Shown here: positions 1 through 64,000 of the stretch, piece by piece
Position numbering within the stretch: the first letter of the stretch is position 1
How the letters are laid out: the number at the start of each line of letters is the position of its first letter
NCBI GenBank assembly: GCA_041661765.1
Contig: JBAZTV010000001.1
Location: forward strand, 231,983-295,982
Length of the DNA: 64,000 nt
Direction: 5' to 3'
Source: Candidatus Shapirobacteria bacterium
GTDB lineage: Bacteria; Patescibacteriota; Microgenomatia; UBA12405
The notes under the pieces: generated by a model
Databases searched by the model: none
Told to the model about the DNA's origin: nothing
What the model saw: only the letters and a program-made list of their open reading frames with translations
Program-made: the position numbers and the translations under genes

Positions 1-1325
1 AAGATTCAAAATATTTAAGCAATTTTATTTTAAAAAAGGGTTATAAAATCGATGATTTAATCGACACCGGCACTTTTGGTAAAAGTCGTTTTGGGTCCGG
101 TCTTTATGATCGTTTTAATGGTCGTCTAACATTTCCTCTTCCCAATTATCGTGGAAACATTGTCGGCTTTTCTGGTCGCATTTTACCCACCAGTAAAAAT
201 CCTAATTTAGCTAAATATATTAATTCTCCAGAAACCGAAATCTATCACAAAAGCCAAATGCTTTTTGGTCTAAATTTAACCAAAGAAACCATAAGACAGG
301 AAAATTCTGTCATTATTGTCGAGGGTGAATTCGACATGATTTCCCCTTTCCAATCTGGTTTTAAAAACATTGTCGCCTTAAAAGGTACGGCCTTTACACT
401 AGATCAACTTCAACTTCTTCGTCGCTACACCGACACTTTAATTTTAGCTCTCGATTCTGATTTTGCCGGTGACAACGCTGCTCGCAAAAGTATTGAATTA
501 GCCGATTCTATGGAGTTTGATATCAAAGTTTTAAATTTAGGTGATAAATATAAAGATCCCGACGAAGCTATTAAAGCCGATCCTGACTTTTTTAAATCAC
601 AACTAAAAAAAGCCACCGACATTTGGGATTTTATTATTCAATCCCAATTAAAAATTCACGATACTAACACCATTAAAGGTAAAAAAGAAGTTTTAAACAT
701 TGTATTACCTCTTTTAATCAAAATCAAAAATTCTGTCGTTAAATCTGATTATTTCAAAAAATTAGCCAATGAAATTAATTCTAGCGAAGAATCTATTTAT
801 GAAGAAGCCAGAAAATATCAAAATACTAATCCCACCAATTTCAATTTAATTCCACAAAAAATACAACCTGTTGAAGAAGTAGAGAGTAAAACCGAAAAAC
901 TTGAAGAATTATTATTAACTCTAATTATTGGTGCTAAAAATCCTGCCAAATTATCCCAAAAACTTAAAAAATATCTTGATCAATTAACCGTGGCTCGTTT
1001 TAAAATCATCGCCAAATATCTTTTAGAAAATGAGTCGTTCACCCTAAAACAAATTTTAGATTCATTACCAGCCGAAATTAAACCACTATTTGAAACCCTT
1101 TATTTTAAATCTCAAAAAAATCCAATTGATTCCAAAATTCGTTTATCAGAAATCAAAAAAGCCACCGACAATATCAATAAAATTTTATTGAAAGATAGGT
1201 TGAATCAGATTAGTAATCAAATAACTAATTCTGAAATAGAAGAAAACAATGAAGAGTTTGATAAATTATTTTTAGAACAAAAACAAATTATGGAAAAACT
1301 CCACCAACTCCAGACAGTAAAATAA
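1..1325 (+). CDS. dnaG: DNA primase DnaG, C-terminal portion. The gene is 5'-truncated by the window edge; the frame is open from base 3.
   Basis: Translating upstream of the listed ATG gives 'GRLTFPLPNYRGNIVGFSGR', the conserved primase segment before Toprim. The Toprim acidic motifs 'IVEGEFDM' and 'DSDFAGDNAA' follow. Confidence 0.8.
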   Translation, partial: DSKYLSNFILKKGYKIDDLIDTGTFGKSRFGSGLYDRFNGRLTFPLPNYRGNIVGFSGRILPTSKNPNLAKYINSPETEIYHKSQMLFGLNLTKETIRQENSVIIVEGEFDMISPFQSGFKNIVALKGTAFTLDQLQLLRRYTDTLILALDSDFAGDNAARKSIELADSMEFDIKVLNLGDKYKDPDEAIKADPDFFKSQLKKATDIWDFIIQSQLKIHDTNTIKGKKEVLNIVLPLLIKIKNSVVKSDYFKKLANEINSSEESIYEEARKYQNTNPTNFNLIPQKIQPVEEVESKTEKLEELLLTLIIGAKNPAKLSQKLKKYLDQLTVARFKIIAKYLLENESFTLKQILDSLPAEIKPLFETLYFKSQKNPIDSKIRLSEIKKATDNINKILLKDRLNQISNQITNSEIEENNEEFDKLFLEQKQIMEKLHQLQTVK

Positions 1326-1326
1326 G

Positions 1327-1377
1327 CCTCTCTGTCAAGGGAGGTGGACTCCGAAATTTCGGAGGACGGAGGGTTTT
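1327..1377 (+). repeat. Copy 1 of the two-hairpin 3'-end repeat family: CCTCTC-TGTCAA-GGGAGG, then the CTCCGAAATTTCGGAG palindrome, then GGAGGGTTTT.
   Basis: Lies directly after the dnaG stop. Matches the copies at 54795, 56283 and 59362; the second hairpin has a different sequence but is still a perfect stem. Confidence 0.6.
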
Positions 1378-1433
1378 AATACCAAAGGGGTTAGTGGTAG
1401 ATTTTAAAAGATTTTTCCTATACAATATACCGC

Positions 1434-2519
1434 ATGGTAGCCACGTTAAACATATCCAAAGTCAAGCAGGCATTACTCACTCAAGCTAAGAAGCTTCACT
1501 ATCTTACCAATGATGAGATTTTAAATCAAATCCCCGAACCGGAAAAACATATTCAAGAAGTTGATGATGTTTTTGATTATCTTTTTGAACATGGTGTTGA
1601 TGTTTTTGATAAAGTCGAATCAAAAGAAGTCATCGAAATAGAAAAAGAAAAAAATAATTCTGCTGATCTTCTCAGTATGTTATCCCAAAAAGGTAATGTT
1701 GATTCGGTCAGAATGTATTTAAAAGAAATTGGAAAAATTAATCTTTTAACCTTTGAAGAAGAAGTTGATCTAGCTCAACAAATTGAAAAAGGTTCTCTTA
1801 GTGCTCGTGAAAGTTTAATCAATGCCAATTTACGTTTAGTTGTTTCCATTGCCAAAAAATATATCGGTCGTGGTTTAACTTTTTTAGATTTAGTCCAAGA
1901 AGGAAATCAAGGATTAATGCGTGCAGTTGAAAAATTCGATTGGCACCGTGGTTTTAAATTTTCCACTTATGCCACTTGGTGGATTCGCCAAGCCATCACT
2001 CGTGCCATCGCCGATCAAGCAAAAACTATTCGTATTCCTGTTCACATGGTTGAAACCATTAATAAAGTTTACAAAGCCACTCGTGCTTTAACTCAAAGAT
2101 TAGGCCATGAACCAGAAATTGAACAAATTGCCGAAGAAGTGGGAATAACTGTTGAAAAAGTCGAAGAAATTTATCGAATTTCCCAAGATACCACCTCGCT
2201 CTCCACTCCAGTCGGTGACGATGAAGACTCATTTTTAGGGGATTTTATCGAAGACACAACTCAGATGTCTCCCTATGAAGAAACTAGTAAAGAATTATTA
2301 CGAGAATCAATCGAAGAAGTTTTAGGTAGTCTTGATGAACGCGAAACAAAAGTTTTAAGTCTTCGTTTTGGCTTAATGGGGGAAACTCCAAAAACTCTCG
2401 AAGAAGTCGGAAAAATTTTCAATGTCACCCGTGAACGTATTCGTCAAATCGAAGCCAAAGCTTTACGAAAACTCCGCCATCCATCCCGCCGTAAAAAACT
2501 CCAAGATTATTTGGAATAA
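1434..2519 (+). CDS. rpoD: RNA polymerase primary sigma factor (sigma-70 family)
   Basis: Region 2 '[17 protein letters not shown]', regions 3 and 4 ('[29 protein letters not shown]'). Gene order dnaG-rpoD is the classic macromolecular-synthesis operon. Confidence 0.9.
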
Positions 2520-3034
2520 TGAAAAAACAAAATTTTGAAGGAAAAATTAGAAATTGTAAAAAAGATCTTTGCACTTGTTCTTGTTGTGATGATGATGAAG
2601 TTCAGGAATGGATAATTGAATATTTATCTTTTCACGAAAGATTAAAAGATTTTTTAAAAGAAAAAGGGGTTGGTATTAGTTTTATTGGTGATCGAGTCTA
2701 TTTCAAAAATTGTTCAGACGGTCATCAATGCAAGTTTTTAAAATATTCCTTAAATAAAGATATTGACCCTCGTCCTATCGATTGCAAAATTTACCCTTTT
2801 GTTGTCGATTGGAAATCTATTAATTTTGATAAGAAAATAATCAAACTTTATTACTGGGACAATGAATGTCCTTTAGTCACCGAAAATAAAATATCAAATT
2901 CATTTAAAAAGAATGTAGAAAATATTTTAAAAAGAGACTTTTCTTATCTTTTTCATGGCGCTCAATTCAAAGTAAAATTTATGGATAAAATATTTCCGGA
3001 ACATAAAGCCAAGGCTGATAAACTAAAACCTTAA
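2519..3034 (+). CDS. Cys-rich protein with a CxxCxxCC-type motif ('CTCSCC'). Possibly a YkgJ/UPF0153-like zinc- or iron-chelating domain protein.
   Basis: Start overlaps the rpoD stop (TAATG). Eleven or more Cys residues including 'CKKDLCTCSCC'. The family assignment is from motif only. Confidence 0.4.
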   Translation: MKKQNFEGKIRNCKKDLCTCSCCDDDEVQEWIIEYLSFHERLKDFLKEKGVGISFIGDRVYFKNCSDGHQCKFLKYSLNKDIDPRPIDCKIYPFVVDWKSINFDKKIIKLYYWDNECPLVTENKISNSFKKNVENILKRDFSYLFHGAQFKVKFMDKIFPEHKAKADKLKP

Positions 3035-3053
3035 TTTTCAAGTACAATAAAAT

Positions 3054-3452
3054 ATGCAATATGTCCGAGTTGCCGTCCACGGCCTGATCAAAAAAAACGG
3101 CAAAATTTTAGTTACCAAACGCCCATTCGATGATGACTATATGCCTATGCTTTGGGATATTCCTGGTGGCACTATTAAATTTCAAGAAAACGCCAATGAT
3201 GCTTTAGTTAGAGAAATTAATGAAGAAACAAAATTAAAAGTAAAAATAGGAAATATTATATTTTGTCATGATTTTCCCTCTGGTCCTGAACGTCACCAAT
3301 TTCAAATGGTGTATGAGTGTGAATATGAAAGTGGAGAAGTAATTCTTAACCCCGACGATCACTATGAATTTAAGTGGGTTTCACTAGATGAAATTGAACA
3401 ATTACCCAAAATTGCCCTTTTAGAAGAACTATTTAAATTCCTCAAAAAGTAA
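3054..3452 (+). CDS. NUDIX hydrolase
   Basis: Nudix box 'GGTIKFQENANDALVREINEETKLKV' (Gx5Ex7REUxEExGU pattern). Confidence 0.8.
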   Translation: MQYVRVAVHGLIKKNGKILVTKRPFDDDYMPMLWDIPGGTIKFQENANDALVREINEETKLKVKIGNIIFCHDFPSGPERHQFQMVYECEYESGEVILNPDDHYEFKWVSLDEIEQLPKIALLEELFKFLKK

Positions 3453-3473
3453 AAATCAGAATCTTGACAAACT

Positions 3474-3791
3474 TTGCCAATATATGACATAATATATGTT
3501 ATGACCACAGTGAACATCTCTATTACCGATAATCAGGCAAAATTTATCGACAAACTCGCCAAAGATTACAATTTTGACAACCGCAGTGAATTAATTCGTA
3601 GTTTCATTCGTCTCTTTCAATTTCGCCCACAATTAATTGACGAAGTTATCGGTTTTCCATTCTCGCTTCCAGACACCAACAGTCGTTCAAAAGTTGTTGA
3701 TAGCTTCAAAGAAACCGGTAAATATTCACCAGAGTTCTTAAAAGATTTAGAAAATGGTTTAAAAAATAGTAAATTTTTTAGCCAAAAATGA
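3474..3791 (+). CDS. ParD-like ribbon-helix-helix antitoxin. The real start is possibly the ATG at 3501.
   Basis: 'ISITDNQAKFIDKLAKDYNFDNRSELIRSFIRL' matches the ParD/RHH pattern. The stop overlaps the start of the next ORF (ATGA). Confidence 0.55.
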   Translation: MPIYDIIYVMTTVNISITDNQAKFIDKLAKDYNFDNRSELIRSFIRLFQFRPQLIDEVIGFPFSLPDTNSRSKVVDSFKETGKYSPEFLKDLENGLKNSKFFSQK

Positions 3792-4036
3792 ATCTAGATT
3801 TTTTAAATAAAGATCAAAAGAAATATTTATCTAGTCATAATCTAATTCATAAATTTGAAAAACAATACGATTTATTTTTAAAAAATCCACATCATCCAAG
3901 TTTAAATTTGGAAATATTAGAACCAAAAAACCGAGGTATCCATAGTTTTAGAATTGACAGAAAATATCGAGTTATTTTTATTTTTAATCCAGATCAAAAT
4001 ATTGAAATACTATTTATAACCAATCATTACAAGTAA
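3788..4036 (+). CDS. ParE/RelE-family type II toxin
   Basis: 82 aa. 'IHSFRIDRKYRVIFIFNPDQNIEILFITNHYK' is typical of RelE/ParE toxins. Overlaps the upstream antitoxin gene by 4 nt. Confidence 0.6.
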   Translation: MNLDFLNKDQKKYLSSHNLIHKFEKQYDLFLKNPHHPSLNLEILEPKNRGIHSFRIDRKYRVIFIFNPDQNIEILFITNHYK

Positions 4037-4038
4037 TT

Positions 4039-4578
4039 TTATTTAAAGTCTTCAAAAACAATCGCCTCGGCATTATTTACTTCAACTTTATCAGCAGTTT
4101 TTCCCGTAATTTCAGCCACCATTATTTTAATTGGTTCTTCATGACTTACCACTAAAACGGTTGAATTTTCATCTTCCAACTTCAAATCCTCCAAAAAAAG
4201 AGTCACTCTTTTAACCAAATGGATTAAACTTTCCACTCCCATTTCTTTATTTACTGCATTGTCTTCATTTAAACTTTCTTTATTAATTGAATCAATTTCT
4301 ACTCCAGTATATTCACCATAATCTCTTTCTTCAATTAATTTTGACATATAAATTGGCACATCAATTGGATCTTCATCTAAAACATGTTCCAAAGTTTCTC
4401 GACACCTAGTCAAAGGTGAACAAAAAATCATATCAATTTTATATTTTTCTTTTAATTCTTTTCCTACCTCTTTAGATTGCTCAATTCCCTTAGCTGTTAA
4501 TTTTCCACAATCTTGTCCTGCCAAAATATTATTAATATTATCTTCAGTTTCTCCATGTCTTAGTAAAATTAATTTCAT
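4039..4578 (-). CDS. Histidine phosphatase family protein (phosphoglycerate mutase-like)
   Basis: N-terminal 'LLRHGETEDN' RHG catalytic motif. Confidence 0.75.
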   Translation of the reverse strand: MKLILLRHGETEDNINNILAGQDCGKLTAKGIEQSKEVGKELKEKYKIDMIFCSPLTRCRETLEHVLDEDPIDVPIYMSKLIEERDYGEYTGVEIDSINKESLNEDNAVNKEMGVESLIHLVKRVTLFLEDLKLEDENSTVLVVSHEEPIKIMVAEITGKTADKVEVNNAEAIVFEDFK

Positions 4579-4673
4579 GACAAATATTATACCGTAATTT
4601 ATTTATTTTCTAAATTAGAATCAAATGTTATAATAATGTTCACCATTCCGAAACTTTAGTGAAGGATGGACAT

Positions 4674-4745
4674 TCGCCCTTAGCTCAACGGTAGAGCAAT
4701 CCGCTGTTAACGGAAAGGTTTTTGGTTCGAATCCAGAAGGGCGAG
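4674..4745 (+). tRNA. tRNA-Asn (anticodon GTT)
   Basis: Hand-folded cloverleaf: 7-bp acceptor TCGCCCT/AGGGCGA, D arm GCTC-AACGGTA-GAGC, anticodon loop CTGTTAA, T arm TTTGG-TTCGAAT-CCAGA, discriminator G. No CCA is encoded. Confidence 0.75.
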
Positions 4746-4784
4746 CGTAATATCACACATATATTTCACATGTATAATTAGATT

Positions 4785-5285
4785 ATGAATTATGACCCAA
4801 TCAATTTTTCTAAAAATTTAGTCAAAGGAAGAATCGCTGAAACATTATTTGAACAGATGCTTCGTGATGCTGAATGTTTTACAATTTTATCTTTTGGTTA
4901 TGAAAACATTATTCCAGAACTTGCTCATCGCCAAGATGATATAAGAGCACAAGAAACAATGGAAATAATCAGACGAGCTCCTGATTTTGCTGTAATAAAT
5001 AATGAGACACATGATGTTTATTTAATAGAAGTTAAATATTTAATGAAACCTGCTGCTAGTACAATTCTTAAAGATGCAGAAAGAATGTTTCAATCTTGGA
5101 AACCATCTTATCTATTTTTAGCAACACCAGAAGGTTTTTATTTTGATAAGGCCAGTGACATTGTTAAAAATAATGGAATTATAAAACCGTTTTATCATCC
5201 ACAAATTTCAAAAGAATTGCAATTAAAATATACTCAACTACTAAATGAGTTTATTGTTCCAACTGAAACGACACCTAAAAACTAA
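4785..5285 (+). CDS. Hypothetical protein with a PD-(D/E)xK nuclease-like signature
   Basis: 'APDFAVINNETHDVYLIEVKY' gives a PD...ExK arrangement, with an upstream acidic residue in 'RIAETLFEQ'. Confidence 0.4.
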   Translation: MNYDPINFSKNLVKGRIAETLFEQMLRDAECFTILSFGYENIIPELAHRQDDIRAQETMEIIRRAPDFAVINNETHDVYLIEVKYLMKPAASTILKDAERMFQSWKPSYLFLATPEGFYFDKASDIVKNNGIIKPFYHPQISKELQLKYTQLLNEFIVPTETTPKN

Positions 5286-5520
5286 TATTGTGATTAGTCA
5301 AAAACTCAAAACAATTTCAAAAAGTGAAGAAGAAACAAGAGAATATTTTAAGCGAAAATATAATTGGGATATAGCAGAGGCTGATTATCAAGAAGTTTCT
5401 CAGTCCATGTATTACTTAGGTAAAGCGATTTATAGAAGTTTACAATTAGAGTACAAAAGTGACTCAGTCAATATTAAAAATAAGAAAATCATTAGGCAAG
5501 ATAGCAGAAAATTTGTCTGA
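5245..5520 (+). CDS. Hypothetical small protein. The start is uncertain; it overlaps its neighbours.
   Basis: ORF only. A possible GTG start at 5291 lies after the upstream stop. Confidence 0.25.
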   Translation: MSLLFQLKRHLKTNIVISQKLKTISKSEEETREYFKRKYNWDIAEADYQEVSQSMYYLGKAIYRSLQLEYKSDSVNIKNKKIIRQDSRKFV

Positions 5521-5656
5521 CGATGAAGTTTTAAAATTAGATACCAAAATGGAGATTTTTGCCAATCTTATTTTAGATAAAATATTATCCTTAACGCCGG
5601 AAGAGAGAAAAATACTTAATGATAAAATTAGAAAAGGAAATTCAAGTTATATTTAA
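5459..5656 (+). CDS. Hypothetical small protein
   Basis: ORF only. Overlaps the previous ORF by about 60 nt. Confidence 0.2.
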   Translation: MTQSILKIRKSLGKIAENLSDDEVLKLDTKMEIFANLILDKILSLTPEERKILNDKIRKGNSSYI

Positions 5657-5674
5657 AATTAAATTAAAAATAGA

Positions 5675-6487
5675 ATGACATCAAATAACGATGAATTATC
5701 AAAAACTTTAAGATGGAGAGTAAAATCTCTTAAAATTTTTGTTAAAGCATTCAAACGATATATCGAAGTCGCATCACCTTTTGTTACTGAGGATAATACT
5801 GAGCTGAATAAGGAATATAAAGATATACAAAGATTTCTAAGCTATTTTGAAGAGCAAATAGAAAATGGTGATGGTGATTATGATTTTGTTGATTTAATAT
5901 TTTTAGGTAAAAGTTGGGGTAAAATTTATGATCTGATGTGGAAATATAATGGTTGGAAAAAACAACTATTTGATGAAAGAGAAAGAATAATCGTTATTAA
6001 AGCAGCTCTGGAAGGTGACAAAAAACATCTTGAAGAAATAAATGAAATACTAAATAATGATTGTTGGTCATTATTTAACAGATGTCCAATTTTAATTGAT
6101 AGTTTTTATAATGTTATTCATCCGAAGACAGATGATCCAATTATTCAACAAGTCTTTAATATTGAAACTTTAAATGGTGTGCTTGCTGGTACAAATAATG
6201 GAATAATTACTCAAAACAATGAAAGTAAAAAAGTATTAAAAGCTATACAAGAAATAACAAATATTCTTGAAAAAGAATATCTTGAAAATAAAAATACACC
6301 GGAGATACTTTCAAATTTACAAGAGATTCAAGGTGAATTACTTAAACCATTTCCTGATAATTTAAAAATGAAAAAAGCTGCTGATGGACTACAGACGGTT
6401 GCAAATATTACTCAGATTGGTTCATTCGCGGTTGCAATCGCACCCCATTTGCAGACAATACAACAATTTATCAGTAAATTTATTTAA
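5675..6487 (+). CDS. Hypothetical protein (270 aa), island cargo
   Basis: Long ORF with no recognisable motif. Its stop overlaps the stop of the convergent recombinase gene. Confidence 0.45.
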   Translation: MTSNNDELSKTLRWRVKSLKIFVKAFKRYIEVASPFVTEDNTELNKEYKDIQRFLSYFEEQIENGDGDYDFVDLIFLGKSWGKIYDLMWKYNGWKKQLFDERERIIVIKAALEGDKKHLEEINEILNNDCWSLFNRCPILIDSFYNVIHPKTDDPIIQQVFNIETLNGVLAGTNNGIITQNNESKKVLKAIQEITNILEKEYLENKNTPEILSNLQEIQGELLKPFPDNLKMKKAADGLQTVANITQIGSFAVAIAPHLQTIQQFISKFI

Positions 6488-8205
6488 TAAATCCCGCATA
6501 CAGCTATTCTTATTTGTTCCAAAGCAGGGAGCATAGACAATTTTTTATCGCACAAACCATCATATTTATTGGTATCTTCCATTAAATCTTTAGGTTCGAA
6601 CACCACATATTTCTTATCATCAGAGTTTTTAAATTCAACAATGTACTGAAGTGGTTTTGTAAGGTTGATTCCAATGATTTTGTCTTTCAATGTTAGGTTC
6701 GAAGATAAAGAAAGCAATATTTGTTTTCTCGTCTCTAAGTCACCATTTTTAAACCAATATTTGGCATAACAAGCAAAGTTAAAAGTTCGTTCTGATAATT
6801 CAACCCATTGATTGACTCGATCACCAGTTTGATTCATCTTTTCTTCCAATTCTTTTTTCTCTTTCATTAATGTTTCTTTTTGACTCTTAAATTCATCGTC
6901 AGACAATAATTCATTGTCGGTGTTTTGTGGCGATATTTTTAATTTAACTAGGTTATCGATTCTATTAACAACTTTTTTATAGTCTTCTTGGAAAGAATCA
7001 ATTGAGGCATTACGGCTGACTTTTTCTAAATCATAAAGTCTGTTTAATCTTTTGATCGCCCAATTTTTAAATCTCTCTGAAATTTGAATTTTTCCCAAAT
7101 ATTCTTCAACTTGTTCCATTAATTTTTCTTCAGTGACACACCCTTGAGTACAGTGAGGGTTTTTACTTTTAGCACAGTGGTAGTAAGTGTAGTGAAGTAA
7201 TTTTGGATTAACCATATTTTCAATCAAAGTTTCACATTTTGGACAAGCTTTTTTATTCATTGAGGCAAATTTCTGTTTACAAACAGGGCAGATTATTTGA
7301 AACTTTTCTTCAGCAGTAATGGCACCGCCACATTCATTGCATTTAATTAACCCAGATGCAAAAAATTCTCTTGTGTGTGGTCGAGGACTACAACCTTTTC
7401 CGAGCAATATTTGTACTCTATCAAAGTCTTGTCGTGTAATCATCGGTTCATGTTTACCTTTATAAATTTTTCCAGCATATTCAAACTCTCCAAAATAAAA
7501 AGTATCTTCAAAGATTTTATAAATTGTTGATCGTGGCATTGGCTTACCACCATATCGTCCATTTTCAGGAGATCGATATCCCATTTCAGTATTAATATAT
7601 CTTTGAATCTTTGGTGGTGACCATGCACCAGTCAGCATTAACTCCCAAGCCTTTTTTATGATTTGGAATCGAATTGGATCAGACTGAATTTTTTTATTTC
7701 CTTTACTAGAATAGCGATCATTCATATAGCCTGGTTTTGCCCCACTTGGTAACCACCCCATTTCAGCCTTAGTTTTTAATCCACGTTTTACATTTCTTGA
7801 GAGGTCGAGAATAAATTGATTTGCCATACCTCCCTCTACATAAAGCATCAAATTATCGATCGTAGTATATGATTTTTGAGGAGTGACAATAACTACTTCT
7901 TTATCATTTACTGCCCATGTTATTGCACCCATATCGATTGGGTTACGATATAGACGATCTAACTTCCAACAAACAATTCCATTAATTTCTCCAGTTTGTA
8001 CTCTAGCCATCATTTTGGCAAATATTGGTCGCCCTGGTGCTTTTGCGGATTTTGATTCAGTGTAAATGTCTTCTTTCTCAACCTTAATGCCACTTCTTTT
8101 TGCCAATTCTTTAAGTTCATTTAATTGGCTATCAATAGAAAGCACCTGTTTATCTTCAGTGTCAGTCGATTTTCTAGCATAAATGACATATTTCATATTT
8201 TCCAT
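6484..8205 (-). CDS. Large serine recombinase (integrase)
   Basis: N-terminal resolvase catalytic domain 'YVIYARKSTDTEDKQVLSIDSQ'. 573 aa, with a recombinase domain and Cys-rich zinc-ribbon region (CNECGG...CPVC...CPKC). Confidence 0.85.
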   Translation of the reverse strand: MENMKYVIYARKSTDTEDKQVLSIDSQLNELKELAKRSGIKVEKEDIYTESKSAKAPGRPIFAKMMARVQTGEINGIVCWKLDRLYRNPIDMGAITWAVNDKEVVIVTPQKSYTTIDNLMLYVEGGMANQFILDLSRNVKRGLKTKAEMGWLPSGAKPGYMNDRYSSKGNKKIQSDPIRFQIIKKAWELMLTGAWSPPKIQRYINTEMGYRSPENGRYGGKPMPRSTIYKIFEDTFYFGEFEYAGKIYKGKHEPMITRQDFDRVQILLGKGCSPRPHTREFFASGLIKCNECGGAITAEEKFQIICPVCKQKFASMNKKACPKCETLIENMVNPKLLHYTYYHCAKSKNPHCTQGCVTEEKLMEQVEEYLGKIQISERFKNWAIKRLNRLYDLEKVSRNASIDSFQEDYKKVVNRIDNLVKLKISPQNTDNELLSDDEFKSQKETLMKEKKELEEKMNQTGDRVNQWVELSERTFNFACYAKYWFKNGDLETRKQILLSLSSNLTLKDKIIGINLTKPLQYIVEFKNSDDKKYVVFEPKDLMEDTNKYDGLCDKKLSMLPALEQIRIAVCGIY

Positions 8206-8270
8206 AATTGTATATTTATCCTATCTTTAGCCTAAATATATTATATCGGATACCCAAATATAATCCAAGG

Positions 8271-8786
8271 TTAAAAAGGTACCTCCTCATCAGAAAAACT
8301 ACTATTATCATTAGTTTTGTTAGATTCCTTTAAATTACTATTAATATCAACATTAGAAGAACTATTAGAAAAACTATTTTGGGTTTGTTTACTTGCACCA
8401 TTAGAATTATTGTTTTCGCCATTAAAATTCCATCTATCTACTTCAGAAAAATCAATCCAATCATCGTCAGCATTTTTAACAGAAACAACTTTTATTTCGT
8501 AAAAACTTTCTTCTTTTTTTAAAATTAACTCTTTTTTTAATAATTTATTCATTACTCTTGAAACTTTCGTTATTGACCATCGGGTCATTCTAGAAAGGTC
8601 AGCAAGAGTAACCTCTACATGTTTATAATTTTTATGTCTTTTATCCCAGTCATAAAGTGCATTTAATAAATCCCATAATCTATATTCAGAATCATCTAAC
8701 TTAAATTTAAGTGCAGTCAAATGTCTGTCTCTCCTCAAAAATTGGAACCCCTTTTCTAGTCGATAAGCCTTACTACTTGTCTTCAT
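8271..8786 (-). CDS. Hypothetical protein. The N-terminal ~100 aa may be a winged-helix DNA-binding domain; the C-terminal tail is Asn/Ser-rich low complexity.
   Basis: ORF only. Composition and predicted helices. Confidence 0.4.
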   Translation of the reverse strand: MKTSSKAYRLEKGFQFLRRDRHLTALKFKLDDSEYRLWDLLNALYDWDKRHKNYKHVEVTLADLSRMTRWSITKVSRVMNKLLKKELILKKEESFYEIKVVSVKNADDDWIDFSEVDRWNFNGENNNSNGASKQTQNSFSNSSSNVDINSNLKESNKTNDNSSFSDEEVPF

Positions 8787-9007
8787 TTTCCTTTTTTGGC
8801 ATTGCTTTATAAATCACTTGAAAAAGATTTAAAAGCCTTTGCCCTTGTTCTTCTGCCACATCATCGCCAATTTCCTCGCCAAACTCAGCAAGCCATATTT
8901 CTTTGAATTCGTTGAGGTCTTGTTGGTTTAACATTTCGACAGTTAATTAATAACTGTCATATTATGAATCTGTGGAAAGTTACGAGATATGAACAAGTGA
9001 ACAGGTG

Positions 9008-9736
9008 TTACATGTCCACAGCGAGAAGTTTTTTATATCTTTGAATTGATCGTTTTACCCCTTCAACACCAGACACACTCGTTAAAGGATTATTTAATTT
9101 CATCTGTTGTTGTTTTTCTTTTTCTGATAATTCTGATAATGCAATTTGGGCATAACTTTCGCCTTTTACATTTCGCCAATACCAATGTCGATCACGTTTA
9201 ATATTAGTTATATTTTTTGGGTCTTTTAACTCCTTATATATCGGACTCCACAACTCATCTGGCACCAACTCAAACATTTTCTTTTTATAAGTTTCAAACT
9301 TTTTATCAAACAATTCGTTTAATTCTTTTTTGGTCGTAAACTGATCTAAAATAATTGTCATAGTAGTACCAAGAGGATATTTAAACCATTTTTGACTATC
9401 ATAAATCTTGAATTTCACTGGTTTATAATCTTTTAAAGTCACTTTATTTGATAACGTTGCGGCTAACATTACGGATTCAAAACTGGCTGGTCTAGAATAC
9501 TTTGTAGCCAAAAAAGTAATATCGTCTCGTAGTTGTTCAAATTCCTCAGTTGTCGTTTGTTGTAGCCGTTCTGGTGAAGCCAAATAACTATTAAATATAG
9601 TCCTAAGTTCCATTATTTCTTTCAAACAATCAAGTCTGTCTAATACTGTCACTAATTGAAAATATCGATGATTTTCAAATCGATCATCGACTTCTATTGG
9701 GTCAAGATTCATTGATATTAATTTTTCTGTCTTCAC
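9008..9736 (-). CDS. Hypothetical protein (242 aa)
   Basis: ORF with no recognisable motif. Confidence 0.4.
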   Translation of the reverse strand: MKTEKLISMNLDPIEVDDRFENHRYFQLVTVLDRLDCLKEIMELRTIFNSYLASPERLQQTTTEEFEQLRDDITFLATKYSRPASFESVMLAATLSNKVTLKDYKPVKFKIYDSQKWFKYPLGTTMTIILDQFTTKKELNELFDKKFETYKKKMFELVPDELWSPIYKELKDPKNITNIKRDRHWYWRNVKGESYAQIALSELSEKEKQQQMKLNNPLTSVSGVEGVKRSIQRYKKLLAVDM

Positions 9737-9810
9737 TACACAATTTTAGCCTATGATGACACGACATTGGAGGTATAATCAAATCATCTAATAATATTAA
9801 TGTTTGAAAA

Positions 9811-11463
9811 ATGAGCAATAAGATTTATATAAAGCAAGTTAATATTGAAAACTTTAAATGTTTTAAAGGTAATTTTAATTTACCTTTAAATGAAGGCCTT
9901 AATATTATTGTCGGCGACAATGAGGCAGGTAAATCTACAATTTTAGAAGCAATTCATTTGGCATTAACAGGATTATTAAATGGAAGATATTTAAAAAACG
10001 AATTAACACAGTATCTGTTTAACCACGAAGTAGTCGATGAATATATTAAAAAAGCAAATACGGGAGATAACCCACCACTGCCATATATTTTAATCGAAGT
10101 TATTATTGCAGGCGAGGATTTATCAAAATTTGAAGGAGATAACAATTTTGAAGGGAAAAAAGAGTGTGGTATTTCTTTCAAGATTGGATTTGATGATAAA
10201 TATAAACCAGAGTATGAAGAATTTATTAAAAATGGAGACATTAAAACTATTCCTATTGAATATTATGATATTTTTTGGACTTCCTGTGCTCGTGATAATA
10301 TCACCGCAAGGAGCATACCAATTAAGTCTGCACTAATAGATTCTTCAAGTAATCATTATGAAAACGGCTCTGATATTTATATTTCAAGAATTATTAAAGA
10401 TAATTTAGAAGAAAAAGATAAAGTAAATATATCTCAAGCATACAGAAGAATGGTGGATAGCTTTATGTGTGATAATTCCGTAAAAGAAATTAGTAAAAAA
10501 ATTAAAACTGATGCAAATATTTCCACAAAAAGAGTTGAATTGTCGGTTGGTTTGTCGTCAAAAAACAGTTGGGAAAGTAGTTTAATGACTTACTTTGATG
10601 ACATACCATTTCACTACATTGGGAAAGGGGAGCAATGTATCGTAAAGACAAAATTAGCTCTAAGTCATAAAAAATCACAAGAAGCAAATATTCTTCTTCT
10701 TGAAGAACCAGAAAATCATCTTTCACATACAAAACTTAATCAATTAATTAATGAAATCAAGGAAAGTAATAGTGAAAAACAAATAATAGTTTCCACTCAT
10801 AGTAGTTTTGTGGCAAATAAATTAGGATTAGGAAATTTAATTCTATTAAATAATAAAAAAACAGTAAGATTAAATAATTTAAATGATGATACTAAAATTT
10901 TTTTTGAAAAACTCTCAGGATATGACACACTTCGTCTTATACTTTGTCAAAAGGCTATTTTAGTGGAAGGAGATTCTGATGAATTAATAATTCAAAAAGC
11001 ATTTTTAATTCAAAATGGTATGTTACCAATTGAATGCAACAAAGGAATAGATGTTATCTCTGTCGGAACAACATTTTTGAGATTTTTAGAAATTGCAAAA
11101 GAAATTGATAAATCAGTAGTAGTGGTGACAGATAATGATGGAAAACCAGATGGTGTAAAAAATAAATATACAGATTATCTCGGTGAAAATGCCAAAGATT
11201 CTATCAAAATTTGTTTCGATGAGGATGTTGATACTGGAGTATTGGAGATTGATGGAAAAGCTTTTAATTACAACACCCTTGAACCAAAAATGTTAAAAGC
11301 TAACAGCTTAGATTCTCTTAATAAAATTTTTGGAACAAATTACCAAAATACTGATGATTTACACAAATATATGCATGCGAAAAAAACTGAATGTGCTCTG
11401 AAAATATTTGAAACCAAAGAAATTGTAAAATTTCCAAAATATATTCAAGACGCAATAGCATAG
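9811..11463 (+). CDS. gajA: OLD-family ATP-dependent nuclease: N-terminal ABC-type ATPase plus C-terminal Toprim. GajA-like.
   Basis: Walker A 'GDNEAGKST' with the leading 'IENFKCF' strand typical of AAA_21/OLD proteins. C-terminal Toprim 'ILVEGDSDELIIQKAF' and 'VVVTDNDGKPD'. Confidence 0.7.
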   Translation: MSNKIYIKQVNIENFKCFKGNFNLPLNEGLNIIVGDNEAGKSTILEAIHLALTGLLNGRYLKNELTQYLFNHEVVDEYIKKANTGDNPPLPYILIEVIIAGEDLSKFEGDNNFEGKKECGISFKIGFDDKYKPEYEEFIKNGDIKTIPIEYYDIFWTSCARDNITARSIPIKSALIDSSSNHYENGSDIYISRIIKDNLEEKDKVNISQAYRRMVDSFMCDNSVKEISKKIKTDANISTKRVELSVGLSSKNSWESSLMTYFDDIPFHYIGKGEQCIVKTKLALSHKKSQEANILLLEEPENHLSHTKLNQLINEIKESNSEKQIIVSTHSSFVANKLGLGNLILLNNKKTVRLNNLNDDTKIFFEKLSGYDTLRLILCQKAILVEGDSDELIIQKAFLIQNGMLPIECNKGIDVISVGTTFLRFLEIAKEIDKSVVVVTDNDGKPDGVKNKYTDYLGENAKDSIKICFDEDVDTGVLEIDGKAFNYNTLEPKMLKANSLDSLNKIFGTNYQNTDDLHKYMHAKKTECALKIFETKEIVKFPKYIQDAIA

Positions 11464-11465
11464 AT

Positions 11466-12656
11466 ATGCACGGTAATAATAAATTAATTATTGCTGTTGC
11501 CGGCTCTGGTAAAACAACCTTTCTTATAAATGAAGCACTTAAGAAGAAAGATGGCCACATACTTATAACTACTTATACAATTGCAAATTGTGAAGAAATA
11601 AGAAAAAAAATTATTAAAAAAAGTGGTTATATTCCTCAAAATATAGAAATACAAACTTGGTTTTCACTTCTAATTCAACATGGAGTAAAGCCATTCCAGT
11701 CACATTTTGATAAAGGATTATCAGACTTTAAAATAAAAGGACTACTTTTAACTAATACAAAATCTGCAGTTAAATATACGAACTCAAAAGGGATACCAGT
11801 CTGTTATGAAGAATCTGAAATAAAAAAACATTTTTTTACACCAAACAATAGAATCTATTCTGATAAACTCGCAAAGTTTGTTGTCGGTGGTGGAGATAGA
11901 TTTAGAAAAACAAAAGAAAGAAAATTTTTTGTCGATCTTATGATTAATCGGCTATCAAAAATTTATTCAGATATTTATATTGATGAAGTTCAAGATCTGG
12001 CTGGGTATGATTTGATTTTTTTACAATACCTTTTTAAAAGTTCAATCAATGTTTTGATGGTTTGTGACCCAAGGCAAGTAACATATTTAACTCATCATGA
12101 AACAAAGTTTAAACAATATAAAGATGGAAAAATTAAAGAATTTATCAAAACTGATAACAAAAAATATTTTAAGGATGAAGATATTGACGAAACTTCCCTA
12201 AGGGTTTCACATAGAAATAATAATGCTATCTGTAAATTGTCTTCAAAATTATTTCCAGAATACGTTTATTCTGAACCTTGTACTTGTTTTGAATGTAGAA
12301 AATCTGACAGTGAAGATCACATTGGAGTTTTTATAGTCAAAAAATGTGATGTCAAAAAATATCTTTCCACTTATAATCCAATGCAGTTAAGAGACAAAAA
12401 AACAGTATTGGTTAATGAAAAATTTGATGTTGCAAATTTTGGCGAATCCAAAGGATTAACTTTTAATAGAGTTCTTATTTATCCAACAAAAGAATTTATC
12501 AAATGGTTAAAAGACGATAAGTATAAGTTAGCCCCAACAAGTAGATCGAAATTCTACGTCGCCATAACAAGAGCAATTTACAGTGTCGGAATTATTTGTG
12601 ATGAAAAAATAGAGATTGCAGATGTGAATGAATTTATAAATACATTACCAAATTAA
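11466..12656 (+). CDS. gajB: UvrD-like helicase, GajB-like
   Basis: Motif I 'AVAGSGKTT', motif II 'IDEVQDLAG', C-terminal 'FYVAITRA' (motif VI-like). It sits 2 nt after the OLD-family gene. Confidence 0.7.
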   Translation: MHGNNKLIIAVAGSGKTTFLINEALKKKDGHILITTYTIANCEEIRKKIIKKSGYIPQNIEIQTWFSLLIQHGVKPFQSHFDKGLSDFKIKGLLLTNTKSAVKYTNSKGIPVCYEESEIKKHFFTPNNRIYSDKLAKFVVGGGDRFRKTKERKFFVDLMINRLSKIYSDIYIDEVQDLAGYDLIFLQYLFKSSINVLMVCDPRQVTYLTHHETKFKQYKDGKIKEFIKTDNKKYFKDEDIDETSLRVSHRNNNAICKLSSKLFPEYVYSEPCTCFECRKSDSEDHIGVFIVKKCDVKKYLSTYNPMQLRDKKTVLVNEKFDVANFGESKGLTFNRVLIYPTKEFIKWLKDDKYKLAPTSRSKFYVAITRAIYSVGIICDEKIEIADVNEFINTLPN

Positions 12657-12665
12657 TAGTTCTTT

Positions 12666-12890
12666 CTATAATCTAAATAACTCCGAAACATCAACTTTCA
12701 ATTTTTTAGCAATCTTTAAGAGTACTTCCATTGATGGATTTATTCTTCCTTGTTCAATGTGGCCGATATGAGTTCTACTTAAACCCAAAGCTTCAGCAAA
12801 TTCTTCCTGACTCTTGTAGCCAATTTGTTTTCTTAGTTTTTGAATAGTCTTTCCCAACCTTTTAGTAACCTTTCTCTTTGTTATAACCAT
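12666..12890 (-). CDS. XRE-family helix-turn-helix transcriptional regulator
   Basis: 74 aa. 'LRKQIGYKSQEEFAEALGLSRTHIGHIEQGRINPS' is a Cro/C1-type HTH. Confidence 0.75.
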   Translation of the reverse strand: MVITKRKVTKRLGKTIQKLRKQIGYKSQEEFAEALGLSRTHIGHIEQGRINPSMEVLLKIAKKLKVDVSELFRL

Positions 12891-13007
12891 GCTTGGATTA
12901 TGTCTAGCTATGAGGAGAAACTCTACTAGCTTAAAGCGAGCAATTAGGTATAAATAATGTATAATCTCGTTTAGAAGTCCTATTACAAATTTTTTAATAT
13001 AAACAAT

Positions 13008-13286
13008 ATGACCAACCCTTATTGGGACAAGATTAAAAAAACTGTGTCAGAGATTGATAATCTTGTTAATAACAATTCAAAGAAAGACATCCAATTTAAG
13101 AAACCAACAAAAATATTTTTTGGCAAAAAATGTCTCAAGTGTAATAGTCGTAATGTCAAAACTATAAAAGCTGGATTTATGAAACATCTAATGCAACAAA
13201 ATGTTGCCATTTGGGTACCAGGAGCCAAAATATCAAAACCTTTAAATGTTTGCCGTGATTGTGGTTTCTCTTGGGAAGACCGTTAA
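13008..13286 (+). CDS. Small zinc-ribbon protein (CxxC...CxxC)
   Basis: 'CLKCNSRN' and 'CRDCGF' Cys pairs. Confidence 0.4.
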   Translation: MTNPYWDKIKKTVSEIDNLVNNNSKKDIQFKKPTKIFFGKKCLKCNSRNVKTIKAGFMKHLMQQNVAIWVPGAKISKPLNVCRDCGFSWEDR

Positions 13287-13287
13287 T

Positions 13288-13305
13288 TGTCTCGTAGCCG
13301 AGACA
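13288..13305 (+). terminator. Hairpin TGTCTCG-TAGC-CGAGACA immediately after the stop of the zinc-ribbon gene
   Basis: Perfect 7-bp stem with a 4-nt loop. There is no strong T tract, so terminator function is uncertain. Confidence 0.3.
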
Positions 13306-13535
13306 GATGAAATAGTAAGTACCAATTTATATACTATTGTATAGGACTATATAATATATAATGGAAACATAGGTAATAACTCTCAGGAAGTCGTTTGAAA
13401 AATAAAGCAGACTCAATTATAGATTTAACTATTAAAACTTATTCTACGAGGCTACATGAAGCCACAATAGTGTTCTTAATTAAATACCAAGAATAGTTTT
13501 GTTGATTATCATTAGTTTCACTTGGAAAGATAAAC

Positions 13536-13559
13536 ATTTGTCACGCAGGCGTGACAAAT
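13536..13559. promoter_or_regulatory. Perfect 11-bp inverted repeat ATTTGTCACGC-AG-GCGTGACAAAT, 25 nt upstream of the methyltransferase start
   Basis: Read directly from the sequence. Its position suggests an operator or transcript-end structure for the restriction-modification module. Confidence 0.4.
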
Positions 13560-13583
13560 TAAAAACATGTTCAACTTGGGTCC

Positions 13584-14924
13584 TTGTTTCCCAAACAAAA
13601 CACAAATATAATTAAGAAGATGAATAGTAAATTTACTTTTATAGATCTGTTTGCTGGTATCGGTGGATTTAGAATCGCATTAGAAAGATGTGGTGGTAAA
13701 TGTTTAGGTTTTTCTGAAATAGAACCCAAAGCTATTGAGACCTATAAAGAAAATTTCATAAAAAAGAATGACAATGAGTGGGAACTTGGCGATATACAAA
13801 AAATAAATAAATTACCTACACCAGTTGATGTAATTGTCGGTGGTGTGCCGTGTCAGTCTTGGTCTGTCGCTGGGAAAATGAGAGGATTTGAAGACCCACG
13901 CGGTAAATTATGGCACGATGCTATAAGATTAGTGAAATTAAACAGACCAAAAGTTTTTGTATTTGAAAATGTCAAAGGATTAGCCGATCCAAGAAATAAA
14001 GAGAATTTAAATCTTATAGTTAATAGTTTTAAAGAATTAGGTTATACCATACCAACTCCTCAACTTTTAAATTCATATGATTTTGGTCTTCCACAAAATA
14101 GAGAAAGAATATTTATTGTTGGTTTTAACAATGATGTCATTTCTGATTTAAATTTTTCTTATCCCAAAAAACGTAATATTGAATTTAGATTATCAGATTT
14201 TCTAGATGGTCTTGAACAAAAAACCGTTATAAAGAAAAAAATAAATCCAAAAGAATTATTTGACGGTAAAATACCTCTATCAAGAAATAAATTTCAAGTA
14301 AATGATGAATTAAATGATTTTTTTGTCTTTTGTGACGCTAGGAATGGTCACAGTACTATTCACTCTTGGGACCTTATTCCAACTAGTAATAGAGAAAAAG
14401 AAATTTGTTATGCCATAATGAGAAATCGTAGAAAAAAAGTTTATGGGGAAAAAGATGGTAACCCATTAGGATTTAAGGATATTGATGACCTAGTTTCTAA
14501 CCTTAAAAAAGAAGAATTAGAAGGGTTAGTTCTTAAAAGAATACTTAGAAAAGTAGAAGGTGGAAAATTTGACTTGGTAAACTCAAAAAATTCTTCTGGT
14601 ATTAATGGAATCTATCGGGTATTTTTACCAAATTCAAAAATATTTTCTACTATCACTGCCACTGGAACTCGTGATCATGTCGCTACTGTCACAATAAGTG
14701 GTCGCACCCCAGAAGAATATCGACGAAATTTCATTAAAAAAGTGTATGAAAAAGGGAATTTTAGACAAATTACTCCAAGAGAGGCCGGATTATTACAGGG
14801 GTTTGGACATAATTTTAAACTTAACAGACAAGATAGAATCTCCCTTAAACAATTTGGTAATGCTGTTTCAGTAAATGTTGTCTATGCTCTAATGGAATCT
14901 ATAATTAAGACTGGTATTTTTTGA
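13584..14924 (+). CDS. DNA (cytosine-5)-methyltransferase
   Basis: Motif I 'FIDLFAGIGGF', motif IV 'GGVPCQSWS', motif VI 'ENVKGL'. Confidence 0.9.
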   Translation: MFPKQNTNIIKKMNSKFTFIDLFAGIGGFRIALERCGGKCLGFSEIEPKAIETYKENFIKKNDNEWELGDIQKINKLPTPVDVIVGGVPCQSWSVAGKMRGFEDPRGKLWHDAIRLVKLNRPKVFVFENVKGLADPRNKENLNLIVNSFKELGYTIPTPQLLNSYDFGLPQNRERIFIVGFNNDVISDLNFSYPKKRNIEFRLSDFLDGLEQKTVIKKKINPKELFDGKIPLSRNKFQVNDELNDFFVFCDARNGHSTIHSWDLIPTSNREKEICYAIMRNRRKKVYGEKDGNPLGFKDIDDLVSNLKKEELEGLVLKRILRKVEGGKFDLVNSKNSSGINGIYRVFLPNSKIFSTITATGTRDHVATVTISGRTPEEYRRNFIKKVYEKGNFRQITPREAGLLQGFGHNFKLNRQDRISLKQFGNAVSVNVVYALMESIIKTGIF

Positions 14925-14946
14925 ATAAATAAGCCATAATCAGGAT

Positions 14947-15669
14947 GTGATAAGCGAAAAACAAAAAAGTGAATTTTTATTGCGTTTAGGTAAATGGGTA
15001 ACCGATGATTTTGCCAAAAAATATGAGAATAATATTAGAAAATGTTCAAAATTATCAGAGTTTAAGGTTAATCCGCTACTTTTACCATTTCTTTCTCTCA
15101 CTTTTACTGGGAATGTTGATCCAGAAAGTTTAGCCAAAGTCCTAGTTTACCCACGAGTACTCAGCACTTCAATTACCACTACATTTGGAACAGGATTACA
15201 GAGATTTATAACTGATGCTTGGAATGAAATCTGTGGAGGATCTGGTTTATCTGGAATCGATATAGAATTTACAGATCAGATTGAAGGTGGTAAAAAATAT
15301 GCTCAAATTAAACTTGGGCCAAATACCATTAATAAAGATGATGTGAAGACTATTACTGATCATTTTAAGGGTGCACTTAATTTAAGTAGGACAAATAATC
15401 TTAAAATTAAACACGAAGACTTAGTTGTTGGTGTTGTTTATGGTAAAGAATCGGAGAAGAACGCCAACCTTAAAAAATTAGATACAGAATACACAGTCTT
15501 AATAGGTCAAGATTTTTGGTATCACTTAACTGGTGACAAGGATTTTTATAATGAAATGAAGAAAACAATATTTACCTCGTCAGAAAAAATATGTCTAAAA
15601 GATGATATTGAAAAAGCTATTAAAGAACTATCAAAATCTATTAACAAAGACAGAATTTTATCAGCTTAA
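14947..15669 (+). CDS. Candidate cognate restriction endonuclease (uncharacterised 240-aa protein directly downstream of the methyltransferase)
   Basis: Position only. A possible D...ExK arrangement in 'GIDIEF...YAQIKLG'. The start codon is uncertain (GTG). Confidence 0.35.
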   Translation: MISEKQKSEFLLRLGKWVTDDFAKKYENNIRKCSKLSEFKVNPLLLPFLSLTFTGNVDPESLAKVLVYPRVLSTSITTTFGTGLQRFITDAWNEICGGSGLSGIDIEFTDQIEGGKKYAQIKLGPNTINKDDVKTITDHFKGALNLSRTNNLKIKHEDLVVGVVYGKESEKNANLKKLDTEYTVLIGQDFWYHLTGDKDFYNEMKKTIFTSSEKICLKDDIEKAIKELSKSINKDRILSA

Positions 15670-15673
15670 TTTA

Positions 15674-15750
15674 GTGTCACGACACAATATTTTATTTTTT
15701 TATTTTTATTAATTGTCTCAGCGTCGAGACAATTTTCACGCCAGCGTGAA
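15674..15750. repeat. Cluster of three GC hairpins: GTGTC-AC-GACAC followed by a T-rich run, TTGTCTC-AGCGTC-GAGACAA, and TTCACGC-CA-GCGTGAA
   Basis: Stems read from the sequence. Similar in style to the hairpins at 13288 and 13536. Located in a ~390-bp non-coding gap at the distal end of the island. Confidence 0.4.
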
Positions 15751-16059
15751 GAATAGACTATTAAAGTTTTCAAGGTTTTTCCCATTTCCAAAGAAGTGAC
15801 TACGATACAAAGTGGCGAATCAAAAAACAGAATTTCCGAACAGGGGGTGTTTCAAAGTTTTCGGCTTTGCAATAAACAGACTAACAGTATTCAAGTTTAA
15901 CCATAGATTTATAAACATATTATTACTATCTATAACAAACTAATACATATCTAAAAATTAGCTACAAATTAGCAATTAATTCCAGTCATGTTAAACGTTG
16001 GTAATGGTTCATAGTGAGTCATATTGTAGGTTCGGATATCGTCTATTACGCAGAGCACA

Positions 16060-16461
16060 ATGAATTTTACAGAATGGTTTTCTATACTATCAATAATTGT
16101 TGGAATTATACTCTTTGGTTGGGATATTTATTTACTTGGTGAATCAAAAAAACAGAAGGCAGTTTTTGACAAAGAAAAAGAAATTCATAAATCTCAAGTA
16201 AAAATATGGCAACATTATGCAAATGGACTCAGCAATTCTCTATTAAATTTAGGATTTTCTGCAGAAAGAGAACAAAATTCAAAATTAGAACAGGCGATTA
16301 AATCATTACAGACAGTATCATTTTATCTTTATAAATCATTAAATGAAGAAAGATTATTTTCCGAAGAAGAAATAAAAAAACAACAACTAGAAACAGAAAG
16401 TCAGTATAAACAATTTTTTAATAAACCTAAAGTAAGTACAGAAATTCCACTAGACAAGTAA
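16060..16461 (+). CDS. Hypothetical membrane-anchored protein
   Basis: Hydrophobic N-terminal segment, then a charged coiled-coil-like region. Confidence 0.35.
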   Translation: MNFTEWFSILSIIVGIILFGWDIYLLGESKKQKAVFDKEKEIHKSQVKIWQHYANGLSNSLLNLGFSAEREQNSKLEQAIKSLQTVSFYLYKSLNEERLFSEEEIKKQQLETESQYKQFFNKPKVSTEIPLDK

Positions 16462-16514
16462 GATTTTTCTTCACATTTGGTCTAAGACGACTAGTATTTT
16501 GGTATAATCAAAGT

Positions 16515-16820
16515 ATGTCCAAGAATCCTATTATTAACGCCTTCAGCGCTTCAGTGTATATCATCCTCGTTGTCACTATTATGACCTTTGTGACAAAACC
16601 TTTACAAAATAAACCCGACACCTTTTTCGCTCCAATCACATTTTTATCACTGCTTACTCTTTCTGTCGTTGTAATGGCATTTCTATTTTTTTACCAACCA
16701 CTGCAGCTTTTTATTGAAGGAAAGAAAAAAGAAGCGGTAAACCTTTTTGTCAAAACTGTTGGTATATTCGCAGCATTTACGGCTGTGATTTTGATACTGC
16801 TTTTTTCTGGTCTAATCTAG
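16515..16820 (+). CDS. Hypothetical small membrane protein
   Basis: Three predicted transmembrane segments. Confidence 0.35.
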   Translation: MSKNPIINAFSASVYIILVVTIMTFVTKPLQNKPDTFFAPITFLSLLTLSVVVMAFLFFYQPLQLFIEGKKKEAVNLFVKTVGIFAAFTAVILILLFSGLI

Positions 16821-16836
16821 ATTAGGGTAATAAAAA

Positions 16837-17286
16837 TTATTTACCTAACCTTTCCAATATTTGTTTCATTTGACCAATCTCTGATTGCTGAGAGGGAATA
16901 ATTTTTTGACACAATTGTTTAATTTCAGGATCATCAAAAGATGCGTTCTTACACATTAATATTGCTCCAGAATGATGAGGAATCATAGATTTTAAAAATT
17001 GCTTATTATCTATTGCAGTCTGTTTTCTAATAAAAATAAAAAATAATATAAATATAGAAATACCGACACACATTAAAACATTTTTAGTTAAGTTTTTATA
17101 CATAACACCCATAAATAAAATTTCCAAGATCAACATCGGAGCAGTCATAATTCCGGCCATATATAATTGATTTAAATTGGGGTATATATCAACAAATTTA
17201 TAAACCATAACATACATTAGTATGTACATAGCCAAAAAATGGAGAAATACCATCAGTGATAAACCGACAAAAGAAGTATGTTTCAT
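16837..17286 (-). CDS. DUF305-like membrane protein (metal-resistance-associated family)
   Basis: 'MIPHHSGAILMC' resembles the DUF305 MxxHHxxAIxM motif. N-terminal transmembrane segments. Confidence 0.45.
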   Translation of the reverse strand: MKHTSFVGLSLMVFLHFLAMYILMYVMVYKFVDIYPNLNQLYMAGIMTAPMLILEILFMGVMYKNLTKNVLMCVGISIFILFFIFIRKQTAIDNKQFLKSMIPHHSGAILMCKNASFDDPEIKQLCQKIIPSQQSEIGQMKQILERLGK

Positions 17287-17288
17287 AA

Positions 17289-17498
17289 TTATCGTTTTAA
17301 TTTTTTATTAGTTTTAACCCCAAATAATTTATAGACTAAGCAAAATCCAGTTAATCCAGTAAAGATCGCTAATATCCCAATTACCAAAGCTACTATTTGT
17401 AGTGTTCCAGTAAATACAAATAAAGCCAGCCATAAGACCACCACTCCTACTACCAATCTTATTTTTTTATCCGTTTTACTTTCATTTTGTTGAAACAT
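17289..17498 (-). CDS. YgaP-like / DUF2892 small transmembrane protein
   Basis: 69 aa with two transmembrane helices and 'GFCLVYKLFG', typical of DUF2892. Confidence 0.5.
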   Translation of the reverse strand: MFQQNESKTDKKIRLVVGVVVLWLALFVFTGTLQIVALVIGILAIFTGLTGFCLVYKLFGVKTNKKLKR

Positions 17499-17670
17499 AT
17501 TTTTATTTAATTAATAATTTTTATCATCTACTTTTAATGATTCCATAAAATTATTAAATTTTCTTCAACATTTTTAAAAACAGTTCTGCTCAACGAGCCA
17601 ATCAAACCTCACCCATATCTTTAAGGATTTTTTTATAGAAATATTTTTTATAAAGAATTTAGATTATACT

Positions 17671-18042
17671 TTGTATATGAACAAACAATTTTTCAAAGAT
17701 GCTCTAGATTGGGGATTTTTACTGTGGTTATCTGGTTATGTTCTCGGCATTATTCTTTTTATGATTATTCCCAAACCATATCTCGGTTGGATTATTATGC
17801 CAATTGGTAGTGCGTTTACACTTTGGGTTTTATTTAAAAAAATAAAAAATAATTCTCTTAAATATTATTTTTTATTAGCTTTTAATTGGGCATTAATCGC
17901 TATCATTTGTGATTATTTTTTTCTGGTAAAACTTTTTAAATCCACCGACTATTATTCATTTCATATTTATCTCTATTATTTCCTAACTTTTGTCTTTCCG
18001 TTATCTGTTGGTTTGTACAAGAACATTGGTAAAAAAAGATAA
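17671..18042 (+). CDS. Hypothetical membrane protein
   Basis: Four predicted transmembrane segments. Confidence 0.35.
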   Translation: MYMNKQFFKDALDWGFLLWLSGYVLGIILFMIIPKPYLGWIIMPIGSAFTLWVLFKKIKNNSLKYYFLLAFNWALIAIICDYFFLVKLFKSTDYYSFHIYLYYFLTFVFPLSVGLYKNIGKKR

Positions 18043-18300
18043 TTGTATTATCATAAAGAAATGAAAACAGAAAATAAAAAAACAGAATGTTGTTGTGAAG
18101 AAAAAATCGTTGTTAAAAAAAATAAGTGCCATTGTACTAGTGGTGGTTCTAACGCAATTTATGGGTTGGGAGTTATTGGTGCTCTCTTTTATTTTCTAAA
18201 TACTGCTACCAGTTTTAGTTTAGTTTTAATTGGAATTGGAAAATCAATTTTTTGGCCAGCTATTTTGATGTTCAAACTACTGACTTATCTTCAGATGTAA
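18043..18300 (+). CDS. Cys-rich small membrane protein (CCC...CHC)
   Basis: 'TECCCEEK...KCHCTSGG', then two transmembrane segments. Sits upstream of the ArsR gene. Confidence 0.35.
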   Translation: MYYHKEMKTENKKTECCCEEKIVVKKNKCHCTSGGSNAIYGLGVIGALFYFLNTATSFSLVLIGIGKSIFWPAILMFKLLTYLQM

Positions 18301-18347
18301 TTTTTTAACATTAAATTCTTGCCAAATAATTTTAAAAGTCGTATCAT

Positions 18348-18629
18348 ATGAACATGCATTCATATGATAATAAGGAATTATCTACCTTACTTAAATTAAT
18401 TTCTGAGAACAGCCGTCTTCAAATTTTATATCTTCTCCAAAAAGGGGAGTATTGTGTTTGTAAATTAATAAAAGAAACCAAATTATCTCAAAGTCTTATT
18501 TCTCATCATCTAAAAGATCTAAAAAATGTAGATTTAGTTTCCAAAAGAATTGATGGTAAATGGTCTCATTATTCTCTTACTCCAAAAGGTCAAGAAATTA
18601 CTAATTTAATTTTTAAAATAAAAATATGA
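18348..18629 (+). CDS. ArsR/SmtB-family transcriptional regulator
   Basis: 'LQILYLLQKGEYCVCKLIKETKLSQSLISHHLKDLK' is the ArsR HTH with the CxC metal site. Confidence 0.8.
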   Translation: MNMHSYDNKELSTLLKLISENSRLQILYLLQKGEYCVCKLIKETKLSQSLISHHLKDLKNVDLVSKRIDGKWSHYSLTPKGQEITNLIFKIKI

Positions 18630-18859
18630 AAATCCAAGTTTTAGGTTCAGGTTGTCCAACCTGTAAAAATCTTTACGAATTAACTAAAACTGCTGTTTCA
18701 GAGTTGGGGATTGATGCTGAAGTTGAATATTCAACCGATATTTCCAAAATTATTGAGCTTGGTGTCATGCAATCACCAGTTCTCACTATTAATAATAAGG
18801 TTACTATGCTTGGATCTGGTAGTTTAGAAAAAATTAAAGAAATTATTAAAAAAGCCTAA
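18626..18859 (+). CDS. Thioredoxin-fold 'redox-active disulfide protein 2'-like
   Basis: 77 aa, N-terminal 'VLGSGCPTCKN' CxxC motif. Typical partner of ArsR and a permease. Confidence 0.7.
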   Translation: MKIQVLGSGCPTCKNLYELTKTAVSELGIDAEVEYSTDISKIIELGVMQSPVLTINNKVTMLGSGSLEKIKEIIKKA

Positions 18860-18861
18860 CT

Positions 18862-20214
18862 ATGGACATTTTTTACCCAATCCAACTTTTAGCCAATTAT
18901 ATCTCCCAAAATCCAGCCATTAATTTCTTTATTTACGACACCATTAAGATTGGCCTTCTTTTAGTTTTTATTAATTATTTAATGGCCATTACTCGCTATT
19001 ATTTTTCTATTAATAAAACTAGAGATTTATTAATCAAAAGACGTTGGTTTGGTCTTGATTATTTATTTGCCGCACTTTTAGGAGTGGTTACTCCTTTTTG
19101 CTCTTGTTCTTCAATTCCTTTATTTATTGGTTTTTTAAGTGCCGGAATTCCACTTGGAGTAACCTTTGCCTTTTTAATTGCCTCACCATTAGTCAACGAA
19201 TCATCTTTAATTTTATTCCCCGCTCTCTTTGGTTGGCAAACAACCATTATTTATAATGTTGCTGGAATTATTTTAGCCGTAGTTGGTGGCATGATTATTC
19301 AAAAATTACATTTAGAAAAATATATTAATCACCAATTATTGAAATATAAATGTCGTTGTGACATTGAAGCTGAAAATGGTGGTCAAAAAATAAAATTAAA
19401 AAAACTTCTCGGTTATTGGTGGGCTGATGGTTTCAAAATTACCAAAAGTATTTTCCCTTATGTTCTTTTAGGTGTTGGTCTTGGAGCTATTATCCATGGT
19501 TTTGTTCCAGCCAATTTTTTTGAAAAATATTTATCAATAAAAAGTTGGTGGACAGTTCCACTTGCTACTCTTATTGGTGTTCCTCTTTATGCCAATTCAG
19601 TTACAGTTATCCCAATTATTGAAGCCCTTATTAACAAAGGTGTACCAATGGGAACCGCTCTTGCTTTTATGACTGCTACCGTTGCACTATCTTTACCCGA
19701 GGCTCTAATACTCAAAAAAGCCATGAAGTGGCAATTATTAGCCATATTTTTTGGTGTTACCACCATTGGTATTATGTTAATTGGTTATCTTTTTAATTTT
19801 ATTCAATATAATCCAAAAGAAAAAATAGCCTCAGTTAATCAACAGCCCATTCCTGCTAAAACAGTAAATACCTCTCTGCCTTCTGGTTCTGAAAAAATTG
19901 AAGTTTTTGTTTTTCATACCACCAATCGTTGTCTTTCTTGTATTAATATTGGCAAATATACTAAGACAGTTATTGAAGAAAAATTCCCTCAAGATTTCAA
20001 ATCTGGAAAAATTACTTTTAGGGAAGTAAATATTGACTTGCTAGAAAATTTTAAAATGGCTCAAGAATATAAAGTTAGTGGCTCAGCTCTTTTTATTAAT
20101 GCCATTAAAGATGGCAAAGACAATCACGAAGAGGATACAACTGTTTGGCGTTTGGTTACCAATGAGGCTCAAATGAAGTCTTATTTTGAAGCCAAATTAA
20201 GAAAATTACTTTAA
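18862..20214 (+). CDS. Permease (COG0701/DUF318-type) with a C-terminal thioredoxin-like CxxC domain
   Basis: Polytopic membrane core. C-terminal ~110 aa 'FVFHTTNRCLSCINIGKY...' looks like a fused thioredoxin-fold domain. Confidence 0.55.
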   Translation: MDIFYPIQLLANYISQNPAINFFIYDTIKIGLLLVFINYLMAITRYYFSINKTRDLLIKRRWFGLDYLFAALLGVVTPFCSCSSIPLFIGFLSAGIPLGVTFAFLIASPLVNESSLILFPALFGWQTTIIYNVAGIILAVVGGMIIQKLHLEKYINHQLLKYKCRCDIEAENGGQKIKLKKLLGYWWADGFKITKSIFPYVLLGVGLGAIIHGFVPANFFEKYLSIKSWWTVPLATLIGVPLYANSVTVIPIIEALINKGVPMGTALAFMTATVALSLPEALILKKAMKWQLLAIFFGVTTIGIMLIGYLFNFIQYNPKEKIASVNQQPIPAKTVNTSLPSGSEKIEVFVFHTTNRCLSCINIGKYTKTVIEEKFPQDFKSGKITFREVNIDLLENFKMAQEYKVSGSALFINAIKDGKDNHEEDTTVWRLVTNEAQMKSYFEAKLRKLL

Positions 20215-20217
20215 TCT

Positions 20218-20919
20218 ATGGAATGGCTAAATTATTTAATCGATACCTACAATATTCCACTTCTGTCTGCTTTTCTGATTGGAATAATGGCTTCCATTAG
20301 CCCTTGCCCCTTAGCAACCAACATCACCGCCATCGCTTTTATTTCCAAAGATATTAAAAGTTCACGTCAAACTTTATTAAATGGTCTTTTTTACACCTTA
20401 GGTCGAGGAATTAGCTATACATTACTTGCCACTCTCATTTATTGTGGTCTTTCATCCTTTTCCATTTCCTCAATTTTTCAGGGTTGGGGAGATAAAGCTC
20501 TTGGTCCAGTTCTAATTTTAATTGGCTTAATTATGGCTGATATTATTAAAATTAATTTTAAAAATAGCAATCCAAAAATTGAGCAATTAAAACTTTGGTT
20601 ATCTAAAAAAGGTTATATTGGTTCACTTCTTTTAGGCATGCTTTTCGCTTTGGCTTTCTGTCCTTACAGTGGAGTCTTATTCTTTGGAGTTTTAATTCCC
20701 ATGGTTTTAAAATCTAACGAAAGTCTTTTATTATCACCATTATTTGCACTTGGGACAGGATTACCAGTCATAGTTTTTTCTTTTATCATTGCTTTCAGCG
20801 CCAATAAAATTGGTTCAACTTTTTCTAAGGTTTCTCAAGTAGAAAAAATAATCCGAAAAATCACCGCCACGATTTTTATTATTATCGGGATCTATTATTT
20901 GAAGAATTTATTGCTTTAA
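20218..20919 (+). CDS. CcdA/DsbD-like thiol:disulfide transmembrane electron-transfer protein
   Basis: Cys in transmembrane helices: 'SISPCPLA' and 'FCPYSG'. Confidence 0.6.
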   Translation: MEWLNYLIDTYNIPLLSAFLIGIMASISPCPLATNITAIAFISKDIKSSRQTLLNGLFYTLGRGISYTLLATLIYCGLSSFSISSIFQGWGDKALGPVLILIGLIMADIIKINFKNSNPKIEQLKLWLSKKGYIGSLLLGMLFALAFCPYSGVLFFGVLIPMVLKSNESLLLSPLFALGTGLPVIVFSFIIAFSANKIGSTFSKVSQVEKIIRKITATIFIIIGIYYLKNLLL

Positions 20920-21269
20920 TCTTTTTGTTCTTTCTTGATAGTTTTCCAGTGGTAGAGATAAACAGGGATACCAATTAGGATCATTGATAACGAATTTGAA
21001 AATTGTCGCTTACGTTGGTTTGATTGTTCTTGTTGATTTCTTTTTTCCATCTCTTCTGGAGAAATTGTTTGTTTTTCTTGGATTACTGGATCACTATAGT
21101 AAGTATATTCAGAAACTTTAAAAACATAATTTTTCATTCCCAAATCAACCAGCTGAACACTTCCGATTATAGTAATTAAAAGACCTACAAAGGAAAATAA
21201 GTATAGATATAAAAGACGGATATTAAATTTCATTATTATAAAAAGTATAACATTTAAATAATTTCCCAA
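20916..21269 (-). CDS. Hypothetical small membrane protein
   Basis: ORF only. Confidence 0.3.
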   Translation of the reverse strand: MGNYLNVILFIIMKFNIRLLYLYLFSFVGLLITIIGSVQLVDLGMKNYVFKVSEYTYYSDPVIQEKQTISPEEMEKRNQQEQSNQRKRQFSNSLSMILIGIPVYLYHWKTIKKEQKD

Positions 21270-21354
21270 ATTTACTTAAAATGATAAGTGGGCTGACATA
21301 CAGTTTTTATTATTTTTTAATAAATATTTTTTTATTATAGATTATAATAATTCC

Positions 21355-23772
21355 ATGATTTATCATGGACTTTCAAAAAATGAAGCTGTTGAACTTCAAA
21401 AAAAATATGGGAAAAATATTTTACCAATCAAAGACAATTTTTCTCGACCACTAATATTTTTTTCTCAATTTAAAAGCCCGTTAGTTTATATCCTCATTAT
21501 TGTTGCCATAATCTCCCTATTATTTGGTGAATTTTTTGATGCCTCATTAGTTGCCGTTGTCATTTTTATTAATTCCCTCATGGGTTATTATCAAGAGTTA
21601 AGTAGTCAAAAAACCCTTATCTCACTGAGAAATATTTTACAACCCACAGCCTTAGTTATTCGTAACGGTTCTAGGCATGAGATTAATATTCAAGAATTAG
21701 TACCAGGAGATATTATTGCTTTAAATGCTGGTGACAAAATTCCTGGAGACGGCATTCTATTAGACGGAATTAGTTTATTGGTTGATGAATCAATCTTAAC
21801 CGGCGAAAGTAAAGCTATTGAAATTTCATCGGATGATAAAAATCATCCTGGTTTATTACGCATGGGAACCACTGTTCTTTCTGGTAAAGGAATTATGAAG
21901 ATAGAAAAAATTGGAGTTGAAACAGAAATGGGTAAAATTGGAAAATCACTTTCTGAAATCATAGATGAAAAAACTCCTCTCCAGAAAAAACTTGAAGTTT
22001 TTTCTAATCAATTAGCCAAAATTATTATAGTAGTTTGTTCCATAATATTTTTGGCTGAAATATATCATCATTTAAATTTATGGGAAGCTTTACGTTTGGC
22101 GTTAATTTTATCCGTTGCTGCTATTCCAGAAGGTCTACCAATTGCCGTAACAGTAATATTAGCCATTGGTATGAAAAAGATTTTAAAAAAACAAGGTCTG
22201 GTCAAAAAACTTCTTTCCATTGAAACGTTAGGATCAACATCAGTCATTTGCACTGATAAAACTGGTACCCTCACCGAAGGAAAAATGAAAGTTGTTAAAA
22301 CTAATTTTGAAGATGAAATCAAAGCCCAATTATCAATGATTTTAGCCAACGAGCAAAGAGACAGTTTAGAAATTGCTTTATGGGATTTTGTTCAAAAAAA
22401 AGGTCAGTTAAATCCGAACAAAATTTTAGAATCCACCCCTAAAATATACGAAGAACCTTTTGATAGTATCAAAAAATATTCATTAACTATAACCAAATCA
22501 GGAGGCAAGGAAACTGCTTACATTATTGGAGCGGCTGAAATTGTTTTGTCTTTTTGCGATCTTTCAAAAAATGAAAAACAAAAAATTTTAAAAGAAATTG
22601 AAACTTCAGCTAATTTAGGATTAAAGGTTTTAGGTATGGCTTATAAAGAAATTGGTAATCTCAAAAAAACTGAAAAATTTATTTGGCTAGGTTTGTGTGG
22701 TATCGAAGATCCTTTACGATCTGGAGTCAAAGAAACTATAAAAAAAGCCTTATCGGCCGGAATAAATATCAAAATTGTTACTGGTGATTATCGTAAAACA
22801 GCCGAGGAAATCGCCAGACAACTCGGTTTTGATGTTAATTCCAAAAATTCGATTGAGGGGGTTGAAATCGAATCAATGTCAGACGCAAATCTTTCAGAAA
22901 AAATAAACCAAATAATTGTTTTTTCTCGTATTACCCCTCAACAAAAATTACGTATTGTCGAAATTTTACAAAGGAAAGGTGAGATTGTTGCTATGACCGG
23001 AGACGGAGTTAATGATGCTCCTGCTTTAAAAAAAGCCAATATTGGAGTCGTCATTGGGACAGGTACTGAAGTTGCTAAGGAAGCGGGTGATCTAATTTTA
23101 TTAGATGGCAATTTTGATACCATTGTGTCAGCGGTAGAAGAAGGTAGGAGAATTTTTTCTAATATTAAAAAAGTTGTTGTCTATGTTCTTTCCAATTCTT
23201 TTGTTGAAATATTTTTAATTTTTGGTACCACCCTATTAAATATTCCAATCCCTTTAACCATAGTTCAAATTCTATGGATTCATTTAATTTGCGATGGACC
23301 TCCCGACATTGCTCTTGGTTTTGAACCAAAAGAAACTGACTTGATGAAACAAAAACCAAAAACAATCAGAAACGAAAAAATTTTATCTCCAAAAATGAAA
23401 TTATTAATTTTTGGAATTAGTTTTTTAATCGGTGGCCTATCTCTTTTTATTTTTAATTATTTTGCCATTTCATCAGGAAATTTAATCTTAGGACGAACCT
23501 TAGTTTTTGCTATTGCCGCTACTGTTAGTCTCATTTATATTTTTTCTTTTAAAAATCTTAAAAAACCAATTATTAAAACCGAAAATTTTTTTGAAAATAA
23601 GGTTTTATTCTTTTCAGTTTTATACGGTTTTATTCTAATTTTTGCTGCCATTTATGTGCCATTTTTAAACCAAATATTAGGCACTGTACCTCTTAATTTA
23701 TTTCATTGGCTTATTGTTTTCAGTGTTGGCATTTTTGCCACTTTAATTGTTGAAATAAGTAAAATCTTTTAA
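21355..23772 (+). CDS. P-type cation-transporting ATPase (P2, Ca/Mg-type)
   Basis: 'ICTDKTGTLT' phosphorylation site, 'TGDGVNDAPAL' hinge, ten transmembrane segments. Confidence 0.9.
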   Translation: MIYHGLSKNEAVELQKKYGKNILPIKDNFSRPLIFFSQFKSPLVYILIIVAIISLLFGEFFDASLVAVVIFINSLMGYYQELSSQKTLISLRNILQPTALVIRNGSRHEINIQELVPGDIIALNAGDKIPGDGILLDGISLLVDESILTGESKAIEISSDDKNHPGLLRMGTTVLSGKGIMKIEKIGVETEMGKIGKSLSEIIDEKTPLQKKLEVFSNQLAKIIIVVCSIIFLAEIYHHLNLWEALRLALILSVAAIPEGLPIAVTVILAIGMKKILKKQGLVKKLLSIETLGSTSVICTDKTGTLTEGKMKVVKTNFEDEIKAQLSMILANEQRDSLEIALWDFVQKKGQLNPNKILESTPKIYEEPFDSIKKYSLTITKSGGKETAYIIGAAEIVLSFCDLSKNEKQKILKEIETSANLGLKVLGMAYKEIGNLKKTEKFIWLGLCGIEDPLRSGVKETIKKALSAGINIKIVTGDYRKTAEEIARQLGFDVNSKNSIEGVEIESMSDANLSEKINQIIVFSRITPQQKLRIVEILQRKGEIVAMTGDGVNDAPALKKANIGVVIGTGTEVAKEAGDLILLDGNFDTIVSAVEEGRRIFSNIKKVVVYVLSNSFVEIFLIFGTTLLNIPIPLTIVQILWIHLICDGPPDIALGFEPKETDLMKQKPKTIRNEKILSPKMKLLIFGISFLIGGLSLFIFNYFAISSGNLILGRTLVFAIAATVSLIYIFSFKNLKKPIIKTENFFENKVLFFSVLYGFILIFAAIYVPFLNQILGTVPLNLFHWLIVFSVGIFATLIVEISKIF

Positions 23773-23824
23773 AAAAGTTCTCTAGCTTTATTTTGTTTCT
23801 TTTTATCACTATAATTTCAGTTAG

Positions 23825-25966
23825 ATGCATCTAATCACTATTTTAGTGTTATTGCCTGTAATCCTAAATTTATCACTTTATTTATCCTGGTCTGTTTTTG
23901 GTTTAAATATTTTTTCTTCCCTAATAGCTATAATTATTACTTTATTTATTATCATTTTTTATTCCCAAAAAAAATTTTCTCAATTAAAAAAGAACCTAAT
24001 CAAAAAAATATATATTCTACCTTTACTATTAATAATTGGAAATATTATTCTAATCGCCGCTGTTTTATCTCCTTATTTCCAATTAATTAAAATTGATAAT
24101 TTTATTTCACTTGCCACTAGCAGTGTCACTGACCTTTACAAACATTCTTATGTGGTTACTTCATTACAAACTTTTGGTTTGCCACTACATCATCCATATT
24201 TCCCTCCAGCTTCTTTTTCTTATTATTATGGTTATTATCTAACTCCAGCTCTTTTTTCTTATTTTTTACCTCAATTTCAAAATTATTTTTTATTCTTTTA
24301 CATTATTTTCACTGATTTTATTTCTCTTCTCATTCTTTTTTTTATTATCACCAAATTCATTAAAAATAATTTTTTAAGATTTATTTCTTTATGTTTAGTA
24401 ATTTTTGGCATGGGTCTCGACATTTTCCCTATGTTCCTCGATGGCCGATTAAATCATCCTGATCTTATCGAAATGTGGTCTATTAGCAATCATTTAGGAC
24501 TAAGAATCGACAACACTTTCGTTTCTCTTTTATGGACACCTCAACATTTTTTTGCCGCCGCTGTTTCTTCTTTTTTTATTTATAAAATTATTACCAGCAA
24601 AACTTCTTCCTGGATTTTAATTTCTCTTTTTTCTTTTGTTTTTTTATCTAGCGCTTTTGTTGCTCTTTCCTTAGCTTTTATTACTTTTCTAATATTTATT
24701 ATTTTTCCCCAAAAACGTAAATCTATTTTTATAGTTGGTCTTTTTTCTATTGTTTTACTTTTACCCTATTTTTTTAGTGTCGCTCAAAAGGGCGGGGGGA
24801 TATTTCAGTTTTACCATTTTTATCCCTATTCATTTGTTGCCCAAAACCAAGTCCTTAATTATTTTCTAACCTTGCTTTCTGATTATGGCTTCCTCTTTCT
24901 TATTTTACCTTTTTTAATTCCTGTTTTTATTAAAAAAATAAAACCAACCCGCACATTAGCTTTACTTTTAGCTATTTATTTACCTGTAGTTATTACTTGT
25001 TTTATTTGCAGTACCGGCTATAACGATTTTGCTCTTCGTAGCACCATTTTACCTCAACTATTAGTAATAATATTTTTTATTAAAGCCGTCGAAATAATTT
25101 CCAACAAATTTATTAAATATTTTTTAATTGCCATTATTCTTTTAAATTTGATTATTTCCTCTTCTGGTTTTCTTTTTGAATATGCCAGTCGTTGGAAAAG
25201 TCGTCAAATTCTCGACCCTTATGCATCAGAGTTAATTCTCAAACTTCGTTCCATCAAAGACCCTGTAATTTTTGCCGCTATTGGCCAAAATGAATGGATT
25301 TTTCAAATTCCTCCTTTAGCTTTTAAACCAATTTATACTTCCGACCTTTATGATTCTGGTGGCTATCTTCAAGATAACCCATCTAACACTTTTGGCGAAC
25401 ATGAAACCAAAGAAAAAGAAATTTACACCAAACCCAACATTGGTTCTAATTTCAAAGAAATTATTTACGAACGAAATTCTTACCTTTTAGATTTAAATAA
25501 ATTTACTCGGGCTTATCAATTTGACTGGTTAATATTAGATCATCGCATTGGAGTTAAAAAAGGTCTCAATTTTTGGGTTCCTCTTTTTGAAAAAATTAAT
25601 GTCCAAAGTTGGTCATTAACTCCTACTTTTATCGCTTTTAATCGTCAAAGTCTTATTAGTCAATTGGCTAACAAAAGTATTTTTATTAATCAAAGCAAAC
25701 AACAAACTTTTAAAATAATTGATAATAAAGTCACCCTACCATCTGGGTTTTGGTATCTTTCTCTTTGTAATCAAAAAAAATCAGAATCAATTTTACATTT
25801 TGAGCCAGAAGATGCCTATCCTGTTTTTAGCTCACCAGTTAAAAGTGGTTTTTGTATCGGTAATTTTTTTTATTTAGAAAATAAATCATTATTAAAACTG
25901 CTCAATAATTCTAACCAAGAGATTTATATTTTTCCAGTTGAAGTGTTCACACAACAACTCCAATAA
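23825..25966 (+). CDS. Large polytopic membrane protein (713 aa), uncharacterised
   Basis: About 450-aa multi-transmembrane N-terminus plus a soluble C-terminus. No family motif recognised. Confidence 0.45.
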   Translation: MHLITILVLLPVILNLSLYLSWSVFGLNIFSSLIAIIITLFIIIFYSQKKFSQLKKNLIKKIYILPLLLIIGNIILIAAVLSPYFQLIKIDNFISLATSSVTDLYKHSYVVTSLQTFGLPLHHPYFPPASFSYYYGYYLTPALFSYFLPQFQNYFLFFYIIFTDFISLLILFFIITKFIKNNFLRFISLCLVIFGMGLDIFPMFLDGRLNHPDLIEMWSISNHLGLRIDNTFVSLLWTPQHFFAAAVSSFFIYKIITSKTSSWILISLFSFVFLSSAFVALSLAFITFLIFIIFPQKRKSIFIVGLFSIVLLLPYFFSVAQKGGGIFQFYHFYPYSFVAQNQVLNYFLTLLSDYGFLFLILPFLIPVFIKKIKPTRTLALLLAIYLPVVITCFICSTGYNDFALRSTILPQLLVIIFFIKAVEIISNKFIKYFLIAIILLNLIISSSGFLFEYASRWKSRQILDPYASELILKLRSIKDPVIFAAIGQNEWIFQIPPLAFKPIYTSDLYDSGGYLQDNPSNTFGEHETKEKEIYTKPNIGSNFKEIIYERNSYLLDLNKFTRAYQFDWLILDHRIGVKKGLNFWVPLFEKINVQSWSLTPTFIAFNRQSLISQLANKSIFINQSKQQTFKIIDNKVTLPSGFWYLSLCNQKKSESILHFEPEDAYPVFSSPVKSGFCIGNFFYLENKSLLKLLNNSNQEIYIFPVEVFTQQLQ

Positions 25967-25984
25967 AATTTAATTAATATTTGT

Positions 25985-26374
25985 TTGATACAATCGCGAA
26001 ATATGAAAAAAAAGATTAATAAATTTATATATTGGACACCAAGAATTTTAGGAATAATCTTTATTCTTTTTTTAATGATGTTTTCATTAGATATTTTCGA
26101 GCCGGGACTAACTGTTTGGCAGATAACCATTGGTTTGTTTATGCACAACATCCCCGCATTAATTTTATTAATTTTTTTAATAATTTCATGGAAACATGAA
26201 ATAGTTGGAGGGATTGTTTTTATTTTAGCCGGATTATTTTACATTTTTTTATTAGCTACTAGTTCTCATTTTGAATGGTATATGTTGATTTGGTCACTAA
26301 CAATTTCTGGTCCTGCGTTTTTAATTGGAACTTTATTTTTCTGTAATTGGTTTAAAAAGAAGAATTCCAAATAA
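25985..26374 (+). CDS. Hypothetical membrane protein
   Basis: Four transmembrane segments. Confidence 0.35.
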   Translation: MIQSRNMKKKINKFIYWTPRILGIIFILFLMMFSLDIFEPGLTVWQITIGLFMHNIPALILLIFLIISWKHEIVGGIVFILAGLFYIFLLATSSHFEWYMLIWSLTISGPAFLIGTLFFCNWFKKKNSK

Positions 26375-26437
26375 TCTTCATCTTTTTCTTTTATTAAAAA
26401 TCATAAATATAATAATCAATCGTGATATTCTAAATTA

Positions 26438-27181
26438 ATGTTTACTTTAATTTTAAGTAAAATATTTTGGGGAGCGGTAACCATATTGACTATTCCTACC
26501 ACTCTAATATTAGTTTCTTGGAATGCGGTGCCAGGCGATTCTACTTATAAAATTAAGACAGGGTTGGAACAGGTAATTCTTGGTGCCGCTCCTTCTTCTA
26601 ATTTAAAAAGCACACTGCAAATAAAATATACGGAAAAGCGTTTTAATGAAGTTCAAAAAGTATTATCAACTAGCCATGCCAGTGAGAGCTTAGATAATTT
26701 TAATAATCAATTAATAGCTTCCGAAAACAGTGTCAATGAAATTAAAAATGTTGAAGAGAAAAAAATCCAAACTCAAAATTTGATTAAAACTCTAGAAGAT
26801 GTTTCACAAAAAATTGAACAGGAAAGCCAATCACATCCAACTCCAGCCATAACTATCACTCTTACTCCAACAAAAATACCTTTCACTCCAATTCCTACTA
26901 CTCACAATAAAATTGAAATTAATATTCCAACTAGAGCTATTACTATTGTTCCAACCAAATCACCCCCCACAACCACTCCTACTGACACATCAAACAAGAA
27001 TCCTGACCCTAACATTCCAGATAAATTAGAAAAAACCAAAGAGAAAATAGATGAAACAATAAAAGAACTTAAAAAATCCCAAGAACAGGAACAAAATAAT
27101 AGCCAAAAACAAAATAATAATATTGATTTAAAAACTAATAATTCTAATCAAGATAATCAAAAAAAAGATAACAAAAAATAA
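26438..27181 (+). CDS. Membrane-anchored protein with a Thr/Pro-rich linker and Asn/Gln-rich tail
   Basis: N-terminal transmembrane segment, 'PTPAITITLTPTKIPFTPIPTT', low-complexity C-terminus. Confidence 0.35.
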   Translation: MFTLILSKIFWGAVTILTIPTTLILVSWNAVPGDSTYKIKTGLEQVILGAAPSSNLKSTLQIKYTEKRFNEVQKVLSTSHASESLDNFNNQLIASENSVNEIKNVEEKKIQTQNLIKTLEDVSQKIEQESQSHPTPAITITLTPTKIPFTPIPTTHNKIEINIPTRAITIVPTKSPPTTTPTDTSNKNPDPNIPDKLEKTKEKIDETIKELKKSQEQEQNNSQKQNNNIDLKTNNSNQDNQKKDNKK

Positions 27182-27207
27182 AAAAGAATCAATAATCGCT
27201 TTTAAAA

Positions 27208-28284
27208 TTATTTACCAGTCAATTTGTTGAATATTTCTTTCACACTTCCGTTTCCCGATTCTTTAAGTCGATATCCATTAGTGCCTGTAAACAAAACTCC
27301 TTTTTCTATGTCTCCAATATGCGCGTTATGGAGAGCCCTAATTATACAATAACCAATTCCATTTTCACTATATTCACATCCACGAAGACATTTGACACAA
27401 GTTCCTAAATTAAACCTCTCCCCAGAATTAACTTTTATTATAAAATCATTTTCAATAGCCCGTCCCGGCATTCCAACAGGGCTTTTAATAATTACAATAT
27501 TATTTTTCAATAAATGTCTGGCTTTAAATTCTTCAGAAGCATTACATTCTTTAGTAACCAAAAAACGCGTTGCCATTTGAACTCCACTTGCACCTATGTC
27601 CAACATGTGATCAATATCAGTTCTATCCCATATTCCGCCTGCAGCAATCACTGGGATATCATATTTTTTTGCTTTTAAAAATTCAACCAACTGGGGCACC
27701 ACCACCTCCAAACTAAATTCCCTTGTCCCAATATCTTCAACATGTGCCCCTAAATGACCACCAGCCGTGTTCGGTGTTTCCACCACAAAAGCAGCTGGTA
27801 AAGAATAATTACCCCATTTTCTTAATATAATATCTGTCGCCCTAAGACTCGAAACAATAGGTATTAAGGCAGGCGTTTCCTGTCCAGATCTTTTATATTT
27901 ATCTACATATTTTGGCAAACTTGTTGGTAATCCTGCTCCTGATACAATAAATTTGGCCCCGCTTTCCACTGCCACTCTTATCGAATTTTCATAATCAGTT
28001 GTTGCTACCATTAAATTAACCCCAACATTTCCGTTATTGGTCATTTCCAAAGCATTACAAATCTCACGCTTTAAACATAATTCATTTGCTTCTAAATAAT
28101 CCTCAGCCCTTTTAATTCTTGGAGATATACCTAAACCAACTCCGCCAATAGTTCCACAACCCCCTTCATTTGCAACCGCAGATGCCATTTCTTTTGTAGT
28201 CAAACCTGTCGACATCCCACCCAGAACGATTGGGTAACGAGATTCAATTTTTCCTATTCTCAATGGTGGCAATTCATTGTTCAT
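27208..28284 (-). CDS. Nitronate monooxygenase / FabK-like FMN oxidoreductase with a Cys-rich C-terminal extension
   Basis: 'IVLGGMSTGLTTKEMASAVANEGGCGTIG' and 'IPVIAAGGI' TIM-barrel motifs. C-terminal 'CVKCLRGCEY...GYCI'. Confidence 0.65.
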   Translation of the reverse strand: MNNELPPLRIGKIESRYPIVLGGMSTGLTTKEMASAVANEGGCGTIGGVGLGISPRIKRAEDYLEANELCLKREICNALEMTNNGNVGVNLMVATTDYENSIRVAVESGAKFIVSGAGLPTSLPKYVDKYKRSGQETPALIPIVSSLRATDIILRKWGNYSLPAAFVVETPNTAGGHLGAHVEDIGTREFSLEVVVPQLVEFLKAKKYDIPVIAAGGIWDRTDIDHMLDIGASGVQMATRFLVTKECNASEEFKARHLLKNNIVIIKSPVGMPGRAIENDFIIKVNSGERFNLGTCVKCLRGCEYSENGIGYCIIRALHNAHIGDIEKGVLFTGTNGYRLKESGNGSVKEIFNKLTGK

Positions 28285-28455
28285 ATATATTAATATTATA
28301 ACTCTAAATAAAACATAACAAATAAGGCCCAGTCAAGTAATTTCTCATATTACAATTATTAATTTTTATTTGATATTTTTTTGAAAAACTACAACCATTT
28401 GACATAATTTATATCTAACATAAAATATCGTTTATTAATAAATATAATTTAAATT

Positions 28456-29283
28456 ATGTCAATTGAAAAAAACTGGACAAAAATAGAAATTGATTCTGTT
28501 AAAGAAAATAGAGAAAAATTAGACACTAAAACCCCCATAATTATTGCTGGACTACCTGGTAAAGTTGCCACTCTTGTTGCAGAAGCAATTGAAAAGTCTG
28601 AAAATTATCTTTTGTTCGATATCGCTCTTTCATCATCTCAACACGAAGGTAGATGCAACCTCGATAATATTAATTTATTATCAACTTCAAATTCATCATT
28701 GATAGAAAACTTATATAATATAAAAAGAGTCCATCCTAGCGTAATAATTGTAGACTATACTAGCCCAAACTCAGTAAATTCCAACGCAGAATTATACACC
28801 AAAATTGGCATTCCTTTTGTTATGGGAACAACTGGTGGAGATAGACAAAAATTATTTGAAACTGTAAAAAATAGTGAAATTAGTGCTGTTATCGATACTA
28901 ATATGGCACCTCATATAGTTATTATGCAATCCATACTGGAGCAAGCTTCCAAAGAATTCCCCGGAGCTTTACCGGGGTGGAAATTATCAGTAATAGAAAG
29001 TCACCAAGCTGGTAAAAAAGATGTTAGTGGAACTGCAAGATCATGGTTACCTAAACTTAAAGCCCTCGGAGCCAATTTAATTGGGGAAATTGAAAGTATT
29101 CGAGATCCAAAAAAACAAACCGATTTAGGGATTCAAAATACCGATGGACATGGTTATCATTGGTTTACATTAACTAGTCCAGATGAAAAGGCTTCTTTTC
29201 AAATCTTTACCTCCGTTGAAGGAAGAGCACCTTATATTACCGGCACTTTAATGGCAATAGACTTCCTTAAAGAAAAAAAATAA
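28456..29283 (+). CDS. dapB: 4-hydroxy-tetrahydrodipicolinate reductase-like
   Basis: 'IIIAGLPGKVAT' Rossmann-type N-terminus, 'VIIVDYTSP', 'VMGTTGG', 'ESHQAGKKDVSGTA', which are the DapB signature segments. Confidence 0.55.
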   Translation: MSIEKNWTKIEIDSVKENREKLDTKTPIIIAGLPGKVATLVAEAIEKSENYLLFDIALSSSQHEGRCNLDNINLLSTSNSSLIENLYNIKRVHPSVIIVDYTSPNSVNSNAELYTKIGIPFVMGTTGGDRQKLFETVKNSEISAVIDTNMAPHIVIMQSILEQASKEFPGALPGWKLSVIESHQAGKKDVSGTARSWLPKLKALGANLIGEIESIRDPKKQTDLGIQNTDGHGYHWFTLTSPDEKASFQIFTSVEGRAPYITGTLMAIDFLKEKK

Positions 29284-29366
29284 AAGCCAACAAAAAGGGC
29301 AAGTATATTCAATGACAGACGTTCTTAAATCACAAAAAAACGATAGATAATATTAAAATTTATCAT

Positions 29367-30884
29367 TTATTTCCACATTCCTATCAACAATGAAGATACT
29401 GGTAAAATAATTATTTTACCAGAAGCCTTTTCCTTAACGGAAGGTATTGAATCAGTAGTAATAATTTTAGTCACTCCATAATCAAAAAGTTTTTGCCATT
29501 TTTTTCCAGAAAAAATACCATGTGTAACCACCACCAAAATATCTTCCACTCCATTTTCGTGAAGTTTTTTTACACAATTAATTAGAGTATGTCCTGTATC
29601 TAAAATATCATCAATCACAATAGCCTTTTTCCCCTCTATTTTTCCACTACAAATCACTGAAACTGGACCAGAACCACAATGTCTTTGTTTTGCAAACACC
29701 ACCAACTCACCAGCAATATTTAATTCTCGTTTTAATGCAGTTGCCCGTTTTAATGCTCCATTATCAGGAGATACTATTAAATCTGCCTCAAAATTTAATT
29801 CTCTAATTTTTTTAACAAATAAATTTATCGGCGAAATAGAAGTAATTGGAATTTTAAAAAAATTTAAAGCATCTTCACTATGAAGGTCTATTGTATAAAG
29901 CTCTGTCACTCCAGCATTTTCAAAAAATTTAGCCATCAAACTTGCTGCCAGATCTTCTTTTGGATTATTTTGATCATGGCGCATATAAGCCAAATAGGGG
30001 ACAATTGCTAAAATTTTTTTAACTCCTTCTTTTCTTAAAGTGTGACAAACCAAAAAAAATTCCCACATTTGATCGTGAGGTGGAGCTATTGTTCCAATAA
30101 AAACAACTGGCAAGTTTTTAACCTTTGAATGAATTAAAATTTGAAATTCTTGATTAGTAAAATGAATCAATTCATAACTACCTTGTTCAAAATTTGAAAA
30201 TTTTAAAAATTCCTGGCCTAAATCTTTGAAATTAGGCATACAAAAAATAAGCGGCCTATTTTTACTCATTATTTCAATCACTTCTTTGTCTTCTATCTGC
30301 GGAAAATCTTCATAATAAGCCCCCACTGCCCCTTCAAAAATTAATGGCGTAGAACAAGCAATAATTTCATCCACTTCTTCTTTTAGTTTATTAACAGTAT
30401 CTCTGGGTGATATTGGAACTGCTATTACAATTTTTTTTGGTTTTGCCAATTTTACTTCTTTTATTGCCGCCGCCATTGTTAAACCAGTAGATAAACCATC
30501 ATCAACTAATATAATCGTCTTTCCTTCTAGTCGAATTTGTGGTCGTTTGCCTCCATACTTAATTCGTCGTCTTTTTGTTTCCAAAAGTTGTTTCTCTGCT
30601 TCTTTAACAAACCATGCCCGATCTATATTTTCAGTTTCCTTTTTATTTTTTACCAGCATTCCCGACTCGGAAATCGCCGCCACTGCATATTCGGAGTTAG
30701 TTGGATGGCCAATTTTTCTAACGATCACAATACCAAAAGGCAACGAAAGTTCTTTGGCAATAATATTAGCCGTGATGGCGCCTCCGCGGGGTATTCCTAA
30801 AACTACAGCATCAGTATCTTTAAATTTAATTAAAAGTTTAGCTAATTGTTTGGCCGCCTCAGGTCTATTTTGAAATTTAATCAT
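29367..30884 (-). CDS. prs: Fusion protein: N-terminal type I phosphoribosyltransferase domain plus C-terminal ribose-phosphate pyrophosphokinase (Prs)
   Basis: N-terminal 'LGIPRGGAITANIIA...IILVDDGLSTGLT' PRTase motifs. C-terminal 'IVSPDNGALKRA...AIVIDDILDTGHTL' Prs motifs. Confidence 0.7.
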   Translation of the reverse strand: MIKFQNRPEAAKQLAKLLIKFKDTDAVVLGIPRGGAITANIIAKELSLPFGIVIVRKIGHPTNSEYAVAAISESGMLVKNKKETENIDRAWFVKEAEKQLLETKRRRIKYGGKRPQIRLEGKTIILVDDGLSTGLTMAAAIKEVKLAKPKKIVIAVPISPRDTVNKLKEEVDEIIACSTPLIFEGAVGAYYEDFPQIEDKEVIEIMSKNRPLIFCMPNFKDLGQEFLKFSNFEQGSYELIHFTNQEFQILIHSKVKNLPVVFIGTIAPPHDQMWEFFLVCHTLRKEGVKKILAIVPYLAYMRHDQNNPKEDLAASLMAKFFENAGVTELYTIDLHSEDALNFFKIPITSISPINLFVKKIRELNFEADLIVSPDNGALKRATALKRELNIAGELVVFAKQRHCGSGPVSVICSGKIEGKKAIVIDDILDTGHTLINCVKKLHENGVEDILVVVTHGIFSGKKWQKLFDYGVTKIITTDSIPSVKEKASGKIIILPVSSLLIGMWK

Positions 30885-31060
30885 AATTATATCGCCAATA
30901 ATCTTTAATCAAACATCTTAAATCTATAAAATATTAATTAAAAAATTATTAAAATTTAAATCTATCATTTAATAAATTTTTTAAAAAATTAAGATACAAC
31001 TAATCAGTTAAAAAATACCAAAAAATTAACTAATTATTTTTTAATATAAGGAAAAACATT

Positions 31061-31258
31061 ATGTTGCAAAATCATATTTATAACCTCATGGCTCAAATGG
31101 TTCAGGAAAACAAGAGTCTTTGGAGAATCAAAAATAAATATTTAGCCGATTCCACCGACTGTCCAGAATGTCAACTATTTTTTACAAAATTAACTGAAAA
31201 AAAAGAAGCCACTATTGCTGAACTTTTAATGCTCATCAAATCCGAAATAAATAAATAA
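31061..31258 (+). CDS. Hypothetical small protein
   Basis: ORF only. Confidence 0.3.
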   Translation: MLQNHIYNLMAQMVQENKSLWRIKNKYLADSTDCPECQLFFTKLTEKKEATIAELLMLIKSEINK

Positions 31259-31292
31259 ATATCTTTAATAATATTTATTTATTTAAAATACC

Positions 31293-31892
31293 ATGAATAA
31301 AAACAATTTAGATCTTTTAACCCCGAACAACAGTGTTCTACTATTAGTTGATTATCAACCCTCAATGTTTAAAGGTGTTGGTTCGGGTGATCGAACCCTC
31401 ATTAAAAATTGTGCCATGGCCACCGCCAAAGCCGCCAGTATTTTAAATGTGCCAACAGTCTTGACTTCAATTAATCCCGAAGGAAATGGTGAATTCATTA
31501 AAGAAATTACCGATCTTTTCCCTAAAATCAAAGTCATTGCCCGTAAAATGCCTAGTTTTGATGCCCTAGAAGAAGAAGCAGTTTTAGCTGCAATCAAAGC
31601 GACCAGACACAATAAATTAATTGTCTCCGGTTTATGGACTAGTATGTGTTTTGCCTTCACCACCCTCCATGGTTTACGCGAAGGAATGGATGTTTATGGT
31701 TTAATGGATGCCGCAGGGGATTCAACTCACGATGCTCATAAATTTGGTATTAAACGTATGTTGCAAGCCGGTGTTATCCCCACTACTTGGGAAACAATTA
31801 CATCAGAATGGATGCATGACTGGACCAACCCAAAAGTGCCAGAATTAATGAAAGAAGTTTATGGTAAATATGATGTAATGCTGGGAATGTAA
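31293..31892 (+). CDS. Isochorismatase-family cysteine hydrolase
   Basis: 'LLLVDYQPSMF', 'LIVSGLWTSMCF' (catalytic Cys). Confidence 0.7.
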   Translation: MNKNNLDLLTPNNSVLLLVDYQPSMFKGVGSGDRTLIKNCAMATAKAASILNVPTVLTSINPEGNGEFIKEITDLFPKIKVIARKMPSFDALEEEAVLAAIKATRHNKLIVSGLWTSMCFAFTTLHGLREGMDVYGLMDAAGDSTHDAHKFGIKRMLQAGVIPTTWETITSEWMHDWTNPKVPELMKEVYGKYDVMLGM

Positions 31893-31907
31893 CCACAATC
31901 AAAAAAA

Positions 31908-32831
31908 ATGGCGAAAATAAAAAAAATTTTAATAATCGCCATTGTTATCTGTTTCACCGTTTTGTCACTAGCTGGAATTTTAAAATTCCATGAATTATTA
32001 AAACCCTTTAATATTCCATATAACAATTTACCAATGTCGCAAATTTCAGTTTTACATGATTGGGCAGGATTAACTCTTATTTTTTTAATTTTAATCCACC
32101 TAATTGTTCAAAGGTCTTGGTTTACTGGTCAATTTAAAAAAAATAAAAAAGGCTCTACAAAAATTTTATTTTTAATACTAATAGGAATTGGAACTTTTTT
32201 GTTAGCAAGTTTTTTGATTAATAAATATTTATTCCAACAACCGGAAAGTATAAAAAAATTAGAAAGTATAGAAATCAAAGATTATCAGGGCGAAAATTTA
32301 TCGTCCATATCTGATTTTAGAGAAAATTCCATTAAAGGTCCGCAAAATATCGACATTAAAAATTATGTTTTAAATATTGATGGATTGGTCGATAAAAAAT
32401 TATCTCTAACTTATGATCAAGTTTTAAACCACAACCAATATACTAAAATAGTCACTCTTAATTGTGTTGAAGGCTGGTCAGCTAAAATTTTATGGCAAGG
32501 AGTTTTAATAAAAGATCTATTAACTGAAGCGGGGATAAAGCCGGGAAGTAATACTGTTATTTTTTATGCCGTTGATGGTTATTCTTCTTCTCTTTCTCTA
32601 GATTATGTCACTAATAATAATATTACTTTAGCCTACAAAATAAATGGAGTTGTTATTCCTCCAGAAAGAGGATTCCCATTTCAAGTGGTAGCTGAAGATA
32701 AATGGGGCTACAAATGGGTTAAATGGGTAACCAAAATAGAAGTTTCTAATGACCCAAATTATAAGGGGTATTGGGAAAATGCTGGTTATAACCAAAATGG
32801 AGATTTAAAGGGTTCAAAATATGAAAATTAA
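31908..32831 (+). CDS. Membrane-anchored molybdopterin-binding oxidoreductase (sulfite-oxidase/MsrP-like)
   Basis: 'TLNCVEGWSAKILWQGVLIKDL' and 'ERGFPFQVVAEDKWGYKWVKW'. Confidence 0.6.
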   Translation: MAKIKKILIIAIVICFTVLSLAGILKFHELLKPFNIPYNNLPMSQISVLHDWAGLTLIFLILIHLIVQRSWFTGQFKKNKKGSTKILFLILIGIGTFLLASFLINKYLFQQPESIKKLESIEIKDYQGENLSSISDFRENSIKGPQNIDIKNYVLNIDGLVDKKLSLTYDQVLNHNQYTKIVTLNCVEGWSAKILWQGVLIKDLLTEAGIKPGSNTVIFYAVDGYSSSLSLDYVTNNNITLAYKINGVVIPPERGFPFQVVAEDKWGYKWVKWVTKIEVSNDPNYKGYWENAGYNQNGDLKGSKYEN

Positions 32832-32851
32832 TAATTTAAAAAAGGAAAAAT

Positions 32852-33112
32852 ATGAAAAATTCTAACTCAAAAAAACAAGCTAGAAAAAAAGGTAAGCTTA
32901 ATCCATTAGTCGCCGCCGGAGCTATTATCGGAACTGGTGTTGCAGTTGCTGGGGCAGTCGCCATGTCTGATAAAAAAAATCAAAAGAAAGTAAAAGAGAT
33001 GACAGATAATATTAAAAACCAAATGGAAAGTAAAAGAGATGAAGTTGAGAAAAAGGTTAAAAAAATAGGAACAATTATTAAAGATGCCGCAGATGAGGTT
33101 AAAAAAATATAA
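32852..33112 (+). CDS. Hypothetical small membrane-anchored protein
   Basis: ORF only. Confidence 0.35.
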   Translation: MKNSNSKKQARKKGKLNPLVAAGAIIGTGVAVAGAVAMSDKKNQKKVKEMTDNIKNQMESKRDEVEKKVKKIGTIIKDAADEVKKI

Positions 33113-33220
33113 ATAATTCTAATATAATTTGCCTCATTGACAACTATTGTAATTAATATTACTATTAATTAACCTTACGGTGAAAGTTGTAAGGCTAGAG
33201 TTCAGAAATGTTACTCGCAA

Positions 33221-33256
33221 AAGCCCTCCTCGTAAAAAAGGAGGGCTTTTGTTGTA
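33221..33256 (+). terminator. Rho-independent terminator
   Basis: AAGCCCTCCT, 8-nt loop, AGGAGGGCTT, then TTTTGTTGTATT. Confidence 0.7.
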
Positions 33257-33268
33257 TTATTAACCAGT

Positions 33269-33562
33269 ATGGATGAAATTATTTCTTGCCCAAATTGCCA
33301 CCAGTCTCCTCCGCCTTCAACTTCTTTATCAAGTCAAATAATTCTTTATTTAAAAACTCTAATTCTTCCTCCATTTGGTTTTTTTTGGGGTTATCAATAC
33401 CTCCGTCAGCCAGATACTAGATCAAAATTAATTGGTATTTTGGTCGTAGTAATCACTATTATCGAAATTATTTTACTAATTCAATCTACTATTAATATGA
33501 TTAATATCGCCAATCTGCAAATGAGTCAGCAATTAAATGTTTACAATTCCAGCCTGTTTTAG
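33269..33562 (+). CDS. Hypothetical small membrane protein with an N-terminal CPNC motif
   Basis: ORF only. Confidence 0.3.
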   Translation: MDEIISCPNCHQSPPPSTSLSSQIILYLKTLILPPFGFFWGYQYLRQPDTRSKLIGILVVVITIIEIILLIQSTINMINIANLQMSQQLNVYNSSLF

Positions 33563-33632
33563 TGAAAGAACCACTATTTCAATTTCAAGATAAAAAATTC
33601 AAGTAAATAATACTCTATACTAATATTAGTTT

Positions 33633-34130
33633 ATGATCGAAATAGAAAGAACGTTTTTGGTTAAAAAAATACCTACCAATTTATCTTCATATAAATCTTG
33701 TCAAATTAAACAAGGTTACATTTCTTCATCACCATCGCCTTTGAGAATAAGGCAAAAAGGCGATAGATTTGAATTAACTAAAAAAATACCATTAAAAACC
33801 GGGGATTTTAGTTCAGCTGAAGAAATAAATATTTTATTAACAGAATATGAGTTTAATAAATTATGGTCATTAGTAGAAAGATTTTTAGAAAAAATCAGAT
33901 ATTATATTCCTCTTGGTAATAATTTAGTAGCAGAATTAGATATTTTTAAAGGAGAGTTAAAAGGACTAGTTTTTGTCGAAGTAGAATTTATTTCCCAAAA
34001 ACAAATGAAATCGTTTAAACCACTAAAATGGTTTGGTACAGATATCACTCAAGAAGACTTTTCTGCCAACAGTTTTTTGGCTGGAAAAAAAATTTCTGAA
34101 ATCAAACATTCTTTTAATTTGATACAATAA
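33633..34130 (+). CDS. CYTH-domain protein (triphosphate tunnel metalloenzyme)
   Basis: N-terminal 'EIERTFLV' (ExExK-like) signature. Confidence 0.6.
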   Translation: MIEIERTFLVKKIPTNLSSYKSCQIKQGYISSSPSPLRIRQKGDRFELTKKIPLKTGDFSSAEEINILLTEYEFNKLWSLVERFLEKIRYYIPLGNNLVAELDIFKGELKGLVFVEVEFISQKQMKSFKPLKWFGTDITQEDFSANSFLAGKKISEIKHSFNLIQ

Positions 34131-34383
34131 ATCAGTTCTTTTAAAATGGCGTTATAAACAAGAGCGTGTGGTCCGCCCACTGACGGAATACGAGGAAAAG
34201 GGTCAATCGATTTATCTGCGGAAACCCTTAGGTTGTGATTGTCAGCCTTAATATTTTCTTTAAACCTTTGAAGTAATTCAAAAATTAAAGGGAAAATAGA
34301 ACAATTGCCATTTCCACAAAAGAATACATTTGCCGGATTTTTAGGTATTTTTATTTGTTTAAAAATCTTGCATATATAAAAAC

Positions 34384-36141
34384 ATGTGTGGAATATTTGG
34401 CTATAAAGGCAGCTCTGACGCCGCCAATATTGTTTTATCTGGTTTAAAAAAACTTGATTATAGAGGTTACGATTCTTGGGGTATTGCTCTTAATTTTGGT
34501 CATAAAATTTTTCTAAAAAAAGACGTTGGTAAAATCAGTGATATTAAAAAAATTGATTTACCTTTTGGAAATATTTCTGTTGGTCACACTCGCTGGGCAA
34601 CCACCGGTTCAGTTTCTCAAATTAATGCCCATCCTCATTTTTCCACCGACAAATCTTTTGCTCTAGTCCAAAACGGCATTGTTGAAAATTTTGAGGAATT
34701 GAAATCCGATTTAAAAAAGAGAGGCTACCAATTTAAATCCGAAACCGACACTGAAGTTATTGTTCGTTTGATCGAAAGTCAAAAAAATAAAAATTTAATT
34801 AATGCCATCAGATCGGCTTTTTTACAGTTAAAAGGCCGCAATACTATTGCCGTTCTCGATTCCAAAAATAATCAAATTATTGCCCTCAGAAACGGCTCGC
34901 CTTTAATTATTGGCACCAATCAAAATGATTTTTATTTATCTTCCGACACTTTATCTCTCTCTGGTTTTGCCACTAAATACATCGATTTAGATAATTTTGA
35001 CATGGTTGTTATCAATAATAAAATTAATTTTTTTAATTCAAGAACCGGTCATAAAATTAATAAAAAATTAAAGGATTTAGAAATTTCTAATTTTTCTTCC
35101 GAGTTGGGTAGCTACGATCATTACATGATTAAAGAAATTATGGAAAGCCCAAAAGTTATTCAAAATATTGTTAATTCCGATCCAAAAAATGTTTTTAGAT
35201 TAGCCCAAGCCATTAAAAAATCCAAAACTGTTTATTTAATTGGTTCCGGCACTGCCGGTAATGCTGCCGCTCAAACTGCTTATTATCTTAAAAAGTATGC
35301 CCAAGTTTCGGCAATTAGTCTTGTTGGTTCTGATGCAAAAGATTATTACCAATTATTTTCTTCAAAAGACTTAATCATTGCTCCATCTCAAAGCGGGGAG
35401 ACCAGTGATGTTTTAGAAGTTTTGGAATTTGCCAAAACTAAAGGAGTAAAAATTGCTTCGTTGGTTAATATGCCCGGTTCTTCCATGTCCCGTCTTTCCA
35501 ATTTTAAATTTAGTTCCAATTCAGGTCCCGAAATTTGCGTCATGTCGACTAAAGTTTTTGTCGCCCAAATTGTTTGGGGCTATTTAATCGCCAAAACTGT
35601 CGCCGGCGATTATTACCAGGCCATCAAAGAGCTCCAAAAATTATCCGAATCAGTCCAAAAATATTTAACCGATCCCAAAAATATTAATCAAATTAAAAAA
35701 ACAGCCGACCTTCTTTTAAATACTCACGACATTTTTTTATTAGGCAAAGGTCAAAATTTTCAAATAGCCAAAGAGGGAATGATTAAATTAATTGAAGGCA
35801 CTTATAAACATGCCCACGCTATTCCCGCTGGCGATTTAAAACATTATGCAATCACCTTAATTGAAAAAAATGTTTTTGTTTTAGTTTTGCTTTCACCAGA
35901 TGATTTATCAGATTTAAACAGCGCCATTAACGAAATTCGTAGTCGGGGTGGCACCATCATTGGTCTTTTTAATCAAAAGCAAAATAATTTTGATTATTGT
36001 TTACAAACTCCAAAATTAGCCGAAACTGGCGCTATTTTTAATATTATTCCGCTTCAGTTATTAGCCTATTATCTAGCTGTTAAATTGGGGAATAATGTCG
36101 ACAAGCCCCGTAATATTGCCAAATCGGTCACCGTAAATTAA
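34384..36141 (+). CDS. glmS: Glutamine--fructose-6-phosphate aminotransferase
   Basis: 'MCGIFGY' N-terminal nucleophile Cys, two SIS domains, C-terminal 'KSVTVN'. Confidence 0.9.
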   Translation: MCGIFGYKGSSDAANIVLSGLKKLDYRGYDSWGIALNFGHKIFLKKDVGKISDIKKIDLPFGNISVGHTRWATTGSVSQINAHPHFSTDKSFALVQNGIVENFEELKSDLKKRGYQFKSETDTEVIVRLIESQKNKNLINAIRSAFLQLKGRNTIAVLDSKNNQIIALRNGSPLIIGTNQNDFYLSSDTLSLSGFATKYIDLDNFDMVVINNKINFFNSRTGHKINKKLKDLEISNFSSELGSYDHYMIKEIMESPKVIQNIVNSDPKNVFRLAQAIKKSKTVYLIGSGTAGNAAAQTAYYLKKYAQVSAISLVGSDAKDYYQLFSSKDLIIAPSQSGETSDVLEVLEFAKTKGVKIASLVNMPGSSMSRLSNFKFSSNSGPEICVMSTKVFVAQIVWGYLIAKTVAGDYYQAIKELQKLSESVQKYLTDPKNINQIKKTADLLLNTHDIFLLGKGQNFQIAKEGMIKLIEGTYKHAHAIPAGDLKHYAITLIEKNVFVLVLLSPDDLSDLNSAINEIRSRGGTIIGLFNQKQNNFDYCLQTPKLAETGAIFNIIPLQLLAYYLAVKLGNNVDKPRNIAKSVTVN

Positions 36142-36953
36142 AGTCGATATTCTTTAATTAACTTATTTTCATTTTCCTGATTTATAAAAGCATGGACATC
36201 AATATATTTTTCAATACCAGAGCCATTAATTTTTTTCTTCAAAAGTTCATCAATTTGGAAAATTCCAGCCGAATTATTCATTGTTATATTCAATTGGATC
36301 GGTTTTTCTTTTCCTTCTTCAATATCAACTTTTTCAATAGCTGCTGACGAAACTGAATAAATATCTATTTTGTCTGATTCATAAGCAATTCTCGATCTAC
36401 CTTTACTCATGTCCAAGGCATCAGCAACTCGAACAATTCCAGCTTCCAAAGTTATTGGCTTACCATCACTTCTATGGCTAATAATTGAGTGTAAGACTTC
36501 AGAAATGATAATAGTTTTTTCGTAGATTGGTAAAAAATCAATAATTTGATGGAGTAAATTATTAGCTAAAAATAAACTATATGATTCATGATCTTTACGA
36601 TTCACTGTCATTCCTAGGTCATGTAAAACGCTTGCCAAAATCACAATCAATTCACCATATTGACTCGATAATTTATAGTCTTTCGTAATTGACATCTTCA
36701 CTCCATTAGCCACTAACATTCGTACAAATTTAACCGATATATTAGCAACTATTTGAAAATGAACATTGCCATGATCCGACATGGATAACCTTTCAACAGC
36801 ATTTACATTAATTATTTTCCAAAGAGCTTGCAGCTCTTCATTGGAATTAATATTTTCAATCGCTTTTTCCAATAAAACATTATTATTAATTGGAACATTT
36901 ATTTTAGGGTTAATGTTTTTAATTATTTTTTTCATATCTTTAAAGACATTCAT
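36138..36953 (-). CDS. HD-domain phosphohydrolase
   Basis: 'DHGNVH' and 'LHDLGM' H...HD motifs. Confidence 0.55.
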   Translation of the reverse strand: MNVFKDMKKIIKNINPKINVPINNNVLLEKAIENINSNEELQALWKIINVNAVERLSMSDHGNVHFQIVANISVKFVRMLVANGVKMSITKDYKLSSQYGELIVILASVLHDLGMTVNRKDHESYSLFLANNLLHQIIDFLPIYEKTIIISEVLHSIISHRSDGKPITLEAGIVRVADALDMSKGRSRIAYESDKIDIYSVSSAAIEKVDIEEGKEKPIQLNITMNNSAGIFQIDELLKKKINGSGIEKYIDVHAFINQENENKLIKEYRL

Positions 36954-36979
36954 TGTATCATAAATATTAACAGCTCTAT

Positions 36980-38917
36980 CTAATCAATTAATTGGTTTAA
37001 ATCAGAAGTATCTAAATTATTAATTATTTCATTTAAGTTCCCCATAGCCACCCCAACCACTTTATCAGCTGCTCCATAATAAACTAAAAGTTCGCCATTT
37101 TTTACCACCATTCCGCAAGGGAATACTACATTATTTACATCACCGACTTTTTCATAACTAGTCTCTGGTTCCAATATTGGAAAACGAGTTTGACCAATAA
37201 CTTTATAAGGAGAATCCAAGTCTAACAATAACGCTCCAATACGATAAAAATGATCAATGTTACTTACCCCGTGATACAACAAAAACCATCCTTTATTGGT
37301 TTTTAATGGTGGGGTTGAGACTCCAGTTTTATCACCTTTCCAAGGTCTATTACCTATAACCAAACAAAAATCATCACCTAAATGTTCATTATTTTCAAAA
37401 TCGATACTGTCCATAAAACTCATTATCATCCCTTTTCCGCCAACCCTGTGAAAAAATATATATTTATTACCAATTCTTTCCGGGAACAAACAAGCATCTT
37501 TATTATCTTCTCCCTCATCAGAAATTATTATTGCTTTTTTCCAATTCCAATTTTTTTTTAAAAAATCGCTTACCAAAATCGAAGTAAATGCCACTTTTGG
37601 GGTGCTTATACTATTATAAGCGGTATAACAAATATAAAGCCGGTCACCGATAAGAGTAATCCTTGGATCCTCACATCCTGAAAAATTATTTTCCCCATTT
37701 TTATTTTCAAAATATTCCTTTGGGTAGTAAATTGGTTCATCACTTCTCCATTCAATATTAAAACCATCTGCTGTTTCTACTAATCCAAACGATGAAGTAT
37801 TATCTTTCGATAATGCCCGATAAATAATAAAAATTCTACCATTTATTTCAACTACCCCTGGATTAAAAGTCGCCTTTGCCTCCCATAATATTTTTAGTCT
37901 TGGTTGAATAATTGGATTTTTTTCAAACCTTTTTAATTGGGGGAGAAGCACTTTGTTTTTTTTTAACTCAATTATCAATTCAGCCAAATTTATTGTCGCT
38001 AAAGCACAATAATTATCAGCCGCTCCATAATAAATATATATTTGACCATATTCCAAAACAGCTCCAGACGGAAAAATAATATTCGGAGCAATTCCCGATA
38101 ATTCAAAATCTTCTTGTGGTAACATAAGTGGCTTAATCGTTTGTCCTAAAATTTTTAACGGATTACTAATATCCAGTAAAGCCGCTTCAATTCCAAAAGA
38201 AGCCTTGTTAATGGCAAAATAATTTTCTATATGGCAATAAATCAATACCCATCCATCTTCTGTTTCAATTGGCACAGCTCCAACTTCAATCAAATCACTA
38301 TTAACTCTTTCTAATCTAATCGTATTTTTTTCTAGAACCCAAAACCACTGTCGCCAATAGTTTGAATTCCAAATATCACTTTCTTTTTCAAAAGTTATCA
38401 AACCTATCCTTGAAGGCGGTCGGTCTGTATTCACAGCCAAAACTGCCACGAATTTTCCATTAATTTTTCGAGGGAAAAGAGTCATTGCTTTAGCATTAAA
38501 ATCAGTTACTAAATGTTTTTCCCAAGTTTTAAAATCTTTAGTTTTTGCCACAGCTACCTTAATTCCATTCGCATCAGTTGGGTAATTTCCAATCGCTGTA
38601 TAAAAAATATAATAAGTATCATCTATTTTAGTAATTCTCGGATCTTCTAATCCAAATTTTTCCCATTCATATTCTGGTACCAATAATTGTCTTCTCTTTT
38701 TAAAATTATACTTATCCTCACTTTCGGCAATGCTAATTGTTGAAAGAATAACTTCTTTTCCATCAATCATTTTATTTTTACCAATTGCCCTATAAACCAT
38801 CAAATATTTTTTTTTATCTTTAATCACGCTTCCATTAAACACAGCTAAATTTTCCCATTCATTTTTTGGATTTGGTTCTAGTATTGGATTGGCGATATAA
38901 CTTTTTACATTAACCAT
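36980..38917 (-). CDS. GH130-like (beta-mannoside phosphorylase / DUF377 'glycosidase') protein with two tandem domains
   Basis: Two 'EDPRIT' segments: 'FGLEDPRITKIDDTYYIFYTA' and 'CEDPRITLIGDRLYICYTAY'. Confidence 0.65.
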   Translation of the reverse strand: MVNVKSYIANPILEPNPKNEWENLAVFNGSVIKDKKKYLMVYRAIGKNKMIDGKEVILSTISIAESEDKYNFKKRRQLLVPEYEWEKFGLEDPRITKIDDTYYIFYTAIGNYPTDANGIKVAVAKTKDFKTWEKHLVTDFNAKAMTLFPRKINGKFVAVLAVNTDRPPSRIGLITFEKESDIWNSNYWRQWFWVLEKNTIRLERVNSDLIEVGAVPIETEDGWVLIYCHIENYFAINKASFGIEAALLDISNPLKILGQTIKPLMLPQEDFELSGIAPNIIFPSGAVLEYGQIYIYYGAADNYCALATINLAELIIELKKNKVLLPQLKRFEKNPIIQPRLKILWEAKATFNPGVVEINGRIFIIYRALSKDNTSSFGLVETADGFNIEWRSDEPIYYPKEYFENKNGENNFSGCEDPRITLIGDRLYICYTAYNSISTPKVAFTSILVSDFLKKNWNWKKAIIISDEGEDNKDACLFPERIGNKYIFFHRVGGKGMIMSFMDSIDFENNEHLGDDFCLVIGNRPWKGDKTGVSTPPLKTNKGWFLLYHGVSNIDHFYRIGALLLDLDSPYKVIGQTRFPILEPETSYEKVGDVNNVVFPCGMVVKNGELLVYYGAADKVVGVAMGNLNEIINNLDTSDLNQLID

Positions 38918-38923
38918 TTTTAT

Positions 38924-40552
38924 TTAAATTATTTTTACAATTTTAGATTTTTCTAAAACTGGTGTTTCATCACAAGTTAATTTTTTTAAAAAATCTGCCA
39001 ATTCGGCTGTCGCCACGCAAACATATGAATCAGCCCCGCCGTAATAAACAAATAATGTTTCATTAATAATCACCGCCCCGCACGGAAAAACTATACCAGC
39101 TTTAAAACCATTATTTTCATAATCTTCAGTTGGGCTTAAGATAGGTAATTTTGTTCGATATAAAACTTTTGTTGGGTCATCTAAGTCCAACAACATTGCT
39201 CCAATTAAATAAGGGTTATAAGCGTCAGGTTTTTCAACATAATCATAAGGAGTGCCATAATAAATCAAAAGCCAACCCTCTTTTGTTTTTATTGGCGGAG
39301 CCCCAGTTCCTATTTTTCCGCCATCCCACATATTTGGTCGAGTTTTTATTCTATATTGTCCTTTAAGCCAAGTACTGCCATCAAAAGCCAGACTATCAAC
39401 GAAATCAATTAAGATATCGGGAAAAATACGATGCATTATTACATATTTGCCATTTATTTTTTCCGGAAAAACAGCCGGTCCTTTATCCACCACTCCTGGT
39501 GGTGATATCAACACTGGTTTTTCCCAAAGCCATCGTCGATTTAAGAAATCATTTAGTGCAATTGAAGTTAATGCCACTCTTGGCAGATCTGATCCATTAA
39601 AAGCCACATAAGTCATATAAATTTTATTGTCAATCAAAGTAATTCTCGGATCTTCCACTCCGCCGTACCCTCCACCTGAAACATATTTCAAATTTAATTC
39701 ACTAAATTTTTTATCACCCCGCCACTCAAATGATTCATTTGGCTCATAAATCGGCCGATTATATCTCTTATCAATTACAAAACCATTTTTACTGGTGGCG
39801 TATCCTACTACTGAAACATAATCATAACCCTGTGCTCTGTATAAAATATGAACCTTACCTCCAGCGTAAACAGCTGCTGGGTTAAAAGTGTTAAATGCTT
39901 CCCATCTATTTTTACTTCGCGGTTTAATTATTGGATTCGTTTGTATTTTATCCAGAGTTAAATGAACACTCTCTTTCACTTTGTTTTCTCTTAATTTAAA
40001 ACTTGGGTAAATCACCGCCTGAATTTGTTTGTTACCAACACACCAGTAACCAATAATATCTCCTTCAATCATTACCAATCCAATAAATACAACTTCCTTT
40101 CCCACCCACGAACTTGATGATTCCCACAATGGTACCGCACATCGCCAAATTATCTTTTTTGCACTATTTGTTGATAACAATGCTATTCCCACCCGACATT
40201 CATTTTCCTGGTTACAACTATGATAAACAATTAATTTTCCTCGTCCAGTTTTAACAACCCCTTCAATTTCAATTTTCCCGTTATCAAAAAAATCAGGCCT
40301 TGGTTGTATTATCTCAGTAAATTTTTCATATTTATTTATTTTTTGATAATTAGCACTTATTTTTTTGGTCAATTCAAAGTTAAACCCATCATTGCTTTTA
40401 GCTACCCTAAACTCTTTACCTTTATCCGTCGATGATCGAAATATCAAAAAAAATGATTTTCCAATTTGTTTTATCCCCAGACCACTAATCATCTTTTTCT
40501 TTGTTATTTTTGGTTGTCCAAATTTTTCTATTATTTTTTTTATTAAATCCAT
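38924..40552 (-). CDS. GH130-like glycosidase/phosphorylase family protein, paralogue of the upstream gene
   Basis: 'VEDPRITLIDNKIYMTYVAFNG'. Similar overall architecture. Confidence 0.65.
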   Translation of the reverse strand: MDLIKKIIEKFGQPKITKKKMISGLGIKQIGKSFFLIFRSSTDKGKEFRVAKSNDGFNFELTKKISANYQKINKYEKFTEIIQPRPDFFDNGKIEIEGVVKTGRGKLIVYHSCNQENECRVGIALLSTNSAKKIIWRCAVPLWESSSSWVGKEVVFIGLVMIEGDIIGYWCVGNKQIQAVIYPSFKLRENKVKESVHLTLDKIQTNPIIKPRSKNRWEAFNTFNPAAVYAGGKVHILYRAQGYDYVSVVGYATSKNGFVIDKRYNRPIYEPNESFEWRGDKKFSELNLKYVSGGGYGGVEDPRITLIDNKIYMTYVAFNGSDLPRVALTSIALNDFLNRRWLWEKPVLISPPGVVDKGPAVFPEKINGKYVIMHRIFPDILIDFVDSLAFDGSTWLKGQYRIKTRPNMWDGGKIGTGAPPIKTKEGWLLIYYGTPYDYVEKPDAYNPYLIGAMLLDLDDPTKVLYRTKLPILSPTEDYENNGFKAGIVFPCGAVIINETLFVYYGGADSYVCVATAELADFLKKLTCDETPVLEKSKIVKII

Positions 40553-40928
40553 TATTCAAATATCAAAAATACAATTCACTTATATTAAAAACAAAAAAAC
40601 ATCTGCAACCACTTTTATTGAATCAATTGTTTAATATTATTTAATAATATTGTTATTAAATTAAAAAATAATTAAATTAAATTAAACATGCCTTTGTTAT
40701 CCGGGTTAAATAATGCTCAGGTAACTCTAAATCAAAAAAAATTTGGTTCCAATGAGTTAGTTAAAAAAAAGAGGGTTCCACTGATTATTATTAAAAATAT
40801 CTAAATTTAATTTAACAATTTAGTATTAAATTTAACTCCTATATGGTTATTTTAGGTCTTGAACTTATTGGCATTAGAATATTATTCGCAGATAAAATTA
40901 AATCAATATTAAAATCTAAAAAATATAA

Positions 40929-41153
40929 TTAATTTATTTTTACTTCAAAAATTTTATTTTTTGATTTAACCCCACGGAGTAAAAATATTTCATTTTTTTT
41001 GATTTTAAAAAAATCAGCCAAAATTTCAATAACAGCCTCATTAGCCTTTCCTTCTAATGGTGGTGTATTCACATAAACATGTAGCATCTCCATTAAATCT
41101 TTTTCAATTCGTGTCTTTTTAGAATTAGGATGAACCACCACTGTCACTTTCAT
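40929..41153 (-). CDS. DUF167 (YggU-like) protein
   Basis: 'VHPNSKKTRI...VNTPPLEGKANEAVIEILA' matches the UPF0235 pattern. Confidence 0.6.
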   Translation of the reverse strand: MKVTVVVHPNSKKTRIEKDLMEMLHVYVNTPPLEGKANEAVIEILADFFKIKKNEIFLLRGVKSKNKIFEVKIN

Positions 41154-41171
41154 AATTTATTTCCAACGAAA

Positions 41172-41594
41172 TTATTTTTTATCCTTAATTTCCACTATTT
41201 CTTTATGTAAAATAATTAATCTCGCTTCAATATCTTTAATCATCTTAATTATTTCATCATCATCAATATCATCCTCTTCATTTAACTCTTCCACATCTTC
41301 TTGGATATCATCAACATCTATTTGGATTTCATCTATATCTTTTTCAACACTAGCCAAGCTTTCGGTTGTTCGATTAACACTCATTTGAATAAAAATAGAC
41401 AGATAAATTGCTTCCAATGATACTATTGTCGTTAAGATCAATAAAATTTTATCCATATCGAAACCCACAAATTTTAATGAAAAAATTCCCACAAATAAAA
41501 AAGTGTGAATCACAATCGACAAAGGCGTTCCTATATAACGAGTTAATTTTTCAGAAATTTCCTCTAATCTTTTCATTATTAAATGATAACTCAT
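41172..41594 (-). CDS. DUF1003-like membrane protein with an acidic C-terminal tail
   Basis: 'SLEAIYLSIFIQMSVNRTT', two transmembrane helices. Confidence 0.45.
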   Translation of the reverse strand: MSYHLIMKRLEEISEKLTRYIGTPLSIVIHTFLFVGIFSLKFVGFDMDKILLILTTIVSLEAIYLSIFIQMSVNRTTESLASVEKDIDEIQIDVDDIQEDVEELNEEDDIDDDEIIKMIKDIEARLIILHKEIVEIKDKK

Positions 41595-41602
41595 TAAAAC
41601 AA

Positions 41603-41629
41603 AAATGGGGTGCTTTTAGCACCCCATTT
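41603..41629 (-). terminator. Rho-independent terminator of the RRM-protein gene
   Basis: 12-bp perfect stem AAATGGGGTGCT/AGCACCCCATTT with loop TTT. On the minus strand it is followed by TTTTGTTTT. Confidence 0.75.
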
Positions 41630-41649
41630 AGATTATCTAAAAAAAGAGA

Positions 41650-41988
41650 TTAGTATCTACTACCACCACTTCTTCCACCGCCAAATCCACCGCGGTCACT
41701 TCCACCTCGAGAGAAATTATCTCTTCGTGGGGGTCGATCTTCCATTGGTCTGGCTTCGTTAACTTTAACGCTTCGGCCATCCAATTCTTTATCGTTCCAC
41801 ATGTCGATAGCAGCTTGAGCTTCTTCGTCACTGTTCATTTCCACAAATCCAAAACCTTTGGATCTACCTGAAAATTTATCTTTAATAACTACAGCTGAAA
41901 CAACAGTTCCAGCTTGGGCAAAAGATGCCCCTAAGGTCTCATCGGTAGTATTGAAATTCAATCCTCCGACATACAATTTTTTGATCAT
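41650..41988 (-). CDS. Glycine/arginine-rich RNA-binding protein (RRM)
   Basis: RNP-2 'LYVGGL', RNP-1 'KGFGFVEM', C-terminal RGG/GGF tail. Confidence 0.8.
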   Translation of the reverse strand: MIKKLYVGGLNFNTTDETLGASFAQAGTVVSAVVIKDKFSGRSKGFGFVEMNSDEEAQAAIDMWNDKELDGRSVKVNEARPMEDRPPRRDNFSRGGSDRGGFGGGRSGGSRY

Positions 41989-42095
41989 TGTCTGAAAAAA
42001 TATAATAAACTTGTAGATTTAATCTACGAGAGTATTGTACCCAATTTATTAATTAAAAGCAAATAGACCTTTACTTTTTGTGATAATATTAACCC

Positions 42096-42569
42096 ATGAA
42101 GCCAAGAACCAAAAATAAGTTTAATGTAATCAAATTTATTTTTTGTATTTTAATCACTGAGGGTGCTGGTGTTTTGGGCAGTGTAGCTACATATTCATCA
42201 GTTAAATCATGGTATTTAACTGATCTTATTAAACCATCTTTCAATCCACCCTCTTGGCTCTTCGCTCCTGTCTGGACAACTTTATTTTTTCTTATGGGTA
42301 CGGCTCTTTATTTAGTTTGGACCAAAAAAAATAATTTATTTTGGTTTTGGATTCAACTACTTTTAAATATTCTTTGGTCTTTCTTATTTTTTGGTTTACA
42401 TTCTCCCTTATTCGCTTTTTTTGAAATCATTTTTCTTTGGTTTGCAATCCTAATCACCATTATTAAATTTTGGTCTTTTAATAAAAATGCTGGTTTTTTA
42501 TTGCTTCCATATTTAGCTTGGGTTAGTTTTGCCTCTTTTCTTAATTTTTCCATCGCCCGTCTCAATTAA
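42096..42569 (+). CDS. TspO/MBR-family tryptophan-rich sensory protein
   Basis: 'PSFNPPSWLFAPVWTTLFFLMG', five transmembrane segments. Confidence 0.75.
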   Translation: MKPRTKNKFNVIKFIFCILITEGAGVLGSVATYSSVKSWYLTDLIKPSFNPPSWLFAPVWTTLFFLMGTALYLVWTKKNNLFWFWIQLLLNILWSFLFFGLHSPLFAFFEIIFLWFAILITIIKFWSFNKNAGFLLLPYLAWVSFASFLNFSIARLN

Positions 42570-42572
42570 GCT

Positions 42573-43718
42573 TTGGTACAATATCCCATGTCTTTAGATC
42601 AAAAAGATTATTCCTATAATCTGCCTAAAAATTTAATTGCCAACCATCCAACCAATTATCGCGACCATTGTCGTCTTTTATCTTTGAATAAAAAAACTGG
42701 TGAAATTAATCATCTCAAATTTTTCGATCTAAAAAATATTCTCGGCCCCAATGATGTTTTAGTTCTAAACCAAAGTAAGGTTTTCCCTGCACGCCTTTTT
42801 GGTCACAAAAAATCCAGTGGTCAATTTGAAATTTTATTATTTCATCAAATTTCCGCCACTAATTGGCAGGTCATTTCCAAACCTCGCCTACTTGTTGGCC
42901 AGGAATTATTTTTTAGTCACGATTTAACCGCTCAGGTTTTAACCAGTGATAAAACCACCGGCCAAATTGAAATTAAATTTAATCAAAGCCATCAGCAATT
43001 TTGGCAAACTTTGGATAAAATTGGTCACACTCCAATTCCGCCCTACATTCACACCTCAGATTCCGAAACCGAAATTAGAAAAGAATATCAAACCGTTTAT
43101 GCCAAAGAAATCGGTTCCGCTGCCGCTCCTACTGCCGGTCTTCATTTTACTAAAAAGTTATTGGCCAATTTAAAAAATAGGGGAGTCCAAATAGAATACA
43201 TCACTCTTCATGTTGGTCTTGGTACTTTTCAAAATCTTCGTCCCGAAAATATTACTACAAAAACTCTTCATCAAGAATTTTATGAAATTACCCCAGAGAT
43301 CGCTAATCGTTTAAATATAGCCAAACAACAGGGTAAACGCATCGTTGCCGTAGGTACCACTTCCGTCCGCACCCTCGAATCCGCCGCAGTCAAAATTAAT
43401 GATAAAAATTTTAAAGATACAATTTTTTATGATATCGAACGTGGCAACACATTCGCCGAGCATAAAAAATTAGTATCGAAAAATTTAAATAATTATCAAA
43501 TAACTTCTGGCCCAAATTCCACCCAAATTTTCATTTACCCGCCTTATAAATTTAAATTTGTCGATGCTCTTATCACTAATTTTCATTTACCCGAATCTAG
43601 TCTTTTAATGCTGGTTTCCGCTTTTGCTGGTAAAAAAAATATTCTTAAAGCTTATCAAGAGGCCATCAATCAAAAATATCGTTTCTTTAGTTTTGGTGAT
43701 GCCATGTTTATTTCTTAA
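42573..43718 (+). CDS. queA: S-adenosylmethionine:tRNA ribosyltransferase-isomerase
   Basis: 'DYSYNLPKNLIANHP...RDHCRLL', 'TAGLHFT', C-terminal 'FSFGDAMF'. Confidence 0.85.
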   Translation: MVQYPMSLDQKDYSYNLPKNLIANHPTNYRDHCRLLSLNKKTGEINHLKFFDLKNILGPNDVLVLNQSKVFPARLFGHKKSSGQFEILLFHQISATNWQVISKPRLLVGQELFFSHDLTAQVLTSDKTTGQIEIKFNQSHQQFWQTLDKIGHTPIPPYIHTSDSETEIRKEYQTVYAKEIGSAAAPTAGLHFTKKLLANLKNRGVQIEYITLHVGLGTFQNLRPENITTKTLHQEFYEITPEIANRLNIAKQQGKRIVAVGTTSVRTLESAAVKINDKNFKDTIFYDIERGNTFAEHKKLVSKNLNNYQITSGPNSTQIFIYPPYKFKFVDALITNFHLPESSLLMLVSAFAGKKNILKAYQEAINQKYRFFSFGDAMFIS

Positions 43719-43745
43719 TTTTTTTTTGATATATTAATTACAGAC

Positions 43746-44099
43746 ATGAAAAAAAAAGAAGTGGAGGAGATTAAATCTCTTGAAGAAAAAGGGACTAATC
43801 CATTCAAAGGTTTTATCGAATTTATTCGTTCCCAGGGTGTTGTTGGTTTAGCTGTTGGTTTCATCATGGGTGGGTCAATAACTAAATTAATTACTGCTTT
43901 TGTTAACGATATCATTAACCCAATTGTCGGTATTTTTATCGGTGCCGCAGACCTTCAAGGTTCCTACATTCAAGTTGCTAATGCCAAAATTATGTGGGGC
44001 AGTTTTATAAGTAGTACCATCGATTTTATAATTATGGCATTTATTATCTATTTCAGTGTTCAAATTTTGGGTATCAATAAAATTGATAAGAAAAAGTAG
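43746..44099 (+). CDS. mscL: Large-conductance mechanosensitive channel
   Basis: 'FKGFIEFIRSQGVVGLAVGFIMGGSITKLITAFVNDIINP'. Confidence 0.8.
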   Translation: MKKKEVEEIKSLEEKGTNPFKGFIEFIRSQGVVGLAVGFIMGGSITKLITAFVNDIINPIVGIFIGAADLQGSYIQVANAKIMWGSFISSTIDFIIMAFIIYFSVQILGINKIDKKK

Positions 44100-44652
44100 G
44101 ATTTTCTCCTAAGTTAAATCTTCTCATATCCATCCATTCACCATTATTGTATTTTTTTCTGACCAATATTTCTGAAATATTAATCCTCATTAATTTTATC
44201 TCTCCCTCAAATATTTTTTGCACCTCATCCAATCTGTTTAATGGAACTTCTTTTAATAACGTTACATGCGGAATATAATCATGATTATTTTGTTTTCTTA
44301 AATTAGTTGATTTAATAATTTCATGAATCCCATAATGCAAATCAACAATTGCTTCTTTTTCATCTAAATCTGTCGTCGTTAAATATATTAATCCAGTTGT
44401 TCGGTTTTTAAAGCAATCAATTTTATCCAATGTAAATTCAAATGGATTTTGCATTGACAACCATTCATTTAAATCGACCCTTATCGCTTCTCTTGAGCAA
44501 TACAAAGATGGTTCAACTGTTAAATGAAAATCATATCCAACTTCTTCGCCTATTTTAAATATTTTATTAACTCTTTTCGTCACACACCTCAAGTATTCAT
44601 TTTCTTTTTTCGGTAACTCTACTTCTATAAAGTATAAGTTTTCTTTATTCAT
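44074..44652 (-). CDS. 2H phosphoesterase / LigT-like protein
   Basis: Two HxT/S motifs: 'FHLTV' and 'PHVTL'. Confidence 0.5.
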   Translation of the reverse strand: MNKENLYFIEVELPKKENEYLRCVTKRVNKIFKIGEEVGYDFHLTVEPSLYCSREAIRVDLNEWLSMQNPFEFTLDKIDCFKNRTTGLIYLTTTDLDEKEAIVDLHYGIHEIIKSTNLRKQNNHDYIPHVTLLKEVPLNRLDEVQKIFEGEIKLMRINISEILVRKKYNNGEWMDMRRFNLGENPTFSYQFY

Positions 44653-44661
44653 GTATTACAT

Positions 44662-46341
44662 TTATTTTTTCATCGCTTCCATAAATGCCAAAAATATTGG
44701 ATGCGGTGTTAGAGGTCTTGCAATATATTCTGGATGAAATTGAGTCGCCATAAAAAATGGATGATTAGCTAATTCAATTGCTTCTACTAATTTTCCATCT
44801 GGTGATGTTCCAGAAATTATTAATCCGGATTTTTCTAATTGTTCTCTATATTCAGCATTAACTTCATACCTATGTCTATGTCTTTCAAAAATAATTTTTT
44901 CTTTTTCTTCAAAATGCAACTTCATTTGATTTTCAATATTCCATGGAGCATCTTCATCTTTTCCAAACTTTTCATAAGCATTAAATAACTTTGTATTTGG
45001 AGTCAATTTACATGGCCATGCACCCAAACGAATAGTTCCGCCATACTGTTTCTTTTTCAAATATTCTTCTTGGTCTGGCATGGTGTGAATCACTGGATAT
45101 TTAGTTTTTTTATCAACCTCTACTGAATTTGCGCCTTTTAATCCAACTACATCACGAGCAAATTCAATCACTGCCATTTGCATTCCAAAACACAATCCTA
45201 AAAATGGGATTTTACCTTCTCTAGCATTTTTAATTGCCATAATTTTTCCCTCAACTCCGCGACTACCCCAACCCTGTGGCACCACCACACCATCAAATCC
45301 ATCCAGCTTCATGTTATTTTTTTCCAATTCTCCACTATCAATCCACGATAACTCTGGAATAACTCCAACTGTCCAAGCCGCTTGTTTTATTGCTTCAATT
45401 ACTGAAATATAAGAATCAGTCAATTTATAATCACCAGTGGCAAAATATTTTCCTACCATGGCAATCTTTACAGGTTTTTTAGCCGTTTTCTTACATTCTA
45501 CAAATTTATTCCATTTTTTTAAGTCGCCAGTTTCTGATTTTATTTTTAATCCCAGTTTTTTCAAAATCTTTTCATCGAATTTTTGTTTTTTAAAATGTTC
45601 TGGTAGGACATAAACACTTTCCACATCTGGGTTGCTAATTATATTTTCTTCATTTAAATTACAAAAAACTGCCAATTTTTCTTTTCTCTTTTCATCAATT
45701 TCTTTTTCGCTTCTAGCCACCAAGAAATCTGGTTGTATTCCCATCGCATTTAATAAATGAGTCGATTGTTGGGCTGGCTTACTTTTAAGTTCGCCAATGT
45801 TTTTTAAAAATGGCAGATAGGTTACATGAATTTGAATTACATCTTTTGGTTGTTTTAATCTTAAAATCCTACTTGCCTCAAAAAATAAGCTATTTTGATA
45901 TTCACCAACAGTTCCGCCTAATTCAATAATAACAACATCGGCTTTATTTGATTTTCCTGCTTTTTTAATTCGCTCGATAATTTCATCTGTCACATGAGGA
46001 ATTGCTTCCACATCTTCACCATCATAACCAAATGCTCTTTCCCGATCAATCACTGCTTTGTAAACTTGTCCGGTGGTAATATAATTTGACCTATCCAGCG
46101 ACACTCCCACAAATCTTTCATAATTCCCCAAATCCTGATCAGTTTCCATCCCATCTTTTGTTACAAACACTTCGCCGTGTTCTTGTGGCCTAATCGTTCC
46201 AGCATCAATATTTAAATACATATCAATTTTAATATTAGTGACTTTATATTCTCTATTTTTTAAAATTAATCCAATTGTAGCGGCCGTAATTCCTTTACCT
46301 AAACCGCTAACCACTCCGCCAGATATAAAAATATATTTCAT
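44662..46341 (-). CDS. pyrG: CTP synthase
   Basis: 'MKYIFISGGVVSGLGKGITAA' N-terminus and the glutamine amidotransferase 'GLCFGMQ' motif. Confidence 0.95.
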   Translation of the reverse strand: MKYIFISGGVVSGLGKGITAATIGLILKNREYKVTNIKIDMYLNIDAGTIRPQEHGEVFVTKDGMETDQDLGNYERFVGVSLDRSNYITTGQVYKAVIDRERAFGYDGEDVEAIPHVTDEIIERIKKAGKSNKADVVIIELGGTVGEYQNSLFFEASRILRLKQPKDVIQIHVTYLPFLKNIGELKSKPAQQSTHLLNAMGIQPDFLVARSEKEIDEKRKEKLAVFCNLNEENIISNPDVESVYVLPEHFKKQKFDEKILKKLGLKIKSETGDLKKWNKFVECKKTAKKPVKIAMVGKYFATGDYKLTDSYISVIEAIKQAAWTVGVIPELSWIDSGELEKNNMKLDGFDGVVVPQGWGSRGVEGKIMAIKNAREGKIPFLGLCFGMQMAVIEFARDVVGLKGANSVEVDKKTKYPVIHTMPDQEEYLKKKQYGGTIRLGAWPCKLTPNTKLFNAYEKFGKDEDAPWNIENQMKLHFEEKEKIIFERHRHRYEVNAEYREQLEKSGLIISGTSPDGKLVEAIELANHPFFMATQFHPEYIARPLTPHPIFLAFMEAMKK

Positions 46342-46421
46342 GATCTCATTATAAATATGTATGTTTTAAATTAAAGACATTTCTTTATTTACAATTTAGT
46401 GGTTTAATAAAAATATCACCC

Positions 46422-47735
46422 CTATTTTTTCCATTTTTCCAACTCCATCTCTCTGAAATTTTTTTGCTCCACCATTTTATACCCAAAATTAGTCAATATT
46501 TTTGCGTGATCCACTCCATGAATTAATTCTCCGTAAGGAATCACTTCGATTTCATCATCTGAGATCGGACCTCTGATATCTGAAATCTGAATATTGGGGT
46601 CATAAAATTTAATAGGATCACTAAACGATGAAATCATATACACCTGAGATCTATCATCTGAGATATGACCAACTACTGACTTCCAATCTTCCCGATAATA
46701 ATTAGGATTCAACAGATACATCAAACTGAAAATTAAAAATCCTCCACCTGTCAATATTTTTTGCCAATTTTTATCGCAATTAATTGCCAACACTAAAGCC
46801 ATAATCGGCACTAAATATAAAAATCTAAAATATTGTAAAAGAGGTGATTTAATCGAAAATAAAATTCCCAAAATAATTGGCATTACCAAAAATATTTTTA
46901 ACCAATTACTTTCTTTTTTGTTCTTCAAAACTAATCCCAAAATAATCAGACTCCAGATTCCACCAATCAAATAATACCAAACCTTAGGATAAAAACTAAT
47001 TCTTCCTATACCAAATTTTATTGGAATTAATAATAAATTTTTTAAATTTACTTTCCCTAAAACCAACATCCAATTAGTCACTTGCACCAGCATTATTTGC
47101 GAATTTTTAACTTGAATCAAAAGTAGGGGGGTCAACATAATTATTGCTAATCCAGTGCCGATGTTCGTTAGCCAAAATAATTTCCATTCTTTTTTTATTA
47201 AAAAATAAGTAGTAAAACTAGCAATCAAAAAAATCGATCCATAAAATGTTCCAAAAGCCAATCCCATCATCAAATTAAAAATAACCAAATCCCTAATATT
47301 ATATTTTTTATTTTTAATTTTTATAAAATAATAAAGTCCAATCATTAACCACATCGTCGCCATCGAGTACATTCGAAGTTCTTGTGAATAATAAATAAAA
47401 AGCGGATTAAGAGTCAAAAATAGGGCCGCTAAAATTCCAATTTTTTTATTTTTAATTTTCTTACCAATTAAATAAACAAAATAAATTGTAATTAAAGAAA
47501 ACAAAACAGAACTCAATCGTAATGCAATCACATTGCTCCCAAAAAATTTTGTCCATAAATTCAAAAACCAATAAAAAATCGGAGGATGAAAATCTCCTAC
47601 TGAAAAATTTTTTAAAATTTCTCCAATTGGCATTTTTGCCACATTGGCCGAAATTGCCTCATCAAGCCATAACGATTGACCGATTCCAATTAACCTAAAT
47701 CCAAAGGCTAAAATTAAAATAACTATTATTTCCAT
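46422..47735 (-). CDS. GT39/ArnT-like membrane glycosyltransferase
   Basis: 'FRLIGIGQSLWLDEAISA' N-terminal motif, polytopic. Confidence 0.55.
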   Translation of the reverse strand: MEIIVILILAFGFRLIGIGQSLWLDEAISANVAKMPIGEILKNFSVGDFHPPIFYWFLNLWTKFFGSNVIALRLSSVLFSLITIYFVYLIGKKIKNKKIGILAALFLTLNPLFIYYSQELRMYSMATMWLMIGLYYFIKIKNKKYNIRDLVIFNLMMGLAFGTFYGSIFLIASFTTYFLIKKEWKLFWLTNIGTGLAIIMLTPLLLIQVKNSQIMLVQVTNWMLVLGKVNLKNLLLIPIKFGIGRISFYPKVWYYLIGGIWSLIILGLVLKNKKESNWLKIFLVMPIILGILFSIKSPLLQYFRFLYLVPIMALVLAINCDKNWQKILTGGGFLIFSLMYLLNPNYYREDWKSVVGHISDDRSQVYMISSFSDPIKFYDPNIQISDIRGPISDDEIEVIPYGELIHGVDHAKILTNFGYKMVEQKNFREMELEKWKK

Positions 47736-47790
47736 TTAAAATTAATTATAAACCAAATCATTTTTTTTAATTTTACTGTAAACTGAATTA

Positions 47791-48462
47791 ATGAAACGAG
47801 TTATTTGTATTACTGGTGGCGCCAATGGTCTTGGTCGCGAACTGGTTGCTTTTTTTTCCCATCAAGCCCAAGTAATTATTTTTGACATTGACCCCAAACT
47901 TACAGAAATTGTTGCTCAAAAATTTGACTGCGATTTTCAAATTTGTGATGTCTCTGATTTTAAATCAGTTTCTGTCTCCATTAAAAAAATTTTTAAAAAA
48001 TACCATCGAATTGATTGTTTCATTAATTGTGCCGGCATTTTTGTCGACGGCGAAATAGAATCCAATAATTCTGACTTAATAAAAAAAGTTTTTGAAGTTA
48101 ATAGTCTTGGCCCAATTTTTACCACCCAAATTCTAACCCCAATTTTGAAAAAGCAAAAATCTGGCACTATTATTAATATCAATTCTACTGCCGGTCTTCA
48201 CCCAAAAGCCTTTAATTCTGTCTATCATTCTTCCAAGTGGGCTCTAACTGGTTTTTCTGAATCAATTCAATTAGAATTAGCCAGTTTTGGTATTAAAATT
48301 GTGGACATTCATCCTGGTGTTATGAAAACTAAATTTACTAATGAATCAAGCAATGAATTATCAAACGCTCTTGAGCCTCATCAAGTTGTTAAAGCCATCG
48401 ATTTTATTCTATCACTAGATAAAGATACTATAATTCCCGAATTGACCATAAAGCATCTCTAG
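47791..48462 (+). CDS. Short-chain dehydrogenase/reductase (SDR)
   Basis: 'ITGGANGLGREL' and 'YHSSKWAL'. Confidence 0.8.
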   Translation: MKRVICITGGANGLGRELVAFFSHQAQVIIFDIDPKLTEIVAQKFDCDFQICDVSDFKSVSVSIKKIFKKYHRIDCFINCAGIFVDGEIESNNSDLIKKVFEVNSLGPIFTTQILTPILKKQKSGTIININSTAGLHPKAFNSVYHSSKWALTGFSESIQLELASFGIKIVDIHPGVMKTKFTNESSNELSNALEPHQVVKAIDFILSLDKDTIIPELTIKHL

Positions 48463-48495
48463 TTTATACTGAGATATTAACCAAACAAAACCCGA

Positions 48496-49653
48496 ATGCT
48501 TTCTCAACCACTAGCCTCACTACTTCGCCCTAAAAATTTAGCCGATTTTGTCGGCCAAACTCATTTAGTTGGTCCACAAAAACCACTCCGTCTTGCCATA
48601 GATAACCATCAAGTTTTTTCTATGATTTTTTGGGGACCTCCTGGAGTTGGTAAAACCACTCTTGCTCGAATTTTAGCTGGACAAGCACAAGCGATTATTC
48701 ACGAGTTATCAGCCGTTTCTGCCAGCAAAGATGATATCAAAAAAATTATTGCATCAAGTCGCCCCATGGAGAAAACTATTCTTTTTCTCGACGAAATTCA
48801 TCGTTTCAACAAAGCCCAACAAGATTTTTTACTTCCCTCTGTCGAATCCGGCGTTTTAACTTTAATTGGTGCTACTACTGAAAATCCCAGTTTTGAAGTC
48901 ATTTCTCCATTGCTTTCTCGGTGTCGGGTTTTTACCTTAAAAGAATTAACCGATGATGAAATTGGTGAAATTATTATTCGTGCTTCCGTCAAACTCGAAA
49001 CTAAAATCAGTAAAGATGCAAAAGAATGGCTTACTCAAATGGCCAATGGCGATGCTCGTCAATGTCTCACTATGATCGATAACGCCTTCACTCTTTATGG
49101 TAATTTAAAAATCGAAAGTCTCAAACAATCTCTTCAAAATTCTTTTCTTCGTTTCGATAAAAAAGGGGAAGATCACTATAATACAATCTCCGCATTCATA
49201 AAAAGCATGCGCGCTAGCAATATTGATGCCTCTCTATATTATCTTGCCCGCATGATTGATGCTGGCGAAGACCCAAAATTTATCGCCCGTCGCATGGTTG
49301 TTTTTGCCAGTGAAGACATTGGTATTGCCAATTCTTCGGCATTAATGTTAGCTAACCAAGTTTTTAGAAGTGTTGAAACTATTGGTTATCCCGAGTGTCG
49401 TGAGAACCTTGCCCATGGTGTGGTGTATCTCGCCAAATCGCCCAAAGATCGCTCGGCCTATGAAGCCTATTTAAGTGCTCTTAAAGATGTTCAAACTTTC
49501 GGTAATCTTCCAATACCGCTTAATCTCCGCAACCCTGAGACTAAATTAATGGAAGAAATCGGCTATGGCAAAGGCTATGAAAAATACACTAAAGAATCTT
49601 TATTACCCGACAAAATCAAAGACAAAAAATATTTTGTAGAAAAGAAAAAATAA
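48496..49653 (+). CDS. rarA: Replication-associated recombination protein A (AAA ATPase)
   Basis: '[13 protein letters not shown]', '[15 protein letters not shown]', MgsA C-terminal region. Confidence 0.85.
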
Positions 49654-50303
49654 TGGATAATAATAAATTAAACAATCCAATAATAGGTGATATTAAAAAA
49701 GCTTTAGTTTATATTAACTCAGATCTAAACAGATTAATAAAAGAAATAAAGCCAAGAAATAATATCCCAGGAGATTGTAATTTTCCAATAATACTTTTTT
49801 GTCTTACAAGTATTGAATTTTTAGGAACACTTTGTTTTGATGATTCTACTGATGAACAACGTTCCAAAAAATACATTGAAAAATATTTTATTGATAATAA
49901 AAGTAAAGAATTAATATACAAATTCGGAATCTTAAATTTTGTAAATATTTTTAGAAATGGACTTACACATAATTTTTATGTAAAACATGGTTTCGGAATA
50001 CAAAGAAAAAGTAGAGAAATTTTATTTCTAAATCGAGAAAACAAATTTATTTTAAGGACAAATAAATTTGTAAATTCTTTTTTAAAATCTTTATCTTCTT
50101 TTGAAGAAGAATTAAAAAATAATAATTTTCAGGATGAAATATGTCGAAGATATTTAAAATTAATTAATGATGATAATAAAAAATTTAATGTTTTTTCCAG
50201 TAAAGTTTCCATAGATAACTTTACTGTTAAAGCGGCAAATGCTTCAACTTCAAGTTATAATCTATGCCCAAGTGCTGCAAATGTTGATAATATTTATGAC
50301 TGA
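49653..50303 (+). CDS. Hypothetical protein
   Basis: ORF whose start overlaps the rarA stop. No motif recognised. Confidence 0.4.
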   Translation: MDNNKLNNPIIGDIKKALVYINSDLNRLIKEIKPRNNIPGDCNFPIILFCLTSIEFLGTLCFDDSTDEQRSKKYIEKYFIDNKSKELIYKFGILNFVNIFRNGLTHNFYVKHGFGIQRKSREILFLNRENKFILRTNKFVNSFLKSLSSFEEELKNNNFQDEICRRYLKLINDDNKKFNVFSSKVSIDNFTVKAANASTSSYNLCPSAANVDNIYD

Positions 50304-50340
50304 AAAAATTTTTTACCAAAACAAAAATTTTAAATTTCCA

Positions 50341-50370
50341 TGTAGAGACGTAGCGCGCTACGTCTCTACA
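50341..50370. repeat. Perfect 30-bp palindrome TGTAGAGACGTAGCGCGCTACGTCTCTACA (REP-like), copy A, intergenic
   Basis: Self-complementary as read. Located 56 bp upstream of the RAYT-like gene. Confidence 0.8.
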
Positions 50371-50425
50371 TAACAACAAAAAAACGTTCCTACAAATATA
50401 AATTTATATTTCTATTATTTAAATA

Positions 50426-51019
50426 ATGGTCGATAATCCAACTAAGTTTGCCGATAAATTTAAATTAAAATCTTCTCGTCTCCAAAACTGGAACTATTCA
50501 ACTCCAGGATATTACTTCATCACCATCTGTACCCACAACCACAATAATTTTTTTGGAAAAATTATTAACAACAAGATGGAATTGTCAAAACGTGGTGAAA
50601 TTACTAAATCTGAATTATTAAAAACATTTGAAATCAGAAAAAATATTAAATTACATGAATGGGTAATTATGCCAAATCATGTGCATGTTTTAATGGAAAT
50701 TGAAAAACAAAATTATCAACACAATAAATGTAGAGACGTAGCGCGCTACGTCTCTACAAAACTAAACAACATCTCTACAGAAGAAAATAATAAAAATTTT
50801 TCAAAAATTTCACCCAAACCAAATTCAATTTCATCAATAATACGTTCATTCAAATCAGCCGTTACCCATCAAATAAATCCCAAAACAATATTTTTTGCTT
50901 GGCAACCCCGTTTCCACGATCAAATCATTAAAGATGAAAAAAAATTATTAATGATCAAAAATTATATAATCAATAATCCTATTAATTGGCAAAAAGATAA
51001 ATTTTATAATTTAAAATAA
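50426..51019 (+). CDS. REP-associated tyrosine transposase (RAYT; IS200/TnpA-like HuH) with an in-frame insertion
   Basis: 'GYYFITICTHNHNNFF', HuH 'MPNHVHVLM', C-terminal 'WQPRFHDQII...IKNYIINNPINW' (YafM-like). About 40 extra residues lie between the HuH and Tyr regions and include the palindrome-encoded 'CRDVARYVST'. Confidence 0.7.
   Translation: MVDNPTKFADKFKLKSSRLQNWNYSTPGYYFITICTHNHNNFFGKIINNKMELSKRGEITKSELLKTFEIRKNIKLHEWVIMPNHVHVLMEIEKQNYQHNKCRDVARYVSTKLNNISTEENNKNFSKISPKPNSISSIIRSFKSAVTHQINPKTIFFAWQPRFHDQIIKDEKKLLMIKNYIINNPINWQKDKFYNLK
50729..50758. repeat. Perfect 30-bp palindrome, copy B, identical to 50341-50370 and located inside the RAYT reading frame
   Basis: Identical 30-mer, 388 bp downstream of copy A. 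Confidence 0.8.
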
Positions 51020-51022
51020 AAC

Positions 51023-51502
51023 GTGAATAAAGAAAATATTTCTCAAGCCCTAACTACTGGTTTAGTTGCCGGTTATGCTGGTAAAACTGAATTTATTAAA
51101 ACAAACAGAGGCAGTTTTAGTGTAAAATCCAGTCATTTTGAAGATGAAAAAATAATTTACCATGATGAATGGACAAAAGGTGGCGGACAAGAAATTGTAA
51201 AAATCGGTGAAGAATCATTTACTCGTGTTTATGCTGGAGGGGTTGTCGATAAAGAAGTTTTAGAAAAATTAAATATTACCCATGACGATGTTATTTCTAG
51301 TTTAATGAATAAAATCCAAAAATTAGGTGAAAAAACTCGTTTATTTGCTAATTGCCCTGTAGATTTAGAAAATGATTGGAAATATGAGTACAAGATTTTA
51401 GATCAAGACGATGAAATTTCAGTTACCACAGGCAAAGAAACTATTAAATATAAAGATCAATTGGTTTTTACCCACGTCTTTGTTTTAAGTCCAATTAAAT
51501 AA
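51023..51502 (+). CDS. Hypothetical protein
   Basis: ORF only. Confidence 0.4.
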   Translation: MNKENISQALTTGLVAGYAGKTEFIKTNRGSFSVKSSHFEDEKIIYHDEWTKGGGQEIVKIGEESFTRVYAGGVVDKEVLEKLNITHDDVISSLMNKIQKLGEKTRLFANCPVDLENDWKYEYKILDQDDEISVTTGKETIKYKDQLVFTHVFVLSPIK

Positions 51503-51503
51503 A

Positions 51504-51740
51504 ATGTATTTCCTCTACATACTCCAATGCGCCGACCAAACCCTTTACACTGGCATTACCACCAATTTAGACAGAAGAGTCAAAGAACACAATAATTCCA
51601 AATTGGGTGCCAAATATACCAAGGTCAGACGACCAGTAAAATTAGTTTATTCGCAACAATTTACTGATCGATCAGAGGCCTCAAAAGAAGAATCAAGAAT
51701 TAAAAAATTATCACGTCAGCAAAAATTAAGTCTTTTTTAA
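51504..51740 (+). CDS. GIY-YIG nuclease-domain protein (UPF0213-like)
   Basis: 'MYFLYILQCADQTLYTGITTNLDRRVKEH' GIY...YIG motif. Confidence 0.7.
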   Translation: MYFLYILQCADQTLYTGITTNLDRRVKEHNNSKLGAKYTKVRRPVKLVYSQQFTDRSEASKEESRIKKLSRQQKLSLF

Positions 51741-51775
51741 GAATTTCTTAAGAATTTAATTTTTTAATATGGGTT

Positions 51776-54049
51776 ATGGTTAACCCTATCTTTGTTCAAT
51801 TTTTTTTCATCATTTTTATAAATATTGTTCACCCAATTTATGCAGAAGAACCAACCCCTATTCTAGAATCAACAACCACTCCAGAACCAACTATTGAAAT
51901 TACTCCATATACTTCTCCGATTATAACCATAACCCAGCCCCCAACCCCAATAACCACTGAAACACCAGGAATTAATCCCTTTTTAGAAACCGATAAATCA
52001 GATTATTCTCCGACCGAAACAGTAATTATTTCAGGCCATAATTTTTTATCGAACACTCAATATTTTTTGAATATTACTTCAGACAATTTAAATATTATTG
52101 AACCAATTACCTCAAATGAATCAGGATCTTTTACTTATAACTATGAATTAGACGGTATTTACCGTACAACTTATAAAGTTGAAATTAAAGATTTAAACAA
52201 TAATATTATTTCTAATATCATTTTTACTGATAGGCGAGATGTTATTTCGGCAACCATTAATGGTGTTAATTCGGTCAATGTTTTTCCAAAAGAGTCAATT
52301 ATTGTCACCGTCGGTGTCAATACTGATTGGTGGTGGTTTTGGAATAATGATTGGAGATCAACCTCTTGGCGATTTGGAAATTCTGGAAATTGGAATTGTG
52401 TCGACACTCCCGACCATCTTAAATCAGGCGATTATTTTGAATCATTTGAAATTGATTCTCCTTCAACCTTAGGAAAATATCAATTACAAATTAGAGTTTA
52501 TGGACTTAAAAATTGTAACCCTCTATTAAAGAGTGATATTTTTACTCTAAAAAATGCCATCACTGTTTTAACTCCCGACACCACTCCTCCCATAATTACC
52601 ATTGATCCCTATAATACTACTCCAACTAATCAAGATATTACTATTACCGCTTCAACCAACGAAGGCATTATTAATACCACCACTCACACTTTTACAGAAA
52701 ATAGTAGTTTTACTTTTACTGCCACTGATGATGCTGGAAATATTTCTAATCAAACCGTAAATATTAATAATATTGATAAAACCACTCCTTCTACTCCTTC
52801 ATTAATTTCGCCACTTGATGGCATTTCATTAAAAGGGGATTCGATTATCAATGATTGGTCGAGCATCAGCGATGCTAATAAATATTTTTATGAAAGTTAT
52901 TCCGATCAAGAAACTAGTCAATTAAAATGTAGTCAAATTATTTTTGCTCCAGATCATTCTAATACTATAAATACTGCCACAGACGATACCTTCTGGTGGA
53001 GAGTTAGAGCAATTGACAATGCTGAAAATCAAAGTCAATGGAGCGAATTAAGAAAATTAATTATCGATAATACTCCACCAGTGATTACTGTCAATCATTA
53101 CAATACTAATCCAACCAATCAAAATATTACCGTCACTGCTTCCACTAATGAAGGTGAATTAAATGAGAAATCCCATATCTTTGAATCAAATGGGTCTTTT
53201 GTTTTTATCGCTATTGACGATGCTGGAAATAGCTCTAGTAAAACAATAACTATTACAAATATTGATAAAACCAGCCCTATTCTTAGTTTTTCGATTAACC
53301 CAAATAATCCTGATACTGATAATGGTTGGTATAAAACTCAACCTCAAATTAATTTGTCATTTACAGACAATAATTTCACCATCATTCAATATCAATGGGA
53401 TACTCCCACTGGAGAATGGATTAATTATATCGATTTTATAAAACCTAATTTTGAAGGTATTCACACCCTTTATTTTCGTGCCATTGATTTAGCTGGAAAT
53501 CAAACCACTGGTTTTAAAGAAATTAAGTGGGATCAAACAGATCCGTATTTGGCTCCTCAAAATATTATCGCCGATCCGAATCCCACCAGTAGTAACACTT
53601 CTAAAATTAAATGGAAAACTGCAAAAGATAATATTGGTATTGATAAATATGAAATCCAATGGATTTTAAATGATATTAATAATCCGCTCTTTTATTCAAA
53701 AACCGTTGGAGTAAACACTACTGAAGTTGATATTGATAAATTAATTAAAGGTCGCTGGACAGTTAAAATTATAGCCTTTGATTTTAGCAGTCGAGTCAAA
53801 GATAATTCTATCGATTTATATATTACTGATTCCGTTTCACCTACTCCGATTCCAACTTTTAAATTAAATAAAACTATCTCTATTGTCACTCCTAAAATTA
53901 CTCCTAATCAAATCGCTCAAGATTTTTCACCAGAAATAAAAGGTGTTAGCAGTACTAATACTAACAACTCTATTCCATGGCGACTAATCCTAAGTTTAGG
54001 TATCATTATTTTATTTATCGGTGGTCGCAGACTTTTTTCCAAAAAATAA
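51776..54049 (+). CDS. Large surface protein: signal peptide, Thr/Pro-rich region, repeated Ig/FN3-like modules, C-terminal transmembrane anchor
   Basis: Duplicated ~70-aa modules 'DPYNTTPTNQDITITASTNEG...ATDDAGNISNQTVNINNIDKTTPS' and 'NHYNTNPTNQNITVTASTNEG...AIDDAGNSSSKTITITNIDKTSP'. The last ~25 aa are hydrophobic. Confidence 0.6.
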   Translation: MVNPIFVQFFFIIFINIVHPIYAEEPTPILESTTTPEPTIEITPYTSPIITITQPPTPITTETPGINPFLETDKSDYSPTETVIISGHNFLSNTQYFLNITSDNLNIIEPITSNESGSFTYNYELDGIYRTTYKVEIKDLNNNIISNIIFTDRRDVISATINGVNSVNVFPKESIIVTVGVNTDWWWFWNNDWRSTSWRFGNSGNWNCVDTPDHLKSGDYFESFEIDSPSTLGKYQLQIRVYGLKNCNPLLKSDIFTLKNAITVLTPDTTPPIITIDPYNTTPTNQDITITASTNEGIINTTTHTFTENSSFTFTATDDAGNISNQTVNINNIDKTTPSTPSLISPLDGISLKGDSIINDWSSISDANKYFYESYSDQETSQLKCSQIIFAPDHSNTINTATDDTFWWRVRAIDNAENQSQWSELRKLIIDNTPPVITVNHYNTNPTNQNITVTASTNEGELNEKSHIFESNGSFVFIAIDDAGNSSSKTITITNIDKTSPILSFSINPNNPDTDNGWYKTQPQINLSFTDNNFTIIQYQWDTPTGEWINYIDFIKPNFEGIHTLYFRAIDLAGNQTTGFKEIKWDQTDPYLAPQNIIADPNPTSSNTSKIKWKTAKDNIGIDKYEIQWILNDINNPLFYSKTVGVNTTEVDIDKLIKGRWTVKIIAFDFSSRVKDNSIDLYITDSVSPTPIPTFKLNKTISIVTPKITPNQIAQDFSPEIKGVSSTNTNNSIPWRLILSLGIIILFIGGRRLFSKK

Positions 54050-54065
54050 TACAATATAACGTATT

Positions 54066-54794
54066 ATGATTATTAATAAAATTCATCTTCAAATTCTAGA
54101 AGACATTGACCATTTAATCGTCTCTAAAAAAACTGATACTCAATGGGTTAAAAAATATCTCGGCACCGATAAAATTTTTCATGGTTTTTCCACTGGTCAA
54201 ATGGTCGATTTAGCAAAAAAGATAGTTAAAGAAAATAATTTGACCGACCCTCAAATAATTAGATTATCTGATTCTCTTTATAAAAATGGAACTACCTATA
54301 CTGAAATCGCCATCGCTGCCATCATTTTAGGTCAATCAAAAACTCTTTTAAAAAGTTTTGATCCAAATCATCTTGATTTATGGTTAAATTATACCTGTGG
54401 TTGGGCAGAAAATGATGTACTTTGCCAATCAAATTTTACTGATGAAATTATTTTGAATAATTGGTCTGCTTGGGAAAGAATTTTAAAACAATTTAATAAA
54501 GATAAAAACATTAATAAACGCAGGGCCAGTTTAGTTTTATTAACTAAATCTCTCCGTCAATCAGATGATTCACGTTTATCAAAAATTGCTTTTGAAAATA
54601 TCGAAAAATTAAAATCCGAAAAAGAAATATTAATTACTAAAGCCGTTTCTTGGTTGCTTCGTTCTTTAGTTAAATTTCACCAAAAAGAGGTTTTAGATTA
54701 TCTCGAAAAAAATAAAAACACTCTTCCTAAAATTGCTTACCGAGAAGCGTTTACTAAAGCCACCACCGGCCGTAAATACAACAAAAAGAAATAG
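54066..54794 (+). CDS. Possible DNA alkylation repair (AlkD-like HEAT-repeat) protein
   Basis: Helical repeat composition and 'WLNYTCGWAENDVLCQ'. Weak assignment. Confidence 0.35.
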   Translation: MIINKIHLQILEDIDHLIVSKKTDTQWVKKYLGTDKIFHGFSTGQMVDLAKKIVKENNLTDPQIIRLSDSLYKNGTTYTEIAIAAIILGQSKTLLKSFDPNHLDLWLNYTCGWAENDVLCQSNFTDEIILNNWSAWERILKQFNKDKNINKRRASLVLLTKSLRQSDDSRLSKIAFENIEKLKSEKEILITKAVSWLLRSLVKFHQKEVLDYLEKNKNTLPKIAYREAFTKATTGRKYNKKK

Positions 54795-54834
54795 CCTCCC
54801 TGTCAAGGGAGGTGCCCGAAGGGCGGAGGGTTTT
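54795..54834 (+). repeat. Copy 2 of the two-hairpin repeat: CCTCCC-TGTCAA-GGGAGG, TGCCC-GAA-GGGC, GGAGGGTTTT
   Basis: 40-mer identical to 56283-56322. Confidence 0.7.
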
Positions 54835-54845
54835 AAAACCAAAAA

Positions 54846-54868
54846 CCCCTCCTTTTTTAAGGGAGGGG
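54846..54868. terminator. Hairpin CCCCTCC-TTTTTTAAG-GGAGGGG between convergent genes, a likely bidirectional terminator
   Basis: Stem with A/T-rich flanks. Lies between the + strand gene ending at 54794 and the - strand helicase gene ending at 54888. Confidence 0.5.
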
Positions 54869-54887
54869 GTAGGGGTAGGTTTTAGAT

Positions 54888-56174
54888 TTAATATCTATCT
54901 TCCACAAAAGTCAAAGCATAACCTTGATGATCAGCTCGTCCAGTTCTACCAATTCGGTGAACATAATCTTCGTAATTATTTGGTTTATCGTAGTTAATTA
55001 CATGAGTAATATCAGCCACATCCAAACCTCTAGCTGCAACATCAGTAGCAATCAAAATATTAATTTCGTTTTCTTTAAATTTTCTTAAAGTTGTTTGTCG
55101 TTGATATTGGGCTTTATTTCCATGAAGTGAACCAACTTTAAATCCTTGCTGACCCAAACCTACAGATAGTTTTTCAACTACTAATTTAGTTCCACCAAAA
55201 ACTAACACTTTTTTAAATTCTTCTTGATGTAGTAATTTACTAAGCATAGTTTCTTTATCTTCTCGTCTTACTCTTACAATGTTTTGTTCAACATTTTTAG
55301 AGCTTTCTTGAGTTTTAACCGAAATTTCAGCCGGATTAGTTAGAAAAGAATCAATTAAGGGTTGGATTTTTCTATTAACTGTTGCTGAGAAAAATAAAGT
55401 TTGATGAGGTGTGGGAATTTGGCTTACAATTTCTTTAATATCTTGCACAAAACCCATATCCAACATTCGATCAACTTCATCTAAAACAATAGTATCGAAT
55501 TTATCAAAACGAATCACCCTTCTTTTGGCTAAATCTTTAATTCTTCCTGGAGTTCCCACAATAATATGTGGATCTCTCTTAATATCCAATATTTGTTCTC
55601 GAATATAAGCTCCACCAATGGCCAAAGCCACAAAAACTCTCATACCAAAAGTAAAAGATCTAATTTCTTGTTTTGTTTGTTGAGCTAATTCTCGAGTCGG
55701 TGACAAAATAAGAATTCTTTTATTTGGATTTTCTAAAATTTTATTAATTAAAGGTAAAGAAAAAGCTGCAGTTTTACCTGTTCCAGTGTTAGAAATACCC
55801 AAAACATCTCGGCCATCCAAAATATGGGGGATTATTTCGTCTTGAATTGGAGTTGGTTTTAAATACCCTTTATTCTTAATATTATCCATTAAAATTGGGT
55901 TTAAATCAAAATCTTTAAAATTATTTTTAACTTTAGCATCTTCAATTTTTACCATTGGCTCAGCTTTTTGGATAAACATAGACACGTCAATTCGACTTTC
56001 AAAAATTCGATTTCTATTACCACCGTTTCTACTACCGACAAATCTATTTCCACCATTTCCGGCATTACTTCTGCCACCAAATCTGGTTCGACCACTATTT
56101 GGTCTTTGTTGAGTTTTACCACCAAAATTATTGGTGAATTTATTCTGATACATAATTTTTGTTGACCTAAACAC
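54888..56174 (-). CDS. DEAD-box ATP-dependent RNA helicase with an RG-rich N-terminal extension
   Basis: Q motif 'PTPIQ', 'GTGKTAAF', 'DEVD', 'SAT', 'HRIGRTGR'. N-terminal Gly/Arg/Asn-rich ~60 aa. Confidence 0.9.
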   Translation of the reverse strand: MFRSTKIMYQNKFTNNFGGKTQQRPNSGRTRFGGRSNAGNGGNRFVGSRNGGNRNRIFESRIDVSMFIQKAEPMVKIEDAKVKNNFKDFDLNPILMDNIKNKGYLKPTPIQDEIIPHILDGRDVLGISNTGTGKTAAFSLPLINKILENPNKRILILSPTRELAQQTKQEIRSFTFGMRVFVALAIGGAYIREQILDIKRDPHIIVGTPGRIKDLAKRRVIRFDKFDTIVLDEVDRMLDMGFVQDIKEIVSQIPTPHQTLFFSATVNRKIQPLIDSFLTNPAEISVKTQESSKNVEQNIVRVRREDKETMLSKLLHQEEFKKVLVFGGTKLVVEKLSVGLGQQGFKVGSLHGNKAQYQRQTTLRKFKENEINILIATDVAARGLDVADITHVINYDKPNNYEDYVHRIGRTGRADHQGYALTFVEDRY

Positions 56175-56282
56175 TGTTTTTTGGCCGTAACCTAGAAACT
56201 TGCGGTGCCCACAAAAAAATAATGCACCAATTTGCTCAAATCAGTCTGTAGTCTACCACATCCCCACCCAATTGCAAACAGG

Positions 56283-56322
56283 CCTCCCTGTCAAGGGAGG
56301 TGCCCGAAGGGCGGAGGGTTTT
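56283..56322 (+). repeat. Copy 3 of the two-hairpin repeat (identical 40-mer)
   Basis: Exact match to 54795-54834. Lies between the helicase start and the Nramp gene stop. Confidence 0.7.
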
Positions 56323-56323
56323 A

Positions 56324-57589
56324 TTAAAAAAACACCTGCCACAACATCACCAACACAGAAATCAACATAAATCCAAAAATTATCCATGCTACTACTTTAT
56401 TTTTCTTTTTAGTCTTAAATTTACCCACAATTCTCTCGTCGTCGCTCAGTTTAATGATAATGGCAATCAAAGGCACAGCAGCTATACCATTAATAACTGC
56501 TGAATAATAAAGCGCACTCATAATATTGATTTTAAGTAAATTCATTGCAAGTCCGACTATTGTTGACACTGCAATGATTGCATAAAACATTTTTGCTTTT
56601 TTAAATTTTTTAGATAAACCTTCTTTGAATCCAAAAGCATCAGAAATTGCATAACCAACCGATCCTGCCAAAACCGGAATCGACTGCCAACCAATTCCAA
56701 TTATTCCCACCGCAAATAAAATATAAGCAAAATTTCCCGCCAATGGTTTAAGTGCCAACGCTGCTTGTTGTGGTGTTTCTATATCAGTAATTCCATGAGC
56801 GTGCAGTGTCGCTGCTGTCGTTATAATTATTGAAAAAGTCATCAAATTGGAAAATAACATTCCAATTTTTGTGTCTCGCCCCATAGCTGTAATTTCTTTT
56901 TGTTTTACTTCTGGTTTACAATCGAAATCTTTTACCTTACCATCGGCTATTTCTTCCTCTATTTCTTCTGATGCTTGCCAAAAAAACAAATAAGGTGAAA
57001 TAGTTGTTCCTAAAAACCCGATCATTGTCATGATATATCCTAAATTGAATTCTATTTGTGGAATCAACGTACTAAATGCAATTGTTTTCCAATCTTGTTT
57101 CACCATAAAAGCCGTAATCAAATAAACCCCCAAACTTAATCCTAACCATTTTAAAACTCTTGAATATTTTTTATAAGGAATAATTATTTCCATTAAGATA
57201 ATCAGCACTCCGATAAAAATCAGCCAGCCAAAAAAATTCAATCCAAAAAGCATTTGCATTGATGCCGCCATTATTCCCAAATCAGACCCAATATTAATAG
57301 TATTAGCAACCGCCAATAATGAAACTGCCATAAATAATAATCTTTTTGAATGATATTTTTTAATTACTCCAGCTAAACCCTTGCCCGAAGTCATTCCAAT
57401 TCGTCCACACATTTCCTGAATTACCACCATTGCCGGCCATAAAAATAACGCCAACCAACTCATTTTATAGCCATATTGAGCTCCAGCAATCGAATAAGTC
57501 GCAATTCCCGACGGATCATCATCAGCCGCTCCAGTAATAAACCCCGGTCCAATTTTTTTGAAAAAGTTTCTAATTTTTGTTAATATCAC
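56324..57589 (-). CDS. mntH: Nramp-family divalent metal transporter
   Basis: 'GPGFITGAADDDPSGIATYS' Nramp signature, polytopic. Confidence 0.85.
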   Translation of the reverse strand: MILTKIRNFFKKIGPGFITGAADDDPSGIATYSIAGAQYGYKMSWLALFLWPAMVVIQEMCGRIGMTSGKGLAGVIKKYHSKRLLFMAVSLLAVANTINIGSDLGIMAASMQMLFGLNFFGWLIFIGVLIILMEIIIPYKKYSRVLKWLGLSLGVYLITAFMVKQDWKTIAFSTLIPQIEFNLGYIMTMIGFLGTTISPYLFFWQASEEIEEEIADGKVKDFDCKPEVKQKEITAMGRDTKIGMLFSNLMTFSIIITTAATLHAHGITDIETPQQAALALKPLAGNFAYILFAVGIIGIGWQSIPVLAGSVGYAISDAFGFKEGLSKKFKKAKMFYAIIAVSTIVGLAMNLLKINIMSALYYSAVINGIAAVPLIAIIIKLSDDERIVGKFKTKKKNKVVAWIIFGFMLISVLVMLWQVFF

Positions 57590-57679
57590 TTGCTAAAGAT
57601 ATCAGATCAGCTTCCCATTCATCAAGGGAGAGGGTTAGGGCGAGTGGGCTTTTATTTATATATGTAGTAAAATAGTTCC

Positions 57680-59416
57680 ATGACTCAAAATTTCTCCACC
57701 ATTAAAATTGCCGGTCCAGCTGGTTCTGGCATTAAATCCGCCGGTCAAGTTTTTTCCAAACTTCTAATCGACCATGGCTACAATTTAGTTGACTACAGTG
57801 AATATCCATCCCTAGTTCGCGGTGGTCATAACACTTATCAAATTACCTTTTCCAACGAAAAAGTTTTTGCCGCTCATTTTAATGTCGACTTATTTTTTTC
57901 AGTCTATCCAAATCATTGGCAACCACATCAATCAGAATTTACTAAATCAACTTTAGTTTTTTCTGAAGAAGATTTTTCCACCGTCAAATCGAAAGCCACG
58001 TTTATTAAATTACCTCTAAAGGAAATGGCTGACCAAGTCGGTAGTCCTTTAGTTATTAATACCCTCTGCTTGGGTATCGCTACTTATATTTATGGTCTAG
58101 ATGTCCAAAAAGCCAAAGACCTTATTTGTGAGGCCTATCAAAAATATTGCGAAATAAATTTAAATGCCTTTAATATTGCCTATTCTTACGCAGAAAAGAA
58201 TTTCTCTAAATTTCAAATTAAAATAAAAAAACCTACAAAAATTGTCAAAATGGGGTTTAACGAAGGAAACGAAGCTTCTGGTTGGGGATTTATTAAAGGT
58301 GGTGGTAGTTTTTATGCCGCTTATCCCATGACTCCAGCCACTGGTATTCTTCATTTTTTAGCCAACAAACAAACAGAATTTAAATTAACCGTCGTTCACC
58401 CCGAAGACGAAATTGCCGCCGCCAATATGGCTGCTGGCGCTGCCTTTGTTGGTGCCCGATCGGCCACTGGCACTTCTGGTGGTGGTTTTGCCCTTATGAA
58501 TGAAGCCGTCAGTTTCTGTGGCATCGCCGAAATTGGTATGGTTTATTATTTAGTTTCCCGCCCCGGTCCGGCTACCGGTCTTCCCACTTGGACTAGCCAA
58601 GGTGATCTTCTTCACGCCATTTATTCCGGCCACGGTGAATTTCCCAAAGTGGTTTTGGCTCCCGGCGATGTTAATGAATCCTTTGAATTAAGCCACATCG
58701 CTCTCGATTTAGCGGCTCAACTCCAAACCCCAATCATAGTTGTCAGTGATAAATTAATCGGTGAATCCAGCTCCAGTACCAAATATTTTCCCGACATTAA
58801 GGTAAAAATCAACAAAGGTAAAATCTTAAACGAAATTGAAGGCGATGATTTTAAAAGGTATGCTTTTACCAAAGACGGCATTTCTCCAGTTTCTCTTCCC
58901 GGAACTCCCGGAGGCGAATTTATGGCCAACAGCTACGAACATGATGAATTTGGTTTTTCCACCGAAGATGCTGTCCTTTCCGAAAAAATGTTTCAAAAGC
59001 GAATGTTAAAAACCAAAACAGCTCTTAAAATTTGTCCCAAGGCCAATTTTTTTGGTTCTAAAAAAGCCAAAAAACTAATTATCGGTTGGGGCTCTCCCAA
59101 AGGGGCCATTTTGGAAGCCTTAAAATTGATGGACAACAGAGAAGATTTTGCCTTTTTACAATTAAAAACTCTTTGGCCAATTAATCCTGAAATTCAAACT
59201 ATTATTAATGCTTTTAAAGAAACCATCGTTATTGAAAATAATGGAACTAATCAATTAGTAACCGTTCTTAAATCTCAATTTGATTTCAATCCGACCAAAA
59301 TCATTAATAAAAATGATGGCCGTCCTTTCTTTCCCGAAGAAATAATTAAATTATTAGAAAGTCGCCCTGTCAAGGGAGATGCCCGAAGGGCAGAGGGTTT
59401 AAACATTAAAAAATAA
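57680..59416 (+). CDS. korA: 2-oxoacid:ferredoxin oxidoreductase, fused gamma/alpha subunit
   Basis: N-terminal gamma-type 'IKIAGPAGSGIKSAGQ', then the alpha domain 'GNEAS...AAYPMTPAT'. Confidence 0.8.
   Translation: MTQNFSTIKIAGPAGSGIKSAGQVFSKLLIDHGYNLVDYSEYPSLVRGGHNTYQITFSNEKVFAAHFNVDLFFSVYPNHWQPHQSEFTKSTLVFSEEDFSTVKSKATFIKLPLKEMADQVGSPLVINTLCLGIATYIYGLDVQKAKDLICEAYQKYCEINLNAFNIAYSYAEKNFSKFQIKIKKPTKIVKMGFNEGNEASGWGFIKGGGSFYAAYPMTPATGILHFLANKQTEFKLTVVHPEDEIAAANMAAGAAFVGARSATGTSGGGFALMNEAVSFCGIAEIGMVYYLVSRPGPATGLPTWTSQGDLLHAIYSGHGEFPKVVLAPGDVNESFELSHIALDLAAQLQTPIIVVSDKLIGESSSSTKYFPDIKVKINKGKILNEIEGDDFKRYAFTKDGISPVSLPGTPGGEFMANSYEHDEFGFSTEDAVLSEKMFQKRMLKTKTALKICPKANFFGSKKAKKLIIGWGSPKGAILEALKLMDNREDFAFLQLKTLWPINPEIQTIINAFKETIVIENNGTNQLVTVLKSQFDFNPTKIINKNDGRPFFPEEIIKLLESRPVKGDARRAEGLNIKK
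59362..59398 (+). repeat. Copy 4 (diverged) of the two-hairpin repeat, overlapping the last codons of korA
   Basis: CGCCCTGTCAAGGGAGATGCCCGAAGGGCAGAGGGTTT. It encodes '...PVKGDARRAEGL' at the korA C-terminus. Confidence 0.55.
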
Positions 59417-59419
59417 CTT

Positions 59420-60040
59420 ATGATAAATTATCGCTCCAATATCACTCCAACTTTTTGTCCAGGTTGTCACAACTTCTCAGTTTTTGCTGCCATGCAGTCA
59501 GCTTTTAATGATTTAAATTTAAAAACTTCCGATCTAGTCATTAACTTTGACATTGGTTGTGTCGGCAACATGGCTGATTTTTTCAAAACTTATGCCGTTC
59601 ACACTCTCCACGGTCGATCTATCACCACTGCTATGGGTGAAAAATTAGCCAATCCTAATCTTACTGTTTGTGCCATTGGTGGTGACGGTGGAATTTATGG
59701 TGAAGGTTTAAATCACTTAATTGCCGCAGCTAGGGCCAATATTGATATTACTGTTTTTGTTTCCAATAATTTTCTTTACAGTTTAACCACTGGCCAAACC
59801 AGCCCCACTACTCCAAAAGGAGCTAGAACTAAATCAACTCCATTAGGCAATGTCAGCGAACCTCTCGATATTGTCAAAGTTTTAAAATCGGTTAATTCAA
59901 ATATTTTTGTCAAATCAGTTGATGCTAAAGATATCCAAGAGGTCACTAAAAACTTTAAAGAAGCCCTTGAATTCAAAGGTTTTTCTATTGTCGAAACTCG
60001 TCAAGAATGTGTCGCTTTTGGTAAACAATTAAAAGGATAA
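59420..60040 (+). CDS. korB: 2-oxoacid:ferredoxin oxidoreductase beta (TPP-binding) subunit, short form
   Basis: 'CPGCHNF', 'GGDGG', TPP-binding region. 206 aa. Confidence 0.75.
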   Translation: MINYRSNITPTFCPGCHNFSVFAAMQSAFNDLNLKTSDLVINFDIGCVGNMADFFKTYAVHTLHGRSITTAMGEKLANPNLTVCAIGGDGGIYGEGLNHLIAAARANIDITVFVSNNFLYSLTTGQTSPTTPKGARTKSTPLGNVSEPLDIVKVLKSVNSNIFVKSVDAKDIQEVTKNFKEALEFKGFSIVETRQECVAFGKQLKG

Positions 60041-60042
60041 TT

Positions 60043-60465
60043 ATGGTTGATTTAATCTCGTCGGTGGATGTCCCTAATAATTGGGAAGAATTTGTTAAAT
60101 TAAAACCTATCTTGCCATTTTGTATTGCTGAAGTTTCTCGTTTATCTGAAGACCTTCATTTTCATCGTATTTATATTGAATTAGTTTCAAAAGAAATCAG
60201 ATTAGAAATACTTGAAAAATTAATTGGAAATAATGATGTTTGTCTGATTAAAAATAATTTTCCCTACACTCGTCTTTTGCAAAATTTACCTAAAGTAAAA
60301 CATTGTTGTCTATGGTCAAGAAAAGGTAAATTATCACCAAAAATTATCGAAAAGGAAATCAAAAAAACTTTTCCCAATAATGATTTTTTTTGGTTTGAAA
60401 ATACAGAAGTAATTAAATCTGTCCCTGAAATCTGGCATTGTCACGTCTTTATCAAATTAAATTAA
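60043..60465 (+). CDS. Hypothetical protein
   Basis: ORF only, 140 aa, C-terminal 'WHCHVFI'. Confidence 0.35.
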   Translation: MVDLISSVDVPNNWEEFVKLKPILPFCIAEVSRLSEDLHFHRIYIELVSKEIRLEILEKLIGNNDVCLIKNNFPYTRLLQNLPKVKHCCLWSRKGKLSPKIIEKEIKKTFPNNDFFWFENTEVIKSVPEIWHCHVFIKLN

Positions 60466-61211
60466 ATTTTTCTGGCAATTATTGTCATAAATAAAGGGAA
60501 TTCATTTCTAGCTCTATCTTCTACTTTTGCATTAGATCCAGTACTTTTTTTATCACTAATCCATTCTTCAATCTTTTCAATACAAAATCCGTTATCAAAA
60601 AGCATTTCACTGTAAGCCGACAGGGGATAGTGGTATGACCAAGTATTAGCACTTTCTTTTTTTCCTGGATGAGCCACGATCGGAATTTCTTGCGGTGTCA
60701 TATAATCATCAATTCGGCGATATTGAATTTTATTTTCTAAATCATTTTCCCAAGAACTGTGGCGGGGGATTCTAAAAACCGGATGATTCAAAACAATCAC
60801 CAATCGTCCGCCTTTTTTTAAATGTTTAGCAAAATTTCTAATCACTCCAAATGGTTTTTTAATATTTTGCAAAGCCAAAACAATTGCTCCAGCATCAAAA
60901 TCAGTTTTATTGGTTGGCAAATCTTTACTTACATCAGCTAACAAAAATCTATGATTTAGATTTGTTTTTTTATCAATTGCCTCTCTAATTAAATTATTAG
61001 CTAAATCAATCCCCACATATTCAATATTTTTATCAAAATTTCTCTCTAAAACTCCCTGCCCACAGGCTAAATCTAAAAGTGATTCTTTTTCTTTTAATTT
61101 CAAAATTCTTTTCAAATTCGGCATTATTATATGTTGATGGTAATAATGTCCTTCATCTCCAACCGCTTTGTTGTACCATTTACTGACTTTCTGCCAAGAA
61201 TTATTGTTCAT
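60462..61211 (-). CDS. Class I SAM-dependent methyltransferase
   Basis: 'LLDLACGQGVL' motif I. Confidence 0.7.
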   Translation of the reverse strand: MNNNSWQKVSKWYNKAVGDEGHYYHQHIIMPNLKRILKLKEKESLLDLACGQGVLERNFDKNIEYVGIDLANNLIREAIDKKTNLNHRFLLADVSKDLPTNKTDFDAGAIVLALQNIKKPFGVIRNFAKHLKKGGRLVIVLNHPVFRIPRHSSWENDLENKIQYRRIDDYMTPQEIPIVAHPGKKESANTWSYHYPLSAYSEMLFDNGFCIEKIEEWISDKKSTGSNAKVEDRARNEFPLFMTIIARKI

Positions 61212-61809
61212 ATTTTTTATTTAATTTTTCAAAAACCATATCCCAATTAACCAATTGCCACCATTTTTCTATATATTCAGCTCTATTATTAATGTAATCT
61301 AGGTAATAGGCATGTTCCCACACATCAATTACTAATAAAATTTTAGCTTCGTTGATTCCCAATAAATTATGTTTTTCCAACTGTCCAATTAGTAAATTTC
61401 CGTCTCTGTCTTGCCAAAGTGCCGCCCATCCAGAACCCTCAACTGTAGCTGCTGCCACATTAAATTCTTTTCTAAATTTTTCAAAAGATCCAAAATGTTT
61501 TTCAATTATTTTATTCAATTCTTCACTTGGTAAATTATTTTCTTTAGGCGAATTCATAAATTGCCAACACATTTCATGTAATATCGCCCCATTATAATTA
61601 AAACTATAATCTCGCATTACTTCTCTTAAATTTCCTTCAATTTCACCCAATCTTATTTTTTCAATTTTTTCCAATGCCACATTAGCTCCATTCACATATG
61701 CTGCCTGATGTTTATCGTGATGTAGAGTTACTATTTTTTCGGAAATAATTGGCTCTAATGCATTATAGGAATAAGGGAGCACTGGGAGTATTAGTTTGTT
61801 GTTTGTCAT
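61201..61809 (-). CDS. sodA: Fe/Mn superoxide dismutase
   Basis: 'LPYSYNALEP...HHDKHQAAYV', 'DVWEHAYY'. Confidence 0.9.
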   Translation of the reverse strand: MTNNKLILPVLPYSYNALEPIISEKIVTLHHDKHQAAYVNGANVALEKIEKIRLGEIEGNLREVMRDYSFNYNGAILHEMCWQFMNSPKENNLPSEELNKIIEKHFGSFEKFRKEFNVAAATVEGSGWAALWQDRDGNLLIGQLEKHNLLGINEAKILLVIDVWEHAYYLDYINNRAEYIEKWWQLVNWDMVFEKLNKKYEQ

Positions 61810-61865
61810 AATTTAATATATTATTACTTAAGTATCTCATTGTTTTTTAAAAAAATATTAAATTT

Positions 61866-62507
61866 ATGAAAATCAATAAAATTGCAGTAATTTTTCCTGT
61901 TGTTTTAATAATTATTTCTTTTTTCATTGCCATTTATTTTTATCCAGTTTTTCCTGACCAGGTCGCCACTCATTGGGGTATCGATAATCAAGTCAATGGT
62001 TATTCTTCCAAAGCCTTAGGTCTTTTCTTTATGCCAGTTTTATCAGTTTTTTTATTTTTCCTTTTCATTTCATTGCCTAAAATCGACCCTTACAAAAAAA
62101 ATTTTGATCAATTCAAAAACTATTTTCAAAATTTTATTAATATCGTCTTTGCTTTTTTGTTCTATGTTTACTTATTAACTATAATTTGGAATTTAGATTT
62201 TCATTTCAATATGATCCAAATTCTTTCTCCAGGTTTCGCGATCCTTTTTTATTATGCCGGAGTTTTAACCTCTAATGCCAAACGTAATTGGTTTGTTGGC
62301 ATTCGCACTCCTTGGACTATGTCCAGTGAATTAGTTTGGGATAAAACTCACCAAATTGGCGGAGAACTTTTCAAACTAACTGGCCTCATTTCTTTATTAT
62401 CATTATTATTTCCAAATTTAGCCATATTTTTTATTCTAATGCCAATTGTTTTTACTACTGCCTTTATTTTTGTCTATTCTTATTTGGAATATAAAAAAAT
62501 AAATTAA
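61866..62507 (+). CDS. SdpI/YhfL-like (DUF1648) membrane protein
   Basis: 'VFPDQVATHWGIDNQVNGY', four transmembrane segments. Confidence 0.5.
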   Translation: MKINKIAVIFPVVLIIISFFIAIYFYPVFPDQVATHWGIDNQVNGYSSKALGLFFMPVLSVFLFFLFISLPKIDPYKKNFDQFKNYFQNFINIVFAFLFYVYLLTIIWNLDFHFNMIQILSPGFAILFYYAGVLTSNAKRNWFVGIRTPWTMSSELVWDKTHQIGGELFKLTGLISLLSLLFPNLAIFFILMPIVFTTAFIFVYSYLEYKKIN

Positions 62508-62546
62508 TATCAAAAAATCACTATAGGTTGCGGTATAATTAATCAA

Positions 62547-63305
62547 ATGATTATTATTAAAACTCCAGCCCAAATTGACGGCATTAGAAAATCGTCTAAA
62601 TTAGCGGCAGAGACTTTAAAATATCTTTCCAAATTTGTCAAACCGGGAATCTCCACTGAAAAATTAAACGAGCTTGGTCATCAATTTATTATTAACCATA
62701 AAGCCATTCCTGCTCCTCTAAATTACAATGGTTTTACTAAGAGTATTTGCACCTCAATCAACAATGTTGTTTGCCATGGTATTCCTTGTTCAAATGAAAT
62801 TTTAAAAGAAGGGGATATTATTAATCTTGATATCACAACTATTTTGAATGGTTATTTTGGCGATGTTTCGGCAACTTTTCCAGTTGGCACAATCAGTCCT
62901 GAAGCCCAAGATTTAATCGATACTGCCAAAAAATGTCTTAATGATTCAATAAAATCCCTAAAACCAGGCAAATTATTAAATGACTGTGTCGGAAAAATAA
63001 TTGAGCCAATCGTTAAAAAGAAGAATTTCAGTATTGTCCGCGAACTTGGCGGTCATGGTGTTGGTATTCATTTTCATGAAGAACCCTTCGTTTTTCATTT
63101 CAATACTAATCAAGAAAAAGTAATTCTAAAAGAGGGGATGATTTTTACTATCGAACCCATGATAAATGCTTCACCAAATTGTCAAATTACATTTGATCGT
63201 CGTGATGGCTGGACAATTCGAACTCTCGATTGTTCTTTGTCAGCCCAATTTGAACATACAATTTTAATTACCAAAACCGGTTCAGAAATTCTTACTAAGT
63301 TATAA
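62547..63305 (+). CDS. map: Methionine aminopeptidase, type I
   Basis: 'KTPAQIDGIRKS', metal ligands 'DITT...D', 'HGVGIHFHE', 'FTIEPM'. Confidence 0.9.
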   Translation: MIIIKTPAQIDGIRKSSKLAAETLKYLSKFVKPGISTEKLNELGHQFIINHKAIPAPLNYNGFTKSICTSINNVVCHGIPCSNEILKEGDIINLDITTILNGYFGDVSATFPVGTISPEAQDLIDTAKKCLNDSIKSLKPGKLLNDCVGKIIEPIVKKKNFSIVRELGGHGVGIHFHEEPFVFHFNTNQEKVILKEGMIFTIEPMINASPNCQITFDRRDGWTIRTLDCSLSAQFEHTILITKTGSEILTKL

Positions 63306-63311
63306 TAATCC

Positions 63312-64000
63312 ATGATAATTCTCGACGGCAAAGTCACTTCTCAAAAAATAATGGATTCTCTCAAAATCGAGGTTTCTAATTTAGATTTTATTCCAACATT
63401 AGACATAATTATTGTTGGCAACGATCCTTCTAGTCAAAAATATGTCGCCATGAAACAAGAAAAAGCTCAAAGTATTGGCATTGGTGGAAAAATTCATCAA
63501 CTCAATCAAGATTCGACCACTGAAGAAGTTTTGTCTTTAGTTGAAAATTTAAATCATGATCCAGAAGTGAATGCTTTCATGGTTCAACTCCCGCTTCCAC
63601 CTCAAATCGATACTCAAAAAGTACTATCATTTATTGATCCGAAAAAGGATGCTGACGGCCTTAGTCCTTTTAATTTAGGTCTTCTTTTTCAAAAAAAATC
63701 TATCGGAATTGCCTCCGCAACTGCTCTTGGAATTATTCTCTTATTAGAAGAGTACCAAATTGATATTAGCGGTAAAAACGCGGTAATCATTGGTCGTAGT
63801 CCAGAAGTTTCAATCCCATTATTTGCCTTACTTATGGCCAAAAACGCCACAGTTACCATTTGTCATACCAAAACCCAGAATCTAAAAGAAATTTGTCAAC
63901 AAGCTGATATTTTAATTTCCTCCATTGGTAAGCCAAATTTCTTTGGCAAAGATTTTATTAAAGAAGGCGCTGTTATTGTTGATGTTGGTTTTGTTGCCGA
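63312..64000 (+). CDS. folD: Bifunctional methylenetetrahydrofolate dehydrogenase/cyclohydrolase; 3' end is outside the window
   Basis: 'MIILDGKVTSQKI', 'IIVGNDPSSQKYV', 'VIIGRSPEVSIPLFALLMAKNATVTICHT'. Confidence 0.85.
   Translation, partial: MIILDGKVTSQKIMDSLKIEVSNLDFIPTLDIIIVGNDPSSQKYVAMKQEKAQSIGIGGKIHQLNQDSTTEEVLSLVENLNHDPEVNAFMVQLPLPPQIDTQKVLSFIDPKKDADGLSPFNLGLLFQKKSIGIASATALGIILLLEEYQIDISGKNAVIIGRSPEVSIPLFALLMAKNATVTICHTKTQNLKEICQQADILISSIGKPNFFGKDFIKEGAVIVDVGFVA

Follow-up and report, generated by a model that had tools for sequence, protein, structure and literature searches.

The window analysed here, a 64,000-nucleotide stretch of a Candidatus Shapirobacteria MAG, carries two co-directional open reading frames within an island-like region. 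The intergenic gap between them is 2 nt (junction ...GCA TAG AT ATG...), and the ORF pair, its coordinates, this spacing and all motifs quoted for both genes were present exactly as the initial annotation had given them. The features of the region are listed below, with the supporting evidence in parentheses.

4674..4746, plus strand: tRNA-Asn(GTT), left edge of the island-like region (ARAGORN; Rfam tRNA)
6484..8205, minus strand: large serine recombinase/integrase (Pfam Resolvase and Recombinase; phrog_95 integrase, 3.4e-64)
9811..11463, plus strand: gene 1, gajA, class 2 OLD-family nuclease with ABC ATPase and Toprim, 550 aa
9811..10920, plus strand: ABC-type ATPase region of GajA, residues ~1-370, with a helical dimerisation insert (AAA_15 at 6-335; secondary structure of the model)
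10945..11460, plus strand: Toprim nuclease and C-terminal helical region of GajA, residues 379-550 (invariant columns; model pLDDT ~90 there)
11466..12656, plus strand: gene 2, gajB, compact UvrD/Rep-like SF1A helicase/NTPase, 396 aa
11466..12131, plus strand: N-terminal half of GajB, residues 1-222, a RecA-like 1A core with inserted 1B at ~65-166 (hhalign, motifs, secondary structure)
12132..12653, plus strand: C-terminal half of GajB, residues 223-396, the RecA-like 2A core alone (model; HMMER alignment to UvrD)
12231..12320, plus strand: Cys/His cluster in the 2A core of GajB, C256, C272, C274, C277 and H285 (column counts)
12393..12428, plus strand: 2B/Cacc insertion point of GajB, a 12-residue loop at residues 310-321 (model; motif spacing)
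12666..12890, minus strand: HTH_3 protein, probably the C (controller) protein of a restriction-modification (R-M) system, convergent with gajB (Pfam HTH_3, 5.5e-16; PADLOC Control_protein, 3.4e-13)
13584..14924, plus strand: C5-cytosine methyltransferase of a type II R-M system (Pfam DNA_methylase, 2.6e-81; PADLOC MTase_II, 7.2e-136)
14947..15669, plus strand: EcoO109I-like endonuclease of a type II R-M system (Pfam RE_EcoO109I, 1.1e-29)

Class 2 OLD/Gabija loci have a tandem downstream SF1A helicase gene, often overlapping the nuclease gene (Schiltz 2019; Doron 2018), and gajB encodes a UvrD/PcrA/Rep-like SF1A fold in tandem directly 3' of gajA. When the two proteins were searched with profiles, gene 1 matched the PADLOC GajA model over its full length (E 8.7e-221) and gene 2 matched the PADLOC GajB model, which is only 369 positions long, likewise in full (E 4.9e-127). 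Pfam matches above cut-offs were AAA_15 and OLD-like_TOPRIM in gene 1 and UvrD-helicase in gene 2; together with the PADLOC E values they place the motif set far beyond chance and establish the identity of the pair. The locus is therefore a two-gene Gabija (class 2 OLD) system, of a known type whose compact branch is already modelled by PADLOC, confirming by profile search the architecture that had been proposed from motifs, with gene 1 as GajA and gene 2 as GajB.

The ATPase region of GajA contains a Walker A motif GDNEAGKST at residues 35-43 (G35-T43; nt 9913-9939), a signature-like GKGEQ (271-275), a Walker B LLLEEPE with E298/E299 and an H-loop histidine, H330, and in an alignment of 36 relatives these motif residues are invariant. 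The Toprim region carries the motifs ILVEGDSDELII (E386) and VVVTDNDG (D441/D443), and the two-metal set, consisting of E386, D390/E391, G419, D441-x-D443, T489-x-E491 and K525 (the last assigned as catalytic solely by position and invariance), is present in full and invariant in the same relatives. The counterparts are E400/E404/D455/D457/T506/E508/K562 in BpOLD (PMC6755086) and E379/G409/D432/D434 in BcGajA (PMC10781630), the latter corresponding to E386/G419/D441/D443 here; GajA thus retains the whole OLD catalytic set, matching residues that are experimentally essential in both proteins. The class 2 OLD nucleases of B. pseudomallei and X. campestris (PDB 6NK8) have the two-metal Toprim set and the helical-domain T-x-E and Lys in common with GajA, and their genes are likewise followed by a UvrD-like gene. 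The spacing from the Glu to the DxD (+55) is identical in BpOLD and GajA, whereas the helical domain is ~25 aa shorter here (E491-K525, 34 residues, versus E508-K562, 54 residues), and the two class 2 nucleases are roughly 590 aa long against 550 aa for GajA.

With 550 aa, GajA falls between TsOLD (528 aa) and BcGajA (578 aa). Class 2 OLD proteins are ~50 aa longer than class 1 proteins through an extended C-terminal helical region. In the predicted structure of GajA, which is of moderate confidence overall (pLDDT 73.9), C-terminal helices lie at 490-549, so the helical region is present in shortened form: the part after the DxD comprises 107 aa, compared with 144 in BcGajA (~37 aa less), suggesting that DNA recognition may differ.

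GajB contains the motifs I (AGSGKT, 12-17), Ia (35-38), II (DEVQD, 173-177) and III (200-204) in its N-terminal half and IV (248-251), V (326-331) and VI (VAITRA, 365-370) in its C-terminal half, and those for NTP binding and hydrolysis are invariant across the family alignment. The initial annotation had put the 396-aa protein roughly 100 aa below characterised GajB and had guessed that a domain may be missing; the actual deficit is 98 aa relative to BcGajB (494 aa; PMC10822852), and it falls on the 2B subdomain. Anchors were provided by hhalign, in which the family profile places GajB residues 3-208 on residues 22-255 of E. coli UvrD, and by HMMER, in which profile positions 306-368 align with UvrD 551-615. 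A global pairwise alignment of the C-terminal half to UvrD was discarded in favour of these anchors, since cheap gap extension scattered residues through 2B and the alignment was reliable at motifs V-VI only. The spacing from motif IV to motif V is 75 aa in GajB versus ~274 aa in UvrD. The 2B borders of UvrD lie at about 378-550, which serves for orientation, the argument itself resting on the GajB papers. There, 2B of BcGajB is placed at 306-416 (PMC10822852) and the Cacc region at 314-416 (PMC10681800). The AlphaFold model of GajB is confidently folded (pLDDT 91.8), shows six alpha-helices plus core strands in the C-terminal half, as described for the B. cereus Ccore (PMC10681800), and has no helix between the strands at 306-309 and 322-324. 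From the model, the motif spacing and the published borders, GajB is predicted to lack the 2B (Cacc) accessory subdomain, a 12-residue loop standing at the point where 103-111 aa are inserted in B. cereus GajB, and the four-subdomain 1A-1B-2A-2B layout of BcGajB is thus reduced to 1A-1B-2A. The presence of 2B is a trait of the characterised BcGajB and lies outside the definition of Gabija used by Doron, PADLOC and Schiltz. Column counts in 122 relatives showed that the Cys/His cluster in the 2A core is conserved to different degrees (C256 in 119, C274 in 101, H285 in 85, C272 and C277 in 66 each), and this cluster is possibly a small metal site.

The characterised system of B. cereus VD045 (GajA 578 aa, GajB 494 aa; PDB 8SM3, 8U7I, 8JQB and 8TK1) has the same arrangement of an ABC ATPase-Toprim OLD gene followed directly by a UvrD-like SF1A gene, and its GajB has in common with ours motifs I-VI and subdomains 1A, 1B and 2A. 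However, when both proteins were searched against the PDB sequences by phmmer and by profile hmmsearch, there were zero matches to GajA or GajB chains; both are too diverged from their VD045 counterparts to be linked by sequence or family profile. The direct alignment to VD045 suggested in the initial annotation was thus not feasible, and the comparison relied on domain borders from the literature, on the spacing of motifs and on secondary structure prediction. The N-terminal half of GajB spans ~222 aa compared with 223 aa in B. cereus, where GajA binding maps to region 1-223 and not to the C-terminal region (PMC10822852). In addition, BcGajB has no helicase activity and is already without the functional elements of UvrD 2B (PMC10681800), its activity being that of a (d)ATP/(d)GTPase stimulated by DNA (review PMC10568477). 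These three observations are compatible with a GajB that functions without 2B. BcGajA behaviour is itself not universal in class 2, as BpOLD is a non-specific nuclease that hydrolyses ATP (review PMC10568477). Compared with E. coli Rep and UvrD and with the engineered 2B-deleted Rep, GajB is without 2B and without the first ~21 N-terminal residues of UvrD; Rep and UvrD are housekeeping repair and replication helicases, whereas gajB belongs to a mobile island and is paired with an OLD nuclease gene.

Another related system is an enterobacterial IncF-plasmid pair annotated 'AAA family ATPase / helicase UvrD', exemplified by that of E. coli pVM01 (WP_001128474, 521 aa; WP_000361402, 340 aa). It scores best against the PADLOC models that also fit our pair best (PDLC00102 GajA and PDLC00148 GajB), has overlapping genes, and shares the compact architecture and the 2B-less helicase. 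Its helicase aligns with gajB over the entire helicase (BLASTP, 26% identity, E 1e-32). The pVM01 pair differs in its distance (~26-28% identity), in that both proteins are still shorter and in being plasmid-borne beside vapBC. This distant member of the clade, with its 340-aa helicase, is found on >2,000 enterobacterial plasmids, and of 5,426 complete E. coli genomes 769 (14%) carry the pair. The helicase family as a whole comprises 582 clusters at 50% identity. A GajA-like ORF lay directly upstream, on the same strand, of the GajB relative in all 80 related loci, which span Bacteroidota, Bacillota, Proteobacteria, Campylobacterota, CPR and archaea; cross-phylum GajA identity is 65-78% with a patchy distribution, a pattern typical of horizontally moving defence genes. 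A relative is also carried by plasmid pBM69. The short helicase is not unique to this locus and represents a fixed architecture of a large clade. Our literature search found no experimental, biochemical or structural study of the compact Gabija clade.

Within the window, the Gabija pair lies in a small mobile defence island, its mobility marked by the serine integrase; on the other side of the pair stands a complete type II R-M system with its probable C protein. A search for direct repeats between 3.5 and 27 kb returned AT-rich, chance-like matches only, a second copy of the tRNA-Asn 3' end was not found elsewhere within the window, and a scan for promoters and terminators was uninformative, with counts at the level of shuffled sequence.

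The size of the helicase, 98 aa below BcGajB, together with matches of the AriA, PtuA, NsnB and MAD3 models to the ATPase head, might suggest a decayed system with a truncated or degenerate helicase, or a pair that belongs to a different kind of ABC-ATPase system (PARIS, Septu or class 1 OLD, for instance). This is scarcely credible and we regard it as refuted: full-length helicases measure ~345-416 aa across the top 150 representative clusters of the clade, the helicase motifs are all invariant, the model is well folded, Toprim is fused to the ATPase, and the two genes are paired in 80/80 loci. The matches to AriA and PtuA are partial (residues ~6-335 or 6-62; E 1e-16 to 1e-19, while the GajA model reaches 1e-221), and RecF/SMC models likewise cover only the ATPase head and score far weaker. 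The initial annotation had named a non-OLD ABC ATPase (PARIS AriA or a RecF-like protein) with an unrelated helicase as the finding that would overturn it, and the searches gave no such assignment. PARIS (AriA/AriB), in which the ABC ATPase has no Toprim and a separate gene encodes the Toprim nuclease, was rejected because of the fused Toprim and the helicase partner, the AriA model covering residues 6-335 only (E 4e-19). Septu (PtuA/PtuB) was rejected since PtuA models cover only the N-terminal ~60 residues and the partner is a helicase rather than an HNH nuclease, the neighbouring genes containing no HNH gene. A retron-associated (class 3) OLD was dismissed because there is no adjacent RT gene and Rfam detected no retron ncRNA, and stand-alone class 1 OLD, as in Thermus scotoductus (PDB 6P74), was ruled out by the strictly conserved helicase partner here.

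Two further explanations concern origin and role. The compact clade and B. cereus-type Gabija might not be orthologues, the former having arisen when an OLD nuclease of class-1-like type independently acquired a minimal Rep-like SF1A helicase as partner. We consider this improbable; under it the trigger, the stoichiometry and what the helicase does could depart from canonical Gabija even if the outcome were still defence. Alternatively, the pair could be a maintenance or competition module of the mobile element, excluding rival plasmids or elements or providing post-segregational stabilisation. Its position adjoining the integrase speaks for this, as does the setting of its enterobacterial relatives, which are plasmid-borne at 780 of 790 places and adjoin vapBC and ccdAB, and Wu et al., who describe plasmid Gabija in the leading region, suggested that it takes part in conflicts among mobile elements. 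However, numerous relatives are located on the chromosomes of free-living bacteria and archaea, and the plasmid-associated E. coli Gabija of Wu et al., not assigned to the compact type, protected against phages. That study tested the Gabija of E. coli ECOR49 (reference plasmid CP083423.1), and its numbering, K35/H317, does not fit the K37/H314 of pVM01. Since Gabija targets foreign DNA generally, a maintenance role would leave defence possible, and as an explanation of this locus we judge it very unlikely.

Overall, we think it highly probable that the locus encodes a functional two-gene Gabija anti-phage system of a compact subclade in a small mobile Shapirobacteria defence island; this reading is supported by the full-length profile matches, the 80/80 operon conservation, the cross-phylum spread, the invariant motifs, the integrase and R-M context and the plasmid relatives. 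Its mechanism, covering defence, nucleotide sensing, stoichiometry and the NTPase activity of GajB, is extrapolated from the B. cereus homologue. GajA and GajB may form the 4:4 supramolecular complex of Gabija, for which the retained 1A/1B half of GajB gives indirect support. By this analogy, protection would require both genes, GajA would oligomerise and be held inactive while cellular NTP or dNTP occupies the ATPase head, and depletion of the nucleotide pools by phage replication would allow its two-metal Toprim site to nick or cleave DNA. GajB, presumably co-translated from the abutting gene, would dock on GajA through its 1A/1B half and act as a DNA-end-stimulated (d)NTPase or translocase, deepening the nucleotide depletion, so that the infection would abort or the phage DNA would be destroyed. 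As a putative minimal SF1A core of 1A-1B-2A, GajB would fit a role as NTPase or sensor rather than as a duplex-unwinding helicase.

The locus adds one more Gabija, in an ultra-small Patescibacteria genome, which is unsurprising since an abundance of defence systems has already been reported for CPR bacteria (PMC12259885). Beyond it stands a large and widespread 2B-less Gabija clade, including a form that Klebsiella and E. coli plasmids carry in their thousands, at a distance from the B. cereus model that precludes sequence-based transfer of conclusions. It is a tentative and rather unlikely proposition that this clade is a mechanistically distinct Gabija subtype, with a GajB devoid of the autoinhibitory duplex-binding 2B and carrying instead, in about half of the clade, a Cys-cluster metal site, and with a GajA whose DNA-binding helical region is shorter. 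If so, the trigger, the DNA specificity, the geometry of the complex or the sensitivity to inhibitors such as Gad1 could differ from B. cereus Gabija. With the compact form residing on IncF plasmids in some 14% of complete E. coli genomes, this might also be the Gabija of greatest medical relevance. Whether GajB serves as NTPase/sensor or as helicase could be tested cleanly on a naturally occurring 1A-1B-2A partner of an OLD nuclease, and the compact clade would likewise show whether inhibition by Gad1 and nicking at specific sequences also hold outside B. cereus.

The initial annotation had described a Gabija-like gene pair with a short helicase at positions 9811-12656. Its coordinates for both genes match exactly the ORFs that we found, and every motif it quoted was located in them:

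9811-11463, plus strand: gajA (gene 1), OLD-family ABC ATPase with a Toprim nuclease, 550 aa
11466-12656, plus strand: gajB (gene 2), UvrD-like SF1A helicase, 396 aa

The junction reads GCA-TAG-AT-ATG, and this 2-nt gap suggests that the two genes are translationally coupled. In searches against PADLOC-DB, the best model for gene 1 was GajA PDLC00102 (E 8.7e-221, model positions 2-529 of 532) and the best for gene 2 was GajB PDLC00148 (E 4.9e-127, model positions 2-357 of 369); the latter spans just 369 positions, so PADLOC-DB already includes a model of the short form. In Pfam, gene 1 matched AAA_15/SMC_N/AAA_21 and OLD-like_TOPRIM, and gene 2 matched UvrD-helicase/Viral_helicase1. Models of AriA (PARIS), PtuA (Septu), NsnB, MAD3, RecF, SMC and Rad50 aligned to the ATPase head only (E 1e-8 to 1e-19). 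With GajA and GajB models best and the other ATPase models confined to the head, the genes therefore do not encode a non-OLD ATPase and an unrelated helicase, the outcome that the initial annotation had named as contradicting its call. The pair is an uncharacterised instance of a known system type, Gabija.

The catalytic residues of GajA were examined in an alignment of 36 relatives. Kept throughout are G35, G40 and K41 of Walker A (GDNEAGKST, residues 35-43), the signature-like GKGEQ (271-275), Walker B LLLEEPE (E298/E299), the H-loop H330 and, in and after the Toprim motifs LVEGDSDE (E386) and TDNDG (D441/D443), residues E386, D390/E391, G419, D441, D443, the T489-L-E491 motif and K525, the last being assigned from position and invariance alone. 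The counterparts of the Toprim residues in GajA of Bacillus cereus VD045 (BcGajA) are E379/G409/D432/D434 (PMC10781630), and those in the two-metal machinery of the class 2 OLD of Burkholderia pseudomallei (BpOLD) are E400, E404, D455, D457, T506, E508 and K562 (PMC6755086), with the same Glu-to-DxD spacing (+55) in BpOLD as here. The AlphaFold2 model of GajA has a moderate overall pLDDT of 73.9, rising to ~90 across its Toprim and C-terminal part. Since 107 aa follow the DxD motif, compared with 144 aa in BcGajA, GajA here keeps the class 2 helical region in a trimmed form. Class 2 OLD proteins are described as ~50 aa longer than those of class 1; GajA has 550 aa, compared with 528 aa in the class 1 OLD of Thermus scotoductus and 578 aa in BcGajA.

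Neither protein, as a single sequence or as a family profile, matched the solved GajA/GajB chains; the best solved-structure matches were the class 1 OLD of Thermus scotoductus for GajA (2e-9) and UvrD, AddA, PcrA and Rep for GajB. An OLD nuclease and a helicase might have become associated here independently of other Gabija, a reading that we consider improbable. On PADLOC GajB models of 458-515 positions GajB scored 93, 53 and 50 bits, and on other PADLOC GajA models GajA reached up to 127 bits, whereas NCBIfam housekeeping helicase models gave 19 bits or less. For both proteins, the models of other Gabija members outscore those of housekeeping helicases or repair ATPases by a wide margin, and the pair is therefore filed inside the Gabija/class 2 OLD radiation.

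The initial annotation had also remarked that a domain of the helicase may be missing. The motifs of GajB are placed as follows:

residues 12-17: motif I (AGSGKT)
residues 35-38: motif Ia
residues 173-177: motif II (DEVQD)
residues 200-204: motif III
residues 248-251: motif IV
residues 326-331: motif V
residues 365-370: motif VI (VAITRA)

In B. cereus GajB (BcGajB), the subdomain borders have been given as 1A 1-72 and 157-223, 1B 73-156, 2A 224-305 and 417-494, and 2B 306-416 (PMC10822852), or as Ncore 1-72/156-222, Nacc 73-155, Ccore 223-313/417-494 and Cacc 314-416, where Cacc is a five-helix globule between two strands of a Ccore with six alpha-helices (PMC10681800). In the N-terminal half of the window GajB, hhalign places residues 3-208 collinearly on UvrD 22-255, and residues 4-220 are collinear with positions 17-219 of a longer PADLOC GajB model (502 positions); at ~222 aa, this half is as long as that of BcGajB (223 aa). 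All of the missing length falls in the C-terminal half (174 aa, compared with 271 aa in BcGajB). Motifs IV and V are 75 aa apart, and the HMMER anchors (family profile 150-198 to UvrD 206-254, and 306-368 to UvrD 551-615) leave ~189 UvrD residues without a counterpart in the family profile. In the AlphaFold2 model (pLDDT 91.8, pTM 0.89), residues 223-396 contain exactly six helices, and only a 12-residue loop (310-321) joins strands 306-309 and 322-324. On collinearity, motif spacing, anchors and model, GajB is a natural 1A-1B-2A core from which the 2B/Cacc accessory subdomain is absent, and the suspicion of a missing domain was correct. Separately, the 2A core carries a Cys/His cluster (C256, C272-x-C274-x2-C277, H285; residues 256-285, window 12231-12320), of which C256 and C274 are near-universal and C272 and C277 co-occur in the relatives that carry a 4-residue insert (66 of 122); the cluster may be a zinc site of one subclade.

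Searched exhaustively by HMM, a set of 1.84 billion cluster representatives contained 582 clusters of the helicase family at E<=1e-30, and the full-length helicases among the best 150 of these are all ~345-416 aa, so that the compact size is a fixed clade trait and not a truncation. The short helicase is real, but it is clade-wide and covered by existing PADLOC models. When one genome per GTDB species was scanned by pattern, helicase relatives turned up in 447 species, spanning Bacteroidota, Bacillota, Alpha- and Betaproteobacteria, Campylobacterota, Cloacimonadota and Paceibacterota (CPR) among bacteria and Methanophagaceae and Methanococcoides among archaea; Candidatus Shapirobacteria itself belongs to the Patescibacteria/Microgenomates group. 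A GajA-like ORF lies directly upstream on the same strand in 80 of 80 fetched loci, a set that includes a few frameshifted or contig-end-cut cases and one locus with a gap (L078, Endobacterium cereale, ~900 bp between gajA and gajB). Among loci L011, L044, L059 and L078, gajA is frameshifted or split in three relatives, which may reflect decay or assembly errors. Top matches across phyla share 65-78% identity for GajA and 50-66% for GajB, values consistent with horizontal spread; although the two genes are always linked, GajA is by a clear margin the better conserved protein throughout the clade.

Relatives are also carried by plasmids. In tblastn searches of PLSDB with GajA, Bacillus methanolicus pBM69 encodes a relative of 64.5% identity together with a 372-aa helicase, and a full-length relative (~27.5% identity) is present on 2,161 mostly conjugative enterobacterial plasmids, including 1,182 from Klebsiella and 675 from Escherichia, where the pair is annotated 'AAA family ATPase' and 'helicase UvrD'. 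In E. coli pVM01 (L085, 3274-6564) and pEC8-NDM5, a 521-aa ATPase gene overlaps a 340-aa helicase gene and adjoins vapBC; locus L087 holds the enterobacterial version within 6274-9564. The pVM01-type proteins share the best PADLOC models of the window pair (PDLC00102, 6.5e-102; PDLC00148, 1.9e-47), and the alignment of the two helicases extends over their full lengths (26% identity, E 1e-32). This version occurs in 14% of complete E. coli genomes (769 of 5,426); of its 790 places, 780 are on plasmids. On IncF plasmids vapBC always precedes it and IS1 often bounds it; in RefSeq its helicase goes by 'helicase UvrD', by 'DEAD/DEAH box helicase family protein' or by 'hypothetical protein'. Among phages, a distant relative is present in just two records, both from Listeria phages.

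In the window, the pair is flanked by the following features:

4674-4746: tRNA-Asn, left of the island ORFs
right of tRNA-Asn, before the integrase: three small ORFs
5675-6487, plus strand: one of these three, 270 aa, its C-terminal half weakly matching PADLOC candidate PDC-M14B (E 5.4e-8)
6484-8205: phage-type large serine integrase (phrog_95, 3.4e-64)
8271-8786: RepO-like wHTH protein (weak match)
within 4674-9736: 242-aa orphan ORF, divergent from gajA
12666-12890, minus strand: HTH_3 protein like R-M controller proteins (controller match 3.4e-13), convergent with gajB
13008-13286: 92-aa CxxC...CxxC ORF within the R-M stretch
13584-14924, plus strand: Dcm-type C5-cytosine methyltransferase (434 aa from the called start)
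14947-15669, plus strand: EcoO109I-family endonuclease

The region 4674-9736 looks like an integrative element, and 12666-15669 is a complete type II R-M system adjoining Gabija; with gajAB they form a small defence island on a probable integrative element. The 270-aa protein had no Pfam or PHROG match. Searches for att repeats and for a second copy of the tRNA 3' end were negative, and GC content gave no sign of the island's borders. The same island was found in three other metagenome contigs. Downstream, at ~17.7-23.8 kb, lies a metal/redox cluster (gene table of L081) with DUF305, a YgaP-like TM protein, an ArsR-type HTH_5 regulator, a thioredoxin-like protein, an ArsP-type permease, DsbD_2 and an 805-aa P-type cation ATPase. 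Further on, a full-length glmS glucosamine-6-phosphate ribozyme (34152-34308, plus strand; Rfam RF00234, 71 bits) precedes a 585-aa ORF (34384-36141), presumably glmS.

Defence systems are reported to be abundant in CPR bacteria (PMC12259885). Our literature search found no paper describing the 2B-less GajB clade or its biochemistry; the plasmid-associated E. coli Gabija (ECOR49) assayed by Wu et al. may or may not be of the compact type. For the window, the analysis shows how the two genes are ordered, their apparent coupling, the conservation of their pairing, intact catalytic motifs, the OLD and SF1A folds and the absence of 2B. By analogy with the B. cereus system (PMC10781630, PMC10822852, PMC10681800, PMC8136825; reviewed in PMC10568477), GajA oligomers would be held off by bound nucleotides until phage replication depletes these and releases Toprim nicking, and GajB would dock through its 1A/1B half and, when stimulated by DNA, hydrolyse (d)ATP/(d)GTP but not unwind duplexes. 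The nucleotide-sensing step is the least secure of these, because BpOLD, unlike BcGajA, is non-specific and hydrolyses ATP (PMC10568477). [quoted passage not shown] Because the GajA-binding half is kept here and BcGajB itself lacks those elements, a GajB without 2B is compatible with the canonical mechanism, and its loss of 2B further argues against a duplex-unwinding role of GajB.

What the first reader, a model, noticed from the sequence alone, without database searches (positions are those of the whole stretch)
12666..16059. m5C restriction-modification module with regulator and zinc-ribbon genes, bracketed by a family of GC hairpins in an AT-rich background
A canonical cytosine-5 methyltransferase (motifs I, IV, VI) is followed 22 nt later by a 240-aa protein with a possible D...ExK catalytic arrangement, likely its restriction partner. 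Upstream are an XRE regulator and a CxxC...CxxC protein, a possible controller. The module is bracketed by unusually GC-rich perfect hairpins: TGTCTCG/CGAGACA at 13288, ATTTGTCACGC/GCGTGACAAAT at 13536, and three more at 15674-15750. Two of these share the 'TTGTCTC' arm and two others share a 'TCACGC..GCGTGA' core. They may be operators, terminators or recombination sites that delimit the module as a mobile cassette.
Basis: partly seen in the sequence, partly recalled or inferred. Interest (0 to 1): 0.5.

Follow-up and report, generated by a model that had tools for sequence, protein, structure and literature searches.

The report
Restriction-modification cargo in a mobile element
This is an ordinary two-gene restriction-modification system carried as swappable cargo near the end of a small integrative mobile element in a Candidatus Shapirobacteria genome, and the neighbouring regulator gene, zinc-ribbon gene and most of the GC-rich hairpins belong to the element's backbone, not to the restriction system.

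Summary
All genes and hairpins are at the stated coordinates. The hairpins form one palindrome family, TTNTCWC-N6-GWGANAA, found nowhere else in the 64 kb window.

- The 240-aa protein is a real type II restriction endonuclease of the PmeII/EcoO109I family (PF14511, E=1e-29). It lies 22 nt after an intact cytosine-5 methyltransferase.
- The operon has its own promoter, TTGGGTCCTTGTT-N17-TATAAT. This promoter is conserved in five unrelated contexts and carries GGTCC, the likely recognition site.
- The XRE regulator and the zinc-ribbon gene are not R-M controllers. They are a conserved divergent gene pair in the backbone of a serine-recombinase mobile element.
- Related elements carry the same pair with no R-M, or with DUF2726, Abi or other cargo. 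The same R-M operon occurs elsewhere without the pair.
- Hairpins of this family, at the positions of H1, H4 and H5, are present in a sister element that lacks the R-M. They are therefore backbone features of a long conserved non-coding tail.
- H2 is unique to this copy, and H3 is weak.

The hairpins' function is unresolved. My best guess is plus-strand RNA stem-loops at transcript boundaries. The main rival is binding sites for a protein encoded by the element. Interest is low to moderate.

The parts
12666..12890 (-). 74-aa XRE/Cro-C1 type HTH regulator. It is a backbone gene of the mobile element, not an R-M C protein.
   Evidence: PF01381, E=5.5e-16. PADLOC 'Control_protein' models hit at 3e-13, but so do generic HTH models. 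It is always divergent from the zinc-ribbon gene in related elements, whatever the cargo.
12891..13007 (.). Divergent XRE/zinc-ribbon promoter region. It holds conserved CTAGCT repeats and a TATAAT box, and no member of the hairpin family.
   Evidence: Compared with L008. No TTNTCWC-N6-GWGANAA site here.
13008..13286 (+). 92-aa zinc-ribbon protein with no family assignment. Conserved core: KKCPKCDS...KPLNVCRDCGFSWEDR.
   Evidence: 18 homologues. C42, C45, C82 and C85 are invariant. No Pfam, PHROG or PADLOC family.
13285..13308 (+). H1, a stem-loop starting 1 nt after the zinc-ribbon stop codon: TTGTCTCG TAGC CGAGACAG. A hairpin is kept at this position in the sister elements L007 and L015.
   Evidence: -10.4 kcal/mol, z=-3.75. 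The same alignment columns hold different stems in L007 and L015, with pairing kept through changes on both sides.
13307..13482 (+). Left conserved non-coding block, promoter-like, with TATAAT boxes and a leader of about 120 nt. It is part of the element backbone.
   Evidence: The blastn match that spans the zinc-ribbon gene and this block is 84.6% identical to L007. Substitutions show no 3-nt periodicity, 10/9/14. No Rfam match.
13536..13559 (.). H2, a perfect 11-2-11 palindrome, ATTTGTCACGC AG GCGTGACAAAT. It lies in the junction unique to this copy (13483-13569), about 10 nt before the R-M cassette homology begins.
   Evidence: -11.9 kcal/mol, z=-4.9. Absent from the equivalent junctions in L028, L002, L029 and L046.
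13573..13619 (+). The R-M operon's own promoter. GGTCC at 13579-13583 abuts a -35-like TTGTTT (13584-13589). TATAAT lies at 13607-13612, 7 nt before the ATG, so the mRNA is leaderless or has a very short leader.
   Evidence: TT[G/A]GGTCCTTGTT-N16/17-TATAAT is conserved in the window, L028, L002, L029 and L046, although the spacers have diverged.
13620..14924 (+). 434-aa DNA cytosine-5 methyltransferase.
   Evidence: PF00145, 2.6e-81. TIGR00675, 9.9e-77. PADLOC MTase_II, 6.6e-136. M.HhaI and M.HaeIII structures hit at 1e-47 and 1e-35. Full length compared with homologues.
14947..15669 (+). 240-aa type II restriction endonuclease of the PmeII/MjaII/EcoO109I family.
   Evidence: PF14511, E=1.1e-29. 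393 homologues, named 'PmeII family type II restriction endonuclease' or 'MjaII' by their sources. A family profile hits EcoO109I structure 1WTD at E=2.9e-7. D105, E107, Q120 and K122 are invariant.
15674..15685 (+). H3, a weak hairpin. Its CACGACA core marks the right border of the cargo slot in all four related elements.
   Evidence: -2.6 kcal/mol, z=-1.8. GTCACGACA or GACACGACA follows the cargo, or the empty slot, in the window, L007, L015, L028 and L005.
15686..15710 (.). AT-only run between H3 and H4.
   Evidence: Sequence.
15711..15734 (+). H4, a palindrome: AATTGTCTC AGCGTC GAGACAATT.
   Evidence: A homologous hairpin lies in the L007 tail, on the other side of the H5 homologue.
15733..15752 (+). 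H5, a palindrome: TTTTCACGC CA GCGTGAAGA.
   Evidence: Near-identical copies occur in L007 (right side of the tail) and in L015 and L028 (directly after the zinc-ribbon gene).
15763..16056 (+). Right conserved non-coding block, with a CTACGATAC...GGGGG motif and the 24-nt core AAACGTTGGTAATGGTTCATAGTG (15993-16016) of a conserved block of about 45 nt. Homology to the sister elements ends at about 16056, the likely right end of the mobile element.
   Evidence: 75% identical to L007, and also matched in L015, L028 and L005. The flanking genes differ after this point: GreA in L007, a membrane ORF here.

Best explanation
The locus is a self-contained type II restriction-modification operon, with the methyltransferase first and the endonuclease 22 nt behind. 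It sits in a cargo slot in the non-coding tail of an integrative mobile element of about 10-11 kb in a Candidatus Shapirobacteria (CPR) genome.

The element. Its backbone runs: large serine recombinase, lambda-O-like initiator, a 242-aa protein, cargo slot 1 (here Gabija), a divergent XRE/zinc-ribbon pair, hairpin(s), a conserved promoter-like non-coding block, cargo slot 2 (here the R-M), a CACGACA motif, and a conserved non-coding block that reaches the element's right end.

The R-M system. The endonuclease belongs to the PmeII (GGWCC), MjaII (GGNCC) and EcoO109I (RGGNCCY) family. The system therefore most likely methylates and cuts a GGWCC or GGNCC-type site. This is inferred. It is transcribed from its own conserved promoter. 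That promoter carries GGTCC directly against the -35 element, which suggests self-regulation by methylation or methyltransferase binding rather than by a C protein. This is also inferred.

The XRE and zinc-ribbon genes. They are the element's own regulatory pair.

The hairpins. They are members of one 20-bp palindrome family that lives only in the element's tail. Members at the positions of H1, H4 and H5 are found whether or not an R-M is present. H2 is a copy-specific extra at the left junction. Most likely they act on the plus-strand transcript as stem-loops that end, insulate or stabilise the zinc-ribbon and cargo transcripts. This last step is the weakest inference.
For: R-M identity.

Specificity lead:
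- PmeII recognises GGWCC (PMC8112702).
- A 64%-identical methyltransferase homologue is paired with an RE_Eco47II-family enzyme.

Own promoter, conserved in five contexts.

Cargo status:
- L007 has the XRE gene, zinc-ribbon gene, left block, hairpins and right block, but no R-M. It matches window 13004-13482 and 15763-16056.
- L015 has DUF2726 in the same slot.
- L028 has the R-M in the same slot on an L015-like backbone.

Backbone and mobility:
- Large serine recombinase at 6484-8205, with Resolvase, Recombinase and zinc-ribbon domains, and PHROG integrase at 3e-64.
- O-like initiator at 8271-8786, and tRNA-Asn at 4674-4746.
- Related elements L018, L024 and L028 share the same gene order.

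Hairpins are tail-specific: among 292 kb of window plus fetched loci, the family occurs only in the tails of the window, L007, L015 and L028, apart from three AT-rich chance-like sites.

Structure rather than sequence is conserved after the zinc-ribbon stop.
- 85% of cells are paired across 11 family members, and 5 of 11 pairs change on both sides.
- In the eight core pairs, the four cells that depart on one side only are all U.G on the plus strand. None is the C.A that a minus-strand wobble would give. A few core cells are unpaired in other ways (A.A, U.U).

No hairpins flank cargo slot 1, which argues against a general role as cassette recombination sites.
Against: - Most of the hairpins lack the U-tract of a canonical intrinsic terminator. 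Their arms run 5'-TTT...AAA-3', the reverse of the bidirectional terminators seen elsewhere in this window (33218, 41603).
- The TTTCACGCC[A/T]GCGTGAAA hairpin is nearly invariant in sequence, including its loop, while the surrounding non-coding DNA has diverged by 15-30%. It also sits at different positions in different elements. That pattern fits sequence-specific protein recognition better than a plain RNA stem.
- The plus-strand wobble bias rests on only four cells.
- Recognition specificity and enzyme activity are untested.
- GGNCC is only mildly under-represented in the window: 30 observed against 38-46 expected.
- The exact left end of the element was not defined.
Confidence: 0.6

Rival explanations
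1. The palindromes are duplex DNA binding sites for a dimeric protein encoded by the element. Candidates are iteron-like sites for the lambda-O-like initiator next to the AT-only run (an origin of replication of the excised element), operators for the XRE protein, or accessory sites for the serine recombinase.
For: - All members share one geometry, TCWC-N6-GWGA inside AATT-rich arms.
- The TTTCACGCCWGCGTGAAA member is almost invariant while its flanks diverge.
- H3, H4 and H5 flank a 25-nt AT-only run.
- The element encodes an O-like initiator (phrog_678, 4.7e-7). L018 encodes a Phage_CRI-like Rep.
- The 11-2-11 and 7-2-7 layout around a central dinucleotide resembles serine-recombinase crossover sites. 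This resemblance comes from my own knowledge, not from a test.
Against: - No family member lies in the XRE/zinc-ribbon promoter region, where an autoregulating XRE protein would be expected to bind.
- The central dinucleotides differ (AG, CA, CT, CG), so the sites are not a matched recombination pair.
- At the position after the zinc-ribbon stop, L015 keeps a stem but loses the TCWC motif.
- The single-sided departures from pairing in the core are all plus-strand U.G.
- Copy number and placement vary from 1 to 4 between sister elements.
Confidence: 0.27
2. The XRE protein, with or without the zinc-ribbon protein, is the controller (C protein) of this R-M system, and the hairpins are its operators.
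For: - The XRE protein matches PADLOC 'Control_protein' models at E=3.4e-13.
- H2 lies about 70 nt upstream of the methyltransferase start.
- C proteins belong to the Xre family (PMC2632904).
Against: - C genes normally sit upstream of the endonuclease gene and are co-transcribed with it. Their boxes lie just upstream of the C gene (PMC2632904). Here the XRE gene points the opposite way, two genes away, and has no such box.
- The XRE/zinc-ribbon pair occurs without any R-M in seven or more loci. The R-M occurs without the pair in at least two (L029, L046).
- H2 is missing from L028, which has both the pair and the R-M.
- The generic HTH models score as well as the C-protein models.
Confidence: 0.04
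3. The hairpins are recombination or transposition ends that move cargo in and out of the slot. This would resemble an integron or dif-module, or the subterminal hairpins used by an HUH/Y1 transposase acting in trans.
For: - Slot 2 clearly turns over: it is empty, or holds DUF2726, or holds the R-M.
- TGTCACG occurs at both junctions, inside H2 and inside H3, and only once more on that strand in the window.
- The genome encodes a Y1_Tnp-like protein at 50426-51019 with its own palindromes.
- The strand-specific wobble pattern would also fit single-stranded DNA hairpins.
Against: - The homology break-points (13482, about 13572, about 15672) do not coincide with H1, H4 or H5.
- Hairpins at the H1, H4 and H5 positions persist in the empty-slot element.
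- L028 and L015 exchange cargo with no hairpins on the right side and no H2.
- Cargo slot 1 has no hairpins.
- There is no integron integrase or Y1 transposase in the element.
- The palindromes of the Y1_Tnp-like gene have different arms.
Confidence: 0.06

Closest known systems
PmeII / MjaII / EcoO109I family type II R-M systems (Pfam PF14511 RE_EcoO109I plus an m5C methyltransferase)
   Same: The endonuclease has the domain at full length. The D/E...xK residues align with EcoO109I. An m5C methyltransferase lies adjacent. The size is about 240 aa. The sites known for this family are GGWCC, GGNCC and RGGNCCY.
   Different: The host is a CPR bacterium. The gene order is methyltransferase then endonuclease, in one operon with no C gene (EcoO109I has C.EcoO109I). 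More distant relatives on viral contigs have convergent genes and an HTH fused to the methyltransferase. The specificity here is unmeasured.
Self-regulation of an R-M promoter through the system's own recognition site (CfrBI-type). This comparison comes from my own knowledge.
   Same: The probable recognition sequence, GGTCC, lies directly against the -35 element of the methyltransferase promoter. It is conserved in five loci.
   Different: There is no experimental link here. The site could simply be part of the promoter.
Phage 'moron' or cargo hotspots in integrative elements that carry defence genes
   Same: A self-contained unit of promoter plus gene(s) is inserted between conserved backbone segments. 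Sister elements hold alternative cargo at the same position. A second slot carries Gabija, Shedu-like or AAA+DUF2130 genes.
   Different: The backbone is a small element of about 10-11 kb with a large serine recombinase, in Shapirobacteria, with no structural phage genes seen. It has an unusually long conserved non-coding tail (about 670 nt when the slot is empty).
REP / BIME extragenic palindromes
   Same: They are a family of short GC-rich palindromes in intergenic DNA just after stop codons. Two sit back-to-back, and they have two stem types.
   Different: They are not dispersed. In the 64 kb window they occur only in this element's tail. They have no GTAG foot. They are not adjacent to the genome's Y1_Tnp-like gene, whose palindromes differ.

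Membership tests
Type II R-M, PmeII/EcoO109I endonuclease family | The endonuclease matches the family model above the curated threshold over its full length. | tested here: met
   PF14511, 104 bits against a cut-off of 22.5, residues 16-210 of 240. 393 homologues at E<=1e-3.
Type II R-M, PmeII/EcoO109I endonuclease family | PD-(D/E)xK-type catalytic residues are conserved and align with a solved family member. | tested here: met
   D105, E107, Q120 and K122 are invariant in 26 sequences. The profile aligns E107 with D110 of EcoO109I, and K122 with K126, in structure 1WTD. That these EcoO109I residues are catalytic is from my own knowledge.
Type II R-M, PmeII/EcoO109I endonuclease family | An adjacent, intact cognate methyltransferase. 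| tested here: met
   A 434-aa m5C methyltransferase lies 22 nt upstream, full length compared with homologues. The methyltransferase-endonuclease pairing is conserved in L002, L028, L029 and L046.
Type II R-M, PmeII/EcoO109I endonuclease family | Demonstrated site-specific methylation and cleavage. | not testable with these tools
   Only family-based inference is possible (GGWCC, GGNCC or RGGNCCY). GGNCC depletion in the window is mild.
C-protein (controller) regulated R-M | The C gene lies upstream of the endonuclease gene, is co-oriented with it and usually overlaps it. | tested here: not met
   The XRE gene is on the opposite strand. It is separated from the endonuclease gene by the zinc-ribbon gene, non-coding DNA and the methyltransferase gene. 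The criterion is taken from PMC2632904.
C-protein (controller) regulated R-M | A C-box operator immediately upstream of the C gene. | tested here: not met
   No family palindrome lies in 12891-13007.
C-protein (controller) regulated R-M | The regulator co-occurs with the R-M in relatives. | tested here: not met
   The pair occurs without R-M in L007-9, L013, L015, L018 and L024. The R-M occurs without the pair in L029 and L046, and in L002 as far as its 292 nt of upstream contig shows.
Canonical intrinsic (Rho-independent) terminator | A GC-rich stem followed directly by a U-tract, at a gene's 3' end. | tested here: inconclusive
   The position fits for H1 and for H3-H5. The consensus scan reports only H2, and on the minus strand. 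H4 is followed by UUUU. H1, H2 on the plus strand and H5 have no U-tract.
REP/RAYT repeats | Many dispersed genomic copies, a GTAG foot, and association with a Y1 transposase. | tested here: not met
   No copies elsewhere in the 64 kb. There is no GTAG foot. The Y1_Tnp-like gene at 50426 has different palindromes. The rest of the genome could not be scanned.
Integron cassette / attC | An IntI integrase, an attI site, and attC sites bounding each cassette. | tested here: not met
   There is no tyrosine integrase in the element. The palindromes are 20-24 bp and do not coincide with the cassette break-points.
Large-serine-recombinase integrative element | A recombinase with Resolvase, Recombinase and zinc-ribbon domains, plus conserved element ends next to differing host flanks. 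| tested here: met
   The recombinase domains are present and PHROG integrase hits at 3.4e-64. The right-end homology stops at 16056, after which the flanks differ in the window, L007 and L015. The left end was not resolved.

The most novel reading that the evidence does not exclude
The long conserved non-coding tail is a dedicated cis-acting platform that recruits and exchanges defence cargo in serine-recombinase elements of CPR bacteria. The platform comprises the promoter-like left block, the CACGACA border motif, the TTNTCWC-N6-GWGANAA palindromes and the CTACGATAC...GGGGG block. On this reading the palindromes are recognition sites for a recombination or replication protein that has not yet been identified. 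It would be a new, integron-like way of swapping defence genes.
Probability: 0.1. Interest if true: 0.6.

Novelty: new member of a known kind. Interest (0 to 1): 0.3.

Why it matters
The R-M system itself is routine. Here, an XRE gene and palindromes next to an R-M operon are not a controller and its operators. They are part of a mobile-element chassis in candidate-phyla-radiation bacteria that carries interchangeable defence cargo in two slots. Slot 1 holds Gabija, a Shedu-like gene or AAA+DUF2130. Slot 2 holds the R-M, DUF2726 or nothing.

Two features give concrete, testable leads in organisms where almost nothing is known experimentally. The first is the promoter-embedded GGTCC, conserved across five contexts, which bears on R-M self-regulation. 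The second is the conserved non-coding tail, which bears on how small CPR mobile elements are organised.

Tried and rejected
- Rfam on 12000-17000 at E<=1 found nothing. Over the whole window, only a glmS ribozyme and tRNA-Asn were found.
- A search for a tRNA-Asn-derived direct repeat at the far end of the island found none.
- A small ORF in the left non-coding block was rejected. A frame stays open in all four elements, but there is no start codon in L007 and no 3-nt periodicity of substitutions.
- A JGI metagenome scan with a right-block pattern gave 0 hits. The genome scan returned only L007 again, plus L015.
- A JGI scan with the 20-nt H5-type hairpin gave 15 hits. All are single copies in unrelated contigs of 43-66% GC, falling into about six loci, which is consistent with chance. 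There is no evidence of a wider repeat family.
- Site avoidance as a clue to specificity was uninformative: GGNCC 30 observed against 38-46 expected.
- Single-sequence phmmer of the endonuclease against PDB found nothing. A family profile was needed.
- NCBIfam gave no endonuclease family hit.
- The apparent inversion of the H4-H5 segment between the window and L007, seen as a minus-strand blastn match, is equally explained by two palindromes being in swapped order.
- A link between H1 (GTCTC-GTAGC-C-GAGAC) and the palindromes of the Y1_Tnp-like gene (GAGAC-GTAGC-GC-GCTAC-GTCTC) was considered. They share short words but not arms, so I treated it as coincidence.

Full report
**1. What is at the coordinates**

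The window has about 31% G+C. It comes from a Candidatus Shapirobacteria MAG. The 240-aa protein is 100% identical to an NCBI protein from that taxon, on a 445-kb contig.

- XRE/HTH_3 protein, 12666-12890 (-), 74 aa, E=5.5e-16.
- CxxC...CxxC protein, 13008-13286 (+), 92 aa, no family.
- Cytosine-5 methyltransferase. The likely start is the ATG at 13620, which places motif I at the N-terminus. It ends at 14924. PF00145, E=2.6e-81.
- 240-aa protein, 14947-15669, starting 22 nt after the methyltransferase stop.

The hairpins are also real. H1 is at 13288-13305, H2 at 13536-13559 (a perfect 11-2-11 palindrome), H4 at 15711-15734 and H5 at 15735-15750. Each folds at about -10 to -12 kcal/mol, with z-scores from -3.7 to -4.9. 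The fifth, H3 at 15674-15685, is marginal at -2.6 kcal/mol and z=-1.8.

The shared arms are far beyond chance: 3 matches against 0.00 expected, and 2 against 0.12 expected.

The four strong hairpins are one family with a single geometry, TTGTCWC-N6-GWGACAA. With up to two mismatches, the only matches in 64 kb are H1, H2 and H4. H5 fits with three mismatches, a level at which chance matches also appear.

The window's other terminator-like hairpins look different. Those at 33218 and 41603 are classic A-tract/stem/T-tract structures. A separate CCTCCCTGTCAAGGGAGG...GGAGGGTTTT element occurs three times.

**2. The R-M system is genuine and ordinary**

- The 240-aa protein matches Pfam RE_EcoO109I at 104 bits, against a cut-off of 22.5.
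- It has 393 homologues. Their sources name them 'PmeII family type II restriction endonuclease' or 'MjaII restriction endonuclease'.
- A profile of 26 family members finds the EcoO109I crystal structure 1WTD at E=2.9e-7. It aligns the invariant E107 and K122 with EcoO109I D110 and K126.
- The methyltransferase is full length and has all the hallmarks of the family.
- PmeII recognises GGWCC, and its methyltransferase makes m5C there (PMC8112702).
- A 64%-identical methyltransferase homologue is paired instead with an RE_Eco47II-family enzyme. From my own knowledge, Pfam lists Eco47II and MjaII as GGNCC enzymes and EcoO109I as RGGNCCY.
- A GGWCC or GGNCC-type site is therefore the best prediction. 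Site depletion in the window is too mild to confirm it.

**3. The operon has its own conserved promoter**

The operon recurs with the same promoter in five different genomic contexts: the window, L028, L002, L029 and L046. The promoter reads TT[G/A]GGTCCTTGTT, then 16-17 nt, then TATAAT, then 6-10 nt, then ATG. The spacer is free to vary, but GGTCC-TTGTT is fixed.

GGTCC fits GGWCC and GGNCC, and here also RGGNCCY. It abuts the -35-like hexamer. The short distance from the -10 box to the ATG implies a leaderless or nearly leaderless mRNA.

I infer that the system senses its own methylation state, or binds its own methyltransferase, at this site, as described for CfrBI-type regulation (from my own knowledge). 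This has not been shown.

More distant family members on viral contigs use a different solution: convergent genes and an HTH fused to the methyltransferase.

**4. The XRE and zinc-ribbon genes are not R-M controllers**

The zinc-ribbon protein has 18 detectable homologues, with four invariant cysteines and a strongly conserved C-terminus. Their gene neighbourhoods settle the question. The divergent pair, XRE (-) and zinc-ribbon (+), recurs with entirely different neighbours:
- A Shedu-like SduA_C gene (L008, L009).
- DUF4145 and a phage integrase (L013).
- Abi_C (L018).
- DUF8370/8371 (L024-L027).
- A PHP/AAA protein, DUF2130 and DUF2726 (L015).

Conversely, the same R-M operon occurs with no XRE/zinc-ribbon pair in L029 and L046, and none is seen in the short upstream stretch of L002.

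By the published criteria for C proteins, the gene lies upstream of and is co-transcribed with the endonuclease gene, and its operators lie just upstream of the C gene (PMC2632904). This XRE protein fails every positional test. Its match to PADLOC 'Control_protein' models reflects the general Xre fold.

**5. The pair belongs to a mobile element backbone**

Related loci share this order:
- A large serine recombinase. In the window it lies at 6484-8205 (-), with Resolvase, Recombinase and zinc-ribbon domains, and PHROG integrase at 3e-64.
- A replication-initiator-like protein. In the window it lies at 8271-8786 and is lambda-O-like at 4.7e-7. In L018 it is Phage_CRI-like.
- A protein of 235-282 aa.
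- The XRE and zinc-ribbon pair.

The window element lies beside tRNA-Asn (4674-4746).

Between the 242-aa gene and the XRE gene lies cargo slot 1. In the window it holds Gabija (GajA 8.7e-221, GajB 4.9e-127). In L028 and L015 it holds an AAA protein plus DUF2130. In L008 it holds a Shedu-like gene. In L018 and L024 it is empty.

**6. The R-M sits in a second cargo slot, and most hairpins are backbone**

L007 is the same as L008 and L009. It comes from another Shapirobacteria MAG and acts as an empty-site comparator. The blastn results are:
- L007 32-510 matches window 13004-13482 at 84.6%.
- L007 694-988 matches window 15763-16056 at 75%.
- Nothing in L007 corresponds to 13483-15712, apart from the hairpins and a CACGACA motif.

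A second pair gives the same picture. L015 and L028 share an 86-89% identical backbone. L015 has a DUF2726 gene where L028 has the R-M. The L028 R-M is 78% identical to the window's at the nucleotide level.

In both pairs the slot opens at the same place in the left block (window about 13482). It closes at the G[T/A]CACGACA motif (window 15674). The R-M cassette proper, defined by homology to L002, L028, L029 and L046, spans about 13570-13576 to about 15672.

The layout of the tail is therefore:
- Zinc-ribbon stop codon.
- Hairpin(s).
- Left conserved block, 13307-13482. It is promoter-like and not coding, because substitutions show no codon periodicity.
- The cargo slot.
- The CACGACA motif.
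- In the window and L007, an AT-rich run and two back-to-back hairpins.
- Right conserved block, 15763-16056.
- The end of homology, with different host genes beyond it.

Palindromes of the family at the positions of H1, H4 and H5 therefore exist without any R-M. H2 lies in 87 nt (13483-13569) that are unique to this copy, and it is absent from the L028 junction. Cargo slot 1 has no hairpins at its borders.

**7. What the hairpins might do**

Across 292 kb of window plus fetched loci, TTNTCWC-N6-GWGANAA with up to one mismatch occurs only in the tails of the four sister elements. The counts are window 4, L007 3, L028 2 and L015 1. Three AT-rich chance-like sites also appear.

For an RNA-level (or single-strand) role on the plus strand:
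- A stem-loop is kept at the same alignment columns right after the zinc-ribbon stop in the window, L007 and L015, with different sequences and pairing preserved.
- Over 11 family members, 85% of cells pair, against 75% in shuffles and 28-47% when the partner is slid.
- Five of 11 pairs show changes on both sides.
- In the eight core pairs, all four cells that depart on one side only are U.G on the plus strand. None is the mirror C.A. The plus strand is the strand of the zinc-ribbon, methyltransferase and endonuclease genes. A few core cells are unpaired in other ways (A.A, U.U).

Against a plain terminator:
- Most hairpins lack a U-tract.
- Their arms run 5'-TTT...AAA-3'.

For sequence-specific recognition:
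- TTTCACGCC[A/T]GCGTGAAA is almost invariant across elements whose flanking non-coding DNA differs by 15-30%.
- It sits on the right of the tail in the window and L007, but directly after the zinc-ribbon gene in L015 and L028.

The evidence does not settle the question. I rank plus-strand transcript-boundary stem-loops first. Binding sites for an element protein come second; an origin next to the AT-only run and the O-like initiator is the most attractive version. The C-box model and the cassette-end model come well behind.

A JGI metagenome scan with the H5-type 20-mer found only unrelated single copies in higher-GC contigs. There is thus no sign of a wider repeat family. The rest of this genome could not be scanned.

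**8. Verdict**

- The R-M reading is correct, and the system is a new member of a well-known family.
- The 'mobile cassette' idea is right in spirit. The operon is swappable cargo. But the hairpins, apart from the copy-specific H2 and the weak H3 border motif, belong to the carrier element and do not delimit the cassette.
- The XRE and zinc-ribbon genes are the element's own regulatory pair.
- The residual interest lies in three things: the conserved promoter-embedded GGTCC, the two-slot defence-cargo architecture of a small serine-recombinase element in a CPR bacterium, and the unexplained conserved non-coding tail with its palindrome family.

Noticed in passing
window 9811-12656: A complete Gabija defence system lies immediately upstream. 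GajA is 550 aa (PADLOC E=8.7e-221; an OLD-type ATPase with a TOPRIM domain). GajB is 396 aa (E=4.9e-127; UvrD-like). It occupies a second variable cargo slot of the same element. Sister elements carry a Shedu-like SduA_C gene or a PHP/AAA protein plus DUF2130 there.
   Followed up: partly
window 4674-8786 and 15763-16056: The whole region looks like an integrative element beside tRNA-Asn (4674-4746). It has a 573-aa large serine recombinase (6484-8205, minus strand) and a lambda-O-like initiator (8271-8786). Homology to sister elements ends at about 16056. The left end is unresolved, and no tRNA-derived direct repeat was found.
   Followed up: partly
L028 1-30 and 11924-11968; window 6488-6532: In the sister element L028 the contig starts with a tRNA 3' end that abuts the recombinase gene. 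The last 45 nt of the recombinase coding sequence (LPALEQIR..CGI*) lie about 12 kb away, at the far right of the element. This suggests that the attachment site lies inside the 3' end of the recombinase gene, and that the window copy is arranged differently.
   Followed up: no
window 15790-15860; L018 6440-6520; L024 6340-6420: A conserved non-coding motif, CTACGATA[C/G], then about 30 nt, then a G-run (GGGGG), followed by a variable small hairpin. It occurs in the right block of the window, L007, L015 and L028. In the more distant elements L018 and L024 it lies directly after the zinc-ribbon gene. In L018, which encodes a Phage_CRI-like Rep, the G-run is followed by CTCTTTAATAGAG. This resembles the f1 origin nick region (from my own knowledge). 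There is no Rfam match.
   Followed up: partly
window 13307-13482: A 176-nt non-coding block is as conserved as the neighbouring zinc-ribbon gene (the match spanning both is 84.6% identical to L007). It has strong TATAAT-like boxes and shows no codon periodicity. It may be the cargo promoter with a long leader, or an unknown RNA.
   Followed up: partly
window 50340-50371, 50729-50758, ORF 50426-51019: A 197-aa Y1_Tnp (IS200-like, RAYT-like) ORF. The 30-bp perfect palindrome TGTAGAGACGTAGC GC GCTACGTCTCTACA occurs inside its coding sequence, just after the HUH motif, and again upstream of the gene, where the arms extend one base further (32 bp). The palindrome has GTAG/CTAC feet. The homologous gene in another Shapirobacteria (L001 4632-5201) also contains an internal GTAGAGACGC...GCGTCTCTAC palindrome.
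   Followed up: partly
window ~1320-1385, 54795-54840, 56283-56330: A repeated structured element follows three genes: CCTC[C/T]CTGTCAAGGGAGG, a small hairpin, then GGAGGGTTTT. It is probably this genome's characteristic terminator or a REP-like repeat.
   Followed up: no
window 34152-34308: A glmS ribozyme (RF00234, 71 bits) lies upstream of the ORF at 34384-36141.
   Followed up: no
L016 and L017 (IMG/VR contigs): More distant PmeII/EcoO109I-family endonucleases on viral contigs are convergent with an m5C methyltransferase that carries an N-terminal XRE-type HTH. This is a different regulatory solution within the same family.
   Followed up: no
one search hit list: Many close homologues of the methyltransferase (about 60% identity) are fused to a Vsr very-short-patch repair endonuclease domain (PF03852), sometimes also with PF18741 or PF04480. 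The window copy has no such fusion and no vsr gene nearby.
   Followed up: no

Follow-up and report, generated by a model that had tools for sequence, protein, structure and literature searches.

Why would a transposase-like gene carry, inside its own reading frame, the same palindrome that lies a short distance upstream of it? The question is raised by a locus in a 64,000-nucleotide stretch of DNA (hereafter the window, numbered from its first nucleotide) from a Candidatus Shapirobacteria-like member of the CPR, in which a RAYT (TnpA_REP) gene is accompanied by two identical copies of a REP (repetitive extragenic palindrome), one upstream of the gene and one within it. A RAYT that carries its own REP in frame is a published oddity, and the present finding extends it to a small, AT-rich CPR genome. 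It also sharpens the question to a choice between two views: that the REP inside the gene is an innocuous side effect of an enzyme working beside its own gene, or that it forms part of the control or inheritance of the system. Three observations make this question testable, namely the perfect maintenance of the element, its replacement as a whole unit, and its identity across phyla despite divergence of the enzyme.

A scan of the 64-kb window detected exactly two copies of the perfect 30-bp palindrome TGTAGAGACGTAGCGCGCTACGTCTCTACA, at 50341-50370 and 50729-50758 (start-to-start spacing, 388 bp), and no further copy when up to 3 mismatches were allowed. By chance none would be expected, as 100 dinucleotide-preserving shuffles gave 0 matches, and with ~50% GC against 31% for the window the element stands out from its surroundings. 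Each copy is predicted to fold into a hairpin of 13-14 bp with a stability of ~-21 kcal/mol (z ~-7 relative to shuffles). The upstream REP is a 32-bp perfect palindrome (50340..50371, no strand assigned; hairpin -21.7 kcal/mol) situated 37 nt 3′ of the stop codon of a 216-aa ORF and 55 nt 5′ of the RAYT ATG at 50426, and its core, at 50342-50369, is the 28-nt "double-foot" REP GTAGAGACGTAGCGCGCTACGTCTCTAC. The intragenic REP (50729..50758, likewise without assigned strand; hairpin -20.6 kcal/mol) matches the upstream copy exactly, with its core at 50730-50757, and contributes the in-frame peptide CRDVARYVST (C102-T111) between the HUH motif and the catalytic tyrosine motif. In both, the 28 nt are laid out as GTAG-AGACGTAGCGCGCTACGTCT-CTAC, with the 5′ GT[AG]G and 3′ C[TC]AC of a double-foot REP lying within the stem. 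The preliminary description of this DNA had reported a perfect 30-bp palindrome both 5′ of the gene and inside it, and exactly these two copies were recovered; it was also right that one copy lies upstream, at a distance that is 55 nt and not the 56 bp given.

Several other identities were considered for these sequences. No T-tract follows the upstream REP on the + strand, and it was rejected as a classical terminator; the sole terminator-like prediction at the locus falls on the intragenic copy, on the antisense strand. An Rfam scan of 50100-51200 for known RNA families returned MIR9481 and SprD noise, far under gathering scores, and a scan for sigma-70-like promoters gave a site count not above that of shuffles. 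Literature searches with the strings GTAGAGACG and CGTCTCTAC retrieved primer and cloning-site matches only. On the + strand, the internal REP is followed by AAAACTAAACAACATCTCTAC (50758..50778), a degenerate unit of 21 nt that consists of a spacer and a right half-arm; the unit encodes ..KLNNIST.., and its degenerate half-arm, CATCTCTAC, is at 50770-50778. This unit looks like the remnant of a tandem half-REP repeat.

The gene itself occupies 50426..51019 on the + strand and encodes a protein of 197 aa, whose Pfam match, motifs and predicted fold support its assignment as a RAYT/TnpA_REP-type HUH-Tyr enzyme, of subclass 2.4. The protein scores 29.2 bits against Pfam Y1_Tnp (cut-off 23) and 68.9 bits against the NCBIfam equivalog REP_Tyr_transpos, which is under that model's cut-off of 80. 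Searches returned 3955 homologues, of which the nearest with a named source are from Candidatus Shapirobacteria; one homologue (P0006) is 97% identical to the window protein. The HUH motif N84-H85-V86-H87 (50675..50686, + strand) fits the NH[IFV]H of subclass 2.4, with P83, N84, H85 and H87 invariant in an alignment of 46 sequences (A1) and the motif placed on strand 85-92 of the structural model. The WQ motif W159-Q160 (50900..50905, + strand) is at least 90% conserved in A1, and the WQPRF of the window protein aligns to residues W94-Q95 of 4ER8; in E. coli TnpA_REP the WQ region recognises the GTAG guide (PMC6006769). The catalytic tyrosine motif Y180-I-I-N-N-P185 (50963..50980, + strand) fits the YIxNNP of subclass 2.4, lies on helix 171-183 and aligns to YIYINP of 4ER8; conservation in A1 is 90% or higher at Y180, N183 and N184. 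The protein ends 12 residues past the NP and so has no C-terminal tail domain.

An AlphaFold2 model built from the 46 sequences has a core pLDDT above 90. When it was compared with the PDB using Foldseek, the top match was 4ER8_A, which is E. coli TnpA_REP with a bound REP hairpin (PDB), at E 7e-7 and a target-normalised TM of 0.64, followed by the ISDra2 and IS608 TnpA proteins. The match to Y1_Tnp, the NHVH, WQ and YIINNP motifs and the best fold match to 4ER8 bear out the original claim of a 197-aa protein with RAYT hallmarks. No second RAYT ORF was found in the 64-kb window, where the gene is single-copy.

The intragenic REP is situated in a hypervariable, predicted-disordered loop, delineated from pLDDT and alignment A1 as residues 98-126 (50717..50803, + strand). 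Values of pLDDT fall below 50 for residues 98-105 and 107-126, and the loop is flanked by the HUH strand (85-92) and helix 135-150. In the alignment to 4ER8, residues 58-91 of the window protein pair with chain residues 33-65 and residues 134-187 with chain residues 72-122, and the window protein has ~36 extra residues directly past the HUH strand. Among the 46 close homologues in A1 this post-HUH segment varies in length and in sequence, and its peptides take the form CRDVxxxVST or VETxxxxSLQ, at times in several copies. The HuH-Y distance is 96 residues in the window protein, with a mean of 98 in 77 relatives. Two further claims of the preliminary description are sustained by these data: the ~40-residue insertion without a counterpart in E. 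coli YafM corresponds to the ~36 extra residues relative to 4ER8, and the proposal that a REP sits in a permissive loop of its own transposase agrees with the hypervariability and predicted disorder of the segment, as in the published examples (PMC6006769).

The frequency of this arrangement was measured in a sample of 80 metagenomic relatives (30-46% identical) together with the window and two genome loci; five further CPR loci, obtained by exact-protein look-up, were analysed separately. Between HUH and Tyr, 63/77 genes with both motifs located automatically contain a hairpin whose stem is 11 bp or longer; flanking DNA, by comparison, has a background of 0.146 per kb. The relatives in this count are 30-90% identical, and the share with a hairpin in the same loop is at least 82% of the 77: manual inspection of the 14 hairpin "negatives" revealed mostly shorter, longer or split REP-like hairpins. 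REP peptides can also be seen in the products of six further genes, in which the motifs were not located automatically. A strict regular-expression count of intragenic REPs gave 54/83, an undercount that reflects motif-finding errors, and the hairpin-based count is preferred. The hairpin is wholly absent in only about five of the 77 genes, examples being L191, L175 and L180. These three keep a long HUH-Tyr spacer, and are thus palindrome-free homologues with the segment, of the kind named at the outset as evidence against an insertion; such homologues do exist, but as a small minority.

Which peptide is encoded depends on how the element is read. Lengths of 28 nt (47 cases) and 29 nt (8 cases) were recorded for the intragenic element, and its GTAG is read in frame 0 (VET..SL) in 38 cases, in frame 1 (xRD..VST) in 17, and never in frame 2. 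Only two frames are used because frame 2 reads GTAG as a TAG stop. The CRDVxxxVST and VETxxxxSLQ peptides are therefore one DNA element, GTAGAGACG-N10-CGTCTCTAC, in two frames. A function of CRDVARYVST at the peptide level was considered and rejected, since homologues read the same DNA element in the other frame as VETxxxxSLQ, and selection at the peptide level is ruled out when a single conserved DNA element gives unrelated peptides in two frames. Any constraint on the element would accordingly be on the nucleic acid, a point in favor of a cis-acting role that is weighed below.

The REPs of a given locus resemble one another more than they resemble those of other loci. Intragenic and flanking copies are 91% identical within a locus (9/17 pairs are identical) and 65% identical between loci, and L177 has two REP variants, each of which is found both upstream of the gene and in it. 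Across 52 loci, 37 REP variants were distinguished, nearly all of them perfect palindromes, and an identical 28-mer can be common to RAYTs that are only 40% identical. In eight CPR orthologues and paralogues the REP occupies the same alignment position. Four CPR genes match the window copy at 28/28 positions of the REP, against an identity to the window of only 66-81% over their conserved coding parts (per-pair P from 1e-5 to 3e-3); two other CPR genes have a different, perfectly symmetric REP variant instead, once in the other frame. Across all CPR orthologues compared, the conserved coding parts are 66-90% identical. These sequence comparisons indicate that REP variants are swapped as whole symmetric elements and that the intragenic copy is no frozen relic.

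The layout of the loop varies as well, from 0 to 3 REP copies, with half-units and both frames represented. Units of 21-24 nt composed of "spacer plus right half-arm" can trail the REP, the degenerate example in the window gene being one of them; intact equivalents of that unit are present in L202 (3336-3356) and L089. In L202 and L203, the REP that lies downstream of the gene is followed by an array of three half-arm units, and L200 has a left half-arm unit instead of a right one. The observations are consistent with the formation of half-arm units by slippage between repeated arms, and a length of 21 nt preserves the reading frame.

Outside the RAYT genes the element is widespread. A scan of one genome per species found the exact 28-mer in at least 118 stretches. 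Among the matches listed, the hosts are mostly rumen and gut Bacteroidales, the others being Chitinivibrionales, Fibrobacterota, Omnitrophota, Leptospiraceae, Ignavibacteria, Acidobacteriota and Shapirobacteria; in the same matches there are often several copies per genome, including in Bacteroidales, and 113/121 copies are located outside long ORFs, with only 3 in or beside a RAYT. The sequences flanking the 28-mer are not conserved, and some copies, seen in Bacteroidales loci, are paired as doublets 42-45 nt apart. The palindrome is a true REP with a GTAG foot, and other genomes contain it in dispersed form. The preliminary description named as counter-evidence a 30-mer that is not repeated elsewhere; this applies to the 64-kb window beyond its two copies but not more widely, as related Shapirobacteria genomes have further copies and other phyla have very many.

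Some of these copies are translated in genes other than RAYTs. The 28-mer is present in frame at the same site of ligA, which encodes NAD-dependent DNA ligase, in two Shapirobacteria MAGs, and in one of the two MAGs ligA contains a further REP, read in the other frame. Two REPs, with the 28-mer in frame, are also present in a TldD/PmbA-like gene. The apparent in-ORF copies of L018, L029 and L065 were left uncounted as coding insertions, since these frames in GC-rich DNA appear spurious. REPs inside replication and repair genes have been described (Di Nocera et al. 2013, PMC3733652). In compact CPR genomes, REPs seem to sit largely within genes (RAYT, ligA and the TldD/PmbA-like gene).

The RAYT gene of the window is flanked upstream by mgsA and the 216-aa ORF, and downstream by a DUF5680-like ORF and a GIY-YIG ORF. 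Synteny with mgsA is common to the window, L200 and L199, and the GIY-YIG ORF is also found in L200; this conserved order argues for vertical inheritance. Paralogue-like genes that are 75-79% identical occur in other contexts in L201-L203. On this sequence evidence the gene appears to be largely vertically inherited, and it is single-copy within the 64-kb window.

Taken together, these data are best explained if the locus is a "REPtron", in which a RAYT acts on its double-foot REP and the intragenic copy is tolerated in a disordered loop and renewed by replacement. We give this reading a probability of roughly 78%. It starts from features observed here, which are the identity and fold of the gene, the position of the insertion, the identity and dispersion of the REP, the frame rule and the turnover of copies. 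Catalytic activity on the REP, a preference for action in cis and the neutrality of the encoded peptide we infer from E. coli TnpA_REP and IS608; the literature searched yielded no biochemical characterisation of any subclass 2.4 enzyme.

By analogy with E. coli TnpA_REP and IS608 TnpA, the putative Y1 HUH nuclease would bind the REP as a hairpin on single-stranded DNA. Its WQ region would read the GTAG foot, and Tyr180 would cut and rejoin the DNA with a metal held by His85 and His87. Such activity could spread REP copies and replace existing ones, and if, as we assume, the enzyme acts preferentially near its own gene, REPs would build up around and inside that gene. An intragenic copy would be expected to survive only where it is harmless, that is, in the disordered surface loop that runs from strand β3 (HUH) to helix αC, and only if its reading frame is one of the two in which the TAG of GTAG is not a stop codon. 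Once in place, it might be exchanged whole with other REP variants, and 21-nt half-arm units might be gained or lost. With two REP copies in 64 kb, active dispersal in this particular genome is only putative.

A perfect hairpin that is near-universal at one position, and that is conserved far beyond the codons nearby, exceeds what neutral insertion predicts and leaves room for selection. The strongest alternative is that the intragenic REP is a selected, cis-acting nucleic-acid element of subclass 2.4 REP-RAYT systems and not a tolerated passenger; an action of the hairpin in cis, in the mRNA, was the second option put forward in the preliminary description. It might serve as an autoregulatory site, if the RAYT binds or nicks the single-stranded DNA of its own gene, or as an mRNA hairpin that slows translation or recruits RNases and so keeps RAYT levels low; it might also be a "stored" master copy of the REP that keeps enzyme and substrate co-inherited. 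Such a role gains from the recurrence of a hairpin at one and the same point of the loop in at least 82% of the 77 relatives (30-90% identical), from the perfect symmetry of most copies and nearly all 37 variants, and from the stability of the hairpin (~-21 kcal/mol). It gains too from REPs that match at 28/28 positions beside coding DNA of only 66-81% identity (per-pair P from 1e-5 to 3e-3), and from the use of two frames that yield unrelated peptides. If true, a cis-acting or stored-copy role would explain why the hairpin holds one position across phyla, why it is conserved beyond codons, and why 28-mers are common to RAYTs that are 40% identical. However, REPs in other genes and in intergenic DNA across phyla are equally perfect, so perfection belongs to the REP family as a whole and is not peculiar to the RAYT site. 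Within the loop, the number and arrangement of copies also vary (0-3 copies, half-units, both frames), and L191, L175 and L180 lack a hairpin altogether. We regard a selected role as unlikely on balance, though far from negligible, and favor the tolerated and renewed copy.

The two palindromes also recall the left and right ends of an IS200/IS605-like unit, whose excision would be a programmed deletion or switch that removes the 5′ half of the gene. Y1 transposases, including the fold relatives IS608 and ISDra2, do excise DNA between two subterminal hairpins, and the identical window copies are 388 bp apart in a layout that L089 repeats at 386 bp. The unit so bounded, however, would extend no further than the promoter and the sequence for the N-terminal half of the protein. 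The ends of IS200/IS605 elements are two different, imperfect hairpins placed around a whole gene, whereas those here are identical perfect palindromes; the flanking copy in relatives may be upstream, downstream, on both sides or absent; and the motifs are of RAYT type (NHVH and YIINNP), with one gene copy in the window. We consider this interpretation very improbable. That the palindrome is a chance occurrence or an assembly artefact, for which there is only the general point that palindromes can cause misassembly, has next to no likelihood given 0 shuffle matches, an intact reading frame, a protein model that is confident outside the loop, and refutation by the recurrence of the same architecture in independent assemblies from different projects (L088, L089, L200, L202 and L203).

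The closest known systems are the subclass 2.4 TnpA_Y1 proteins defined by Quentin, Siguier, Chandler and Fichant (2018, BMC Genomics 19:475, PMC6006769), whose signature motifs are NH[IFV]H, WQ and YIxNNP. These proteins have a median of 194 aa and a median HuH-Y distance of 88, and their β3-αC insertion is highly variable. In a homology model presented by the same authors the variable region is peripheral, off the DNA-binding surface. The associated REPs are double-foot, with 5′ GT[AG]G and 3′ C[TC]AC, and were suggested to be possible collapsed inverted dimers; 28-nt examples are given in their Table S1, e.g. GTAGAGACGCACGGCCGTGCGTCTCTAC. [quoted passage not shown] The window gene shows every defining feature of subclass 2.4 that can be tested from sequence, including the length of 197 aa and the REP in frame. 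Its host, a CPR or Candidatus Shapirobacteria-like organism with 31% GC, adds no difference in kind. We read the "(4)" in Table 1 of PMC6006769 as equating subclass 2.4 with the Group 4 RAYTs of Bertels et al. (2017, PMC5581495), which are taxonomically scattered and are flanked by 16-mers of low abundance, ~14 per replicon. The low REP abundance in the window resembles that of Group 4.

E. coli TnpA_REP (YafM, 4ER8; subclass 2.2, Bertels Group 2) shares with the window protein the Y1 HUH fold, the WQPRF motif and the Y..NP helix, and is likewise linked to GTAG-footed REP hairpins. It differs in having DHLH and YIHYNP motifs, in lacking the ~36-residue post-HUH loop, and in having no REP in its gene. 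E. coli REPs differ in turn from the window element, in that their hairpins are imperfect and bulged, only one GTAG foot is present and is unpaired, and hundreds of copies exist as BIMEs. The locus differs as well from a REPIN, in which two inverted REPs and a spacer make one long hairpin; here a 28-nt perfect palindrome stands alone and has no spacer.

The TnpA proteins of the IS200/IS605 family (IS608 and ISDra2) have in common with the window protein the fold, the HUH/Tyr single-strand chemistry and hairpin recognition elements. They differ in being multi-copy, with distinct left and right hairpins and no hairpin in the coding sequence, and IS200-type motifs are DH[VI]H and Y[IV]ENQ (PMC6006769). 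The window locus instead has identical palindromes, one of them intragenic, together with NHVH and YIINNP and a single gene copy in the window.

Translated palindromes are also found in genes that have no connection with RAYTs. Rickettsia palindromic elements, for instance, are palindromic repeats that lie in frame in unrelated genes. Such Rickettsia elements and the REPs found in unrelated genes (PMC3733652) resemble the window copy in that palindromes are translated as short inserts in permissive regions, often of replication or repair genes; the difference is that the host gene in the window encodes the REP's own putative mobilising enzyme. The arrangement of a REP within its RAYT gene was thus already published in 2018 as typical of subclass 2.4, and what is reported here is its extension to a CPR genome. 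To the account in PMC6006769, which it does not contradict, the present analysis adds the frame rule, replacement at the level of the whole element, the half-arm arrays, and the identity of the 28-mer across phyla.

The double-foot REP palindrome also lies within genes other than the RAYT gene. The exact 28-mer REP is carried in frame, at an identical site, by ligA (NAD-dependent DNA ligase) of two Candidatus Shapirobacteria MAGs, where it is translated as ..SRDVARYVST... REPs are located at 6429 and 7466 in the first ligA gene (L023, 5729-7726) and at 6622 in the second (L067, 5325-7352). The second double-foot REP in the L023 gene is read in the other frame and gives NNVETLRATSLPK. A separate observation concerns a MAG labelled Deltaproteobacteria (nzgw173; L062), in which REP-derived sequence is inserted in frame twice into a 429-aa TldD/PmbA-like ORF (..SVEALHATPLQQ.. 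and ..SASRDVARYVSTGN..), with a REP at 2882.

Some REPs at RAYT loci are accompanied by single arms of the palindrome. At two CPR RAYT loci, L202 and L203, a full REP is followed by tandem units, each consisting of a spacer and a right half-arm: three units of 21 nt (AAAAACAAATTACGTCTCTAC) at 3603-3698 in L202, and units of 24, 24 and 23 nt at 3599-3700 in L203. No published description of this half-REP array layout was found in the REP/RAYT literature searched. The intragenic REP of the window is trailed by one degenerate 21-nt right half-arm unit, at 50758-50778 within the RAYT gene; that of the syntenic relative L200 is preceded by a left half-arm unit. L200 also has three different REP variants stacked within the 200 bp 5′ of its RAYT gene (2477-2671), one of which is the window 28-mer.

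Immediately 5′ of the RAYT start codon, TTGCCATAATTATTT is conserved in most CPR relatives (2975-3000 in L199, L201 and L202; 2980-3000 in L203; about 440-457 in L089, a locus with a window-like layout). Its window counterpart (50400-50425) has diverged to TTTCTATTATTTAAATA. The conserved TTGCCATAATTATTT could be a -10 box positioned for a leaderless transcript.

Between mgsA and the upstream REP, the window encodes a 216-aa ORF (49653-50303, + strand) without a Pfam match; L200 has a 213-aa counterpart, and syntenic L199 has none, its mgsA being followed directly by RAYT. Located 0.5 kb 3′ of RAYT is a stand-alone GIY-YIG nuclease-domain ORF (51504-51740, + strand; 78 aa; Pfam E 2e-18), separated from it by a 159-aa DUF5680-like ORF (51023-51502). 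The GIY-YIG ORF is syntenic in L200, where it immediately follows RAYT. The closest database relative of the window RAYT (P0006, from a 445-kb JGI contig) is 97% identical; because it is annotated at 160 aa, with a different start and an end at ..KTIFFA, it suggests a frameshifted or truncated RAYT from a near-identical strain.

In a scan of one genome per species, the exact 28-mer GTAGAGACGTAGCGCGCTACGTCTCTAC was common to many phyla, occurring in at least 118 stretches (L001-L118). Among the matches listed, its hosts include Bacteroidales, Fibrobacterota, Chitinivibrionales, Omnitrophota, Leptospiraceae, Ignavibacteria, Acidobacteriota and CPR, with genomic GC contents from ~31% to ~50%. Such sharing across phyla could mean either that the RAYT/REP system was transferred horizontally or that different genomes converged on a single sequence.
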